Source: a virus (taxonomy: Duplodnaviria > Heunggongvirae > Uroviricota > Caudoviricetes). From it: a stretch of 19,960 nucleotides of DNA. The notes beneath the pieces are model-generated. The model saw only the letters and a program-made list of their open reading frames with translations. It made no database searches and was not told where the DNA came from. Location of the stretch: positions 1 through 19,960 of the IMG/VR virus record IMGVR_UViG_3300029337_000252; one strand, 5' to 3'. The position numbers were made by a program, and so were the translations under genes. Shown here one piece after another: positions 1-19,960 of this stretch; position 1 is the stretch's first letter, and the number at the start of each line of letters is the position of its first letter.

Positions 1-981
1 ATGGACGCAATAATATCGCCCGATTATTACTATGTTCTTACCGTTGCTGGTCAGTCTAATGCCATGGCGTATGGCGAAGGACTGCCATTACCGGACAGTG
101 AAGATGCGCCTCATCCCAGAATTAAACAATTAGCGAGATTTGCGCATACGCATCCCGGAGGCCCGTCATGTCACTTTAACGACATTATTCCACTGACTCA
201 CTGCCCACACGATGTTCAGGATATGCAGGGTTATCACCATCCTCTGGCAACGAATCATCAAACACAGTACGGCACCGTTGGCCAGGCACTGCATATTGCA
301 CGGAAATTACTACCCTTTATTCCTGATAATGCAGGGGTTCTCATCGTTCCATGTTGCCGTGGCGGATCGGCTTTTACAGCGGGCAGCGAAGGGACATATT
401 CAGAACGGCACGGAGCCAGCCATGATGCTTGTCGTTGGGGAACGGATACTCCGCTATACCAGGATTTAGTCAGCAGAACGCGAGCCGCACTGGTAAAAAA
501 CCCGCAGAACAAATTCCTCGGCGTATGCTGGATGCAAGGCGAATTTGACTTAATGACCAGTGACTACGCGTCACATCCTCAACACTTTAATCATATGGTT
601 GAAGCCTTTCGTAGGGATCTAAAACAATACCATTCTCAGCTTAATAATATTACTGACGCACCATGGTTTTGCGGCGATACCACCTGGTACTGGAAAGAAA
701 ATTTCCCTCATGCGTATGAAGTTATTTATGGCAATTATCAAAATAATGTTTTAGCCAATATTATTTTCGTCGACTTCCAGCAACAAGGTGAAAGAGGACT
801 GACGAACGCGCCTGATGAAGATCCGGACGATTTAAGCACGGGATATTACGGTTCAGCGTACCGGTCACCGGAGAACTGGACGACGGCACTGCGAAGCAGT
901 CATTTCAGCGCGGCAGCCCGTCGGGGGATTATTTCTGACAGGTTTGTAGAAGCAATTTTGCAGTTTTGGCGCGAAAGGTGA
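1..981 (+). CDS. nanS: Sialate O-acetylesterase (NanS/YjhS-like SGNH hydrolase), 326 aa
   Basis: Complete ORF starting at window nt 1. N-terminal GQSNAMAYG block fits the SGNH esterase catalytic motif of NanS-type enzymes; length matches E. coli NanS as I recall it. Confidence 0.8.
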   Translation: MDAIISPDYYYVLTVAGQSNAMAYGEGLPLPDSEDAPHPRIKQLARFAHTHPGGPSCHFNDIIPLTHCPHDVQDMQGYHHPLATNHQTQYGTVGQALHIARKLLPFIPDNAGVLIVPCCRGGSAFTAGSEGTYSERHGASHDACRWGTDTPLYQDLVSRTRAALVKNPQNKFLGVCWMQGEFDLMTSDYASHPQHFNHMVEAFRRDLKQYHSQLNNITDAPWFCGDTTWYWKENFPHAYEVIYGNYQNNVLANIIFVDFQQQGERGLTNAPDEDPDDLSTGYYGSAYRSPENWTTALRSSHFSAAARRGIISDRFVEAILQFWRER

Positions 982-988
982 GCGTTCA

Positions 989-1639
989 TTAATTTGATTT
1001 ATTCGCATCCATCAGCGCTTTTAACTCCTCCGGCGTAAACGGTGGTTTGCGCCGGTGCAGCATCGCATGGCAATTAGGGCACACAGGAAGTAAATCATTA
1101 ACTGGATCCAGCTGGTAATCCTCTTTAATGGCTGAAAGCGGCACCAGGTGATGCATATGGATAAAACCCTCAGCGATATCGCCATAGATCTTCACCAGAT
1201 CAACGCCGCATACGTTGCACTGGCATCCGTGATGTTCGACTGCTTTCTCGCGAGCTTTTTTATCGCGTTCATAGCGGTTTACCGTCACCTTTATCGCCGC
1301 ACCTTCAACGTAGGTCCCCTGCGACGGCAACTCATCCGGGAACAGAACATCGGCTATGGGAGCCGCAGCGGCTTTATCCTGATGAATATGAAATCCCTGA
1401 TCTATAAGTAGCTTGACGCATTTAGATTTTATTCCGCCGGTGAAATCCGCAGGGGTAAATTGCGTCCCCGTCATCAATGTCGCTGCGATACCAGCAATCG
1501 CCTTCGAGGGGTAACGTCGGCCATGATATTCAATCTCATACAACCGTGCAGGCTGGAACTGATGAGTTTCTCCCGCATCCCATAAATGAATAGCTTTGAT
1601 GATATACCGCCGAGGAAGATGATCGGGGAGTTTATTCAT
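989..1639 (-). CDS. HNH endonuclease-family protein with an N-terminal domain of unknown function, 216 aa
   Basis: C-terminal HNH signature (CQCNVCG ... HMHHLVPLS ... CPNCH). Convergent with nanS, 7-bp gap. N-terminal about 120 aa not recognised. Confidence 0.75.
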   Translation of the reverse strand: MNKLPDHLPRRYIIKAIHLWDAGETHQFQPARLYEIEYHGRRYPSKAIAGIAATLMTGTQFTPADFTGGIKSKCVKLLIDQGFHIHQDKAAAAPIADVLFPDELPSQGTYVEGAAIKVTVNRYERDKKAREKAVEHHGCQCNVCGVDLVKIYGDIAEGFIHMHHLVPLSAIKEDYQLDPVNDLLPVCPNCHAMLHRRKPPFTPEELKALMDANKSN

Positions 1640-2017
1640 GGAGAATGTCCTTATACGTTCTCAGAACAAGCAGCAAAAAAACAAATGAGATCAAGGTAAT
1701 ATATCTTCACTTGCAGGCTTGAACAGCAGAAAATTTGCGAGCATGATCGCAATTATTTCACTGCCAGGGATATCAATGGCTTCCAGTAAATCGCTACAGC
1801 AGGCAATTGCCAATATAAAAATCTGGCATAAGGGTGAACAGCGCGCACCGCATAAACCATTGTTATTGCTATACGTATTAGCGGGATACCTGAATGGACA
1901 TCCGCGCCTTTTCGATTATTGTAGTGGAACAGTCTACGAGGATGCAGTTTGAAGTGAGTAAGTAAAGGTTGCTGGAAACGATCAATGCCGCCATACAATG
2001 ATATTTGAGGATCACCA

Positions 2018-2203
2018 ATGAGTAATAAAAACTACGAAAGTCACCGCAAAGCAATTGTTAGTAAAGGTATACCACCCGCTCTATTAAATAGGCTCACCAA
2101 TTCGGATGTTCAGGTGATCAATACCTTCTTAACACGAGTGAGCAAACTGGAACTATCTCAACAAGAGAAAGACTGGATCATAAAAATCATCTCTATGGTT
2201 TAG
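2018..2203 (+). CDS. Hypothetical small protein, 61 aa
   Basis: ORF with a GAGGAT Shine-Dalgarno-like sequence about 6 nt upstream of the ATG. No recognisable motif. Confidence 0.25.
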   Translation: MSNKNYESHRKAIVSKGIPPALLNRLTNSDVQVINTFLTRVSKLELSQQEKDWIIKIISMV

Positions 2204-2405
2204 ACAATTTCAGCCTTGTAGCCTTTCAAGGGTTTTGTGTGGGTACAAACATTATCGAATCGGGATATAGCCGCAGCTGTAGCTGTATCCACATCAGTAA
2301 GTTGATGTAGGTTGACTTAGGTTGAGCGAAAAATAGCGAAAAGCCTTGTGTGGCGCGGATTTCAGTCATAAAAAAAACGTCCGTTGACGTCTATTGATGT
2401 TCCGA

Positions 2406-2453
2406 TGGTGCGAAGGTGCGAAGGTGCGAAGGTGCGAAGGCCGGACTCAAACA
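2406..2453. other. attL-like core: inverted, degenerate copy of a tRNA-Leu (leuX-type) 3' end with a 4x tandem GTGCGAAG expansion
   Basis: Reverse complement reads GAGTCCGGC(CTTCGCAC)x4 CA, close to the leuX 3' end (..GAGTCCGGCCTTCGGCACCA) recalled from memory. No intact tRNA gene is present. Confidence 0.55.
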
Positions 2454-2642
2454 TCAAAATAAGTTAATGATAAAAAACAAATAATAAAACACAACAATGA
2501 AATATGCCCCCTTTTGTGCCCCCACTGTTTTTCTGACCAATCTATTTTCAGCCCATCAATAAATCGGAAAGTTAAATCATTTTTAATCAGTAAGTTTGGA
2601 TCCGTAGCTCGGATCCAAACCAGTGCATCTTTTATCCACATA

Positions 2643-2936
2643 AAAAATTTTTTTTCGAAAGAACTGTTCACACTGTTCACCTTTCTGTTTTCTCCTTTTA
2701 TTTCAGAGTGATAGGTGGTGAATAATGGGTGAAGGGTGAACATTCGATTCTTCACCTCCGGCATTCTGCCGGTGTGACTCATACCGGTGATTAATCCCCC
2801 GTACTGAAATCACTCAGGAAGAAAAAAGTTTTTTTTGATTTGATTGTTCACACTGTTCACCTTTCGTTTTTCTCTTTTAATTTCAGTATGATAACGGGTG
2901 AATATACGGTGAAGGGTGAACAGTGGATTGTTCACC
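2643..2936. repeat. crr-like cis replication region: two ~114-bp direct repeats (period 180 bp) carrying TGTTCACC/GGTGAACA octamers
   Basis: Units about 2643-2756 and 2823-2936 are near-identical (A6-T8 tract, TGTTCACACTGTTCACC, GGTGAAGGGTGAACA, TTCACC). Lies immediately 3' of alpha, as crr does in P4. Confidence 0.7.
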
Positions 2937-2953
2937 TGCGGGGGATATCGGGA

Positions 2954-2979
2954 TAAAAAAAGACCGGCAGATGCCGGTC
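2954..2979 (-). terminator. Rho-independent terminator downstream of alpha
   Basis: 7-bp GC-rich stem (GACCGGC / GCCGGTC), 4-nt loop, followed on the minus strand by a U7 tract; 17 nt past the alpha stop codon. Confidence 0.6.
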
Positions 2980-2995
2980 AGGTGGGTCATGAGGG

Positions 2996-5329
2996 TCAGG
3001 TTGTCGCAGGGTCGTCACATTTTGGCAGCCAGTCGCCGTAGCTTTCCTCTTTCAGCGTCAGGTTGGTCTGTATCCCCTGTTTGGTATGGCGCTTCTCGTA
3101 ATTCAGTCCGTATTCCTTCAGCATCACCGGCAGCCCCAGCCCGAACATTTTCAGACTGAGTACATTCCGGTAGCCGTTTGCCTCCATGTAGGCCAGATAG
3201 GCGTGATAGAGGTATTTACGGTAATTACGCGGGATGATACTGGCGTTCCCCATATACATGCCGCTGGTCTGCGGCAGGGTTTCCAGATAGCCGATAAAAT
3301 CAAACGTCGGGTCGGCATCCCGTTTGATGTTCAGCGCCTCGTCTGAGTTCTGCTGGGACTGAAGCAGTGACCGGGCGAGCATCGGGTCGCTGAACTTCTG
3401 CATCAGGTGACGCACGATGACCGCCAGCTCGCGGGTGATTTTGTCCTTAAGCTGCGGGTCGCGCTCCTGCGGGGCTATCTGTTCCGGGAAGTGAATAATC
3501 ACCCGCCGGCGTGACACGCCGCCGCTGCGGTCGGTGAAGCGCATCGGGTTATTGTTCACGGCCAGAATCACCGCCGGGATGTGCGTGGAGTATGCATCCC
3601 GGTATTTCGGGTCAACGGACACCGCATCGCCGCCGGTGATGGCCTTGAGTCCGGCACCGTCGCCGCTCCATTTTTCCTGGTCCGGCAGGCGTATCAGTGA
3701 GAAGCCAGTTAACGCGGCACGTTCACGCGGGGATTCCAGCGTCTCAATGGTGGCCGACGTGGCGTTATCTTCCCCGGCCAGCAGGGTGGCTATTTCGGCC
3801 ATGATACTTTTGCCGCTGCCGCCGGGACCGGTCACCTCCAGAAAGAGCTGCCAGTCGTAGCGGTTTGCCAGCACCATAAACAGTGCGGCCAGAATCACGT
3901 CGCGTTTTTCCGCACGGCCACCGGCGGCACGGTCAAGCCAGCGCCAGAACGCGGGGGCGTGGGTTTCCAGCGTTTCCCCTTCCACCGGCGGGGTGAAATC
4001 CACATCACACAGGGTGCGCATCCAGTGTGACGGACTGTGCGGGTGGAACGTGCCGTTCTGCGTGTCGAGCACGCCGTTACGAAAGCCAATCAGGCGGCGG
4101 GAGGGGGCTTCCTGCTGCGGAATAATCAGCTTCAGGGTGTCCACCACGGAGGCCACCTTCCCGGAGGAGAACGGCGCGCGCAGACGCTGAAACAGCCCGG
4201 CCACATCCCGGGCAAAGTCCTGTGGCGGCAGCACCTTCCAGACACCATTTTCATAGCGGGACAGAAGCTGGCCGTTGGCATCGACCGCGAGCGCCTCGCC
4301 GTAATGCTCATAGATACGCATGGCCTTTTCACTGGTACTCATGGCGGAAAACTCCGCTTCGCTCATGGTGTCGAACGGGCTTTCAGCCGGTGGCCGGATG
4401 GCATCGTAAATGGCCTTACGGGTGGCTTCCCTGCCGTACTGCGTGAAGGCATCATTCCAGTCACCGAAGACCGGCGGCAGGGCAACAACACCTTCACACG
4501 CATCTGCGGCTGCGGCGGCTTTTTTCTGGCCGTCACCGCTGAGGTCACGGTCTGCGGCAAGGACAATCTGACAGGCCGGATGCTTCTGCCGGGCAAGGCT
4601 GGCCAGAGAAAGGAGGTTCACGGAAGAAAGCGCCACCATCACCGTTTCACCGGTCAGGTGATGTACGGTAAGTGCGGTCGCGTATCCCTCCGCTATCCAC
4701 AGACGTTTTCCGGCCTGATTCTGTCCTTCAAGGATGTGACAGGTGCCCCTGACCTGCCCGCCTTTCAGGGTGCGCTTACGGCCGTCAGCGCTGATTAACT
4801 GAAGGTTAACAAGTTCGCCGCTGTCGTCATACAGTGGCACCACAAGGTCACCGGCGCGCCAGCTCACGCCACCGGCTCTGTGTGTGCCGGTCAGCATCCG
4901 GCATTCCCGGCCGGGAAAGCCCTTGCGGGTCAGGTAGGCGTTACCGGTTCCGGTACGGGTTTTCGCCATCAGGGTTTGTGCCAGTGCGGCGGCGTTCTTC
5001 CGGGCAGCGTCTGTTTCAGCACCGGCGGCGGCCGTCACTGCCGGGTCAGCCGGGGGCAGGCTGCCGGTCACGGCAGCCACCTTTGTGGCCGCGTCGGACG
5101 GGGAGACACCAAACACCTTTTCAACCAGTTTCAGGCCGTCACCGGCACCACACTGATTGCAGTACCAGGTGCCGCGCCCCTCCCTGTCATCAAAACGGAA
5201 GCGGTCACTCCCGCCACAGACCGGACAGGGCTGATGACGGTTTTTCAGCACCTGAATCCCCAGCGCCGGGAGGATACGCGGCCAGTGGCCGAGCGCATGG
5301 CTGACGGTGGCGGTTACGTTCATTTTCAT
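2996..5329 (-). CDS. alpha: P4 alpha-type primase/helicase, 777 aa
   Basis: N-terminal zinc-binding primase motifs (CPVCGG ... WYCNQCG), central TOPRIM-like region, C-terminal Walker A (GPGGSGKS) of a D5/SF3-type helicase. Length equals P4 alpha. Confidence 0.95.
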   Translation of the reverse strand: MKMNVTATVSHALGHWPRILPALGIQVLKNRHQPCPVCGGSDRFRFDDREGRGTWYCNQCGAGDGLKLVEKVFGVSPSDAATKVAAVTGSLPPADPAVTAAAGAETDAARKNAAALAQTLMAKTRTGTGNAYLTRKGFPGRECRMLTGTHRAGGVSWRAGDLVVPLYDDSGELVNLQLISADGRKRTLKGGQVRGTCHILEGQNQAGKRLWIAEGYATALTVHHLTGETVMVALSSVNLLSLASLARQKHPACQIVLAADRDLSGDGQKKAAAAADACEGVVALPPVFGDWNDAFTQYGREATRKAIYDAIRPPAESPFDTMSEAEFSAMSTSEKAMRIYEHYGEALAVDANGQLLSRYENGVWKVLPPQDFARDVAGLFQRLRAPFSSGKVASVVDTLKLIIPQQEAPSRRLIGFRNGVLDTQNGTFHPHSPSHWMRTLCDVDFTPPVEGETLETHAPAFWRWLDRAAGGRAEKRDVILAALFMVLANRYDWQLFLEVTGPGGSGKSIMAEIATLLAGEDNATSATIETLESPRERAALTGFSLIRLPDQEKWSGDGAGLKAITGGDAVSVDPKYRDAYSTHIPAVILAVNNNPMRFTDRSGGVSRRRVIIHFPEQIAPQERDPQLKDKITRELAVIVRHLMQKFSDPMLARSLLQSQQNSDEALNIKRDADPTFDFIGYLETLPQTSGMYMGNASIIPRNYRKYLYHAYLAYMEANGYRNVLSLKMFGLGLPVMLKEYGLNYEKRHTKQGIQTNLTLKEESYGDWLPKCDDPATT

Positions 5330-5343
5330 GGTGTTGTTCTCCT

Positions 5344-5664
5344 TCAGTGCAGTACCGGCGCTTTTATGTGACGGGCACAGAGTTCATCCATCACAACCAG
5401 CCCGAGAAAGGACAGCGACGGCGCGGCCTTCAGGGGGCCGGATTCCATTAAATCTTCCAGCAGGGCACAGGCTATCTGACGCCCTTTTTCCTCACCGTGC
5501 TGGCGCAGATAAAAGCCTTCCAGCTCAGCGGCGATGGCCGCCTCCAGTGATTCAAGGGTGAGATGCGGGTAGCGGTGCTGACGTTCGCACACGGTCAGCC
5601 AGGCACAGGCGACAGCGCGACGGTAAAGGGCAGCGCGTAAGACGGGCGGTAAGGGTGTTTTCAT
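5344..5664 (-). CDS. Hypothetical protein, 106 aa (P4-like early operon)
   Basis: ORF in operon context between orf151 and alpha, 14 nt upstream of alpha. No motif recognised. Confidence 0.55.
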
Positions 5665-5799
5665 TTGCTTTCCTCCCTGTGACAGATGACTGCATTCCGT
5701 GCCGGTTGCATTAACTGATAAGGCATATCTGCGTCTCCTGAAGACGTGCGTATCCCTGCGCGAATACGCACATTTAATTTTTCGGGTGTCGTTTTTTAA

Positions 5800-6255
5800 T
5801 TACAGATAATTGCGGTAACTGTTATCCGGGGTGATTTCCGGGTCAGGCTCCGTGCGGGGAATTTCCCGCCATTCCCGCGCCACCGGTGCTGCCCGGCTGA
5901 CCGGAACAGGGTCCTGCGGGTAAATATCCAGATATTTCTCACGCCATTTCTGTAATTCCGGGTCTCCGGCCATTTCTTTCAGTACCGCATGCCGGTTTAC
6001 GGGGCTGCGTTTAAACAGGTCAGGACGGTCACAGGTAAATTCCCGCAGAAAACGCCCCAGCGGGATGTCTGTGGTGCGCCCGTCAGCGAGGATACGCACA
6101 AGGATACTGAATTTACGGCGGTACGGGTTCCAGACAATGTCCGGGCAGCGGTACGGCATTTCCCACGGAATACCGTCTTCCAGAATGCCGACCACGGCCA
6201 CATCGGGAAAACCGGCAGAACGGTAAATCTCACCGGGCTGGGGAAAATCAAACAT
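5800..6255 (-). CDS. P4 orf151-like protein, 151 aa
   Basis: Size and position (between epsilon and alpha) match P4 orf151; start overlaps the stop of the upstream gene. Confidence 0.65.
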   Translation of the reverse strand: MFDFPQPGEIYRSAGFPDVAVVGILEDGIPWEMPYRCPDIVWNPYRRKFSILVRILADGRTTDIPLGRFLREFTCDRPDLFKRSPVNRHAVLKEMAGDPELQKWREKYLDIYPQDPVPVSRAAPVAREWREIPRTEPDPEITPDNSYRNYL

Positions 6256-6535
6256 GCGTCCTGTCTCCCCGGTCTTTCTGCTGGGCGAGAAAATCGCGGC
6301 ACAGGCCTTTGGCTTTCAGCTCATTCAGCACAAAATCAATATCTTCATTCAGGTAGCTGAAAATATGCGGAATGTAGAGCTGATGCAGGCCGGAGAGTTC
6401 ACGGTGAATCAAATCACCCCCAACAAACCGGGATACGGCGCTGGCGCGGTTGAGCTTATGGTAAGCCTCAATGCTGAGGTGTTCACGGGCGTCATGACGC
6501 GCTGAGACGGTCTGAGGGGCTTTTTTATTACGCAC
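6248..6535 (-). CDS. Epsilon-like protein, 95 aa, proposed GTG start
   Basis: The ORF track gives 190 aa (to 6820), but the first 95 residues are low-complexity. A GTG with a GGAGG Shine-Dalgarno 5 nt upstream gives a 95-aa product, the size I recall for P4 epsilon. Confidence 0.5.
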
Positions 6536-6725
6536 GGGACACCTCCACCACCGGCAGACGGGCAGCAAGGGAGAGCACATAGTCACGGACAAGGGAACGG
6601 CGGGCACTGCGTTCATCACCGGCGACGGTGCGAAGCATACAGATACGGGGATGACGGTCTGTGCGACGGACAGCCGCAAACACAAAGACAAATTCAGGGT
6701 GTGAGGGGGTAAGGGTTGTAGCCAT
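6528..6725 (-). CDS. Hypothetical small protein, 65 aa
   Basis: ATG preceded by AGGAGG (8-nt spacer); overlaps the proposed epsilon start. Replaces the 214-aa track ORF 6528-7172. Confidence 0.5.
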
Positions 6726-6728
6726 GAT

Positions 6729-6847
6729 GGCAGCCTCCTGTGAATAGCAAATAACGCTATCGCCGGAGTTTCCACGCTCGATGGCGATAGCCCAGACGGG
6801 GGTGGAAATACCGGCTTCACAGGATACCGGCCAGCCCGGAGGCTGCC
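6729..6847 (-). promoter_or_regulatory. Structured leader upstream of orf66: hairpin plus U-tract and an anti-SD segment (candidate immunity/attenuation region, cI-like)
   Basis: 9-bp stem hairpin (6766-6774 / 6793-6801) followed on the minus strand by a U-rich run; 10-nt GGCAGCCUCC (6838-6847) exactly complementary to the orf66 SD region GGAGGCUGCC (6729-6738). Confidence 0.35.
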
Positions 6848-7123
6848 CCGCCTGAGCTACCATTGACTCTGCGGCATAATGAGCGGACGCGGGCAGGATG
6901 CACGGAATGCCATCTGCACGACTGACCACACACCACACCATAATCTGGCGCTCTGTGGCGTTGATTGCGACACAAAAAAAGACGCATGGCGCGTCATATG
7001 TCGCCTGTGAATTGCTCGGGTTTCCACGCCCGGCTGCCGATTTTGCGGCAGCGGAAAAACTATATCCGCAAATGCCGGAAAAAGGCAAGCCAGAAAAAGG
7101 GACTTTTTGCAGAGCGGGCATCA

Positions 7124-7390
7124 TCATGCGTCGTACCCCCGTTTGCGTCCGGCAATGCGCCCGGCCATCCATGCGGTGACTTCAGAGTGCAGCCAGGCCA
7201 CATTTTTACCGCCAAGACTCACCTGCGGCGGAAATTCCCCCTTACGGATGAGTTCATAGATGGTCGAGCGTGACAGGCCGCACAGGTGCATCACTTCCGG
7301 AAGACGTAAAAAACGCTCCTGTGTGATGTCCGGCAGCGGCATCAGTGGCGTCACAGGGGCGGGAGACGGGGAAGAAAAAACAGCTTGCAT
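7124..7390 (-). CDS. vis: Vis/AlpA-family DNA-binding regulator/excisionase, 88 aa
   Basis: AlpA-like helix-turn-helix core ([27 protein letters not shown]); size matches P4 orf88 (vis) as I recall it. Confidence 0.7.
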
Positions 7391-7493
7391 CGGGCTACCT
7401 CGTTAATGTCCATACAGCACCGGATAAGTCCGTCCGGCTTCGGGTAGCGCTTTATTTTGTGAATATTTTCAGCAGACGCAACAGGGGGGATTT

Positions 7494-7511
7494 GTTCCGG
7501 CAGCCTTACAA
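7494..7511. promoter_or_regulatory. TGT-N12-ACA dyad: candidate Delta/Ogr activator site of a leftward late promoter (P_LL-like)
   Basis: TGTTCCGGCAGCCTTACA, about 105-120 bp upstream of the vis start on the minus strand; same dyad form as P2/P4 late promoters. Confidence 0.4.
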
Positions 7512-7669
7512 TGCTTGTGTATTTTTTGTTCATCTCCACTTAAAGTCATTTAAAGCCACTTAAAGCAATTCGTAATTTTTATAGTGAAATACAAATCGTT
7601 TTTTCTTATTCATTCCCGGCGAATTAATAAAAACAAACAGTAATAAACAGCACAAAAAGCCCATCAACG

Positions 7670-7773
7670 GGTGAACAGTGGTGAACAGACGGTGAACAGT
7701 CATTACTGCGATTGTTCACCCTTTAACTTACTGTATTACTTATCTTTTTTCTTATGGTGAACAGAGGTGAACA
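7670..7773. repeat. ori-like iteron cluster: six TGTTCACC octamers (alpha-binding type I repeats)
   Basis: GGTGAACA at 7670, 7680, 7691, 7756 and 7766; TGTTCACC at 7713. Sits between the divergent vis and sid operons, about 4.7 kb from the crr-like repeats. Confidence 0.7.
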
Positions 7774-7853
7774 GTAAAATATAAAAAAAATAAACAGTAA
7801 GCCGTTTTTTCCAGCGACCTTTTCCTGGCTTGCCGGTCTGAGGATGAGTCTCC

Positions 7854-7871
7854 TGTGTCAGGGCTGGCACA
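7854..7871. promoter_or_regulatory. TGT-N12-ACA dyad: candidate Delta/Ogr activator site of the rightward late promoter (P_sid-like)
   Basis: TGTGTCAGGGCTGGCACA centred about 80 bp upstream of the sid ATG. Confidence 0.5.
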
Positions 7872-7943
7872 TCTGCAATGCGTCGTGTTGCTGTCCGGTG
7901 TACGTCACAATTTTCTTAACCTGAAGTGACGAGGAGCCGGAAA

Positions 7944-8678
7944 ATGTCTGACCACACTATCCCTGAATATCTGCAACCCGCACTGGCACAACTGGAAAAG
8001 GCCAGAGCCGCCCATCTTGAGAACGCCCGCCTGATGGATGAGACCGTCACGGCCATTGAACGGGCAGAGCAGGAAAAAAATGCGCTGGCGCAGGCCGACG
8101 GAAACGACGCTGACGACTGGCGCACGGCCTTTCGTGCAGCCGGTGGTGTCCTGAGCGACGAGCTGAAACAGCGCCACATTGAGCGCGTGGCACGCCGGGA
8201 GCTGGTACAGGAATATGACAATCTGGCCGTGGTGCTGAATTTTGAACGCGAACGCCTGAAAGGGGCGTGTGACAGCACGGCCACCGCCTACCGGAAGGCA
8301 CATCATCACCTTCTGAGTCTGTATGCAGAGCATGAGCTGGAACACGCCCTGAATGAAACCTGTGAGGCGCTTGTCCGGGCAATGCATCTGAGCATTCTGG
8401 TACAGGAAAATCCGCTCGCCAACACCACCGGCCATCAGGGCTACGTCGCACCGGAAAAGGCTGTCATGCAGCAGGTGAAATCATCGCTGGAACAGAAAAT
8501 TAAACAGATGCAAATCAGCCTCACCGGCGAGCCGGTTCTCCGGCTGACCGGACTGTCAGCGGCAACACTTCCTCACATGGATTATGAGGTGGCAGGCACA
8601 CCGGCACAGCGCAAGGTGTGGCAGGACAAAATAGACCAGCAGGGAGCAGTGCTTAAGGCCAGAGGACTGCTGTCATGA
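7944..8678 (+). CDS. sid: Sid, capsid size determination (external scaffold) protein, 244 aa
   Basis: Start moved to the ATG at 7944 (GAGGAG SD upstream) rather than the track's 7926; length then matches P4 Sid. First gene of a sid-delta-psu operon. Confidence 0.9.
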   Translation: MSDHTIPEYLQPALAQLEKARAAHLENARLMDETVTAIERAEQEKNALAQADGNDADDWRTAFRAAGGVLSDELKQRHIERVARRELVQEYDNLAVVLNFERERLKGACDSTATAYRKAHHHLLSLYAEHELEHALNETCEALVRAMHLSILVQENPLANTTGHQGYVAPEKAVMQQVKSSLEQKIKQMQISLTGEPVLRLTGLSAATLPHMDYEVAGTPAQRKVWQDKIDQQGAVLKARGLLS

Positions 8679-9175
8679 TTTACTGCCCGTCGTGTGGACA
8701 TGTTGCTCACACCCGCCGCGCACATTTCATGGACGATGGCACCAAGATAATGATTGCACAGTGCCGGAATATTTATTGCTCTGCGACATTTGAAGCGAGT
8801 GAAAGCTTTTTCTCTGACAGTAAAGATTCAGGAATGGAATACATTTCAGGCAAACAGAGATACCGCGATTCACTGACGTCAGCCTCCGGCAGTATGAAAC
8901 GCCCGAAAAGAATGCTTGTTACCGGATATTGTTGTCGGAGATGTAAAGGCCTTGCGCTGTCAAGAACATCGCGGCGTCTGTCTCAGGAAGTCACCGAGCG
9001 TTTTTATGTGTGCACGGATCCGGGCTGTGGTCTGGTGTTTAAAACGCTTCAGACCATCAACCGTTTCATTGTCCGCCCGGTCACGCCGGACGAACTGGCA
9101 GAAAGCCTGCATGAAAAACAGGAACTGCCGCCAGTACGCTTAAAAACACAATCATATTCGCTGCGTCTGGAATGA
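8675..9175 (+). CDS. delta: Delta, late-gene transcriptional activator (tandem Ogr-like zinc fingers), 166 aa
   Basis: Two Ogr-type zinc-finger halves (CPSCGH..C..C and CRRCKG..C..C); ATGA overlap with the sid stop. Confidence 0.9.
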   Translation: MIYCPSCGHVAHTRRAHFMDDGTKIMIAQCRNIYCSATFEASESFFSDSKDSGMEYISGKQRYRDSLTSASGSMKRPKRMLVTGYCCRRCKGLALSRTSRRLSQEVTERFYVCTDPGCGLVFKTLQTINRFIVRPVTPDELAESLHEKQELPPVRLKTQSYSLRLE

Positions 9176-9248
9176 GGGCTGCCGGTTAACACCGGCCGTC
9201 GCCGCACACCGTATTTTTATTCTTCAGCATGATGAGAAAGAGATAACG

Positions 9249-9821
9249 ATGGAAAGCACAGCCTTACAGCAGGCCTTTGACACCTGTCAGAATAACAAAG
9301 CAGCATGGCTGCAACGCAAAAATGAGCTGGCAGCGGCCGAACAGGAATATCTGCGGCTTCTGTCAGGAGAAGGCAGAAACGTCAGTCGCCTGGACGAATT
9401 ACGCAATATTATCGAAGTCAGAAAATGGCAGGTGAATCAGGCCGCCGGTCGTTATATTCGTTCGCATGAAGCCGTTCAGCACATCAGCATCCGCGACCGG
9501 CTGAATGATTTTATGCAGCAGCACGGCACAGCACTGGCGGCGGCACTGGCACCGGAGCTGATGGGCTACAGTGAGCTGACGGCCATTGCCCGAAACTGTG
9601 CCATACAGCGTGCCACAGATGCCCTGCGTGAAGCCCTTCTGTCCTGGCTTGCGAAGGGTGAAAAAATTAATTATTCCGCACAGGATAGCGACATTTTAAC
9701 GACCATCGGATTCAGGCCTGACGTGGCTTCGGTGGATGACAGCCGTGAAAAATTCACCCCTGCGCAGAACATGATTTTTTCGCGTAAAAGTGCGCAACTG
9801 GCATCACGTCAGTCAGTGTAA
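9249..9821 (+). CDS. psu: Psu, polarity suppression (anti-Rho, capsid decoration) protein, 190 aa
   Basis: Length and position (last gene of the sid operon, just before cos) match P4 Psu. Confidence 0.9.
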   Translation: MESTALQQAFDTCQNNKAAWLQRKNELAAAEQEYLRLLSGEGRNVSRLDELRNIIEVRKWQVNQAAGRYIRSHEAVQHISIRDRLNDFMQQHGTALAAALAPELMGYSELTAIARNCAIQRATDALREALLSWLAKGEKINYSAQDSDILTTIGFRPDVASVDDSREKFTPAQNMIFSRKSAQLASRQSV

Positions 9822-9856
9822 AATTCCCCGAAAATCCGCCCGTTTTTACTGAAAAA

Positions 9857-9895
9857 AGCCATGCATCGATAAGGTGCATGGCTTTGCATGCGTTT
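9857..9895 (+). terminator. Terminator-like hairpin after psu
   Basis: 9-bp stem (AGCCATGCA / TGCATGGCT) with a T-rich tail; A-run upstream, so possibly bidirectional. Confidence 0.45.
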
Positions 9896-9985
9896 TCCTG
9901 CCTCATTTTCTGCAAACCGCGCCATTCCCGGCGCGGTCTGAGCGTGTCAGTGCAACTGCATTAAAACCGCCCCGCAAAGCGGGCG

Positions 9986-10004
9986 GGCGAGGCGGGGAAA
10001 GCAC
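9986..10004. other. cos site (19-nt P2/P4-type cohesive end)
   Basis: GGCGAGGCGGGGAAAGCAC matches the P2/P4 cohesive end as I recall it; flanked by a GC-rich dyad (CCGCCCCGC AAA GCGGGCGG). Confidence 0.8.
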
Positions 10005-10238
10005 TGCGCGCGCAATCGAAAATTATGTGTTTGATAATTAAAACATTCTATATGCAGAAACATCACTGCCTATGGATAGCTTCTACTGCCGAACACACAC
10101 TAATCATCAAAATATCGCACTAAAGCACCCCAATATTATTAAAAGAAAAATACCAAGCAGAATTATCCCTTTCCATATTGAACGTTCGTTGATCTTATAG
10201 TGATAAGTTGCTAATCTCCATTAAAAAAGGAGATAACA

Positions 10239-11165
10239 ATGCACGCTTTAGCACCGTATCTTTTCCGCTGCTACAATCCGAACGCAGCCAAAGAACAACG
10301 TTATTCAGCACTGAGTAACATCAGAGAACATGATTTACTTGATATACTCGATGAATTTATTAAGCAGTATAATGAAGAATATATCCTTTCTGAAGAAACC
10401 AAACAAGTTTTTCGTTTTAATGAGATTACACGCGATAACAACAATCGAGAAATATATGGATGGTTCGAGTCTGGATATTACGGAACAAAGACCGACATAA
10501 TAAACATTGAAACTGGCGATGTAGACTTCGAAAAGACAAAAAACAATGCTGAAATAATTAGATATTACATACATTTTTATATTCCTAGAGATGTAAATGA
10601 AGGCATGGCGTTTTTACATACCTATAGAGGTGATGGTATAAAAACTCTTTTTATGAGATTGTTTTCAGATTATTTCAAGAGGGTTACCAACTTAGTGATT
10701 CAAATGAACCCTCTGGCGTATGATAAAGCGATTGAAAAATGGATGAATGCCATTACCAAAGAAATCAAGGTAACTAAATTCCATGGCATTACAGATGTAG
10801 CTGAACAAGCCAAAAAGCTAGGCCATAACGAGCAAGAATTAATTATCAAACCGCCTCGAAATGCAGGACTTGGAAGACTTCGAGACTATTTCTCCAGAGG
10901 CTCGGAGCAATATCAACTCGTTGAAGTCCTTAAAGAATATGGAGAAACAGTAAAAACAGTTGTTGAATTAGATAATGGCAGAAAAAGAACTTTTCATATT
11001 GGAACAACAGCAAGGGGAGCTGTATGTGAAATTTTATTTGATGAAGAACAAGTTGTTTTTTATGATGGCATGCCGGAAATAGCATCACTAAATAATTTTG
11101 TTGATGTTATTATCATGGAATATATACAGTTGTTATATCGTGGTGTTACTATAAGGAGAGCGTAA
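10239..11165 (+). CDS. Hypothetical soluble protein, 308 aa (cargo gene A, candidate sensor of a defence module)
   Basis: AAGGAGA SD 7 nt upstream; about 30% GC by eye; no Walker A, HNH, TOPRIM, TIR or other motif I can recognise. Confidence 0.8.
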   Translation: MHALAPYLFRCYNPNAAKEQRYSALSNIREHDLLDILDEFIKQYNEEYILSEETKQVFRFNEITRDNNNREIYGWFESGYYGTKTDIINIETGDVDFEKTKNNAEIIRYYIHFYIPRDVNEGMAFLHTYRGDGIKTLFMRLFSDYFKRVTNLVIQMNPLAYDKAIEKWMNAITKEIKVTKFHGITDVAEQAKKLGHNEQELIIKPPRNAGLGRLRDYFSRGSEQYQLVEVLKEYGETVKTVVELDNGRKRTFHIGTTARGAVCEILFDEEQVVFYDGMPEIASLNNFVDVIIMEYIQLLYRGVTIRRA

Positions 11166-11749
11166 TGAGTTCAAAGATAAATATATGCGAAGTTCTTATA
11201 GGCCACTTCAGAACTTTAAAAAATGCTGACACTAATAAGATCAGTTTATGGGATATATTTACATTCATAATACTACCATTTATTATTGCTGCCGCATTCT
11301 CACTCCTTGGAAGTGGTATAACAAAAGATTTAATATCATTATTAGTTAATTTCAGTGCAATACTAACAGCATTACTGCTTAGCGTTCTTGTTTTAGTATA
11401 TGATCAAGAATCAAAAATAAGACAAAGAAAAGATATTGATACATTCTATGAATCAAAGAAAGCATTACTCACTGAACTTTATTATAACATTTGTTATTCA
11501 ATTTTATGTGGAGTTTTGTTAGTCGTGTTGTGTTTTATAGTATCACTGTTTCCTGTCAATCAATCAGGATTCTTTTACGGCAAAACACATGAATATTATG
11601 TCAGCATAATAAACACAACTCTAAAATTAAATGTGTTATACTATTTTTTATGCCCACTCATAATATATGTTTGCGTACATTTAATTTTGAATATCATTAT
11701 GATTGTTAAAAGAATGCACGCACTCTTAACTCTTGATGTGAATGATTAG
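11165..11749 (+). CDS. Hypothetical 4-helix membrane protein, 194 aa (cargo gene B, candidate membrane effector)
   Basis: TAATG stop/start overlap with gene A. Four hydrophobic segments (about aa 27-51, 55-79, 104-129, 155-181); about 30% GC. Confidence 0.8.
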   Translation: MSSKINICEVLIGHFRTLKNADTNKISLWDIFTFIILPFIIAAAFSLLGSGITKDLISLLVNFSAILTALLLSVLVLVYDQESKIRQRKDIDTFYESKKALLTELYYNICYSILCGVLLVVLCFIVSLFPVNQSGFFYGKTHEYYVSIINTTLKLNVLYYFLCPLIIYVCVHLILNIIMIVKRMHALLTLDVND

Positions 11750-11759
11750 CTTTTAAATT

Positions 11760-11797
11760 AACCTAGCCAGCGAGACTACAAAAATTCTGGCTAGGTT
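11760..11797. terminator. Bidirectional terminator hairpin between cargo operon and int
   Basis: Perfect 11-bp stem (AACCTAGCCAG / CTGGCTAGGTT), 16-nt loop, A/T-rich flanks, between convergent stop codons. Confidence 0.55.
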
Positions 11798-11803
11798 AAA
11801 ATA

Positions 11804-12191
11804 CTATTTAAGTTGTCTAGCAAAATCATATGGTGTAATACTTTCTTTCTTATTTCTATCTAAATAATCTGCCCACCACTGTATCATTAAACGCCTTTCG
11901 TCTAAATGCTCAGATGTATGAATATAAGCAGCACGTACATTATTACGTTCTGAGTGACTTAGCTGACGTTCAATCGCATCATCACTCCATAAGCCTGATT
12001 CCCCTAATGCTCCACGCGCCATCGTTCTAAACCCGTGCCCGCAAACTTCGGTTTTCGTGTCATAGCCCATCGCACGCAATGCGCTATTTACTGTATTTTC
12101 ACTCATAACCTTAGTTGCGTCATGATCCCCCGGAAAAAGCAGTTCTTTATCACCACTAATCTGCTTTAACTGGTTTAGCTGCGTATTTTCA
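11804..12191 (-). pseudogene. int: P4-type tyrosine integrase, 3' fragment (C-terminal about 125 aa), N-terminal part removed at the IS junction
   Basis: Carries the C-terminal catalytic box (HGFRTMARGALGE ... RQLSHSERNNVRAAYIH). The reading frame runs into the IS left end at about 12192, and the first codons of the track ORF are IS-derived. Confidence 0.85.
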
Positions 12192-12372
12192 TGAAAGGAG
12201 ATCACTCAATAACTTCCATCGAGATCGGGTAATAACATTTGAACAGATCGCTGAATAACATCGATGGAGATCACTTTTGACTCATTTTGTTATTCAGTGA
12301 TCTCCATCAATGTTATTGGAACTTCACAGGTGTGTTGATCTGTATCTTTTGCCATTCCGGTAAAGGATACCT

Positions 12373-13914
12373 ATGCCAACAGTTCCAATTTCTATGAGAA
12401 AACTTAAAGAAATTCTTAGGCTTAAATACGGTGTTGGACTCAGCCATCGACAAATTGGTCGTAGTCTTGCAATCTCCCCTTCCGTTGTATCCAGATATGC
12501 TAATCGGGCGGCTCAACTTGGCATAAAGCAGTGGCCCTTACCTACAGGATGGGATGATACAAAACTAAAACATGCGTTCCTTCAGACCCAGGTTAAGATG
12601 AAGAAGCACTCTCTGCCTGACTGGGCTACAGTACACCGGGAACTGCGTAATAAATGCGTGACGCTGCAGCTACTCTGGGAAGAATACTGTGAGCGTAATC
12701 CAGGCGGTTTTTACAGCTATAACCATTACTGCCGGATGTACCGTGAATGGCTCAAAACCACTTCACCATCAATGCGTCAGGTACATAAAGCTGGCGAAAA
12801 ACTTTTCGTTGATTACTGTGGACCTACCGTTGGCGTTACCGACCCTGAGACCGGAGAAATAAGAACTGCTCAGGTCATCGTAGCTGTTCTCGGGGCATCA
12901 AGTTACACATGGGCAGAGGCCACCTGGTCTCAGCAGCTTGAAGACTGGGTGATGAGTCATGTTCGCTGCTTCCAGTGGTTGGGTGGCGTTCCTGAACTTG
13001 TTGTTCCGGACAATCTGAAAAGCGCCACATCCAGGGCATGTAAGTATGATCCTGACGTTAACCCTACCTACCAGCAGATGCTTGAGCATTATAATGTCGC
13101 AGTTTTGCCTGCGCGGCCACGTAAACCGAAAGATAAAGCCAAAGCTGAAGTTGGCGTTCAGGTTGTTGAACGCTGGATCATGGCCCGAATCAGGCATGAG
13201 ATCTTCTACAGCCTTGCATCGCTTAATCAGCGCATTCGGGAGTTGCTGGAAAGACTGAATAACAAAATAATGCAGAAGTTGGGTTATTCACGTGCAGAAC
13301 TCTTCATCCAGCTTGATAAACCCGCACTGAAGCCTCTTCCTGAAGCCAGTTACAGTTACACCCTGGTGAAGAAAGTCAGAGTTCATGCCGATTACCACGT
13401 GGAAATCGACAAACATTACTACTCGGTTCCATGTTCGCTGTTAGGCCAGCAACTGGAAGCATGGATCTCCGGAGAACTGGTAAGACTCTTCAATCAGGGG
13501 CAGGAGGTTGCTGTGCACCCGCGCAAGCGTACTTATGGCTACAGTACCCGCAACGAGCACATGCCTGAAGCTCATCGACAGCATGCCACCTGGACGCCAG
13601 AGCGTCTTCTGGAATGGGCGGGGCACATAGGCAGTGAAACTCATAGTTATGTGCTTCATATACTGAACTCTCGTCCACATCCGGAACAAAGCTATCGCTT
13701 CTGCCTTGGACTCCTGAACCTTCATAAAAAATACAGTAAAGCCAGACTTAATGCAGCATGTGCAAGAGCTCTGAAAACAAAGGTATGGCGTCTGTCAGGT
13801 ATTAAATCGATCCTGGAAAAAGGTCTGGATAAACAACCTGTTCAGGATCCAAAACCAGATCTGTTATCCACGATGGAACACGAAAACGTACGCGGCAGTG
13901 AGTATTACCACTGA
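12373..13914 (+). CDS. istA: IS21-family transposase IstA, 513 aa
   Basis: N-terminal helix-turn-helix, large size, followed 12 nt later by an IstB-type ATPase gene. Confidence 0.9.
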   Translation: MPTVPISMRKLKEILRLKYGVGLSHRQIGRSLAISPSVVSRYANRAAQLGIKQWPLPTGWDDTKLKHAFLQTQVKMKKHSLPDWATVHRELRNKCVTLQLLWEEYCERNPGGFYSYNHYCRMYREWLKTTSPSMRQVHKAGEKLFVDYCGPTVGVTDPETGEIRTAQVIVAVLGASSYTWAEATWSQQLEDWVMSHVRCFQWLGGVPELVVPDNLKSATSRACKYDPDVNPTYQQMLEHYNVAVLPARPRKPKDKAKAEVGVQVVERWIMARIRHEIFYSLASLNQRIRELLERLNNKIMQKLGYSRAELFIQLDKPALKPLPEASYSYTLVKKVRVHADYHVEIDKHYYSVPCSLLGQQLEAWISGELVRLFNQGQEVAVHPRKRTYGYSTRNEHMPEAHRQHATWTPERLLEWAGHIGSETHSYVLHILNSRPHPEQSYRFCLGLLNLHKKYSKARLNAACARALKTKVWRLSGIKSILEKGLDKQPVQDPKPDLLSTMEHENVRGSEYYH

Positions 13915-13925
13915 TACGGGATCCA

Positions 13926-14675
13926 ATGATGAATCATCTTTACGAACAACTGACCGCACTTAAACTCACCGGCTTCCGTGATGCGCTTAAAAAGCAACTT
14001 GCTCAGCCGGGCACATACCAGGAGCTGGGCTTCGAAGAACGCCTGTCATTACTGACAGCAGAAGAACTAACCTGCCGTGAAAACAGGAAGGCAGAGCGTC
14101 TGATCAAACATGCACGGTTCAGACTTAATGCTGAGTTATCAAAGCTGGATTATCGTAACAATAGAGGGCTGGACAGGGCCTTCATCCGTTCACTCAGTCA
14201 GGGAAACTGGTTAACCCTGAAACAAAATATTTTACTGACCGGGGCCACCGGCAGCGGTAAAACGTTCCTGGCATGTGCACTTGGTCATAATGCCTGCCGA
14301 CAGGGATACAAGGTCTACTATTATCGCCTTAAAGCGCTGATGGAACAGTGCTATCAGGGGCATGCTGATGGAAGATACAGCAAACTTTTGACCAGGCTGA
14401 ATAATAGCGATCTGCTGCTTCTGGATGACTGGGGGCTGGAACCTCTCTCATCAGAACAGCGTAGCGACCTGCTGGAAATAGTGGATCTGATGTACCAACG
14501 AGGCTCAATCATCGTAGTGAGCCAGTTGCCGGTGGAAAACTGGTACAAAATGATCGGAGACTCCACACATGCGGATGCCATCCTAGATCGACTGGTTCAT
14601 GGCAGTATCAAGATCGAACTTAAAGGAGAATCAATGCGGAAAATACAATCTCCGTTGACCGAAGGAGATCAGTGA
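13926..14675 (+). CDS. istB: IS21-family helper ATPase IstB, 249 aa
   Basis: Walker A (GATGSGKTFLACALG) and Walker B (LLLLDDWG) of the DnaC/IstB AAA+ family. Confidence 0.9.
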   Translation: MMNHLYEQLTALKLTGFRDALKKQLAQPGTYQELGFEERLSLLTAEELTCRENRKAERLIKHARFRLNAELSKLDYRNNRGLDRAFIRSLSQGNWLTLKQNILLTGATGSGKTFLACALGHNACRQGYKVYYYRLKALMEQCYQGHADGRYSKLLTRLNNSDLLLLDDWGLEPLSSEQRSDLLEIVDLMYQRGSIIVVSQLPVENWYKMIGDSTHADAILDRLVHGSIKIELKGESMRKIQSPLTEGDQ

Positions 14676-14745
14676 AGGTAATTTAAAAACGGTTCTGTGA
14701 AAGTGACACGAACCGATCTCCATCGATGTTACTCACCGATCTCCT

Positions 14746-15183
14746 TCACGGTAATACGCAAAAAGTTAGCTGGATTCTTAGGCCATTAGAAATTCCAACA
14801 TCTTTAGAGGCTTTAAAACTCGTAATAATGGAATCGTCAATTTTAATTCCGTCTCGACAGATGACCGAAATAATTTGCTTCTGGTCACGCCAGCTTTCCA
14901 GAGTGTCGATGAAGTTTTCCACCAGCTTATTATCTCTTGAGATGAGGATACTACCGGATTCACCAACCACAACCACACCACTGATTGAAATAGTTCTGGG
15001 TGAACGCATTACATTATCTGTGACAGCCTGCCCTGATTGCATATTTTGAGTGGTAACCATCATAGGGCTATCAAATTCCATGTTCTCAGTAGCTGATAGT
15101 GACAAGAAATTATCTGGTTGGCCTTGTAGATGGAAGTAAACACCATCTTTGCCACTGTAACGAAGCTGATTAGTGTAAATCAT
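14746..15183 (-). CDS. Phage tail component downstream of the tape measure gene, truncated at its 3' end by the IS (145 aa as read)
   Basis: Start set at the ATG with an AAGGAGA SD (track ORF begins 7 codons earlier at TTG). Its stop codon is supplied by the last 3 nt of the IS right end. Confidence 0.5.
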
Positions 15184-15341
15184 TAAATTCTCCTTTGATT
15201 TCAAAGGCTTAGTGTATTTTAAGTATTTTTAACTAATCCTTTGATATATAAGTGTTTTCTCTGTTAAGCGTGAGCTACGTGAAAAATAATTTTTTAGTGT
15301 GGGTATTAACTTTGCTTTATTCACGTAGCATTCGACTATTA

Positions 15342-17381
15342 TCAATCATCTTCTGGGAATGATGAACTTAATAGCGTAGCTTCTGCGTATTGGTCGTAGA
15401 TATTACCGCTAAAGGTCATAAAGCTGGTTTCATCTGGTTTAATGGCAACTTCACCACCAAGTGAAACTTTCACAGGCTCCTGAATACGTTTACTCAAAGC
15501 GGAGATTTCATCTCTCAGGCTTTGGATATCTGCACTCGTTAATGCTGAATCTTGCTTAATGTTGTTTAATTCTGGATGCTGGAAGTTAGCAAGATTCATG
15601 GCAGCACTATTAAACCACCCTTTAACATCATCCATAGTGAAAGCGGGTTTAAGTCCAGACTCTTTAGCTAGCTCTGGTAATTTAGCTTGTGCTTCCATTC
15701 GTTCAGGCGTAGAAGCTAATCTCTCATAACCTGCATAGATTGCACTACCAGTTAATAGCATATTCCCAAGATTAAACCTTGATGGTTTCCCGTTCTTTTT
15801 ATTTACGTTATCTGCTGTAGTATCAGCGACCTGACCTAATCTTGTGATAGCAGTCATAAGCCCGTAAATACTTCTAGTTACACCAACAACTTTATTTACA
15901 GCAATAACACCAGCCAAGACTTTTAAACTATTAATCAAGCCAGAACCTAAAGCATCAACAACTTTCTTTTGTTCATCGGTTAAACCACGATAAGCTAATG
16001 TCACCTCATCAAAGAACGCTCTCACCCTGTAACTAATATAAGTCAGGTTATCGATACCATGTGACATATCACTCATCAAGCTACCAAGACTTTCACCTAA
16101 TGTTTTACCACTTCCATCTAAACTATTTAAAAGCGTTGTTAAGCTTCGTGTAAAATCTTGCAGACCATTTTCAGAACCTTTGAAAATATCCGTTAATGAG
16201 TTATTCCAGGTATTCTTTAAGTTCCCTAACATTGTCTGCGTAGAGTCCTGAATAGCTTTCCAGCCACCTCTTGAATTAATCTGTGCACCAAGTTCTTTAG
16301 CAAACTTAGGGAGTGCATCAGAGGCTTTAACATCACCATTTTTCATCTTATCGAAAAGCTGTTTTTCAGTCAGACCTAAAGCCTTTGCAAATGCCTGAGT
16401 AGCACCCGGTAAAGCTTCAGATAATTGCCCCTTCAACTCCTCAGACATCACCTGCCCCTTAGAAGCCATCTGCGATACTGCGGTTAATGCTCTTTGAATC
16501 TGCTCATCTGAACGCCCCATTAGACGGGCATATCCAGTTAAGTTTTTAAATAATTCCTCTGAGCCTTCAAGACCCATCGTATTCTTTGCAGATGCACCGA
16601 ATGAGGCAAACTGAGCTTGTGTTTCGGTCGTGTCCATACCCGTGACTTGAGTTAAATCCTGAATGAACTTTTTAACCTGTGTACTTTGGTCACCGAATAC
16701 GAAATCAATACTTCTTTCCGATGATGCACGCTGTAAACCAACTTCCATAATCTTCTGATAACTGGCTAATACAGCTTGCATTGAGATAAATGCACCTGCT
16801 GTTTTAACTGCTGCTGAAGACAGGTTATCAAGACTATTAGCTGCTCTGTCACCATTAATGCTGGTGGATGTATGACCTCTGGCTTTAGCAATTGCTTCTC
16901 GTACACTTGAATTTAGTTTAGCAAGGGCTTCATTAAACTTGGTGTTATCCATCTGACCAGCTTTACTACTTAATGCGTAAAACTGGCTCTTAATGTATTT
17001 CTCGACAATTGGGTTAAGACCTTTCAGTTTGGTCATACTCGCTGAATAAGCTGCTGTGATTGCTCTGCTTCCGCTAATTCGTGGTTGCCTTGATTGTCTA
17101 AGTGGCTTTAAAGTATCCTCAATTTCCGTTTTAATCTTAAACGCTTTAGTGTTTTTAAGACGCTGCTCAATCTTGGAAACAGTTTTATCGACATTTCTTT
17201 CCATGACCTTGAGAGAATCATTTAAAGGCGTAGGATTAACTCTGAATGCTTTATTTAGTCGTTTTTCAATTCTTGATGCGATTTGCATCGTTTGTTTCTC
17301 GGCTTTTTCCAAGCCTTTTAAAACTTTCTGAGAGTTAAAACTTAACTCAATCAGGAAGTCATCAACTTTAAACTGTGCCAT
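15342..17381 (-). CDS. Phage tail tape measure protein, 679 aa
   Basis: Long, helix-rich, low in aromatics; central segment (GQVMSEELKGQLSEALPGATQAFAKALGLTEKQLFDKMKNG) resembles the conserved tape-measure core region. Confidence 0.8.
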   Translation of the reverse strand: MAQFKVDDFLIELSFNSQKVLKGLEKAEKQTMQIASRIEKRLNKAFRVNPTPLNDSLKVMERNVDKTVSKIEQRLKNTKAFKIKTEIEDTLKPLRQSRQPRISGSRAITAAYSASMTKLKGLNPIVEKYIKSQFYALSSKAGQMDNTKFNEALAKLNSSVREAIAKARGHTSTSINGDRAANSLDNLSSAAVKTAGAFISMQAVLASYQKIMEVGLQRASSERSIDFVFGDQSTQVKKFIQDLTQVTGMDTTETQAQFASFGASAKNTMGLEGSEELFKNLTGYARLMGRSDEQIQRALTAVSQMASKGQVMSEELKGQLSEALPGATQAFAKALGLTEKQLFDKMKNGDVKASDALPKFAKELGAQINSRGGWKAIQDSTQTMLGNLKNTWNNSLTDIFKGSENGLQDFTRSLTTLLNSLDGSGKTLGESLGSLMSDMSHGIDNLTYISYRVRAFFDEVTLAYRGLTDEQKKVVDALGSGLINSLKVLAGVIAVNKVVGVTRSIYGLMTAITRLGQVADTTADNVNKKNGKPSRFNLGNMLLTGSAIYAGYERLASTPERMEAQAKLPELAKESGLKPAFTMDDVKGWFNSAAMNLANFQHPELNNIKQDSALTSADIQSLRDEISALSKRIQEPVKVSLGGEVAIKPDETSFMTFSGNIYDQYAEATLLSSSFPEDD

Positions 17382-17465
17382 TATTCATATTCACCTCATA
17401 CAAAAAAGGGGAGGACCAACCAATTAAGGTTAATCTCTCCCCGTATTTACCCAACCAATTCTTTT

Positions 17466-17678
17466 TTAATGTCGGACAAGATAATGTAGTTCCGTTTCAC
17501 CTATAATTTGAGCATCAGAAGGAATACGGTCAATACACCACTTTGGAATCTTGCGTGTTTTTGGTTTGTGTGAGGTGATGTAATGACGGTTATTCTTAAT
17601 TCGTAGCTTTTGTCTATTTGGTTGTAGCTGGAGTCTTTCGCAAACAGACCGAATAGTCTCTAAACGTTCTTCAAACAT
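17466..17678 (-). CDS. Hypothetical small basic protein, 70 aa
   Basis: GAGGTGA SD upstream; same strand and operon as the tail genes. Confidence 0.5.
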   Translation of the reverse strand: MFEERLETIRSVCERLQLQPNRQKLRIKNNRHYITSHKPKTRKIPKWCIDRIPSDAQIIGETELHYLVRH

Positions 17679-17701
17679 TAATCACCTCACATATTGCATA
17701 A

Positions 17702-18418
17702 TCAAACAGCCTTGCTAAATTCTCGTGGAACACTCAGAAAATCATTGAAGCTGATAATCTGTGCCAACTCTTGACGGTACTCCTTAGCCAGCGCTTGATG
17801 GTCACTAATCAGCTTAGCCAGTCTTGATTTCAGCAAATTAATCTCATTTTCTCTTGCTTTCATCAGTTTCTCTTTGGCAATTTCTTCAAGCTCAGCTTGT
17901 GATTTATCAGCAACAATTAGAGACAGTCGATGTGGCGCTCTAATGGCTCTTTCTGTACGAACAACTCTTTGACCTTCTGGTAAATCTGCAATCACTTTAC
18001 CAATCTCTACAGGGTCATACCCCCAACCGTCACGGCCTAGTCGAGAGAAATAAGCATAAGGATTGGTTTGAAGCTCCATCAAAATAGCCATTTCGTCAAT
18101 TTCGTCTTCAAGCTTGGACTGAATTTTCTCGTAAACACTTCTCATTGCTTCTTGAGAGTCTTTAATAGCTTGGAAATATCGGCGTTGTAGCTTCAACTTC
18201 AAATCAAGTTCACACCGTTCGTTCATAGAAAAATCAATTTCAACTCTTGGAATCTCGAGTGGTTCTGGTGGAATATATGGACCTTTATTTACTTCGTGTG
18301 ATTCCCGCCAAGCTCTATCAAAAGATTCACGCAAACTTAATTCGTGAATATCAAGTGCACTTGGTCTGTTCTCAACAATCATTTCGTGTTCATTACGAAT
18401 AGACATTATTTTTTTCAC
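17702..18418 (-). CDS. Hypothetical protein with C-terminal coiled-coil, 238 aa
   Basis: GAGGTGA SD 6 nt upstream; heptad-like, charged C-terminal segment (ELEEIAKEKLMKARENEINLLKSRLAKL...). No motif recognised. Confidence 0.7.
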   Translation of the reverse strand: MKKIMSIRNEHEMIVENRPSALDIHELSLRESFDRAWRESHEVNKGPYIPPEPLEIPRVEIDFSMNERCELDLKLKLQRRYFQAIKDSQEAMRSVYEKIQSKLEDEIDEMAILMELQTNPYAYFSRLGRDGWGYDPVEIGKVIADLPEGQRVVRTERAIRAPHRLSLIVADKSQAELEEIAKEKLMKARENEINLLKSRLAKLISDHQALAKEYRQELAQIISFNDFLSVPREFSKAV

Positions 18419-18978
18419 CTCATTGGTTTTTGTTTGTTTTTCAATTTATAGAAGCACACTCAGCAATCAGAGGTGAAGAGTCTGACTGAACAAGAACCTG
18501 CCAAGTGTGCTTTTAAAAACTGAAAAGCCCTAAACATAGGTGATTCGGATATTCATGGAATCATCCTTATCTGTGAAGGGCTTTGGAGGTTTGCTTATAA
18601 CGTTAACGAAGTTTCAGGAAAACTTTCTTTAAAAGCTCTGTTTAAAAACTCTTAAAGAAACGCCCTAATCATGAGTCAGGGCAAAGCTGTAAAGGATTCA
18701 ATGAATGAACAAAGATTTTTGATATGGCCTATTTAGTGTGGGCTAAATAAGCCATGACGAAAAGCATTGCACCTTTCAGAATAACTATCCCTAGATGTAG
18801 ATGGAATTGTTGAAAGAAATAAGAGAGAATTGCTCTCCCATAATTAAAATTATGCCATGCTTAAGGTTATTTGTCAACAGCTTTTTAACAGATTGGTAAC
18901 ATCAATTTTTATTTACTGTGTTACCTACCCAGCAACCAACAAATAAGCCAAGCAGCGTCCAAGCAATTATTAAACCCA

Positions 18979-19302
18979 TTAGTGAGCCCTCACAGAATCC
19001 GTCACCAAAATACTGTCGCCATACAAAATTGCTATAGCCGCCTTGAGATATTTTTCAGGGCTAACGCTGTATTTGTTCGTTTCTTCGATAACAAGCCTTT
19101 TCATGTTTGAGTCGGTAACGGGAAACATAAAACGTGGTTCACCAGTTTCAATTCCCTGAATAAAACCTTCAATTGCTTCTGAGTTTTCAGCCATTAGCTT
19201 TAGTAATTTATCAAAGTCAATTGATACACCGGAATCAGTGAAAGCCTGCACCATCGTAGCAGTGTCGCTATCAATGAAAATCTGTAATTCATATTCGTTC
19301 AT
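18979..19302 (-). CDS. Hypothetical acidic protein, 107 aa
   Basis: AGGAGA SD upstream; AT-rich phage-like context. Confidence 0.6.
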   Translation of the reverse strand: MNEYELQIFIDSDTATMVQAFTDSGVSIDFDKLLKLMAENSEAIEGFIQGIETGEPRFMFPVTDSNMKRLVIEETNKYSVSPEKYLKAAIAILYGDSILVTDSVRAH

Positions 19303-19460
19303 TTTTAAAATCTCCTTTTTTACCAGACCTCCTCAATCGCTCTGTAACGAGCTAAATAGTCTTTTTCAGGGGTAGCCTGTACAGTGGTATTACCCACCCT
19401 AAAATAGGGTAGTTTTTTTTGCGTTAGAATGCGATTGAGAGCGTCTGAGAAGCTGTTTTT

Positions 19461-19748
19461 CTAATTTCTCTTAAAGTCTCGGACTTGCATAAGATTTTTT
19501 GGTCTGGTATCGGCTCTGTTACCATTTCGATGGATGATTTGCTTATTGGATTGATAGCCATGATAAAGGAACCAGACAACATATTTCACGCAGAAAGTGT
19601 ATCGGCCTATATTAAATGTTTTGTTGCCGTAGTCGTCGGTATTTATCGTGACCGACTCTCCATCAGACCAGCACAGGGAATCACTGGATTCATCATAGGT
19701 AAGTTGTTCTGTAAAATATCGCCTAACATCTTCATGCCAAGGTTTCAT
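19461..19748 (-). CDS. Small HNH_3-type (phage homing-endonuclease-like) protein, 95 aa
   Basis: C-terminal block YHGYQSNKQIIHRNGNRADTRPKNL fits the H-x-NG-x(3)-D-x(4)-NL pattern of standalone phage HNH proteins; GAGGAGG SD upstream. Confidence 0.65.
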   Translation of the reverse strand: MKPWHEDVRRYFTEQLTYDESSDSLCWSDGESVTINTDDYGNKTFNIGRYTFCVKYVVWFLYHGYQSNKQIIHRNGNRADTRPKNLMQVRDFKRN

Positions 19749-19960
19749 AAAACCTCCTCACCCCAATAACCTAATTCAATCTTGTGACGCTCAAACCATT
19801 CCGGTTTAACTGCTGCTTTCAGTGTTTCATTTGGGCCAATGACTTTAATGAAAATATCTCTTGAGTTAAAGATGTCACCGAATCCGTTTCCTTTAATCAG
19901 GAGGTCGGAGATGTAGCGAATCATTTTATCTGTGTGGTATTCAAAGGTAACGCATAGCAT
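19745..19960 (-). CDS. Hypothetical protein, 71 aa
   Basis: ORF whose ATG coincides with the last three bases of the window; 4-nt overlap with the downstream HNH_3 gene. Confidence 0.55.
   Translation of the reverse strand: MLCVTFEYHTDKMIRYISDLLIKGNGFGDIFNSRDIFIKVIGPNETLKAAVKPEWFERHKIELGYWGEEVL

Follow-up and report, generated by a model that had tools for sequence, protein, structure and literature searches.

The P4 prophage and its attachment site

The window analysed here is a stretch of 19,960 nucleotides in which positions 2428-9985 align with positions 4075-11624 of satellite phage P4 (NC_001609) at 98.6% nucleotide identity over 7.56 kb (98.56% over 7560 aligned bases). An earlier note, made from the letters alone, had described a P4-family satellite prophage in canonical prophage order and had proposed alignment with P4 as a check; this alignment returns the same gene order and places the element closer to P4 than had been supposed. 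Nine genes are full length, free of frameshifts and stops, and share 97.8-100% protein identity with their P4 counterparts (tblastn). The gene sizes given in the note, 777 amino acids for alpha, 88 for vis, 244 for sid, 166 for delta and 190 for psu, are all correct, and frameshifts are absent from alpha, sid, delta and psu, which are complete at 98.2-100% protein identity. Gene order and content are those of P4 (NC_001609 / X51522), which runs from attP and crr through alpha, orf106, orf151, epsilon, the CI RNA region, vis, ori, sid, delta and psu to cos. Its sequence identifies the element as a P4-lineage prophage that sits at the Escherichia coli tRNA-Leu gene leuX. P4-like satellites have been reported from E. 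coli at a frequency of about 44% of isolates (PMC9122126). As a P4 prophage, 98.6% identical to the type element, it is a routine find; the element is of an ordinary and already known kind, with a private insertion sequence (IS) lesion.

The left end of the prophage is an attL site (2406-2450, minus strand), a 3' fragment of leuX in which the counterpart of the P4 attP core lies at 2431-2450, as established by comparison with the intact leuX of a related locus and with P4 attP. It had been recognised earlier as an attL-like tRNA-Leu fragment, and rightly so. The 8-bp unit GGTGCGAA stands there in four tandem copies, an expansion that P4 attP does not have. To the left lie a gene for an HNH endonuclease and a fragment of a restriction gene.

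The related locus belongs to a P4-like element found at leuX of E. coli OkiPb01716 (NZ_AP042701) and in six other complete genomes. This sister element carries the same cargo, has in common with the window the left flank (nanS and the HNH endonuclease gene) and attL, and is about 97.8% identical in its core genes. It bears an ISEc12 copy of its own between alpha and orf106, flanked by a 5-bp duplication.

Replication module

The leftmost gene of the prophage encodes the 777-aa replication protein alpha, a primase-helicase that also binds the origin (2996-5329, minus strand), intact and 98.8% identical to P4 alpha over its full length (tblastn). It is followed by orf106, a DUF5375 gene (5344-5664, minus strand; 100% identity), and orf151 (5800-6255, minus strand; 98.7% identity), both intact and full length. 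The cis-required replication region crr, located from the P4 annotation at 2642-2941 on the plus strand, is 98.3% identical to that of P4 and consists of a 120-bp sequence directly repeated, at 2642-2761 and 2822-2941, with iterons of the TGTTCACC type in both copies. The ori region, also placed from the P4 annotation (7439-7943, 97.1% identity), includes the divergent vis-sid promoter region and contains type-1 iterons, GGTGAACA, at 7670-7773 and type-2 repeats near 7536-7570. The iteron TGTTCACC occurs 12 times against an expectation of 0.66, and all occurrences but one fall in crr or ori. The crr-like repeats and ori-like iterons of the earlier description are both genuine. According to published P4 biology, alpha would replicate the element from ori and crr in the presence of a P2-type helper.

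Immunity and regulation

To the right of orf151 lie epsilon (6248-6535, minus strand), whose intact 95-aa product, the helper-prophage derepression protein, is 100% identical to that of P4, and an intact open reading frame annotated in P4 as 'cI gene product' (6528-6944, minus strand; 97.8% identity), which corresponds to the kil/eta region and encodes an Ash-family domain (Pfam Phage_ASH, 1.3e-26). The vis gene follows (7124-7390, minus strand), encoding an AlpA-type excisionase and regulator of 88 aa, intact and 98.9% identical to that of P4.

What had been noticed as a structured leader between epsilon and vis proved to be the P4 immunity region. The CI immunity RNA, a member of the C4 antisense RNA family, maps to 6780-6867 on the minus strand (Rfam RF01695, 76.6 bits where the gathering score is 45), and the leader itself, which combines the seqA target of CI RNA with a terminator hairpin of the isrK / c4-a1b1 type, to 6975-7065 on the same strand (Rfam RF01394, 74.9 bits; RF03163, 50.2 bits); the leader, too, exceeds the gathering scores of Rfam. 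Alignment with P4 and with the sister element reveals that the seqB of this CI RNA contains a variant triplet, TTTCCAC. The immunity triplet in seqA, seqB and seqC is unlike that of P4, but the changes compensate one another, so that seqB still pairs perfectly with both seqA and seqC. The seqB difference predicts that immunity to P4 would be reduced or absent. A third variant of the seqA/seqB/seqC triplet is found in the sister element, in which the region from the leader to the CI RNA has partly diverged. Because the seqA, seqB and seqC changes relative to P4 compensate one another, and because the sister holds a third variant, the alignment indicates that selection has maintained the RNA pairing. 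Immunity-specificity variants of this sort are already known, as in phiR73. If the element behaves as published for P4, CI RNA processed from the leader transcript would pair with seqA and seqC; this pairing would terminate transcription and leave the left operon (epsilon, orf151, orf106 and alpha) silent. Epsilon would derepress a helper prophage.

Capsid genes and cos

To the right of ori, three genes lie on the plus strand. These are sid (7944-8678), for the 244-aa external scaffold that downsizes the P2 capsid (99.6% identity); delta (8675-9175), for a 166-aa Ogr/Delta zinc-finger activator of helper late genes (98.2%); and psu (9249-9821), for a 190-aa capsid decoration protein and Rho inhibitor (100%). 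All three are intact. The cos site that the earlier note had placed after psu is there, at 9940-10012 on the plus strand, an extent over which P2-family phages also match, with its 19-nt cohesive end GGCGAGGCGGGGAAAGCAC at 9986-10004. From psu to the cohesive end the sequence is 100% identical to P4, an identity that covers the 19-nt end and 183 bp upstream of it. By analogy with P4, delta would activate the late genes of the helper, Sid and Psu would build and stabilise a small capsid, and the helper terminase would cut at cos.

Cargo cassette between cos and int

Homology to P4 ends about 7 nt past the cohesive end. The earlier note held that only the cargo slot and the integrase differ from P4, and for the cargo slot this is accurate: where P4 has the non-essential gop-beta-cII region, the element carries a different two-gene cassette between cos and int, conserved and unannotated. 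Its genes occupy 10239-11165 and 11165-11749 on the plus strand, the start of the second overlapping the stop of the first. Gene 1 encodes a 308-aa soluble protein from a large unannotated family (1350 clusters at 50% identity), and gene 2 a 194-aa protein in which hydropathy analysis identifies four hydrophobic segments. A partner of the gene-2 type is conserved beside gene-1 homologues in Pseudomonas, Aeromonas and Vibrio, and homologous cassettes are carried by P4 satellites, prophages and small Vibrio islands.

Sequence comparisons of the two proteins against Pfam, PADLOC, NCBIfam and PDB sequences gave no matches, and those against PHROGs returned families of unknown function only; for the family of the 308-aa protein as a whole, no Pfam, NCBIfam or PADLOC-2023 model covers it. 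A literature search by the RefSeq accessions of the cargo proteins retrieved nothing, and a promoter and terminator scan of the region gave results at chance level, which are uninformative. The predicted fold of the 308-aa protein is closest to lambda RexA and RdgC, and the Foldseek search of the PDB returned TM-scores of at most 0.24.

The likeness to lambda RexA/RexB lies in architecture. Both are two-gene cassettes on a temperate mobile element in which the gene for a soluble protein precedes that for a small protein with four hydrophobic segments, and the adjacent small polytopic membrane partner typical of RexAB is present here. The secondary-structure order predicted for the 308-aa protein also appears to resemble that described for RexA, namely an N-terminal beta-sheet domain, then a middle domain with four strands and as many helices, and a helix at the C-terminus. 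Sequence similarity, in contrast, is undetectable even when profiles are compared with sequences: hhalign profile comparison of the cargo families with RexA and RexB gave a probability below 1% for both proteins, and the Rex models of Pfam and PADLOC did not match. The membrane partners also differ in length, RexB having 144 aa against 194 aa here. On the strength of these predictions, the two genes may form a phage exclusion system of the Rex kind. That the cargo (10239-11749) constitutes an undescribed anti-phage system of Rex-like architecture is put forward tentatively, as a proposal that we consider somewhat more likely to fail than to hold. The hotspot cargo would then be a candidate relative of the classical RexAB exclusion system, unrecognisable by sequence.

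Kiwa offers a second comparison. This system pairs a four-transmembrane protein, KwaA, with KwaB, a soluble protein of about 310 aa that binds DNA, and in this respect is similar to the cargo pair, but its gene order is reversed. Other strains have Kiwa in their P4 hotspot (bioRxiv 10.1101/2023.02.26.530102). The KwaA and KwaB profiles gave no significant match to the cargo; when ten distant family members were compared with Pfam and PADLOC, the only trace was one marginal KwaB match (E 0.017), on which we do not rely.

The integrase remnant and ISEc12

The order proposed earlier closed with an int gene, of which just a stump is present. The last 124 of the 419 codons of a P4-type tyrosine integrase lie at 11804-12179 on the minus strand; they match P4 Int residues 300-414 and are identical to the last 124 aa of the sister Int. 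The stump lacks the arm-binding and central domains as well as the beginning of the catalytic domain, so that a complete tyrosine integrase is not encoded. The open reading frame of 133 aa that runs on to position 12205 borrows its GTG start from inside the adjoining IS. Against Pfam the remnant matches nothing, Phage_integrase included, whereas the sister gene matches Arm-DNA-bind_3, Phage_int_M and Phage_integrase; against NCBIfam it scores 77 bits where the cutoff is 434.

The second half of the claim that cargo slot and integrase both depart from P4 did not survive. Element and P4 have the leuX-type integrase lineage in common, and an integrase of a different type is ruled out, as the full-length Int of the sister shares 97% identity with P4 Int across 410 aa. 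Only the 3' end of the gene has diverged, with 87.7% nucleotide identity to P4 in the window.

The P4-derived DNA stops at an ISEc12 copy of 2581 bp (12180-14760, plus strand), a member of the IS21 family with TG...CA ends and 99.96% identity to the ISEc12 of OkiPb01716. Between its terminal inverted repeats, which end in TG...CA as in other IS21 elements, are istA (12373-13914, plus strand), encoding a 513-aa DDE transposase (Pfam rve and Mu-transpos_C_2), and istB (13926-14675, plus strand), encoding a 249-aa AAA+ helper (Pfam IstB_IS21, 3.9e-67). To its right the DNA is that of an unrelated prophage's tail module, with a truncated Dit-like baseplate gene and then a tape-measure gene. The 5-bp sequences flanking the IS are unequal, TTAGC on one side and AAAAG on the other, and there is no target-site duplication. 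Because these flanks differ, whereas ISEc12 in OkiPb01716 is bordered by a 5-bp duplication, they indicate that this copy joins two unrelated contexts.

In the sister element, where cargo and int 3' end are 99.8% identical to those of the window, int is complete (419 aa) and is followed by tRNA-Leu (leuX) and ahr. In contrast to P4 as well, the element has its int cut short by ISEc12 and is without attR. ARAGORN and pattern searches of the whole window found neither a tRNA gene, tRNA-Leu included, nor a second copy of the att core. The fragment at 2406-2450 is its only piece of tRNA-Leu, and the pair of attL and attR expected at the tRNA gene is reduced to attL.

A probably stranded satellite

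The best overall explanation, which we hold with high confidence, is that of a P4 prophage whose integrase is truncated, whose far att site is lost and which is probably stranded in consequence. As assembled, the 5' part of int, attR and leuX would have been replaced beyond ISEc12 by DNA of an unrelated prophage, most likely through recombination or intramolecular transposition involving ISEc12. Since only 124 of 419 int codons and no second att site are present, the element cannot encode its own Int and, as assembled, cannot excise; with a single att site and no Int it would fail to leave as a circle. As it stands, it is probably stranded in the chromosome. Such an anchored satellite would presumably still provide the host with immunity, helper interference and cargo while being self-mobile no longer.

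The alternative that survives best, although we consider it unlikely, is a simple ISEc12 insertion in int, with the remainder of the gene, attR and leuX still beyond it; the switch to a foreign prophage would then be an assembler artefact. ISEc12 is a multi-copy element in E. coli (median 2, with up to 14-18 matching places per genome), and the junction may be an assembly join across this repeated IS, a point on which the window by itself cannot discriminate. The two flanks lie far apart in reference genomes, leuX/nanS for one and tonB-yciI or yecD for the other, and neither ISEc12 junction was found among 5426 complete E. coli genomes, which thus lend the join no independent support. The sequence itself, however, bears no sign of a chimera, and real IS-mediated inversions and deletions produce just such unequal flanks. 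Even with an artefactual join the element would have no Int of its own, as int is interrupted after codon 295 from the N-terminus either way; another P4-type element could then excise it by providing Int in trans, as long as attR is in reality still next to it.

It is far less probable that the element is an old, decayed and cryptic remnant, comparable to the CP4-type P4-related elements of K-12 and by now a mere carrier of a gene cassette. The truncated integrase and the missing attR would suit such a remnant, as would the left flank with its HNH endonuclease gene and restriction-gene fragment, leuX being a site that often holds degraded islands. Against decay stand the nine undamaged genes near-identical to P4 at the protein level, an immunity RNA system that preserves its three-way compensatory covariation, and a cos that is P4 cos; the one lesion is a single IS event, private to this genome. 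Because all other genes are near-perfect, this lesion is recent.

The fully functional, self-mobile P4-like satellite of the earlier note is the least credible reading: the core genes other than the integrase gene, together with cos, ori, crr, attL and CI RNA, are indeed intact and near-identical to P4, but the part of Int N-terminal to the cut (arm-binding, central and catalytic) is gone and the window contains neither attR nor tRNA-Leu. Of the phrase "intact, recently functional", the first word is right for cos and for the genes of replication, immunity, helper manipulation and capsid remodelling, and fails for the integration and excision module, cut by ISEc12; given the recent lesion, the remainder is not wrong historically.

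The annotation is to be corrected accordingly, the element being scored as integrase-defective and probably immobile. The P4-like core set of SatelliteFinder comprises seven components, Int, Psu, Delta, Sid, AlpA/Vis, Epsilon/Ash and Alpha (PMC10085698). The psu-delta-sid block is present here, as are full-length AlpA/Vis, Epsilon and Alpha, and the element would score as Type B, lacking one core component, the integrase. The correction matters wherever 'intact' satellites are counted or mobilisable defence cargo is predicted, and the locus offers a clean natural case of one IS event that anchors a satellite with every other function preserved.

The core genes and cis-acting sites of the satellite

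Among phage records, the best megablast match of positions 2300-12400 of the window is phage P4 itself, the satellite phage of Escherichia coli (NC_001609). Direct comparison aligned P4 4075-11624 to window 2428-9985 with 98.56% identity over 7560 columns, and the pairwise alignment contains only two indels right of attL and before cos: a 9-bp insertion at 2984-2992, just past the alpha stop codon, and a single base in ori. Using tblastn, the P4 proteins were each recovered full length and unbroken, with the following protein identities to P4: alpha (777 aa, 98.8%), orf106 (100%), orf151 (98.7%), epsilon (100%), the ORF annotated 'cI' in P4 (97.8%), vis (88 aa, 98.9%), sid (244 aa, 99.6%), delta (166 aa, 98.2%) and psu (190 aa, 100%). 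The gene sizes, order and coordinates read from the sequence in an earlier note are therefore correct. P4-like satellites are defined by seven components (PMC10085698), six of which are intact here, the failing one being the integrase. The element is P4, a textbook element, of a lineage that public genomes already contain; it stands out only by a private insertion sequence (IS) lesion, a variant immunity triplet and an uncharacterised cargo.

At the left end of the prophage, a 3' fragment of tRNA-Leu (leuX) at 2406-2450 makes up one of its att sites (attL); within it, 2431-2450 corresponds to the attP core of P4. This fragment carries, at 2406-2440, a tandem 8-bp unit, GGTGCGAA, present in four copies in the window and in three in the P4-like element found at leuX of E. 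coli OkiPb01716 (NZ_AP042701), hereafter the sister element, whereas attP of P4 contains only one, 9-bp version, GGTGCCGAA. The unit is a copy-number-variable microrepeat within the att core region. Two 120-bp crr repeats follow at 2642-2761 and 2822-2941. Copies of the alpha-binding iteron TGTTCACC number 12 in the window, where 0.66 would be expected; five of them are in crr and six in ori. At 9986-10004 is the 19-nt cohesive end GGCGAGGCGGGGAAAGCAC, and the 183 bp separating it from psu are identical to P4. Homology to P4 ends about 7 nt past the cohesive end, where the variable cargo slot begins.

A variant immunity triplet

The 'structured leader' of the earlier note turned out to be the P4 immunity system. 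Rfam matched the CI RNA (family C4) at 6780-6867 with 76.6 bits and, at 6975-7065, the leader together with the hairpins of its target and terminator (isrK, 74.9 bits; c4-a1b1, 50.2 bits). Compared with P4, the seqA target reads GTGGAAA instead of GTGAGAA, the seqC target GTGGAA instead of GTGAGA, and seqB in the CI RNA TTTCCAC instead of TTCTCAC. These changes, AG to GA in seqA and seqC and CT to TC in seqB, fall at 6771-6772, 6805-6806 and 7023-7024 on the minus strand and are exactly compensatory. In the sister element the set is a third one, again self-consistent: both targets read GTAGGAA, and the CI RNA has TTCCTAC. Since the triplets differ among the three elements and each is internally matched, sequence comparison indicates selection for seqA/seqB/seqC pairing, and these near-identical satellites probably have distinct immunity specificities. 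Immunity specificity set by matched triplets is a principle described for P4 and phiR73.

An integrase interrupted by ISEc12

The sole integrase sequence in the window is equivalent to residues 300-414 of P4 Int (tblastn). An ORF at 11804-12205 resembles a small 'int', but its GTG start lies within an insertion sequence; the true integrase-derived part, 11804-12179, corresponds to the C-terminal 124 residues of the sister element's integrase (419 aa). Pfam recognized arm-binding, central and catalytic domains in the latter and none of the three in the remnant. The sister element shares with the window its left flank (nanS and an HNH endonuclease gene) and its cargo (99.8% identity), and continues with a complete int, tRNA-Leu and ahr, where the window has an int stump and no tRNA gene. 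The sister integrase and P4 Int share 97% identity over 410 residues, so the difference in integrase stated in the earlier note is not one of kind. At the nucleotide level, divergence from P4 is confined to the 3' end of int adjoining the cargo slot (87.7% identity at 11854-12177, against 98.6% for the remainder of the element), a pattern consistent with a cargo exchange by recombination whose boundary would lie inside the end of int.

The interruption is due to a complete ISEc12 of the IS21 family (12180-14760, 2581 bp), with istA (513 aa), istB (249 aa) and TG...CA ends, 99.96% identical to an annotated copy. It bridges the truncated P4 integrase and a truncated Dit-like baseplate gene (14761-15204, minus strand) of another prophage. 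Its 5-bp flanks, TTAGC and AAAAG, are unequal, unlike those of the ISEc12 copy located at another site of the sister genome, which form a 5-bp duplication. The junctions on both sides were absent from the 5426 complete E. coli genomes searched. On the window alone, two readings fit the arrangement. One is a genuine rearrangement, in which an IS-mediated inversion or deletion joined the int stump to a foreign prophage. ISEc12 is multi-copy in E. coli genomes, and the other reading, which we consider unlikely, is that the IS simply inserted into int and that an assembler joined its right side to the wrong sequence. Either way int is interrupted; what separates the readings is only the nearness of attR and therefore the possibility of an excision rescue by Int supplied in trans.

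The window was searched for a tRNA gene and for a second att core, and both were absent. With only a stump of int, the element is therefore without a functional integrase and, as assembled, without a second attachment site. The earlier description as intact and recently functional fails at the integrase, cut to 124 residues, and at the missing second att site. The element has all the determinants, nearly identical to those of P4, for immunity and replication, for derepressing and transactivating the helper, for capsid downsizing and for packaging recognition. By analogy with P4, the CI RNA would still be expressed and the prophage would stay repressed. Upon contact with a P2-type helper phage, epsilon, delta, sid and psu could still be expressed and alpha-dependent replication could fire in situ, and circle formation would be impossible without Int and a second att site. 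If P2 terminase requires such a circle as its substrate for packaging, transduction of the element is not expected. A freshly anchored satellite, neither functional nor decayed, is thus the description that fits it best.

The cargo cassette

The slot between cos and int is occupied by two overlapping genes of low G+C content (about 31-35%), at 10239-11165 and 11165-11749. The first encodes a soluble protein of 308 aa, the second a protein of 194 aa in which four segments are hydrophobic. Searches of Pfam, NCBIfam, PADLOC (2023) and PDB sequences returned no match for either product, and PHROGs only families of unknown function. The exact cassette was found in 7 of the 5426 complete E. coli genomes. 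The soluble protein belongs to a large family, with 91 close homologues across Gammaproteobacteria and, at an E no higher than 0.001, 1350 clusters at 50% identity. Three further contexts keep the membrane partner beside such homologues, with 46-49% identity. In a Pseudomonas prophage the pair adjoins an integrase, in Aeromonas its locus adjoins a P4-type primase, and in Vibrio it lies on a small island that also has serine recombinases and a DUF5906 primase.

The AlphaFold2 model of the 308-aa protein (pLDDT 81) gave no convincing Foldseek match in the PDB. Its predicted order of secondary-structure elements resembles that described for RexA: a sheet domain at the N-terminus, then a middle domain in which four strands are combined with four helices, and lastly a helix at the C-terminus. 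Sequence similarity of the cargo proteins to RexA or RexB was not detectable; the cassette is therefore called Rex-like in architecture and probably in fold, without being placed in the Rex family. Experiments have validated the P4 cos-int slot as a hotspot of defence systems, and most of the loci of unknown function tested from it were protective (PMC9122126; PMC13586616). This location makes an anti-phage role plausible for the cargo. That it constitutes an undescribed Rex-like exclusion system is a tentative proposal, which on balance we would not favour.

The flanking sequences

Right of ISEc12, 14761-19960 belongs to the tail module of an unrelated prophage-like element, on the minus strand, and holds a tape-measure gene (679 aa, 15342-17381, minus strand), several hypothetical genes and a small HNH endonuclease gene. 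This small element has serine recombinases on its flanks in other genomes, where its chromosomal site varies (near tonB-yciI or yecD). On the left, nanS (1-981) is followed by a 216-aa HNH endonuclease gene (989-1639, minus strand) with weak profile matches to type IV restriction enzymes, and by a fragment at about 1776-1925 to which a sister genome gives the annotation phosphorothioated-DNA-binding restriction endonuclease. Lying between nanS and attL, 989-1925 looks like what is left of an older defence island, external to the satellite.

What the first reader, a model, noticed from the sequence alone, without database searches (positions are those of the whole stretch)
2406..2453. attL-like site carries a four-fold tandem expansion of an 8-bp unit derived from the tRNA acceptor-stem region
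Seen: TGGTGCGAAGG(TGCGAAGG)x3 CCGGACTCAAAC, whose reverse complement is a leuX-type 3' end with the CTTCGCAC segment repeated four times, plus one missing G and one transition relative to my recollection of leuX. Inference: this is the prophage-distal att copy, and the repeat expansion sits inside the integrase crossover region. Such an expansion could come from replication slippage or repeated abortive recombination, and it may affect excision.
Basis: partly seen in the sequence, partly recalled or inferred. Interest (0 to 1): 0.5.

Follow-up and report, generated by a model that had tools for sequence, protein, structure and literature searches.

The report
Variable 8-bp repeat in leuX att remnant
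The four-fold 8-bp repeat is real and lies in the leftover copy of the leuX tRNA end that marks the far edge of a P4 prophage, but it is a copy-number-variable scar shared by hundreds of E. coli genomes next to unrelated islands, so it is a mildly interesting variant of an ordinary attachment-site remnant.

Summary
Confirmed: window 2406-2448 reads TGG(TGCGAAGG)x4CCGGACTC. This is the reverse complement of the leuX 3' end, with one base missing and an 8-bp unit present four times. To its right the sequence is phage P4 itself (98.5% identical from the attP core to cos). To its left is the leuX terminator and the integrase-side arm of an older, decayed leuX island. The site is therefore the tRNA-distal junction (attR by the usual convention) of a P4 prophage.

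The repeat does not belong to this prophage. The same flank plus array sits next to at least six different element arms in other genomes. Copy number was 2-7 in the loci read, and 3 was commonest in an even-step sample of E. coli genomes. Arrays occur with only this one flank type.

The 1-base deletion is far more widespread: 33 of 35 P4-arm junctions, in at least five flank types.

Best explanation: a displaced, unselected leuX end lost one base, which created an 8-bp period. Replication slippage then expanded it, on the chromosomal side of the integrase crossover.

Here P4 int is cut by ISEc12, so this copy cannot excise on its own. Interest is low to moderate.

The parts
2216..2405 (-). Left flank. 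It is homologous to the integrase-proximal arm (between leuX and int) of intB/KpLE2-type leuX islands. Here it has no integrase, so it is the remnant of an older island. It contains GTTGA-type direct repeats at about 2301-2336.
   Evidence: The alignment covers strains PAR, K-12 DH5alpha, 1500 and M217. In those genomes the same sequence lies between intact leuX and an integrase gene.
2375..2392 (-). leuX-type intrinsic terminator hairpin plus U-run, 13 nt downstream of the pseudo-CCA end.
   Evidence: Terminator scan (AGACGTCAACGGACGTTT TTTTT). The K-12-type flank has GACCTCAGTTGAGGTC at the same place, with compensatory changes.
2406..2408 (-). TGG, the complement of the tRNA CCA end. This is the left edge of the 20-bp P4/leuX core.
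2409..2440 (-). Four perfect tandem units TGCGAAGG (tRNA sense CCTTCGCA). Each is the acceptor-stem 3' strand of leuX minus one G. The rightmost unit (2433-2440) is in register with the core.
   Evidence: Copy number was 2-7 in the loci read and 3 was commonest in an even-step genome sample.
2441..2448 (-). CCGGACTC, the intact right part of the 20-bp att core (T-stem/T-loop part of leuX).
   Evidence: Identical to P4 attP core 4078-4097 and to leuX.
2449..2530 (.). P4 attP arm on the alpha/crr side. It includes the two annotated 12-bp arm-type repeats at about 2502-2525 (ATATGCCCCCTT, TTGTGCCCCCAC).
   Evidence: 99% identical to X51522 from position 4079 onward, with that record's annotation.
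2431..9985 (.). P4 prophage body from the att core to the right cos end: crr, alpha primase-helicase 2996-5329 (-), ORF106/151, epsilon, cI, ori, sid, delta, psu.
   Evidence: blastn against X51522 gives 98.5% identity over 7556 bp.
11804..12205 (-). C-terminal fragment of the P4-type integrase (133 aa; profile positions 292-401 of 413). P4 homology stops at 12177.
12178..14760 (+). ISEc12 (IS21 family; istA 12373-13914, istB 13926-14675). It truncates int and joins the P4 remnant to the tail module of another prophage.
   Evidence: annotation of matching genomes; (tape measure protein at 15342-17381).

Best explanation
The site is the tRNA-distal junction of a P4 prophage inserted at leuX. 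Its chromosomal half is an old, displaced copy of the leuX 3' end. That copy still carries the leuX terminator and the integrase-side arm of an earlier, decayed leuX island.

A displaced copy no longer has to make a tRNA. It lost one base (GCCGAAGG to GCGAAGG). That loss turned GG-TGCGAA-GG into an 8-bp unit bounded by GG microhomology. Slipped-strand mispairing during replication then duplicated the unit and keeps changing its number.

The extra units lie on the chromosome side of the integrase exchange point. They have therefore stayed in place while the element to their right was replaced several times.

The array itself has no demonstrated function. Its one foreseeable consequence is that a precise excision would graft a defective 3' end onto leuX.

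Shown: the anatomy, the polymorphism, and the linkage of the array to one flank. Inferred: slippage as the mechanism, the side of the crossover, and the consequence for leuX.
For: Anatomy:
- The core and arm are identical to P4 attP.
- The flank is homologous to the leuX-int spacer of intB-type islands and includes a terminator.
- Related genomes and contigs hold both junctions, with intact leuX beside int (L001; L054 and L058).

Polymorphism:
- A synthetic flank+10-unit query matched 1222 E. coli records. The even-step sample of 60 gave n=7 (1, the top hit), n=4 (4), n=3 (29) and n=2 (4). One row was ambiguous. The other 21 were single-copy sites on other flank types or leuX itself.
- Among 18 genomes with the same flank and the P4 arm, n=4 in 3, n=3 in 11 and n=2 in 4.
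- Units are almost always identical. Variant units were seen only in L007 and L010.

Flank linkage:
- Arrays lie beside at least 6 different right arms.
- In arm-based scans that put no constraint on the flank (35 P4-arm junctions), all 5 arrays have this flank. None of the 30 junctions on other flanks has an array.

Crossover to the right of the defect:
- Strain 536 PAI II is flanked by exactly GTTCGAGTCCGGCCTTCG, and its distal copy is followed by a 2-base-deleted end.
- PMC9686529 describes an 18-bp direct repeat used for site-specific excision of PAI II.
- Strain 15A has leuX carrying the 1-base deletion, fused to the same HsdR-flank context that in Z0117EC0040 borders an island.
Against: - No mutation-rate measurement exists. 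Copy-number change by out-of-register site-specific recombination cannot be excluded.
- The 1-base deletion is present in 33 of 35 P4-arm junctions across at least 5 flank types, and also beside other element arms. Simple neutral decay does not predict this. It fits better with a deletion carried on the element side (crossover left of it) or with selection.
- The scan patterns allowed variation only at that one position, so other defects went uncounted.
- No excised attP form was recovered, and no genome has leuX fused to an array. The side of the crossover is therefore inferred, not observed, for this element.
Confidence: 0.7

Rival explanations
1. The 1-base deletion is carried in the attP of most natural leuX-targeting elements, and strand exchange occurs in the last about 6 bp of the tRNA gene (TGGTGC = GCACCA). 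On this view the innermost unit comes from the element. Only the n-1 outer units are chromosomal, and each unit boundary (GG|TGC) repeats the crossover segment.
For: There is a strong association by right-hand neighbour. Element arms carry the deleted form in 33 of 35 P4-arm junctions on K, Q, B, A and two other flanks, and also beside intB-island and M217 arms. The leuX body carries the perfect form in 5419 of 5422 genomes. This needs only one origin of the deletion.
Against: Lab P4 attP is perfect. In strain 536 only ACCA remains identical 3' of the defect, yet the literature describes excision through the 18-bp repeat. Three genomes have the deletion in leuX itself. No attP form with the deletion was found.
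Confidence: 0.22
2. Copy number is created or altered by integrase-mediated recombination in shifted registers, or by abortive cleavage and repair, rather than by replication slippage.
For: Each unit repeats part of the core. The deletion sits exactly at the 3' edge of the experimentally used 18-bp repeat of strain 536, as a cleavage scar might. Copy number differs among genomes with the same arm.
Against: Tyrosine recombination is conservative. Outer registers lack the CCGGACTC half-site. Arrays occur next to elements with different integrases and next to integrase-less remnants. Clonal genome sets share the same number.
Confidence: 0.1
3. The defective distal end (deletion with or without array) is selectively maintained because it makes leuX function depend on the resident element. 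Cured cells inherit a broken tRNA and are outcompeted or rescued by a new insertion.
For: The site is occupied in all array-bearing genomes, and none has leuX fused to an array. Only 3 of 5422 genomes have the deletion in leuX. The same defect persists through at least 6 element replacements. From memory (Blum 1994, Ritter 1995), loss of PAI II in strain 536 destroys leuX. Imperfect attR repeats of pheV islands have been linked to stability (PMC11537424).
Against: There is no fitness or excision data here. leuX is non-essential. The pattern could be survivorship alone, and the island-free strain HCP6S3_I1 keeps intact leuX with a chimeric flank.
Confidence: 0.2
4. Sequencing or assembly artefact.
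For: Short tandem repeats can be miscounted.
Against: The array is seen in hundreds of independent complete genomes, viral contigs and metagenome contigs, with consistent flanks.
Confidence: 0.01

Closest known systems
Phage P4 attachment site at leuX (20-bp core TGGTGCCGAAGGCCGGACTC; X51522 4078-4097)
   Same: The right 8 bp of the core, the alpha-side arm with its two arm-type repeats, crr and all downstream P4 genes are 98.5-99% identical. The site is at the leuX locus next to nanS.
   Different: The chromosomal half of the core lacks one base and is present as four 8-bp units. The integrase of this copy is truncated by ISEc12.
Direct repeats flanking leuX pathogenicity islands (18-bp repeat of PAI II in E. 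coli 536)
   Same: Same tRNA, same integrase family, and the same type of distal half-site. In strain 536 the identity block also ends at exactly the position of the deletion (GTTCGAGTCCGGCCTTCG, then a shortened end) on a homologous flank.
   Different: Strain 536 has a 2-base deletion and no tandem expansion. The element beside it is a 100-kb island, not P4.
Imperfect attR repeats of P4-integrase islands at pheV (PMC11537424)
   Same: Distal repeats that have drifted from the tRNA sequence, and that the authors discuss as stabilising the island.
   Different: Those are point substitutions in a 19-23-bp repeat. No tandem expansion is reported.
Bacterial VNTR / short tandem repeats generated by slipped-strand mispairing
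   Same: Perfect head-to-tail units, copy-number polymorphism among isolates, and homogeneous units.
   Different: The unit is derived from a tRNA acceptor stem inside a recombination site. No phase-variable gene is attached.

Membership tests
P4 prophage att junction at leuX | 20-bp core identical to the leuX 3' end | tested here: not met
   One base is missing and the unit is repeated 4 times. The innermost register keeps 13 contiguous core bases plus GGTGC.
P4 prophage att junction at leuX | Core abutted by a P4 attP arm with arm-type integrase repeats | tested here: met
   Window 2449-2530 is 99% identical to X51522 4098-4179, including the two annotated 12-bp repeats.
P4 prophage att junction at leuX | Partner junction: integrase next to an intact leuX | tested here: inconclusive
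   It is not in the window, because int is cut at 12177 by ISEc12 and no leuX is present. It is present in relatives L001, L054 and L058.
P4 prophage att junction at leuX | Competence for Int-mediated excision | not testable with these tools
   It needs induction and PCR of attP/attB. In this genome int is a 133-aa fragment.
VNTR formed by slipped-strand mispairing | Perfect tandem units with copy number varying between isolates at the same locus | tested here: met
   n=2-7 on the same flank.
VNTR formed by slipped-strand mispairing | Changes independent of site-specific recombination, at a measurable slippage rate | not testable with these tools
   It needs fluctuation assays or a dated phylogeny.
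tRNA gene (leuX copy) | Complete cloverleaf | tested here: not met
   ARAGORN found 0 genes and Rfam gave no tRNA match. Only the last about 20 nt of the tRNA are present.

The most novel reading that the evidence does not exclude
The displaced leuX end is not just debris. A small lesion in it (the 1-base deletion here, a 2-base deletion in strain 536, and the 8-bp array in one flank lineage) stays with the chromosome at every exchange. leuX function then depends permanently on whichever element occupies the site. That would be a tRNA 'addiction ratchet'. It would explain why the same lesion is found on at least 5 flank types, why the site is almost never empty once lesioned, and why elements turn over without repairing it.
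Probability: 0.2. Interest if true: 0.6.

Novelty: new variant of a known kind. Interest (0 to 1): 0.3.

Why it matters
For annotation, it shows that this boundary is a shared chromosomal landmark of the leuX hotspot, not a feature of one prophage. Its copy number is a cheap strain marker.

For mechanism, two sets of comparisons constrain where P4-family integrases exchange strands at leuX. These are array against flank, and deletion against arm. The comparisons also raise a testable question: do defective distal repeats stabilise islands by holding the tRNA hostage?

None of this changes the basic picture of tRNA-targeted integration.

Tried and rejected
- tRNA and Rfam scans of the region found no gene and only chance-level matches.
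- A literature search for the repeat sequence gave 0 papers. Searches on leuX direct repeats found the 18-bp PAI II repeat but no tandem array. Williams 2002 (integrase sublocations) is not held.
- The species-representative genome scan for two units returned only unrelated soil and gut MAGs with their own TGCGAAGG satellites, plus one E. coli-like contaminant contig. The repeat therefore does occur at unrelated loci in other phyla, but this does not bear on the tRNA origin here.
- Searches for excised attP forms (int arm + core + alpha arm) found none in viral contigs or metagenomes.
- Scans for other arm types in viral contigs found nothing.
- A search for leuX fused to an array found none in 5426 genomes.
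- The first strain 536 region fetched lacked the repeat. The next one held it.
- The assembly-artefact reading is rejected because of recurrence.
- A private mutation of this prophage is rejected because the array lies next to at least 6 different arms.

Full report
**1. Observation**

The window reads TGG (2406-2408), four perfect TGCGAAGG units (2409-2440), CCGGACTC (2441-2448) and then AAAC. Tandem Repeats Finder calls a period-8 array of 4.8 copies at 2403-2440. The two-unit 16-mer occurs three times against zero in 200 shuffles. No tRNA gene is predicted anywhere in the window.

**2. What lies on each side**

The window is E. coli chromosome. nanS (1-981) and an HNH endonuclease gene (989-1639) lie to the left.

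From 2431 to 9985 the sequence is 98.5% identical to phage P4, from the attP core (X51522 position 4079) to the right cos end. The annotated P4 core is TGGTGCCGAAGGCCGGACTC, and P4 continues AAACATCAAAATAAG, exactly as the window does. An intact leuX from strain VE-F10 has the same 20 bases followed by GAACCGG.

Two conclusions follow. The missing base (GCCG to GCG) is real.

The 190 bp to the left of the array align with the spacer that separates intact leuX from the integrase gene of intB/KpLE2-type islands in strains K-12, PAR, 1500 and others. This stretch includes a terminator hairpin 13 nt after the pseudo-CCA. In K-12 the hairpin shows compensatory changes.

The site is therefore the junction between an older, decayed leuX island (integrase lost) and a P4 prophage that later entered leuX and pushed the previous 3' end of the tRNA gene away. 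In VE-F10, and in metagenome contigs L054 and L058, the other junction shows P4 int beside a perfect leuX. By the usual convention this is attR, not attL.

**3. The array is a chromosomal polymorphism, not a feature of this prophage**

- A synthetic query (flank plus ten units) matched 1222 E. coli records. An even-step sample of 60 gave one site with 7 units (the top hit), 4 with 4 units, 29 with 3 units and 4 with 2 units. One row was ambiguous. The other 21 were single-copy sites on diverged flanks, or leuX itself.
- Among 18 genomes with this flank and the P4 arm, 3 have four units, 11 have three and 4 have two.
- The loci I read show the same flank and array next to at least six different right-hand arms. 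These are P4, three variants of a CbtA/YeeU-type island arm, a CCGGACTCGCCTTTC arm, and the distal arm of an intB-type island. Within single arm types the number varies: 2-5, 3 and 7, 4 and 5.
- Units are identical except for one variant unit in L007 and two in L010.
- In scans anchored only on the P4 arm, and so blind to the flank, all 5 arrays among 35 junctions carry this one flank. None of the 30 junctions on other flanks has an array.
- The array therefore travels with the flank and has survived replacement of the neighbouring element.

**4. The one-base deletion is much more general than the array**

- It is present in 33 of those 35 P4-arm junctions, on at least five flank types. It is also present beside the intB-island arm and the arm of a retron-bearing P4-like element.
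- Perfect displaced cores exist but are rare: A10, L060, L064 and laboratory P4.
- Conversely, leuX itself is perfect in 5419 of 5422 genomes. Three genomes carry the deletion in leuX.
- Caveat: the scan patterns allowed variation only at that one position, so other lesions were not counted.
- I cannot fully explain this recurrence, and I record it as the main open point.

**5. Where the crossover lies**

Two comparisons place it to the right of the lesion in window orientation, which is 5' of it in the tRNA.

- In strain 536 the distal end of PAI II is exactly GTTCGAGTCCGGCCTTCG, followed by ACCA and a homologous flank. That is an end shortened by two bases. This is the 18-bp repeat through which PAI II is reported to excise site-specifically (PMC9686529). 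From memory (Blum 1994, Ritter 1995), that excision leaves leuX non-functional.
- Strain O111:H21 15A has the deleted leuX fused directly to the HsdR-plus-flank context that in strain Z0117EC0040 borders an island. This is the product expected from excision with the lesion staying in the chromosome.

The rival view is that the deletion is element-borne and exchange occurs within GCACCA. It explains the arm association with a single origin. It conflicts with strain 536 and with perfect laboratory P4, and no attP form was recovered to decide.

Under either view the outer n-1 units are chromosomal.

**6. Mechanism**

Losing one base converts GG-TGCCGAA-GG into an 8-bp unit flanked by GG. Slipped-strand mispairing can duplicate such a unit, and once two copies exist it can change the number freely. 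Several observations fit this better than recombination in shifted registers, though the latter is not excluded:

- the units are homogeneous;
- the number ranges from 2 to 7;
- the number varies within one arm type;
- clonal sets share the same number;
- arrays occur beside integrase-less remnants.

The innermost unit keeps GGTGC-GAAGGCCGGACTC in register. Extra units therefore only move the flank further away, on the side that needs no arm-type sites. I expect them to be nearly neutral for recombination beyond the effect of the deletion itself. This step is inferred.

No genome has leuX fused to an array. The one island-free genome on this flank, HCP6S3_I1, has a perfect leuX and a chimeric flank, which looks like homologous deletion between two flank copies.

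**7. State of this copy**

P4 homology to int survives only at 11857-12177. The 133-aa ORF there matches the C-terminal quarter of integrase profiles. ISEc12 follows, and after it comes a tail module of a different prophage. The same IS-tail junction is present in other genomes. This prophage therefore cannot excise on its own, and its partner site is not adjacent.

**8. Verdict**

The feature is a copy-number-variable scar in a known kind of site. I found no description of it in the searchable literature. It is a new variant of a known kind and of modest interest. The more intriguing by-product is the near-universal one-base lesion of displaced leuX ends and what it implies for island stability.

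Noticed in passing
window 10239-11749 (+), two ORFs of 308 and 194 aa: Low-GC (0.31-0.35) cargo in the variable psu-int position of the P4 genome, replacing gop/beta/cII. There are no Pfam, NCBIfam or PADLOC hits, only PHROGs of unknown function (phrog_15676, phrog_15250). It is a candidate uncharacterised defence cargo of a P4 hotspot.
   Followed up: partly
window 11804-14760 and beyond to 19960: P4 int is truncated at 12177 by ISEc12. Beyond the IS lies a tape-measure/tail module of another prophage, and the same IS-tail junction exists in other E. coli genomes. This suggests IS-mediated rearrangement, or an assembly join through the IS.
   Followed up: partly
displaced leuX ends in L008, L032, L033, L035-L069 (many genomes and contigs): The same 1-base deletion (TGGTGC-GAAGG) occurs in 33 of 35 P4-arm junctions, on at least 5 unrelated flank types and beside other element arms. 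Perfect copies are rare. Simple decay does not explain this.
   Followed up: partly
L070 (strain 702/18), L071 (BS-04), L072 (O111:H21 15A), position about 3501: Three complete genomes have the 1-base deletion in leuX itself (an 84-nt tRNA-Leu). 15A looks like an excision scar. BS-04 has many frameshifted genes, so sequencing error is possible there.
   Followed up: partly
L075 5392-5409 (E. coli 536, NC_008253 about 4837391): The distal repeat of PAI II is exactly GTTCGAGTCCGGCCTTCG, followed by a 2-base-shortened tRNA end on a Q-type flank. The 18-bp repeat in the literature is thus bounded by the same lesion position.
   Followed up: yes
L024 about 5000-5110 (strain HCP6S3_I1): An island-free leuX-nanS interval has a chimeric flank (A-type distal part, K-12-type terminator part). 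This is consistent with deletion of the islands by homologous recombination between two flank copies.
   Followed up: partly
window 2375-2392 compared with L009 about 3070-3090: The leuX terminator hairpin differs between flank types by compensatory changes (ACGTC/GACGT against GACCTC/GAGGTC), and Q-type flanks have a third hairpin. The structure is conserved while the sequence is not.
   Followed up: no
L011, L013, L014, L016 (Longimicrobium and Vicinamibacterales MAGs): The identical 8-mer TGCGAAGG forms tandem arrays (up to 9 copies) in unrelated soil bacteria. These are apparently independent satellites with degenerate neighbouring units.
   Followed up: no
window 989-1952: An HNH endonuclease gene (weak type IV restriction enzyme hits in PADLOC) and an N-terminal fragment of a phosphorothioate-dependent restriction endonuclease lie between nanS and the att remnant. 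They are probably what is left of the older island's defence cargo.
   Followed up: no

Follow-up and report, generated by a model that had tools for sequence, protein, structure and literature searches.

The window, the whole 19,960-nt stretch of DNA analyzed here, matches satellite phage P4 from position 2428 to ~12177, with ~98 % identity across the whole element. On the minus strand, the interval between vis and epsilon is 98.3 % identical to P4 and gap-free over 1051 nt (X02534, X51522, NC_001609), such that coordinates in this part convert as P4 = window + 1640. The neighboring genes are vis (88 aa, AlpA family; orf88), epsilon and alpha, in agreement with the first-pass annotation, which had placed a leader between vis and the epsilon/alpha genes; the genes found beyond kil are epsilon (Pfam Derepression family), orf151, DUF5375 and alpha. 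Judged by its sequence, the leader flagged at 6729-6900 is the P4 immunity region itself, beyond mere equivalence, and the immunity system found here is already known from a nearly identical sequence. In P4, the CI RNA causes premature transcription termination by pairing with seqA, upstream of cI, and with seqC, downstream of it (PMC4825925). The P4 seqA RNA corresponds to IsrK and the CI RNA to C4 (PMC3632133), and CI RNA is a substrate of RNase P, which makes its 5' end (PMC5499578). According to the literature, CI RNA arises by processing that involves RNase P and PNPase, and premature termination takes place in lysogens. For comparison, 80 P4-like loci were collected from Enterobacterales genomes using the alpha protein as the query (alpha identity 58-99 %). 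A CI homolog is present in 75 of these loci, isrK followed by C4 was found in 16/16 diverse loci scanned with Rfam, and the pair counts given below are based on an alignment (A1) of 71 distinct leaders.

The first part of the leader, as transcribed from the minus strand, holds a promoter and a small RNA gene:

7059 to 7088, minus strand: PLE-type sigma-70 promoter from a promoter scan (-35 TTGCCT, 18-nt spacer, -10 TATAGT)
7065 to 7013, minus strand: c4-a1b1 motif (Rfam RF03163, 50.2 bits, gathering threshold 46.7)
6975 to 7052, minus strand: isrK-family RNA, the seqA RNA of the P4 literature (Rfam RF01394, 74.9 bits, gathering threshold 50)
7021 to 7027, minus strand: a1 target site GUGGAAA, which lies in the second hairpin's loop and pairs with a' of the CI RNA
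7004 to 7011, minus strand: b1 target site (seqA core) UUCACAGG, pairing with b' of the CI RNA
6974 to 6995, minus strand: canonical intrinsic terminator at the end of the isrK-like RNA (GACGCG-CCA-UGCGUC followed by U7)

The -10 element of PLE falls on what X02534 annotates as the 'consensus -10', and transcription should start near 7052. The distance from the -10 to a1 is 32 nt, matching that of P1c4 in phage P1. The isrK-family RNA comprises two hairpins, both target sites (a1 and b1) and the intrinsic terminator, and the hairpins of this region are 100 % paired in the 71 leaders. Upstream hairpin 6995-6981 with its T7 run was the sole call of the terminator scan, and 7-8 U follow the stem in 71/71 leaders. 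This terminator is probably the one named t1 in P4, a name reportedly used by Briani and colleagues in 2000. Naming of the a and b sites follows Weinberg and agrees with the boundaries of the Rfam hits; the location of a1 agrees with the published description of the a1b1 motif, which contains a1, directly 5' of b1 (Weinberg et al. 2010, PMC2864571 supplement).

Downstream of the terminator lies the gene for the antisense RNA, which carries two recognition sites:

6780 to 6867, minus strand: CI RNA gene, C4 antisense RNA family (Rfam RF01695, 76.6 bits, gathering threshold 45)
6816 to 6824, minus strand: b' (seqB core) UCCUGUGAA, carried by the 12-nt loop of stem-loop 2 in CI and recognizing b1 and b2
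6802 to 6808, minus strand: a' UUUCCAC, unpaired in the junction that links stem-loop 2 to the closing stem, recognizing a1 and a2

By homology to the annotated 77-nt c4 RNA of P1, the mature CI RNA would extend over ~6861-6783, a length of 79 nt, for which the minimum free energy (MFE) fold is a cloverleaf of -49.5 kcal/mol consisting of a 17-bp closing stem and stem-loops 1 and 2. In the 71 leaders the closing stem is 99.9 % paired, with compensatory changes at 3 of its 17 pairs; stem-loop 1 is 100 % paired with 4/5 pairs compensatory, and stem-loop 2 is invariant (100 % paired, 0/5 compensatory). Both recognition sites are accessible in the folded RNA, the cost of opening being 1.8 kcal/mol for b' and 0.0 kcal/mol for a'. 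Going by secondary sources, b' is presumably the published 'seqB'. A scheme in which a' and b' pair with a1b1 and a2b2 has been described (PMC2864571 supplement).

The second pair of target sites is located 3' of the CI RNA:

6769 to 6775, minus strand: a2 target site GUGGAAA, which the hairpin 6791-6756 carries in its loop
6736 to 6744, minus strand: b2 target site (seqC core) UUCACAGGA, overlapping the AGGA of the Shine-Dalgarno (SD) sequence AGGAGG at 6739-6734

The AGGAGG that the first-pass annotation had assigned to a 65-aa ORF is indeed at this position, with the ATG at 6725 and the end of the ORF at 6528. Within the CI RNA, UCCUGUGAA is complementary both to UUCACAGG upstream (7011-7004) and to UUCACAGGA downstream (6744-6736). 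Across the 71 leaders all four pairings are maintained, counting trans and cis pairing alike: b':b2 is 97.1 % paired with 6/9 positions compensatory, a':a2 99.6 % with 6/7, b1:b' 99.3 % with 6/8, and a1:a' 99.6 % with 6/7, while control alignments in which one partner was slid by 1-3 columns were merely 33-50 % paired. Each CI RNA also fits the targets of its own locus better than those of other loci, the cognate and non-cognate scores being 8.75 and 6.40 for b':b2 and 6.94 and 4.71 for a':a2. The co-evolving pairings are thus those between the large loop of CI and the 9 nt overlapping the SD, and between the CI junction and the site in the hairpin loop. The a and b specificity modules occur in 37 combinations among the 71 P4-like leaders and reassort freely, which suggests that P4-like satellites may use a two-part immunity code. 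These results uphold the earlier suggestion of a P4 immunity-like attenuation region: within sequence 98.3 % identical to P4 there are a CI gene, an upstream seqA/isrK RNA and, where the first ORF has its SD, a target site. The alignment to the P4 cI/seq region that had been proposed as a check is the gap-free one described above, in which both Rfam families, C4 and isrK, are found.

A different complementarity had drawn attention to this leader, namely an exact 10-nt match between 6838-6847 and 6729-6738, for which sequestration of the SD or mimicry of the seqA/seqB interaction had been put forward:

6838 to 6847, minus strand: 10-mer GGCAGCCUCC, which runs from the final 2 nt of the closing stem of CI through the 5' arm of stem-loop 1 into the loop (3 nt)
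6729 to 6738, minus strand: SD-region 10-mer GGAGGCUGCC, kept as GGAGGYUGCC whatever the sequence of CI stem-loop 1

The match itself is present at exactly these coordinates, GGCAGCCTCC (6847-6838, minus strand) being the exact reverse complement of GGAGGCTGCC (6738-6729). When the 172-nt span was shuffled 500 times with dinucleotides preserved, an exact 10-nt inverted repeat arose in 6 of the shuffles, against 36/500 for the 401-nt leader, so that the repeat is unusual by chance but not overwhelmingly so. A functional role for GGCAGCCUCC:GGAGGCUGCC pairing could take the form of SD hiding in cis, or of an extension of the b':b2 duplex into stem-loop 1 that would cover the whole SD; the pairing is exact, with a duplex energy of -21.3 kcal/mol, and it adjoins b2, with which it has 3 nt in common, making extension geometrically conceivable. 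Family-wide, 89.3 % of the cells of the 10-mer pair are paired when G-U is counted, yet 4/10 positions depart from pairing by unpaired cells alone, and no consistent compensatory change in the 10-mer pair was found in the 71 leaders. Where stem-loop 1 varies (as in L082, L077, L006, and L045) the SD region stays GGAGGYUGCC, leaving 10-22 unpaired sequences per column, and the CI bases concerned instead change in perfect step with their partners in the opposite arm of stem-loop 1. Cognate and non-cognate scores for the 10-mer are equal (8.94 and 8.90 of 10 positions). Within the leader, whose folding had also been proposed earlier, the 79-nt CI RNA has the cloverleaf as its MFE structure, with a' and b' exposed and GGCAGCCUCC mostly buried: 7/10 of its CI bases are paired inside the cloverleaf, at an opening cost of +11.8 kcal/mol, which together with 10.3 kcal/mol on the target side cancels the duplex energy. 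A function for this pairing is accordingly improbable, and neither of the roles put forward for it is borne out. The 10-nt match is a by-product of two separately conserved sequences, CI stem-loop 1 and the SD with its spacer.

Two further candidate helices in this region were rejected. One, between the CI 5' strand (6863-6855) and the SD-AUG spacer (6735-6727), appeared in cis in the MFE fold of the precursor; it showed no two-sided changes and paired no better than shuffles. The other, a small hairpin formed by AUAGC (6760-6756) and GCUAU (6748-6744), looked compensatory by eye, but with 72.6 % pairing it did no better than shuffles either.

The a2 site is displayed by a hairpin immediately 3' of CI:

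6756 to 6791, minus strand: conserved hairpin with a 9-bp stem and an 18-nt loop carrying a2
6743 to 6755, minus strand: moderately U-rich tail GUUAUUUGCUAUU (5/8 U in the window)

The stem is formed by GCUAUCGCC (6791-6783) and GGCGAUAGC (6764-6756). A hairpin with a 9-bp stem had been noted earlier at 6766-6801, about 25 nt upstream of the SD; the stem is real and conserved, but these coordinates are 10 nt off and enclose no complete hairpin, and the stem actually ends 16 nt before the SD. In its corrected position the hairpin is 99.0 % paired in the 71 leaders, with 3/9 pairs compensatory, and has a folding energy of -18.8 kcal/mol (z ~ -3.0); the loop measures 18 nt in 63 of the leaders and 16 nt in the other 8. 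One strand serves two structures, as 5' arm of this hairpin and as 3' strand of the CI closing stem, so that the hairpin and the closing stem are mutually exclusive. Constrained folds of the 201-nt precursor gave -76.7 and -77.6 kcal/mol and are therefore nearly isoenergetic. In the P4 clade the 3' arm of the hairpin is fully changed (C-G to U-A, A-U to G-C), whereas the CI 5' strand tolerates wobble; the pairing of the hairpin itself thus appears to be under selection.

The hairpin and its tail could be a transcription terminator that ends the ~300-nt PLE transcript, the CI precursor, perhaps in an immunity-dependent manner. Such a role would suit the stability and conservation of the stem, with its three compensatory pairs, and the U-rich run that had been seen to follow it; the run is moderately U-rich in the window, but at least 5/8 U after the stem occur in just 5/71 leaders, and in this respect the hairpin differs from the upstream terminator with 7-8 U in all 71. 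Of the features of a canonical intrinsic terminator the stem is present, but the 18-nt loop lies far outside the usual 3-8 nt, and the terminator scan made no call at 6791-6756. In addition, formation of the 17-bp CI closing stem, the more stable of the two structures, would make the 5' arm unavailable. An atypical Rho-independent terminator, t4, was reportedly placed downstream of cI by Briani and colleagues in 2000, and the hairpin 6791-6756 may, on our assumption, be this t4. For several c4 loci, Weinberg et al. 2010 (PMC2864571) remarked that a terminator hairpin is predicted whose 5' half overlaps the 3' half of P1 (the closing stem). On balance, termination at this site is possible but doubtful, and the hairpin is better understood as a structure that displays a2 and can form in place of the outer part of the CI closing stem than as a canonical terminator. 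We would venture, as a speculative and rather unlikely extension of this reading, that the hairpin is a mechanistically undescribed co-transcriptional switch between the CI cloverleaf and the a2-displaying form. Were this true, each transcript would yield either a mature repressor RNA or a target (or a substrate for pausing or termination) for CI made earlier, and the switch would couple repressor production to repression.

The protein-coding features of the leader overlap these RNA elements:

6528 to 6725, minus strand: kil, an Icd-like 65-aa ORF (NCBIfam NF033153 phage_ICD_like, 76.9 bits, cutoff 25)
6528 to 7127, minus strand: eta frame of 197-199 aa, ending as kil does and reading through both RNA genes
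6569 to 6725, minus strand: timm, corresponding to a fragment (X51522 8365-8209) published as a Rho-dependent terminator and beginning with the ATG of kil

Three consecutive in-frame ATGs, ATGATGATG at 7127-7119, give eta lengths of 199, 198 or 197 aa. Forti and colleagues are reported to have described in 1999 a kil of 65 aa nested in an eta of 197-199 aa, and we presume that the 65-aa ORF is their kil and the 197-199-aa frame their eta. kil is the first translated gene after PLE, and an ORF of 63-66 aa lies at a fixed distance from CI in 73/75 loci. RefSeq has a matching 199-aa CDS named 'Icd-like' in a genome 99.7 % identical. Complete E. coli genomes yielded no exact copy, 99.7 % being the highest identity among them. 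The coordinates and Rho dependence of timm have been published (PMC3177188), and the fragment in the window differs from the published one by one substitution. Nowhere else in the leader is C as frequent and G as scarce as in the first 40 nt of kil (6720-6681; C 38 %, G 10 %), whose composition is rut-like.

Given the long frame, the region could be simply protein-coding, as the old 'cI/ash' 137-aa ORF or as Eta, with the complementarities arising from codon choice. An ORF does span the whole region, it matches Pfam Phage_ASH and a PHROG 'transcriptional repressor', and the frame is open through CI in 68/75 loci. Compensation at four separate helices and three cloverleaf stems is, on the other hand, impossible to obtain from coding constraint, the Rfam covariance models score well above gathering, and in the Pectobacterium/Dickeya clade the long frame is lost while the RNA elements are kept. 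The literature likewise identifies the immunity factor as an RNA (PMC4825925, PMC3632133). A purely coding explanation is hence extremely improbable.

Taken together, these features are best interpreted as the immunity leader of a P4 prophage, in which CI RNA pairs through a' and b' with a2 and b2, kil translation is blocked and Rho stops transcription at timm; we put the probability of this reading at roughly 0.9. In such a system the constitutive PLE would start transcription near 7052, and its first product would be the isrK-like seqA RNA carrying a1 and b1 and ending at the strong intrinsic terminator. Transcripts that read through would carry the CI RNA gene, from which CI would be excised as a stable ~79-nt cloverleaf, RNase P probably making the 5' end as published (PMC5499578). 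The excised RNA would expose b' in its 12-nt loop and a' in its single-stranded junction, and in trans a' would pair with a2, in the hairpin loop just 3' of CI, and b' with b2, which includes the first four bases of the kil SD. In agreement with the published model, pairing at a2 and b2 would block translation of kil and leave its C-rich start unprotected, Rho would then stop transcription at timm within kil, and with epsilon and alpha off the prophage would be immune. Pairing at a1 and b1 upstream would provide a second control point. That processing, termination and translational block proceed in this prophage as in P4 is likely from the near-identity of the two. The int match ends at an IS21 element and int is apparently interrupted; because the match stops there the prophage is possibly defective, in which case the region may be a relic although it is intact.

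The leader thus represents the textbook RNA immunity switch of satellite phage P4, homologous to P1 c4 and intact here. RefSeq, Pfam and PHROGs annotate a protein ('Icd-like', 'Ash', 'transcriptional repressor') across the two RNA genes and no ncRNA. The comparative data map the bases that determine immunity specificity in P4-like satellites, and such a map should help to predict whether resident and incoming satellites are cross-immune, and to engineer delivery particles based on P4.

Reference P4 has the promoter, seqA/isrK, CI, the target at the kil SD, kil within eta, and timm in the same order and with the same spacing as the window, which differs from it by 29 substitutions over 1651 nt. 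The a1, a', and a2 sites differ in a coordinated manner, being GUGGAAA/UUUCCAC in the window and GUGAGAA/UUCUCAC in reference P4, whereas the b sites are identical; in terms of immunity specificity, therefore, the 'a' module alone differs, by a coordinated three-site change. The changes appear as swaps of adjacent bases in a1 (7024/23), a' (6806/05), and a2 (6772/71), and both a-module alleles occur in other genomes. Sequencing errors in the 1984 P4 sequence were considered as a source of four such swaps and rejected for three of them, which fall on a1, a' and a2 and keep complementarity, with both alleles found elsewhere; the fourth (7053/7052) may be a reference error.

The immI c4 system of P1 and P7 belongs to the same RF01695 family. 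In c4 and CI alike, a' occupies the 3' junction and b' the large loop, and the P1 record annotates a1 (7 nt), b1 (8 nt), the c4 RNA (77 nt), a2, b2, and icd. Of the features characteristic of P1 immI, the window has a C4 cloverleaf with a' and b', an a1b1 motif, and b2 on the ribosome binding site of an icd-like gene. Dimensions are close in the two systems, P1 and the window having, respectively, 7 and 9 nt between a1 and b1, an RNA of 77 and 79 nt, 3 and 7 nt from the RNA 3' end to a2, and 22 and 25 nt from a2 to b2, and in both an Icd-like gene begins with its ATG 10 nt from the end of b2. A hairpin built from the last c4 bases with a2 at its apex (-17.0 kcal/mol, z ~ -3.2) is the P1 counterpart of the window hairpin. 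The systems differ in that P4 has ~76 more nt between b1 and the antisense RNA, and in their downstream cargo, which is epsilon and the alpha primase-helicase in P4 and the antirepressor ant in P1; an ant gene downstream of the icd-like ORF is absent from the window. The reported outcome also differs, being transcription termination for P4 and, according to the P1 record, translational repression for P1.

An order of IsrK-like, C4-like, and icd-like elements is further common to IsrK/STnc1160/anrP of Gifsy-1 (Salmonella) and to the immB regions of N15, phiKO2 and PY54 (CB RNA, icd, antA), and these Gifsy-1/N15-type systems resemble the window at the DNA level across CI and the beginning of kil. 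In the phiKO2 annotation, the C4-like gene is preceded by a terminator and followed by an icd-like gene. IsrK has been described as a structural homolog of P4 seqA RNA (PMC4825925). Unlike the satellite P4, the elements of this type are lambdoid or linear-plasmid prophages, the genes that they control encode antirepressors or antiterminators, and the IsrK of Gifsy-1 serves as an sRNA and also as an mRNA.

Relative to reference P4, the immunity leader on the minus strand of the window carries three adjacent-base swaps, at 7024/7023, 6806/6805 and 6772/6771, which coincide exactly with a1, a' and a2, respectively, that is, with the a' recognition segment of the antisense CI RNA and its two target sites. 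At all three sites GUGAGAA/UUCUCAC of the reference is replaced by GUGGAAA/UUUCCAC, and the b sites do not differ from those of reference P4. Judged by sequence, this is one specificity module that has changed in a coordinated, compensatory way. Among 71 distinct P4-like leaders (alignment A1), the a' segments (window 6808-6802) comprise seven sequence types and the b' segments (window 6824-6816) 20, and these occur in 37 different a'/b' combinations, indicating that the a and b modules reassort among P4-like satellites. Such reassortment suggests that immunity specificity in these satellites is a two-part code.

Between the upstream terminator and CI, 45 additional bases (6 at 6965-6960 and 39 at 6924-6886) are present in the P4 clade (the window and loci L003, L005, L014, L019, and L042) and absent from most relatives; the eta frame is preserved despite them because their total is divisible by three. 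In a Pectobacterium/Dickeya clade (L060, L061, L062, L066, L067, L068, and L071), the long frame resembling eta is closed at a point 21-30 nt before the ATG of kil, despite which the upstream seqA-type RNA isrK, CI, the hairpin, the a and b sites, and kil are all retained; the RNA elements are therefore independent of the eta frame. In RefSeq, a 199-aa ‘host cell division inhibitor Icd-like protein’ spans both RNA genes (1574-2173 of comparison locus L083; window equivalent 6528-7127, minus strand), and the annotation holds no ncRNA entry over either. The translated RNA gene is likewise modeled as protein by Pfam Phage_ASH (PF10554) and PHROG 6928 (‘transcriptional repressor’), models that are a holdover from the old protein cI/ash annotation.

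Four relatives (L003, L004, L005, and L039) are short contigs carrying the P4 alpha gene at 98-99% identity under MAG labels of Clostridiales, Ferruginibacter, Ruminococcus or ‘bacterium’, most likely through binning contamination from E. coli satellite DNA.

The surroundings of the leader include the following features.

Features of the flanks, hotspot and int end of the window
1-981, plus strand: SASA-family sialate O-acetylesterase-like protein, left flank
989-1639, minus strand: HNH/type IV restriction-like protein, left flank
10239-11165 and 11165-11749, plus strand: ORFs of 308 aa and 194 aa that overlap each other
11804-12205: 133-aa ORF, the only one left at the int end
12179-14760: IS21-family element (istA 12373-13914, istB 13926-14675)
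14746-15204: Dit-like tail gene
15342-17381: tape measure gene

The IS21-family element is 100% identical to copies from E. coli K-12/C-derived phage records, and the P4 int match ends exactly at it. As only the 133-aa ORF is left there, the satellite probably cannot excise. Past the element lie tail genes belonging to another prophage. The psu-cos-int ‘hotspot’, occupied by gop, beta, and cII in P4, instead holds the 308-aa and 194-aa ORFs, which had no match in Pfam or PADLOC and are candidates for the type of anti-phage cargo reported in P4-like satellites. The window contains no tRNA gene, and hence the tRNA attachment site usual for P4-like elements is not seen in it.

The window hairpin at 6791-6756, which excludes the CI closing stem, resembles one in phage P1 (L084, 310-345; -17.0 kcal/mol, z about -3.2), where the 5' arm is formed by the final bases of the c4 RNA and a2 lies within the apex. 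By this parallel, c4 systems may in general possess a hairpin of this kind as an alternative to their closing stem.

What the first reader, a model, noticed from the sequence alone, without database searches (positions are those of the whole stretch)
10005..11800. Unrecognised two-gene operon (308-aa soluble protein + 194-aa 4-TM protein) in the P4 cos-to-int cargo slot: candidate novel anti-phage/abortive-infection system
Seen: between the cos site (9986-10004) and the integrase fragment lies a two-gene island of about 30% GC, against about 55-60% in the flanking P4 genes. It has its own SD sequences, a TAATG translational coupling and a downstream 11-bp-stem terminator. Gene A has none of the motifs I can recognise by eye; gene B is a small four-helix membrane protein. 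Established: this interval is where P4 carries its non-essential gop/beta/cII genes and where P4-like satellites carry variable defence cargo. Inference: a sensor plus membrane-effector pair, resembling RexA/RexB in architecture and a Kiwa-like size pair but in the opposite gene order, without evident sequence similarity.
Basis: partly seen in the sequence, partly recalled or inferred. Interest (0 to 1): 0.85.

Follow-up and report, generated by a model that had tools for sequence, protein, structure and literature searches.

The report
Divergent RexAB-like pair in P4 hotspot
The two genes are real anti-phage cargo of a P4-like satellite, but they are not unrecognised: the same pair was catalogued in 2022 as "similar to lambda RexAB", and structure prediction here supports that reading, although nobody appears to have tested this family experimentally.

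Summary
Observation confirmed. A 308-aa gene (10239-11165) and a 194-aa four-TM gene (11165-11749) overlap by one base (TAATG). They form a low-GC island between the P4 cos site and a truncated integrase.

The "unrecognised/novel" claim is not supported. Rousset et al. [quoted passage not shown] The printed sequences differ from the window's by 2 and 1 residues. I did not find it among their cloned constructs.

The pair is conserved in all 34 related loci examined, always on mobile elements, and gene A's family has at least 1,354 cluster representatives.

Most likely mechanism, inferred: a RexA-like sensor activates a membrane effector, causing abortive infection or growth arrest. Interest is modest.

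The parts
9986..10004 (+). P2/P4-type cos sequence GGCGAGGCGGGGAAAGCAC; left boundary of the cargo slot
   Evidence: Sequence read directly. Its identity as cos is from my own knowledge. A GC-rich hairpin lies just upstream.
10005..10238 (+). AT-rich leader upstream of gene A; presumed native promoter region, not demonstrated
   Evidence: GC falls to 0.34-0.40. No convincing sigma-70 match upstream of gene A: promoter-like sites in the region are no more frequent than in shuffles (10 found, 8.6 expected). It contains a 42-aa ORF (10072-10200) that is probably spurious.
10239..11165 (+). Gene A: 308-aa soluble protein with a RexA-like two-domain fold; presumed sensor and activator
11165..11749 (+). 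Gene B: 194-aa four-TM inner-membrane protein, N-in/C-in with a basic central cytoplasmic loop; presumed effector
   Evidence: ORF. Model pLDDT 80 with four long helices. Hydropathy and charge distribution. Strongly conserved TM2 and C-terminal MIVKRMH motif. Differs at 1 residue from protein 2 of system #36. No similarity to RexB detected.
11758..11799 (.). Stable hairpin between the convergent gene B and int; possible bidirectional terminator
   Evidence: 13-bp stem, -18.9 kcal/mol, z = -4.7, and 0 of 200 shuffles fold as well. Not called by the terminator scan because the loop is long and there is no U-run.
11804..12205 (-). C-terminal remnant of the P4-type integrase; right boundary of the cargo slot
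   Evidence: 133-aa ORF. The intact 419-aa int occupies this position in E. coli H2. Collinearity with that element ends at window 12179.
12373..14675 (+). IS21-family istA/istB that truncates int; context, not part of the system
   Evidence: Pfam rve plus Mu-transpos_C_2, and IstB_IS21 at 3.9e-67. Breakpoint at about 12180.

Best explanation
This is a divergent RexAB-like two-gene phage-exclusion module carried as cargo in the defence hotspot of a P4-like satellite. It is the system that Rousset et al. 2022 catalogued as P4 hotspot system #36.

Shown here:
- Gene A has the RexA/RdgC-type two-domain fold.
- Gene B is a four-TM, N-in/C-in membrane protein.
- The two genes overlap or abut, consistent with translational coupling, and are found together in all 34 related loci examined.
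- They sit on mobile elements.

Inferred from lambda RexAB, P. putida RexABpp and V. cholerae Sucellos:
- Gene A forms a dimer that binds DNA or a phage protein/DNA-protein intermediate made early in infection.
- Activated A then triggers oligomeric B in the inner membrane.
- Ion leakage or depolarisation and loss of ATP stop growth or kill the infected cell before phage progeny are made.
- That protects the clonal population and the resident satellite.
For: 1. Published identity. [quoted passage not shown] The RefSeq accessions WP_061358077 + WP_000095574 carried by the same pair in E. coli H2 are listed among the paper's P4 hotspot loci.

3. Sequence. hhalign of the gene A family against the RexA family always aligns the same co-linear region (A ELIIKPPR with RexA IVIKPK; A QMNPL with RexA EPLM). 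The match improves as the profile becomes more diverse. At Neff 3 it is P 0.006 over 42 columns. At Neff 6.5 it is P 2.3-2.9e-4 over 149-170 columns. The reversed decoy scores 13.4, and none of 120 block-shuffles reaches the real score of 36.8 (mean 21.7, sd 3.8). The built-in tool gives P 0.0024 over 106 columns.

4. Partner. Gene B has four TM helices, both termini predicted cytoplasmic, and a basic central loop, as lambda RexB does.

5. Conservation. B directly follows A in 25 of 25 viral contigs, mostly with ATGA or TAATG overlap. The same holds in 9 further loci from Pseudomonas, Shewanella, Aeromonas, Phycisphaerae, Nitrosomonas, Alcanivorax, Methylomonas and V. cholerae.

6. Context. 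The pair is always on or beside mobile or defence-type DNA:
- P4 hotspot
- next to a prophage integrase
- a satellite-like element
- a V. cholerae superintegron cassette
- the end of a filamentous prophage
- next to a type III R-M system, toxin-antitoxin pairs and resolvases

Against: - No HMM-level membership. Neither protein hits Pfam RexA/RexB or PADLOC RexA/RexB, and lambda's own proteins hit those PADLOC models at 9e-110 and 8.6e-61. None of 45, 43 or 115 family members scanned hits them either.
- Foldseek against viral predicted structures did not return RexA in the top 50. Only four uncharacterized siphovirus proteins were significant.
- The profile-profile probability stays at or below 41%.
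- Gene B shows no detectable similarity to RexB (P 0.54) and has no significant structural match.
- The fold evidence rests on a predicted model, not a solved structure.
- The pair does not sit beside a cI repressor as lambda rexAB does.
- Three other Rex-like or 4-TM P4 constructs that Rousset et al. tested are listed only among 'additional tested systems', not among the seven validated ones.
- No experiment on this family was found.
Confidence: 0.7

Rival explanations
1. A sensor plus membrane-effector defence system that is mechanistically unrelated to Rex. On this reading gene A shares only an old, widespread DNA-clamp fold (RdgC/IML3-CHL4/RexA class) and pairs with an unrelated membrane protein. 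Its trigger and its effector chemistry would then differ from RexAB.
Against: RexA is still the top hit, and only RexA and RdgC are matched over about 165 residues. The same gene order, size class, partner topology and mobile-element lifestyle as RexAB argue against coincidence. An independent published HHpred-based annotation reached the same conclusion.
Confidence: 0.15
2. Not primarily an anti-phage system. Instead, a module serving the mobile element itself. Gene A might be a DNA-binding modulator of the lysis-lysogeny or helper-exploitation switch, since lambda RexA also biases the CI/Cro switch independently of RexB. Alternatively it might be an RdgC-like modulator of recombination, with B as an accessory membrane protein.
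For: Lambda RexA has a RexB-independent role in the bistable switch (PMC11077077 abstract). RdgC is a recombination-associated protein with the same fold. The other Rex-like P4 constructs tested by Rousset et al. are not among the validated systems.
Against: The pair occurs in contexts with no lysis-lysogeny switch: an integron cassette, a Phycisphaerae island with R-M and toxin-antitoxin genes, and small integrative elements. The A-B pairing and overlap are strictly conserved, which argues that the membrane protein is integral to the function. Most unannotated P4 hotspot loci that have been tested do defend (6 of 8).
Confidence: 0.1
3. A toxin-antitoxin-like addiction module. The membrane protein B would be a toxin held in check by A, and the pair would stabilise the satellite, integron array or prophage.
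For: Small two-gene overlapping operons are typical of toxin-antitoxin systems. Integron arrays and the Phycisphaerae locus are rich in them. In mycobacteriophage Butters the membrane partner sequesters the cytosolic partner (PMC12894663 discussion).
Against: At 308 aa, gene A is far larger than typical antitoxins and has a DNA-clamp fold. In RexABpp the membrane protein is harmless unless the RexA-like protein is overexpressed. For Sucellos the two genes were also cloned and tested separately, and each alone gave no protection.
Confidence: 0.05

Closest known systems
P4 hotspot system #36 of Rousset et al. 2022 (Cell Host Microbe; PMC9122126, supplementary file 2)
   Same: The same two proteins, differing by 2 and 1 substitutions, in the same slot of P4-like satellites. 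[quoted passage not shown]
   Different: Nothing of substance: this is the same entity. I did not find it in that paper's tables of cloned and tested systems.
Bacteriophage lambda RexA/RexB (Pfam PF15969/PF15968; PDB 8TWQ)
   Different: No HMM-level similarity for either protein. B is 194 aa against 144 aa, with an extra N-terminal amphipathic helix and a beta-hairpin in the TM3-TM4 loop. The pair is not next to a cI repressor. The genes overlap by one base, whereas in lambda they are separated by 15 nt. Canonical RexA is a narrow enterobacterial family of 36 clusters, whereas this family has at least 1,354 representatives.
Sucellos (sclA/sclB; inferred to be VCA0367-VCA0368 of the V. cholerae N16961 superintegron; bioRxiv 10.1101/2024.07.02.601686)
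   Same: A two-gene cassette described as structurally similar to RexAB but not matched by the Pfam domains. Both genes are required, the membrane protein is predicted to form a pore, and the phenotype is abortive. My family also occurs as a superintegron cassette in another V. cholerae strain and in an ammonia oxidiser. Sucellos is reported in a Nitrosospira phage.
   Different: No N16961 protein appears among the 91 close homologues or in the Vibrio clusters I looked up. Sucellos is therefore not a close relative (my estimate: under about 35% identity), if it is related at all. I could not obtain its sequences, so the relationship is unresolved.
RexABpp (PP_5643/PP_5644, P. putida prophage P1; Sci Rep 2026, PMC12894663)
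   Different: It lies near a cI-like repressor inside a prophage. Residue 25 of the closest Pseudomonas gene B homologue (P0122) is not the W reported at that position in RexBpp, so it is not the same close family.
RdgC (recombination-associated DNA-binding protein, PDB 2OWL)

Membership tests
Rousset 2022 P4 hotspot system #36 ('RexA | RexB') | Same two protein sequences in the psu/cos-to-int slot of a P4-like satellite | tested here: met
   The printed sequences match the window proteins apart from 2 and 1 substitutions. The accessions WP_061358077 + WP_000095574 are listed as a P4 hotspot locus and are annotated between psu and int in E. coli H2.
Lambda RexAB sensu stricto (Pfam PF15969 + PF15968; PADLOC RexA/RexB) | Protein 1 matches the RexA HMM | tested here: not met
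   No hit at E <= 1 in Pfam or PADLOC. None of 45 or 115 family members hits it. Positive controls: lambda RexA hits PADLOC RexA at 9e-110, and system #22 protein 1 hits Pfam RexA at 43 bits.
Lambda RexAB sensu stricto (Pfam PF15969 + PF15968; PADLOC RexA/RexB) | Protein 2 matches the RexB HMM | tested here: not met
   No hit. hhalign of the gene B family against a 17-member RexB alignment gives P 0.54.
Lambda RexAB sensu stricto (Pfam PF15969 + PF15968; PADLOC RexA/RexB) | Located in the immunity region next to the cI repressor and co-transcribed with it | tested here: not met
   The pair lies between cos and int of a P4-like satellite. In lambda, rexA and rexB directly follow cI.
RexAB-like / RexAB-type systems in the broad sense (lambda, actinophage Rex-like, Sucellos, RexABpp) | Soluble component has the RexA two-domain fold (split globular domain plus inserted dimerization domain) | tested here: met
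RexAB-like / RexAB-type systems in the broad sense (lambda, actinophage Rex-like, Sucellos, RexABpp) | Detectable remote sequence homology of the soluble component to RexA (HHpred-type) | tested here: inconclusive
   hhalign P ranges from 2.3e-4 to 6e-3 and probability from 5% to 41%, depending on the alignments. The aligned region is always the same and is co-linear. Decoys do not reach the real score (0 of 120; 1 of 100 with the shallow profile).
RexAB-like / RexAB-type systems in the broad sense (lambda, actinophage Rex-like, Sucellos, RexABpp) | Adjacent, co-oriented multi-TM (four-TM) membrane partner | tested here: met
   Four TM helices, N-in/C-in. B follows A in 25 of 25 viral loci and in 9 of 9 other loci.
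RexAB-like / RexAB-type systems in the broad sense (lambda, actinophage Rex-like, Sucellos, RexABpp) | Soluble component dimerizes and binds DNA non-specifically | not testable with these tools
   Needs SEC-MALS and EMSA, or multimer and DNA co-folding. Only single-chain prediction was available.
RexAB-like / RexAB-type systems in the broad sense (lambda, actinophage Rex-like, Sucellos, RexABpp) | Both genes are required for phage exclusion, and the membrane partner causes depolarisation or permeabilisation when triggered | not testable with these tools
   Experimental. No paper in the searchable library reports a test of this family.
Sucellos (SclA/SclB) and RexABpp (PP_5643/PP_5644) | Sequence homology to the validated proteins | not tested
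   The sequences were not obtainable here: the supplement is truncated and those genomes are not in the collections. Indirect evidence: there is no N16961 member among the close homologues.
Kiwa (KwaA four-TM + KwaB DUF4868) | KwaB/DUF4868 and KwaA HMM matches | tested here: not met
No PADLOC or Pfam hits for either protein.
RdgC | Membership of the RdgC sequence family, chromosomal, with no membrane partner | tested here: not met

The most novel reading that the evidence does not exclude
This Pfam-less family has at least 1,354 cluster representatives at 50% identity. It spans Gamma- and Betaproteobacteria, a Planctomycetota MAG and a probable high-GC member, and it is carried by satellites, prophages, filamentous phages and integron cassettes. 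It may be the major natural lineage of Rex-type exclusion systems, far larger than canonical lambda RexAB, which has 36 clusters at 90% identity and is enterobacterial only. Its very strongly conserved membrane partner may not be homologous to RexB. That would mean RexA-fold sensors have been wired to at least two different membrane effectors. Current defence-annotation tools (PADLOC v2, Pfam, NCBIfam) would be blind to all of it.
Probability: 0.35. Interest if true: 0.55.

Novelty: already known. Interest (0 to 1): 0.3.

Why it matters
For the scan, the point is calibration. A finding scored 0.85 as an 'unrecognised, candidate novel' system turns out to have been catalogued and interpreted in a 2022 supplementary table.

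Some value remains:

1. This RexAB-like lineage is invisible to Pfam, NCBIfam and PADLOC, so genome annotations (RefSeq: 'hypothetical protein' twice) and defence censuses miss it. An HMM pair built from alignments A1/A4 and A2 would fix that.

2. Lambda RexAB is the oldest known abortive-infection system, and its trigger and activation mechanism are still unresolved. A large, diverse, strictly paired sister family offers covariation data and many orthologues for working out how a RexA-fold protein talks to a membrane effector.

3. The family's presence in P4 satellites, a V. cholerae superintegron, a filamentous prophage and other integrative elements illustrates how one defence module shuttles between very different mobile platforms.

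Tried and rejected
- Curated libraries: PADLOC, Pfam and NCBIfam gave nothing for either protein. PHROGs gave only two families of unknown function (phrog_15676, phrog_15250).
- PDB sequence search with the gene A profile: no hit at E <= 10.
- Phage genome collection by DNA: no match.
- Single-sequence hhalign of A1 against lambda RexA and A2 against lambda RexB: not significant.
- Foldseek of gene B against viral models: nothing significant and RexB not seen.
- Foldseek of gene A against viral models: RexA not in the top 50.
- AFDB50 fold search: the library was unavailable.
- System #22 of Rousset as a bridge between RexA and my family. It is a true Pfam RexA member and matches my RexA profile (E 1.6e-5), but it shows nothing against my family.
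- Looking for N16961 Sucellos or KT2440 RexABpp among cluster names: not found. The Sucellos supplement is truncated before the relevant tables.
- N-terminally extended family members as possible domain fusions. They look like mis-called starts and have no Pfam domains.
- Kiwa, toxin-antitoxin and RdgC readings: considered and judged less likely (see rival explanations and membership tests).
Full report
**1. The observation**

- Gene A runs 10239-11165 (+) and encodes 308 aa. Gene B runs 11165-11749 (+) and encodes 194 aa.
- Both have Shine-Dalgarno-like sequences. The gene A stop and the gene B start share one base, giving TAATG.
- GC content is 0.28-0.38 across the island and 0.47-0.63 in the flanking genes.
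- The 19-nt sequence GGCGAGGCGGGGAAAGCAC lies at 9986-10004. I recognise it as the P2/P4 cos sequence from my own knowledge.
- After gene B there is a very stable hairpin at 11758-11799 (-18.9 kcal/mol, z = -4.7). It has a long loop and no U-run, so the terminator scan did not call it. It is best described as a possible bidirectional terminator between gene B and the convergent int.

Pfam confirms the P4-like backbone: alpha primase-helicase, Ogr/Delta and Psu. In E. coli H2 the same pair lies between psu and an intact integrase next to tRNA-Leu.

In the window the integrase is only a C-terminal remnant. Collinearity with the intact element (98% identity over window 2431-12179) stops where an IS21-family element begins.

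The island is rare. It occurs in 7 of 5,426 complete E. coli genomes and is annotated 'hypothetical protein' in all of them.

**2. What the proteins are**

Neither protein matches anything in PADLOC, Pfam or NCBIfam. PHROGs returns only two families of unknown function.

Both proteins nevertheless belong to well-conserved families.

- A word-indexed search found 91 gene A clusters and 308 gene B clusters, mainly in Gammaproteobacteria. Consecutive locus tags point to a conserved pair.
- An exhaustive profile search found 1,354 cluster representatives (at 50% identity) for gene A at E <= 1e-3, and 790 at E <= 1e-10. Nearly all are about 300 aa and match end to end.
- Named remote members come from Chromobacterium, Ignatzschineria and Snodgrassella.
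- None of 115 diverse members hits any Pfam family.

AlphaFold models were usable: gene A pLDDT 82 and pTM 0.76, gene B pLDDT 80.

Gene B has a short N-terminal amphipathic helix, four long TM helices and a small beta-hairpin in the TM3-TM4 loop. Hydropathy and charge distribution give an N-in/C-in topology with a strongly basic central loop. Lambda RexB has the same layout.

**3. The RexA connection**

The RexA structure paper names RdgC, IML3 and CHL4 among RexA's own structural relatives. It describes a split globular domain (1-139 plus 248-279) interrupted by a dimerization domain (143-234). The gene A model has the same arrangement: 1-150 plus C-terminal helix 281-299, with an inserted alpha/beta domain at 153-266.

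*Sequence.* The link is in the twilight zone but consistent.

- With shallow profiles, hhalign aligns A 180-225 with RexA 171-213 at P = 0.006. The reversed decoy scores 16.3, and 1 of 100 block-shuffled decoys reaches the real score.
- With a profile enriched in remote members (Neff 6.5), the match grows to 149-170 co-linear columns at P = 2.3-2.9e-4 and 41% probability. The reversed decoy scores 13.4, and 0 of 120 block-shuffles reach it (mean 21.7, sd 3.8, against a real score of 36.8).
- The built-in tool gives P = 0.0024 over 106 columns.
- A relaxed alignment is co-linear over almost the whole length. It puts conserved motifs of the two families in register: QMNPL with EPLM just before the RexA hinge, and ELIIKPPR with IVIKPK in the dimerization domain.

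*Against.*

- Foldseek on predicted viral structures did not return RexA. It found four uncharacterized siphovirus proteins.
- One of those phages, Siphoviridae sp. ctylc9, also supplied the best, though not significant, match for gene B. The pair therefore probably occurs together in a phage.
- Gene B shows no detectable similarity to a RexB family alignment (P = 0.54).

**4. It is already in the literature**

Searching the supplementary tables of Rousset et al. 2022 for the RefSeq accessions and for the protein sequences gave a direct hit. [quoted passage not shown] The printed sequences differ from the window proteins at 2 and 1 residues.

The system's sequences are absent from the paper's tables of cloned constructs. 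Three other Rex-like or 4-TM P4 constructs (pFR86, pFR81, pFR87) are listed under 'additional tested systems', not among the seven validated ones.

System #22, which pFR86 carries, is a genuine Pfam RexA member at 43 bits. It is unrelated at sequence level to my family. P4 hotspots therefore carry several independent Rex-type lineages.

Two later studies validated RexA-fold plus membrane-protein pairs that Pfam or BLAST did not recognise.

- Sucellos from the V. cholerae superintegron needs both genes and gives abortive infection. SclB is predicted to form a pore, and a phage pentapeptide-repeat protein counteracts the system.

I could not obtain those sequences. No N16961 protein is among my close homologues, so the relationship of this family to either validated system remains open.

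**5. Genomic behaviour**

Gene B follows gene A in 25 of 25 viral contigs, usually with an ATGA or TAATG overlap. The same is true in every other locus examined. The contexts are:

- next to a prophage integrase in Pseudomonas
- in a small integrative element in Shewanella
- in a satellite-like element with P2-type capsid and scaffold genes in Aeromonas
- next to a type III R-M system, two toxin-antitoxin pairs and resolvases in a Phycisphaerae MAG
- in Nitrosomonas, Alcanivorax and Methylomonas
- at the end of a filamentous prophage in V. cholerae
- a few genes downstream of the superintegron integrase in another V. cholerae strain

This is the distribution expected of mobile accessory, defence-type cargo.

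**6. Mechanism**

The following are shown or predicted from sequence: the RexA-type fold of A, the four-TM topology of B, the strict pairing and gene overlap, and the mobile-element cargo status.

The rest is inferred by analogy with lambda RexAB, RexABpp and Sucellos. A dimerizes through its inserted domain and binds DNA or a phage protein/DNA intermediate. It then activates oligomeric B. The resulting membrane leak or depolarisation arrests or kills the infected cell.

I put about 0.7 on this overall reading. Lower-probability alternatives are:

- a mechanistically distinct sensor-effector pair that shares only the fold (0.15)
- a role in the mobile element's own life cycle (0.1)
- an addiction module (0.05)

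**7. Verdict**

The claim of novelty fails.

What is not in the literature I could search is any experimental test of this family. I also found no description of its size, of its invisibility to current HMM libraries, or of the apparent non-homology of its membrane partner to RexB. Those points justify modest residual interest.

Noticed in passing
window 11804-14675 (breakpoint at about 12179/12180): The P4-type integrase is cut to its C-terminal 133 codons by an IS21-family element (istA 12373-13914, istB 13926-14675). The 5' part of int does not reappear after the IS, and the next large gene is an unrelated tape-measure protein (15342-17381, minus strand). The satellite has probably been immobilised by an IS-mediated rearrangement.
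   Followed up: partly
window 1-1639: The left end of the window is not P4. It holds a SASA-domain (sialate O-acetylesterase-like) ORF at 1-981 and an HNH-endonuclease ORF at 989-1639 (minus strand). Collinearity with the reference P4-like element starts only at 2431.
   Followed up: no
gene A family (alignment A4): Gene A belongs to a family with no Pfam model: 1,354 representatives at 50% identity at E <= 1e-3. Canonical RexA (PF15969) gave only 36 clusters at 90% identity, all Enterobacterales. An HMM pair for this family would close a gap in defence annotation.
   Followed up: partly
L013 7076-8549; L012 8001-9498: In V. cholerae the same pair occurs in two places. One is a few genes downstream of the integrase that follows thrS-infC-rpmI-rplT, which I recognise as the superintegron integrase position, so the pair is an integron cassette there. 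The other is the end of a filamentous (Zot and pII-type Rep) prophage beside rtxA. One module thus sits on two very different mobile platforms within one species.
   Followed up: partly
L007 1-11482 (Phycisphaerae MAG): A small defence-island-like or plasmid-like stretch. It holds a type III R-M system (N6_N4_Mtase plus ResIII/RE_endonuc), the A-B pair, two resolvases, TacA-acetyltransferase and RelB-ParE toxin-antitoxin pairs, and a ParA-like gene. This shows the pair outside Proteobacteria.
   Followed up: no
Rousset 2022 supplementary file 2, systems #4, #22 and #36: P4 hotspots contain at least three separately catalogued Rex-like two-gene systems. #22 is a true Pfam RexA member, and #36 is far more divergent. 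The Rex-like constructs that were tested are not among the validated systems, so Rex-type cargo in P4 remains functionally unproven on the phage panels used.
   Followed up: partly
window 10072-10200: A 42-aa ORF lies in the AT-rich leader between cos and gene A. It is probably spurious, but it sits where a promoter or regulator for the operon would be expected. No convincing sigma-70 site was found upstream of gene A.
   Followed up: no
gene B residues 58-84 against lambda RexB 44-70: The best (non-significant) local alignment of the two membrane-protein families overlays their second TM helices, which are the most conserved segment in each. Both are followed by a basic loop and an aromatic motif (LYYN in B, YGY in RexB) at the start of TM3. 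This may be coincidence or a trace of common ancestry.
   Followed up: partly

Follow-up and report, generated by a model that had tools for sequence, protein, structure and literature searches.

The ISEc12 junction between a P4-like satellite and a tail-gene island is probably a mis-resolved repeat rather than a deletion scar

The window analyzed here (IMG/VR virus record IMGVR_UViG_3300029337_000252, positions 1 to 19,960; 19,960 nucleotides) has a P4-like satellite on one side of an insertion sequence and a phage tail-type gene on the other, and neither gene touching the element is complete. The question raised by this locus is how two such flanks came to share one IS copy. A preliminary description took the element to be the scar of a deletion, or of recombination between two IS copies, that had removed the 5′ part of the satellite integrase, the tRNA/attR, and part of a neighboring prophage. 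Comparison with relatives shows that each flank derives from a real ISEc12 insertion of its own and that both insertions occur together in one E. coli lineage. A mis-resolved ISEc12 repeat in the assembly is the best explanation of the junction, and we consider it probable.

The element at 12180-14760 (plus strand, 2,581 bp) is ISEc12, a member of the IS21 family, as the preliminary description had recognized at family level. Its identity to copies that bear the ISEc12 annotation (in RefSeq, 2,312 genomes and 978 plasmids) is 99.6-100%. istA (12373-13914) encodes an IS21-type DDE transposase (NF033546, 310.5 bits, cutoff 160; Pfam rve and Mu-transpos_C_2 also matched), and istB, directly 3′ of it (13929-14675), encodes the helper ATPase (NF038214, 268.9 bits, cutoff 200; PF01695, E = 4e-67). 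The ends of the element were set by the flanks of other copies, which diverge exactly at TGCGTATT...AATACGCA. The ends first proposed (about 12192 and 14748) had each been placed 12 bp too far in. The terminal inverted-repeat regions occupy 12180-12247 and 14694-14760, pairing as 12180-12195 with 14745-14760 and 12195-12247 with 14694-14746, and contain repeated GGAGATC motifs. One nucleotide distinguishes copies of the element: T at IS position 2002 (window position 14181, plus strand; IstB Phe85) marks the copy at the integrase locus, while the Dit-locus copies of both closed genomes discussed below have C.

P4-like satellites at leuX carry a defense hotspot organized as psu-cos-int (PMC9122126). 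The satellite in the window extends from 2435 to 12179, from the distal att core to the IS cut in the integrase, and is syntenic with satellite-intact relatives located at leuX (L003 and L004). Like the leuX satellites described previously, it has alpha, sid-like, delta, and psu genes, an exact cos core, and variable AT-rich cargo between cos and int (PMC9122126). The distal att core (2435-2448, CGAAGGCCGGACTC) matches the 3′ end of leuX; the window does not contain the leuX-proximal att copy. Alpha primase is encoded at 2996-5329 on the minus strand and psu at 9249-9821; to the right of psu come the cos site and then two cargo genes. Pfam families matched on identical neighboring genes include Psu, Ogr_Delta, primase, and AlpA. 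The cos core (9986-10004, plus strand, GGCGAGGCGGGGAAAGCAC) is an exact match to a 19-nt query that we take to be of P2/P4 type; none of 200 shuffles gave any match. The unannotated two-gene cargo in the P4 defense hotspot is a promising lead in its own right.

The P4-type tyrosine integrase, which adjoins leuX in relatives, is present in the window only as a C-terminal fragment of 124 aa (11804-12179, minus strand; residues 296-419 of 419 aa plus the stop), abutting the left end of the IS as first described. Pfam gave no match on the 133-aa integrase fragment, and its identity came from alignment to the intact integrase of L004; the fragment is 100% identical to WP_000772674.1. ISEc12 interrupts the gene at codon 295/296, and the window lacks the 5′ 884 bp of the gene. 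The same split by ISEc12 occurs in three relatives (L007, L035, and L042). Because the integrase is split by the IS, the satellite is without a working integrase of its own, and it would probably be trapped in place unless helped by another integrase in trans.

On the right, the element abuts a Dit-like “phage baseplate” gene, confirming the view of a tail-type gene that takes its stop codon from the IS. The 5′ fragment of this gene (14746-15183, minus strand) was identified by PF21821 (E = 3e-17) and by alignment to the intact protein encoded in L005 (256 aa). Of the 256 codons, 1-141 lie at 14761-15183; the reading frame then enters the IS for four codons and ends at a TGA supplied by it (14746-14748). 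The fusion ORF is on record as a 145-aa version starting at ATG, and look-up of a 152-aa version starting at TTG showed it not to be on record. The rest of the flank (15342-19960, minus strand; Pfam and PHROG matches) contains several unknown genes together with those for a tape measure protein (15342-17381, minus strand) and an HNH endonuclease (19461-19748, minus strand). This flank is 100% identical over 5,200 bp to five other sequences (L024, L023, L028, L030, and L032). What had been called a neighboring prophage is actually part of an island of 12 kb, flanked by tonB and yciI and not adjacent to the satellite. The combination of a tape measure gene, a Dit-like gene, and a serine recombinase in so small an island is also a promising lead.

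Target duplications show which insertion events the two ends belong to. The mismatch between the flanks of the window is meaningful because six independent ISEc12 insertions have perfect 5-bp duplications (TAAAT, CCCGC, CCTTC, TTAGC, AAAAG, and CCAGG). The target duplication reported in the literature, ACTGC, also has 5 bp (PMC10711316). The true flanks of the element in the window are TTAGC (12175-12179) and AAAAG (14761-14765). The absence of a target duplication thus stands, but the hexamers originally compared (TTTTCA and CGGTAA) lie within the terminal inverted repeats. TTAGC is one copy of the duplication made by insertion into the integrase gene, and it is present on both sides of the IS in L007, L035, and L042; AAAAG is one copy of the duplication made by insertion into the Dit-like gene, present on both sides in L024 and L025. 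Relatives lacking the IS, with which comparison had been proposed, provide the empty sites: ...GGTTTAGC followed by AAAATC for the integrase (L003 and L004), and ...TTCCTG followed by AAAAGTTAGC for Dit (L005 and L006). A matching 5-bp repeat with the target gene continuing beyond the IS, the pattern of a simple insertion, is found at these two sites in L007, L035, L042, L024, and L025; in the window the flanks are different genes. The earlier view that this is not a simple insertion is therefore upheld, since the two junctions belong to different ISEc12 insertion events. A second TTAGC lies within the right flank, 5 bp in from the IS end (14766-14770). A misplaced IS end with a simple insertion, considered from this recurrence, was rejected: intact Dit reads CCTG followed by AAAAGTTAGC, and Dit homology begins at 14761.

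CP058796.1 and CM129609.1, closed genomes that match both flanks of the window at 99.98-100% identity, each have both insertions intact with perfect duplications. At the integrase locus of CP058796.1 (L035), the order is int3′-IS-int5′-leuX-ahr-yjgR-lptGF, with the IS at 4,154,394-4,156,974 and TTAGC on both sides. At its Dit locus (L024), the order is tonB-recombinase-Dit3′-IS-Dit5′-TMP, with the IS at 2,717,479-2,720,059 and AAAAG on both sides. The arrangement is the same in CM129609.1 (L042 for int and L025 for Dit). Window positions 1165-12179 are 100.000% identical to L035, 3929-14760 to L042, and 14761-19960 to L024. In both genomes the integrase 5′ half and leuX lie directly beyond the IS, contrary to the proposal that they had been removed, and the Dit 3′ half and serine recombinase lie directly beyond the second ISEc12 copy. 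A matching repeat with the integrase 5′ half directly beyond the IS had been named as the finding that would speak against a deletion; it is found in these sister genomes, not in the window. The two ISEc12 copies, both on the plus strand in CP058796.1, are direct repeats 1.43-1.48 Mb apart and 99.96% identical. CP058796.1 has a third copy at 1,855,766-1,858,345, also in direct orientation, so the lineage has at least three.

This geometry bears directly on an IS-mediated deletion that started beside the integrase insertion and took the integrase 5′ half, leuX/attR, and the DNA up to a tail gene of a neighboring prophage. The flanks of the window are non-contiguous and share no target duplication, and the leuX-proximal att copy is missing while the distal one is in place (2435-2448), all as such a deletion would leave them. 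However, the deletion would have taken 3,312,241 bp of the 4,751,737 bp of CP058796.1, from leuX onward, in relatives that are 99.98-100% identical, and CM129609.1 has the same geometry. The segment begins with leuX, ahr, yjgR, lptG, lptF, pepA, holC, and valS; in K-12, lptFG and valS are essential and oriC lies in the corresponding arc. A contiguous dispensable segment between the two flanks was not found in the undeleted relatives. The right junction is base for base that of the pre-existing simple Dit insertion (AAAAG, L024/L025) and not a new endpoint, and the Dit5′-junction contigs that reach the end of the island (L014, L029, and L030) adjoin yciI there, not leuX. These contigs also led us to reject movement of the island beside leuX followed by a small deletion. 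A deletion scar is thus very improbable. New intramolecular transposition of the integrase-locus copy into Dit, for example through an IS21-type tandem junction, is less probable still as the source of the right junction. IS21-family elements do fuse and rearrange replicons via reactive tandem junctions and leave non-matching flanks, which counts for such an event. Against it, transposition would have had to hit the exact nucleotide and orientation of the Dit::ISEc12 insertion already present in the same lineage, and its products would share the viability problem of the deletion.

Homologous recombination in the cell between direct ISEc12 copies deserves more weight, although we still regard it as unlikely. 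The earlier suggestion of recombination between two IS copies identified the right class of explanation, in that the junctions come from two ISEc12 insertions, and a hybrid IS lacking a target duplication is also what genuine homologous recombination between IS copies classically leaves behind. As in hybrids formed by deletion, inversion, or duplication, the flanks here are unrelated and the target-site halves do not match, each flank matching one parental insertion. Direct repeats of 99.96% identity are a good substrate, the lineage holds at least three copies, and enterobacteria are well known to duplicate DNA between direct IS copies. In that case, the junction would have formed by tandem duplication of about 1.43 Mb (Dit5′...thr...fim...int3′), as its novel joint, or by a multi-step rearrangement through further IS copies, with all genes kept elsewhere. 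Several observations oppose this. A 1.4-Mb duplication is unstable and would seldom appear in an assembly consensus; the parental pairing is present in both closed genomes; and T2002 would confine the crossover to the last 579 bp (the last 22%) of the IS. The three located copies in CP058796.1 share one orientation, which closes inversion routes among them. A viable two-step inversion through a third, inverted ISEc12 was rejected on the same ground, since the third copy is direct instead. If recombination did occur, a gut E. coli clone in which ISEc12-ISEc12 exchange has welded an integrase-less P4 satellite to a tail-gene island would be represented here.

Searches in other assemblies help to separate recombination from a mis-joined repeat. 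The pairing seen in the window, which amounts to circularization of the 1.43-Mb arc, was found in none of 5,426 closed RefSeq E. coli genomes, neither of its two junctions occurred in a closed RefSeq genome, and IMG/VR, JGI metagenomes, and GTDB representatives yielded no further case; the JGI metagenome search returned a single contig, which ends inside the IS. Look-ups with the tape measure protein, a 194-aa cargo protein, and the IstB variant gave parental pairings and the reciprocal hybrid only. That reciprocal hybrid, Dit 3′ half-IS-int 5′ half, is exact and comes from an independent metagenome assembly (ERZ28509015 NODE_100, L045). It reads ...CCTGAAAAG, then ISEc12, then TTAGCAAAATC. 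As a real structure it would mean loss of the 1.43-Mb arc; duplication of the arc could not produce it, and a deletion of that kind would kill the cell. Both parental insertions are widespread in gut metagenomes, and the four ORFs specific to the parental junctions are each recorded, in similar numbers of contigs (20, 20, 13, and 7). Most short-read contigs end within this ISEc12. The parental pairings thus occur in closed genomes, and the hybrid and its reciprocal are confined to draft assemblies. No sign of misassembly was seen inside the window itself.

A mis-resolved repeat would account for the window as follows. ISEc12 split the P4-type integrase of the leuX satellite with duplication of TTAGC (copy A), and separately, in the 12-kb tonB-yciI island, the Dit-like gene with duplication of AAAAG (copy B). 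The window follows the satellite, the integrase 3′ half, and an IS identical to copy A, and then exits into the right flank of locus B. Where a repeat can be entered and left by two routes each, this is the wrong pairing, most likely made by an assembler crossing a 2.6-kb repeat without spanning reads, and there would have been no deletion of DNA. T2002, the mark of copy A, stands just 579 bp from the Dit flank of copy B, which fits a path switch at the exit of the repeat. It is probable that the source genome retains the sequences missing here (integrase 5′ half, leuX/attR, Dit 3′ half, and serine recombinase) next to its IS copies. The window differs from known IS-IS recombination hybrids in that the parental copies lie 1.43 Mb apart as direct repeats, the pairing is of a non-viable or duplication type, and the reciprocal occurs in another draft; together these suggest exchange in silico, which is most likely how the join arose. 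The window is most likely a repeat-induced chimeric contig, and it resembles others in that the repeat exceeds the short-read insert, contigs break inside it, and the wrong pairings occur only in non-closed assemblies. Should the contig derive from long reads that cross the element, its junction would physically exist.

Simple insertions of ISEc12 are known, as in tssM::ISEc12 of E. coli ST131 clade C (PMC10711316). The element described here is like them in identity (99.6-100%), length (2,581 bp), istA/istB, repeats starting TGCGTATT, and gene disruption, and both parental insertions share the typical 5-bp duplication, whereas the ends in the window carry the TTAGC and AAAAG halves. The locus calls for caution, as a hybrid IS without a target duplication on a single contig mimics a deletion scar, whereas closed genomes of the same lineage have two ordinary, distant insertions and make the implied deletion impossible. 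The biology that survives is routine: ISEc12 has inactivated two genes, the integrase gene of a P4-like satellite at leuX and a tail-type gene in a small island.

The window is E. coli DNA. It opens with nanS (1-981), and a P4-like satellite extends from a leuX-like att core (2435-2448) to position 12179. The satellite has an alpha primase gene (2996-5329, minus strand), psu (9249-9821), sid-like and delta genes, an exact P2/P4 cos core (9986-10004), two AT-rich cargo genes (10239-11749, plus strand), and the 3' end of a P4-type integrase gene (11804-12179, minus strand). The distal copy of its att core (CGAAGGCCGGACTC) is preceded directly by tandem GGTGCGAA repeats (2405-2448). Between nanS and the satellite (989-2400) are a 216-aa HNH/ScoMcrA-like gene, which matches type IV restriction enzymes weakly in PADLOC, and gene fragments whose annotation in relatives is phosphorothioated-DNA-binding restriction endonuclease. 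Both look like the remains of an earlier defence island that occupied the same leuX site.

The psu-int interval is a defence hotspot of P4-like satellites (PMC9122126), and the cargo genes lie inside it, directly past cos. They overlap, encode 308 and 194 aa, and have a GC content of 0.33 vs 0.56 in the P4 core. Neither protein has a match in Pfam, NCBIfam, or PADLOC, and both match only PHROGs without assigned function (15676 and 15250); the public collection has the 194-aa protein in 102 of its blocks. The pair is a candidate uncharacterised anti-phage cassette.

The insertion sequence beside the integrase fragment is 99.6-100% identical to copies annotated as ISEc12, and its IstA (12373-13914) and IstB (13929-14675) clear the NCBIfam cut-offs for IS21 transposase and helper ATPase. 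Such copies are present in 2,312 of the 5,426 closed E. coli genomes, as well as on 978 plasmids. Flank comparison among independent copies gives TGCGTATT as its start and AATACGCA as its end; in the window it occupies 12180-14760 (2,581 bp), with terminal inverted repeats consistent with those ends. The ends given in the preliminary description were each 12 bp too far inward, judging from where the flanks of independent copies diverge, and the hexamers it compared belong to the inverted repeats. Its observation that a target-site duplication is missing nevertheless stands at the true ends, with TTAGC on the left and AAAAG on the right. This absence is real and meaningful because perfect 5-bp duplications were seen at six independent ISEc12 insertions (TAAAT, CCCGC, CCTTC, TTAGC, AAAAG, and CCAGG), and the published tssM::ISEc12 (PMC10711316) likewise has a duplication of 5 bp.

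Alignment to the intact 419-aa and 256-aa proteins bears out the earlier account of both cut genes. The integrase fragment comprises residues 296-419 of 419, with 100% identity to the intact copy that adjoins leuX in two comparison loci (L003 and L004). To the right of the IS, the minus strand carries a fragment of a Dit-like "baseplate" gene, as well as a tape measure gene of 679 aa and a number of small genes. Of its 256 codons, the Dit-like gene retains 1-141; the edge of the IS lies precisely between two codons, and the ORF ends with four IS-encoded codons and an IS-supplied TGA.

Exact look-ups of junction-specific ORFs provided the deciding evidence on the origin of each junction. The 133-aa integrase-IS fusion ORF is present in many gut-metagenome contigs. 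In one of them (L007) the insertion is simple: TTAGC flanks the IS on either side, and past the IS come the 5' half of the integrase gene, ahr, and yjgR. Eighteen contigs carry the 145-aa Dit-IS fusion ORF, and every one of them ends inside the IS; the three examined contigs that extend to the island's far end (L014, L029, and L030) put the island beside yciI. A tape measure look-up led to two closed chromosomes, CP058796.1 and CM129609.1, where the Dit locus reads tonB, serine recombinase, Dit 3' half, IS, Dit 5' half, and tape measure gene, with AAAAG on both sides. Their integrase locus, found by cargo-protein and IstB look-ups, has TTAGC on both sides of the IS; beyond it are the integrase 5' half and leuX, then ahr, yjgR, lptG, lptF, and pepA. 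Both loci are simple insertions in both chromosomes. CP058796.1 has 100.000% identity to window 1165-12179 and 14761-19960, and CM129609.1 to 3929-14760; therefore, the window belongs to the lineage of both. The integrase insertion is older than the Dit insertion, because in isolate GCA_016677655.1 the Dit gene is intact although the integrase junction is present, on a contig that ends at the IS boundary (loci L038 and L023).

In CP058796.1 (4,751,737 bp), the Dit copy (2,717,479-2,720,059) and the integrase copy (4,154,394-4,156,974) are 1,434,334 bp apart; in CM129609.1 (2,785,569-2,788,149 and 4,267,916-4,270,496), the separation is 1.48 Mb. The tail-gene island is not the "neighbouring prophage" of the satellite that had been supposed. 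Both copies are on the plus strand in both chromosomes and are therefore direct repeats. The window joins the integrase copy's left flank to the Dit copy's right flank, which for direct repeats in that order is the joint of a circularised 1.43-Mb arc or of its tandem duplication. Reading it as an IS-mediated deletion of the integrase 5' part, the tRNA/attR, and prophage DNA would require loss of 3,312,241 bp, beginning with leuX-ahr-yjgR-lptG-lptF-pepA-holC-valS. From K-12, we take lptFG and valS to be essential and oriC to lie within that arc. Deletion is therefore excluded for the CP058796.1/CM129609.1 lineage, and it is extremely improbable as the source of the window.

The window junction is probably an assembly mis-join, in which a two-in, two-out ISEc12 repeat would have been mis-resolved and a switch of path on leaving the repeat would have produced the wrong pairing. 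The parental pairings are present in both closed genomes, neither of the window's junctions occurs in 5,426 closed RefSeq genomes, and no second sequence with its pairing turned up in the collections searched. Nearly all short-read contigs end inside ISEc12, and records of the four parental junction ORFs come from similar numbers of contigs (20, 20, 13, and 7). An independent metagenome contig (L045; ERZ28509015 NODE_100, 21x coverage), SPAdes-style judging from its NODE naming, carries the exact reciprocal hybrid, tonB-recombinase-Dit3'-AAAAG-ISEc12-TTAGC-int5'; as an actual chromosome, it would be without the 1.43-Mb arc. Both wrong pairings are confined to non-closed assemblies, the expected outcome of mis-resolving such a repeat. 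A real exchange between ISEc12 copies in the cell is unlikely; a megabase duplication joint would be viable. Inversion routes look closed because another ISEc12 copy, the third located in CP058796.1, likewise has direct orientation. The window IS is identical to the integrase-locus copy, and at IS position 2002 (window 14181, IstB Phe85) it has T where both closed-genome Dit-locus copies have C. A real crossover would thus have to land in the last 579 bp, a coincidence that a path switch at the exit does not need. Fresh transposition would have had to strike the Dit gene at precisely the nucleotide where the existing insertion lies.

The island to the right (window 14761-19960; whole in comparison loci L005, L006, and L023) is about 12 kb and normally sits between tonB and yciI. 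It encodes a large serine recombinase, the Dit-like protein, the 679-aa tape measure protein, an HNH endonuclease, a small resolvase, and several proteins without known function; no capsid or terminase is annotated in it. Relatives are located at wrbA (E47) and yecE (EC45), matches exist in 482 of the 5,426 closed E. coli genomes, and it may be a satellite or a prophage remnant. Islands of this type are a recurrent IS target (loci L001, L002, L024, and L028/L032; hits H11, H66, H85, and H89), with ISEc12 at no fewer than four distinct positions (two in the Dit gene, one in the recombinase, and one near the small resolvase) and with IS2, IS100, and IS3-family elements annotated inside or beside them in other strains. 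The third ISEc12 copy of CP058796.1, near sbcB/dacD (1,855,766-1,858,345; locus L040 8253-10832; also L047), lies between gCACATGA and aCACATGA, a 7/8 bp repeat that is unusual compared with a clean 5-bp duplication. Indels in this copy and in the integrase-locus copy of CP058796.1 are absent from CM129609.1 and from the metagenome copies, and so look like consensus errors.

Overall, the window involves an already known IS and two ordinary insertions, and its hybrid joint is no deletion scar but most likely the product of assembly. In closed genomes, and in many metagenomes too, ISEc12 splits the satellite integrase at codon 295/296. The integrase's N-terminal 295-residue piece is without the region bearing the catalytic H-x-x-R and Tyr residues of the family, which are seen in the retained C-terminal fragment. 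With its integrase split in this way, the satellite is probably unable to excise with its own integrase, as the preliminary description had predicted.

Follow-up and report, generated by a model that had tools for sequence, protein, structure and literature searches.

Origin and composition of the AT-rich block

The window, that is, the whole stretch of 19,960 nucleotides analysed here, joins a P4-like satellite to an AT-rich block with tail-type genes, and the question raised by this locus is to what kind of element the block belongs. In the block (14761–19960), seven co-oriented ORFs on the minus strand were found by ORF calls and profile searches, encoding a tape measure protein (TMP) of 679 aa, a Dit_like protein truncated by an insertion sequence (IS), an HNH_3 protein and four proteins without assigned function, and a 25-aa hydrophobic ORF (18902–18979) makes an additional eighth gene. 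The GC content of the block is 38.8%, lower than in the P4-like portion of the window (56%) and in E. coli flanks (49.5%), and an SD-type site, GAGGTGA or AGGAG, can be read in the sequence ahead of each start codon. The first-pass annotation had described seven co-oriented genes of lower GC than the satellite with SD sequences of just these types, and had placed their origin apart from that of the satellite; all of this is borne out. The join runs through an IS21-family element (12180–14760, plus strand) with istA (12373–13914), istB (13926–14675) and, at its ends, the inverted repeats TGCGTATTTTCATGAAAGGAGATC and TGCGTATTACCGTGAAGGAGATC; no target-site duplication is present in its flanks (...GTTTAGC / AAAAGTT...). 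Homology to the P4-like satellite and the IS stops at 14760, and that to a chromosomal island begins exactly at 14761. The segment 14761–19960 is the inner half of an integrative island of about 11.8 kb, severed by the IS21-family element. With its tube-initiator (Dit_like) gene cut short and no integrase end left, the island is disabled in this genome.

The intact element is an insertion of 11,761 bp flanked by 13-bp direct repeats, TCAAGGGTCATTG, with a large serine recombinase inside. In many genomes the empty site, as reconstructed, is matched contiguously at 100% identity, and 5189 of 5426 have it unsplit; the element is inserted precisely and at a specific site. At no fewer than three chromosomal sites, tonB/yciI, yecE (within the gene) and wrbA/ymdF, this gene order is kept beside serine recombinases that differ, and it is also found in Salmonella and Citrobacter. 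The TMP family is present in 478 of the 5426 genomes (about 9% of E. coli genomes), always on the chromosome. The intact layout starts with the large serine recombinase, the tube initiator, the TMP, a terminator, a 70-aa basic protein and a 234-aa coiled-coil protein, continues with a structured leader and promoter, a 25-aa peptide, a 107-aa protein and variable small genes (HNH and others), and ends with proteins of 93 and 184 aa, some 2 kb without coding sequence and cargo that varies (invertase, Dam methylase, membrane protein). Selection on the core genes is purifying (dN/dS 0.10–0.33).

This layout bears on the proposal of the first-pass annotation that the block is a remnant of a second prophage or tailocin-like element, whose tail genes would have been left by deletion. 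Matches to TMP, Dit_like and HNH_3 families are indeed usual in phage tail regions, IS insertions lie in or beside the tail genes of several copies, and such regions appear in IMG/VR, where the matches are predicted proviruses of isolate genomes, not virion DNA. A decayed phage is nevertheless highly improbable: the same 11.8-kb content, bounded by exact 13-bp repeats and carrying its own large serine recombinase, stands intact at several sites and occurs in four genera; genes for sheath, tube, hub, fibre, capsid, terminase and lysis are missing from every island copy; the remaining genes have no phage homologues, and selection is purifying. Furthermore, the closest relatives of both tail genes belong to virulent Ounavirinae, not to temperate phages.

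Two tail genes of Felix-O1-like phages

The TMP gene (15342–17381, minus strand) is intact, and the earlier assignment of its 679-aa product as a tape measure is upheld by profile matches to TMP_3 (PF20155, 6e-18), TIGR02675 (4e-14) and phrog_4036 (4e-78). The protein matches gp017 of phage Bas63 (PDB 9ndy_F) with an E-value of 1.4e-63, and its full-length alignment with the 742-aa TMP of phage VpaE1 gives 26% identity. The best-conserved part is the N terminus, with 59% identity over the first 40 columns of that alignment, and a short C-terminal motif is common to island and phage (LLSSSFPEDD vs LLSSSYPEEE in VpaE1); in Bas63, the C terminus of TMP touches the hub and the puncture apparatus (PMC12609058).

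The tail tube initiator follows (14746–15183, minus strand), annotated “phage baseplate protein.” Of its 256 codons, only about the first 141 are left in the window, in an ORF that continues for a few codons within the end of the IS, and this 5′ part matches PF21821 (3e-17) and phrog_3721 (1e-78, profile positions 2–143 of 265). A full-length initiator from another island copy (L002) matches Bas63 gp018 (PDB 9ndy_A) over residues 5–256 with an E-value of 1.2e-112. In VpaE1, the gene next after the TMP gene encodes a protein with 72% identity to this full-length initiator; the order of the two genes is the same. Felixounavirus gp017 and gp018, which are neighbours in the phage, are the orthologues of the island's TMP and tube initiator. 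Synteny with siphovirus tail modules had been proposed as a check; it is found instead with a myovirus, as TMP followed by tube initiator, and not with a siphovirus Dit module.

These two are the only phage-like genes of the island, and eight other island proteins gave no tblastn match among 50,697 phage genomes. GC contents of island and phage are near-equal (38.8 and 38.9%), and a non-coding unit of about 100 nt in some copies matches Ounavirinae genomes only (118 records). Felix-O1-like myoviruses are strictly lytic and are not known to occur as prophages.

The two genes differ in their relation to the phage. TMP identity is 28–30% between island and phage vs 43–99% between islands, while that of the initiator, 66–82% between island and phage, lies within the island–island range of 67–95%. 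The island TMP forms its own old clade, while the tube initiator tracks the phage sequence; in the latter, the N-terminal tube-like domain is 80–95% identical between island and phage, and identity falls to 33% in the last ~60 residues. Island TMPs are 679–722 aa long, 20–63 aa shorter than phage TMPs, and their dN/dS is 0.13–0.28.

Genes and control elements upstream of the tail genes

Ahead of the TMP gene lies a gene for a basic protein of 70 aa (17466–17678, minus strand; pI 10.0), whose position is kept in all island copies and which has no match in Pfam, PHROG, NCBIfam or PADLOC. The next gene (17702–18406, minus strand) encodes an acidic, island-specific protein of 234 aa counted from ATG, or 238 aa from GTG. 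Its fold is a hairpin of antiparallel coiled coil that bears a small beta tip, and the charged coiled-coil C terminus noticed earlier is supported by a helix predicted at residues 170–224 in the AlphaFold model. The remark that these two genes do not look like the G/GT chaperone pair also holds: each gene has a separate SD and ATG, stops intervene between them in all frames, and neither protein resembles the Felixounavirus chaperones. The 234-aa gene has no slippery heptamer for −1 frameshifting at its 3′ end. The 70-aa protein was also considered as a tail chaperone frameshift product and rejected, having its own SD and ATG with all upstream frames stopped.

Other small genes lie further upstream, all on the minus strand. 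The 25-aa hydrophobic ORF, MGLIIAWTLLGLFVGCWVGNTVNKN (18902–18979), has an ATG overlapping the stop codon of the 107-aa gene and is open in eight of eight islands, Citrobacter included, as 21–25 hydrophobic codons. No component of the island superfamily is more widespread than the acidic 107-aa protein (18979–19302; pI 4.4, no Pfam domain), for which E. coli, Shigella and Salmonella give 3116 clusters and whose gene has a dN/dS of 0.23–0.33. The 95-aa HNH_3 protein (19461–19748) matches PF13392 (5e-8; 32.8 bits vs a cut-off of 24.8) and phrog_99 (2e-7); the gene is a variable accessory, annotated as a 42-aa remnant in L002, missing from L011 and present elsewhere in L013 at 174 aa. The ORF for a 71-aa protein (19745–19960) is complete because its start codon coincides with the window end, and the same 216-nt CDS is annotated in four copies (L001, L002, L003 and L005).

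Between the 25-aa and 234-aa genes, there is a strong sigma-70-type promoter on the minus strand (18849–18877), TTGACA and TG-CATAAT with a 17-nt spacer and an extended −10, which matches the consensus at 11 of 12 positions and whose −35 region is invariant in all eight aligned islands. It is followed by a leader of about 420 nt (18419–18842, minus strand), predicted to be transcribed, in which the 8-island alignment gives several conserved hairpins, three of them terminator-like, including those at 18841–18819 and 18683–18661. The RNAalifold structure of the leader has 8 compensatory pairs, as against 3.1 ± 1.2 in shuffled and 0–3 in slid controls, and a family-invariant 26-nt block, GAAAGGTGCAATGCTTTTCGTCATGG, shows 0–1 mismatch across 15 island loci and is absent from the phage. 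Furthermore, an intrinsic terminator consisting of a hairpin and U6 (17402–17442, minus strand) separates the 70-aa gene from the start codon of TMP at 17381 (RNA fold −23.7 kcal/mol, z −3.4). An equivalent hairpin and U-run are found in six of the seven other folded island copies, with differing stem sequences; the L004 fragment begins inside the hairpin and has only the 3′ arm and the U-run left. Promoter, covarying leader and pre-TMP terminator together suggest a regulated design.

Such an arrangement has to be weighed against the idea that the island is an integrative element with two passenger phage genes, which would have no interaction with phages and serve an unrelated function of the host or the element. 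The lack of an assigned function for eight of ten core genes is in line with this idea. On the other hand, nothing in this family of 478 genomes is as constant as the two genes of phage origin, they stay adjacent in phage order behind the conserved promoter–leader–terminator arrangement, and an initiator following the phage sequence beside a TMP of an own old clade is hard to fit to functionless passengers; mere carriage is therefore unlikely.

A putative parasite of Felix-O1-like phages

Since it has its own versions of two tail proteins of lytic Felix-O1-like phages aboard, the island looks like a phage parasite (satellite) not described before. By analogy with the PLE of Vibrio cholerae, it may be a PLE-like satellite or hyperparasite of Felix-O1-like (Ounavirinae) phages that equips helper tails with a TMP and a tube initiator of its own, a reading to which we assign about an even chance. 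In an uninfected cell, transcription from the strong promoter would halt in the leader and at the pre-TMP terminator; upon helper infection, read-through would allow the island TMP and tube initiator to be made. The initiator would be kept phage-like to fit the hub, spacer and tube proteins of the helper, while the helper TMP would be supplanted by the shorter, divergent island TMP. The resulting chimeric tails might bring about island transfer, spoiled helper progeny, or both. Several points stand against this satellite reading. At 11.8 kb, the genome amounts to about one seventh of a helper headful of 88 kb, the high tube-initiator identity could stem from one recent capture instead of continued co-adaptation, the IMG/VR matches are predicted proviruses and not virion DNA, no tail chaperone was found where PLE has one, and the element is broken in this window. 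Neither a replication initiator nor a primase, terminase small subunit, pac mimic or capsid-remodelling protein is recognisable in the island, and the scanned island proteins without assigned function have no significant match in Pfam, PHROGs, NCBIfam or PADLOC.

The lack of recognisable replication or packaging functions would also suit a non-transferring defence island, in which TMP and tube initiator serve as dominant-negative decoys poisoning Felix-O1-like tail assembly and which spreads only as an ordinary integrative island. The links to Ounavirinae tail proteins fit defence equally, blockers of tail assembly are known from mobile elements (Tai, PMC11364771; PLE11 Rta, PMC12987554), and cargo at a variable end, here the Dam methylase and membrane protein, is typical of defence hot spots. 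However, tail-interference systems known so far are small inhibitors, not full-length structural orthologues, and no PADLOC model matches the island. The TMP is intact at 679–722 aa, with conserved N terminus and C-terminal motif and a dN/dS of about 0.2, in lineages 50% apart, and an intact TMP under such selection looks like a working structural protein, not a poison. Defence by decoys is accordingly rated as rather doubtful.

Comparison with known systems

The island genes are direct orthologues of Felixounavirus gp017/gp018 (Bas63, PDB 9ndy; PMC12609058) in the same order and adjacency, but they are borne by a bacterial integrative island without the other ~20 virion genes. The Tai of PICIs, prophages and P4-like satellites (PMC11364771) are likewise borne by mobile elements, and their presumed target is tail assembly of a helper or invader; unlike the island proteins, they are inhibitors, not structural orthologues, and have no homology to the island in PADLOC or Pfam scans.

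Putative E. coli satellites with TMP and Dit_like genes beside an integrase have been described bioinformatically for Inny, Muut and Mt1B1_P17, which are Justusliebigvirus phages (Barth et al., 2023, PMC10448857). Satellites of this type (example L010, ECONIH1) resemble the island as E. coli chromosomal islands of 10–14 kb with an invertase, about 2 kb of non-coding DNA, small genes, a gene of ~67–70 aa, TMP, Dit_like and a terminal integrase. Except for the invertase (34%), however, there is no BLAST-level similarity. They encode a RepA-like regulator as well as major capsid and decoration proteins; the position of their capsid gene is taken in the island by the 234-aa coiled-coil protein. 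In addition, they mostly use a tyrosine integrase at tRNA-Leu, and their phage links are to Stephanstirmvirinae, as against Ounavirinae for the island.

PLE, which has a serine recombinase, parasitizes the lytic myovirus ICP1 and forms chimeric tails; its TMP, TAC and BhuB share 20%, 20% and 41% identity with their ICP1 counterparts (PMC12987554). The second tail protein of the island is a tube initiator (Dit_like), not a hub protein, and the island has no recognisable tail chaperone, which PLE has, nor a RepA_N initiator, TcaP-like scaffold or nuclease effector. It is also smaller (11.8 vs ~18 kb), resides in Enterobacteriaceae, and its satellite behaviour is putative. A sequence relationship between the two is not expected. 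Both are compact islands with a large serine recombinase and a strictly lytic myovirus as target (inferred for the E. coli island), and both combine a very divergent TMP of their own (20% identity to the phage in PLE, 27–30% in the island), shorter than that of the helper (by 95 aa and by 20–63 aa), with a more phage-like protein of the baseplate core (BhuB, 41%; island initiator, 66–82%).

Window composition and the IS junction

The best-supported reading of the minus-strand block that ends the window is that it represents an IS-disabled copy of an undescribed, compact family of serine-recombinase islands, mobile elements of ~11.8 kb found in Escherichia coli and its relatives. The window DNA comes from E. 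coli, as judged by nucleotide matches, and harbors no tRNA genes. A P4-like satellite (1 to ~12179, GC 56%) is followed by an IS21-family element (12180–14760) with the inverted repeats TGCGTATTTTCATGAAAGGAGATC and TGCGTATTACCGTGAAGGAGATC, and then by the island fragment (14761 to the window end), whose GC content is 38.8%, as against 56% in the P4-like part and 49.5% in E. coli core DNA. All genes listed in the first-pass annotation are present in this block on the minus strand, and a GAGGTGA- or AGGAG-type ribosome-binding site lies ahead of each of them.

The first-pass annotation regarded the block as fused to the satellite through the IS, and indeed the IS21-family element lies between the two. 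No target-site duplication was found in the flanks of this element, and the arrangement of the P4-like satellite and the IS also occurs in other strains without the island (H66 and H67); the junction is thus a secondary, IS-mediated rearrangement, probably the product of recombination, or of a deletion, between two copies of the IS. The island copy in the window is broken: the last ~115 codons of the tube-initiator gene and the integrase end of the island have been lost to the IS. In other genomes, IS2, IS100, IS21, and IS3 are often inserted in or beside the island tail genes. Within the P4-like satellite, two ORFs of 308 and 194 amino acids (10239–11749, plus strand) lie in a stretch with a GC content of 30–36%, compared with 55–64% in the rest of the element; P4-like satellites usually carry variable defence cargo at this position.

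The island is a discrete mobile element

The boundaries of the island are evident in strain SCU-485 (locus L002), where it is an 11,761-bp insertion flanked by two copies of the 13-mer TCAAGGGTCATTG (12999–13011 and 24760–24772) in the start region of tonB. Joining the two flanks around a single copy of the 13-mer reconstructed the empty site, which many genomes contain without interruption at 100% identity; it is unsplit in 5189 of 5426. The island is therefore firmly shown to be a discrete mobile element. The 13-mer and the tonB start codon overlap, so that an integrated island does not interrupt the coding sequence of tonB but parts it from its native upstream region, which is replaced by ~90 bp of island DNA that tonB shares with the divergent integrase gene; carriers of the island may have altered tonB expression.

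The intact island begins with a large serine recombinase (Resolvase, Recombinase, and Zn_ribbon_recom domains in a domain search), followed by a 256-amino-acid “phage baseplate protein,” here called the tube initiator, and a tape measure protein (TMP). Then come genes for 70- and 234-amino-acid proteins, a ~560-bp spacer, a gene for a 107-amino-acid protein, variable small genes including an HNH gene, genes for 93- and 184-amino-acid proteins, ~2 kb without a conserved ORF, and variable cargo (a DNA invertase, a Dam methylase, and a 221-amino-acid membrane-anchored protein). This gene order is kept beside different serine recombinases at several sites: inside yecE (L004), at wrbA/ymdF (L005 and L012), and at tonB in Citrobacter (L009) and in Salmonella Montevideo (L013). 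When the TMP gene was used as query in a sensitive blastn search, 478 of 5426 complete E. coli genomes proved to carry the family, always on the chromosome; in 186 of those 478 at least 80% of the gene is covered. An integrase with att sites, a size within 7–20 kb, and an incomplete set of structural genes, all general marks of satellites, are found in the island, whose only virion-type genes are those for the TMP and the tube initiator.

Pairwise dN/dS values among island lineages are 0.10–0.21 for the baseplate protein, 0.13–0.28 for the TMP, 0.16–0.27 for the 234-amino-acid protein, and 0.23–0.33 for the 107-amino-acid protein; by this measure (0.10–0.33 overall), the island core genes are working genes. 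The earlier interpretation of the block as a remnant of a second prophage or tailocin-like element of different origin thus stands in part. Its foreign origin, the fusion through the IS, the TMP, and the lack of a usual chaperone pair all hold, while the remnant itself is contradicted by the eight other proteins without a phage match, by identical gene content with exact 13-bp repeat boundaries, and by dN/dS values of 0.1–0.3.

Tail genes and their relatives in Felix-O1-like phages

The TMP encoded in the window (15342–17381, minus strand; 679 amino acids) matches PF20155 (TMP_3; 65.6 bits against a cut-off of 41), TIGR02675 (52.7 bits against 21.35), and phrog_4036, and these profiles bear out its first assignment. 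Among solved structures it matches gp017, the TMP of the Felixounavirus Bas63 (PDB 9ndy_F, E 1.4e-63), and its best full-length matches are Felixounavirus TMPs with 26–27% identity. The neighboring tube-initiator gene (14746–15183, minus strand) is not intact, only ~141 of 256 codons being left before the IS end at 14760 interrupts it. Its fragment matches PF21821 (3e-17) and spans positions 2–143 of the 265-position Dit_like PHROG profile, the ORF being short because it is cut by the IS. The intact 256-amino-acid protein of SCU-485 matches Bas63 gp018 (9ndy_A) over residues 5–256 with an E of 1.2e-112. Profile searches likewise bear out the assignments of the Dit_like protein and of the 95-amino-acid HNH_3 protein. 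As for synteny, the TMP and tube-initiator genes also lie side by side, in island order, in the Felixounavirus VpaE1_ev108 (42688–45716); a tail-module relative does exist, and it is a Felix-O1-like lytic myovirus, not a siphovirus.

In a nucleotide search of 50,697 phage genomes, the baseplate gene alone found matches (~80–83% identity in 165 records, almost all Felixounavirus), and the other eight island proteins, searched together against the same genomes, gave no tblastn match at E ≤ 1e-3. A further tie to these phages is the GC content of the island block (38.8%), which equals the 38.9% of the phage. When nine island copies were compared with one another and with the phage, tube-initiator identity was 67–95% between islands and 66–82% between island and phage, and TMP identity was 43–99% and 28–30%, respectively. 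The phage tube initiator thus sits inside the island diversity, and the island TMPs form an old clade of their own. The island TMPs are 679, 682, 687, 706, and 722 amino acids long, compared with 742 in the phage. The N terminus of the island TMP is best kept, with 59% identity to the phage in the first 40 aligned columns and 11–55% in later columns; the last 40-column window has 12% overall, and at the extreme C terminus a pairwise alignment reveals a short common motif (LLSSSFPEDD in the island, LLSSSYPEEE in the phage). In Bas63, the tube initiator forms a hexamer that serves as adaptor between the threefold hub and the sixfold tube, the C-terminal extension of the tube initiator follows the spacer proteins, and the TMP touches the hub and puncture apparatus with its last 25 residues (PMC12609058). 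Judged from sequence and profile comparison, the island TMP and tube initiator are firmly identified as orthologues of Ounavirinae proteins, and the best-supported reading is that the island family specialises on Felix-O1-like lytic phages with tail-core proteins of its own.

Genes upstream of the TMP

The 70-amino-acid (17466–17678) and 234-amino-acid (17702–18406) genes, both on the minus strand, occupy the place where a G/GT tail chaperone pair might be sought, and the first-pass annotation, which counted 238 residues in the longer product, already doubted that they were the usual pair. That doubt was justified: a −1 frameshift signal was sought and is absent, with no X_XXY_YYZ slippery heptamer in the 3′ end of the 234-amino-acid gene, and stops close all three frames between the genes, so the pair is rejected. 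The 70-amino-acid gene starts at an ATG behind a GAGGTGA site of its own, which excludes it as a frameshift product, and neither protein resembles the Felixounavirus chaperones.

For the 70-, 234-, 107- (18979–19302) and 71-amino-acid (19745–19960) proteins of the block, searches of Pfam, PHROGs, NCBIfam, and PADLOC gave no match. Homologues of the 107-amino-acid protein, and of the 184-amino-acid protein of the intact island, are solely hypothetical proteins of Enterobacteriaceae. The 70-amino-acid protein is strongly basic (pI 10.0). The 234-amino-acid family is very small, with 40 clusters among 5.8 billion proteins and 12 matches among 1.84 billion representatives, and divergent islands have a 25%-identical homologue in the same position. 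A homologue is labelled “transposase” in RefSeq (L011, 10775–11485; L012, 11534–12244); it has no Pfam match, and the label appears to be an annotation error. The pLDDT of the AlphaFold model of the 234-amino-acid protein rose from 57 in a first run to 78.6 when divergent homologues were added. The protein is predicted to form an antiparallel coiled-coil hairpin of helices 59–114 and 170–224 with a small beta tip, the second helix agreeing with the coiled-coil C-terminus noticed at the outset. Fold searches with the model returned generic coiled coils only. Long helical external scaffold proteins are known in other satellites, Sid in P4 and TcaP in PLE, and Barth-type elements have a capsid gene where the island has this coiled-coil gene; by analogy, a scaffold-like role might be considered as a lead, not a result.

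The HNH_3 protein (19461–19748, minus strand) matches PF13392 at residues 56–89 with 32.8 bits, above the cut-off of 24.8, and retains the His/Asn core in an IIHRNGN...KNL motif, and is therefore a predicted endonuclease; a domain search for a DNA-binding domain detected none. Between the 107- and 234-amino-acid genes lies a hydrophobic 25-codon ORF, MGLIIAWTLLGLFVGCWVGNTVNKN (18902–18979, minus strand), translationally coupled to the 107-amino-acid gene via a TAATG overlap. This ORF is open in all eight islands compared, Citrobacter included, and is unannotated in the RefSeq records inspected.

Promoter, leader and terminators

A near-consensus promoter (TTGACA, 17-nt spacer, TG-CATAAT; 18877–18849, minus strand) is located between the 107- and 234-amino-acid genes and is invariant, at least in its −35 region, in eight aligned islands. 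It is followed by a ~420-nt leader (18419–18842, minus strand) upstream of the 234-amino-acid gene, which is more conserved than the flanking genes and is the most conserved sequence of the island family. For example, its 26-mer GAAAGGTGCAATGCTTTTCGTCATGG is found with 0–1 mismatch at 15 loci (E. coli, Salmonella, Citrobacter, and IMG/VR proviruses), the TMPs of which are only 48–53% identical; the 26-mer is absent from the phage. RNAalifold predicts several hairpins in the leader, three of them followed by U-runs. Among seven sequences, eight compensatory pairs were counted, compared with 3.1 ± 1.2 in shuffled and 0–3 in slid controls, a modest signal of covariation that is suggestive of RNA structure. 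Rfam has no family for the leader, for the non-coding 2 kb, or for the phage pentamer unit described below.

Furthermore, a strong intrinsic terminator is predicted between the 70-amino-acid gene and the TMP start codon (−23.7 kcal/mol, z −3.4). An equivalent hairpin and U-run precede the TMP in six of seven other copies folded, with differing stem sequences; the L004 fragment (yecE) as folded starts inside the hairpin, so that its 3′ arm and U-run alone are visible. Expression of the TMP and the tube initiator would then need read-through of the terminator, which might plausibly be triggered during infection.

Pentamer unit and invertible segment

The non-coding end of the island contains another element related to the phages, which lies outside the window. 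In L002 (22480–22690, plus strand) and also in L005, a unit of ~200 bp consists of a promoter-like sequence (TTGACG, 17-nt spacer, TATAAT), ~12 NNGGT pentamers, the hairpin GGTAGTAGCCACATTAAAAATCTACC, and a rho-independent terminator; 37 of 38 nt are identical to a Felixounavirus intergenic region. A blastn search with this end of the island hit 118 phage records, all within the unit. The match covers ~100 nt of non-coding sequence; the phages listed are Felix-O1-like (Ounavirinae), and nearly all of them lack an annotation there. In the counterpart in VpaE1_ev108 (LR597658.1; ~58640–58780 and ~59930–60260, minus strand), a promoter precedes two tandem units of like design, and two more pentamer runs are found in the neighboring intergenic region. 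Candidate identities for the unit are a non-coding RNA, an array of binding sites for a ring-shaped protein, and a G-quadruplex former.

An inverted repeat of 31 nt (L002, 21783–21813 and 23579–23609), whose arms are 97% complementary and have the palindromic core TTGGTATTGTTACCAA, flanks a ~1.8-kb segment with the gene of a small serine invertase, the pentamer unit, and a block of conserved non-coding DNA. In L001 and L005 the invertase gene is oriented oppositely to that of L002, and the segment looks like an invertible switch.

A possible satellite and its comparison with known systems

By analogy with characterized elements, the chances seem about even that the island is a satellite that assembles chimeric tails. 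A fuller version is somewhat more doubtful: that the islands are widespread, undescribed PLE-like satellites of E. coli, Shigella, Salmonella, and Citrobacter (~9% of complete E. coli genomes), which would parasitise strictly lytic Felix-O1-like (Ounavirinae) phages, form chimeric tails from their own TMP and tube initiator, and have their terminator-rich leader read through only in helper infection. The main rival is a defence-only role, in which the island would be a decoy. Profile searches recognised no replication, packaging, or capsid-size functions in the island proteins, a Pfam scan of them gave neither RepA_N nor any other informative match, and the ~2-kb non-coding region, searched for an origin or iterons, has numerous short repeats and nothing callable as an origin. 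The IMG/VR matches are provirus predictions from isolate genomes and are uninformative on packaging.

Felix-O1-like phages are widely used for biocontrol and typing of Salmonella and E. coli. If the island, present in about one in eleven genomes, interferes with these phages or is carried by them, host-range predictions and gene transfer would be affected. Likely helpers for the satellite reading, Felix O1 and the BASEL phage Bas63, are in hand, and the relevant baseplate has a cryo-EM structure. Annotators should not take a “tape measure protein” or “phage baseplate protein” for prophage debris where it lies beside a serine recombinase at tonB, yecE, or wrbA.

The literature covered, which is incomplete, contains no description of the island nor of any Ounavirinae satellite, and an earlier description is possible. 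In E. coli, 224 putative satellites with a TMP and a baseplate component have been reported (Barth et al., 2023; PMC10448857). The layout of a Barth-type element in strain ECONIH1 (L010) is strikingly similar to that of the island, and its baseplate protein is likewise Dit_like. However, the invertase is the sole sequence match (34%), there is no nucleotide similarity, and the Barth-type element carries capsid genes and links to Justusliebigvirus, whereas the island has no capsid gene. Kinship with these satellites is therefore rejected at the sequence level, and layout alone is in common.

Exploitation of a strictly lytic myovirus, with chimeric tails built on the satellite's own TMP, has been demonstrated for one satellite family only, PLE of Vibrio cholerae, which has a large serine recombinase (PMC12987554). 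The TMP, chaperone, and baseplate hub of PLE are 20%, 20%, and 41% identical to those of the helper, and PLE proteins are built into chimeric tails ~10 nm shorter (PMC12987554). Among known systems PLE is the closest to the island, in design and not by demonstrated ancestry. If an independent PLE-like design in E. coli and Salmonella is true, tail-core substitution would be a recurrent strategy, and one placed in the best genetic model hosts.
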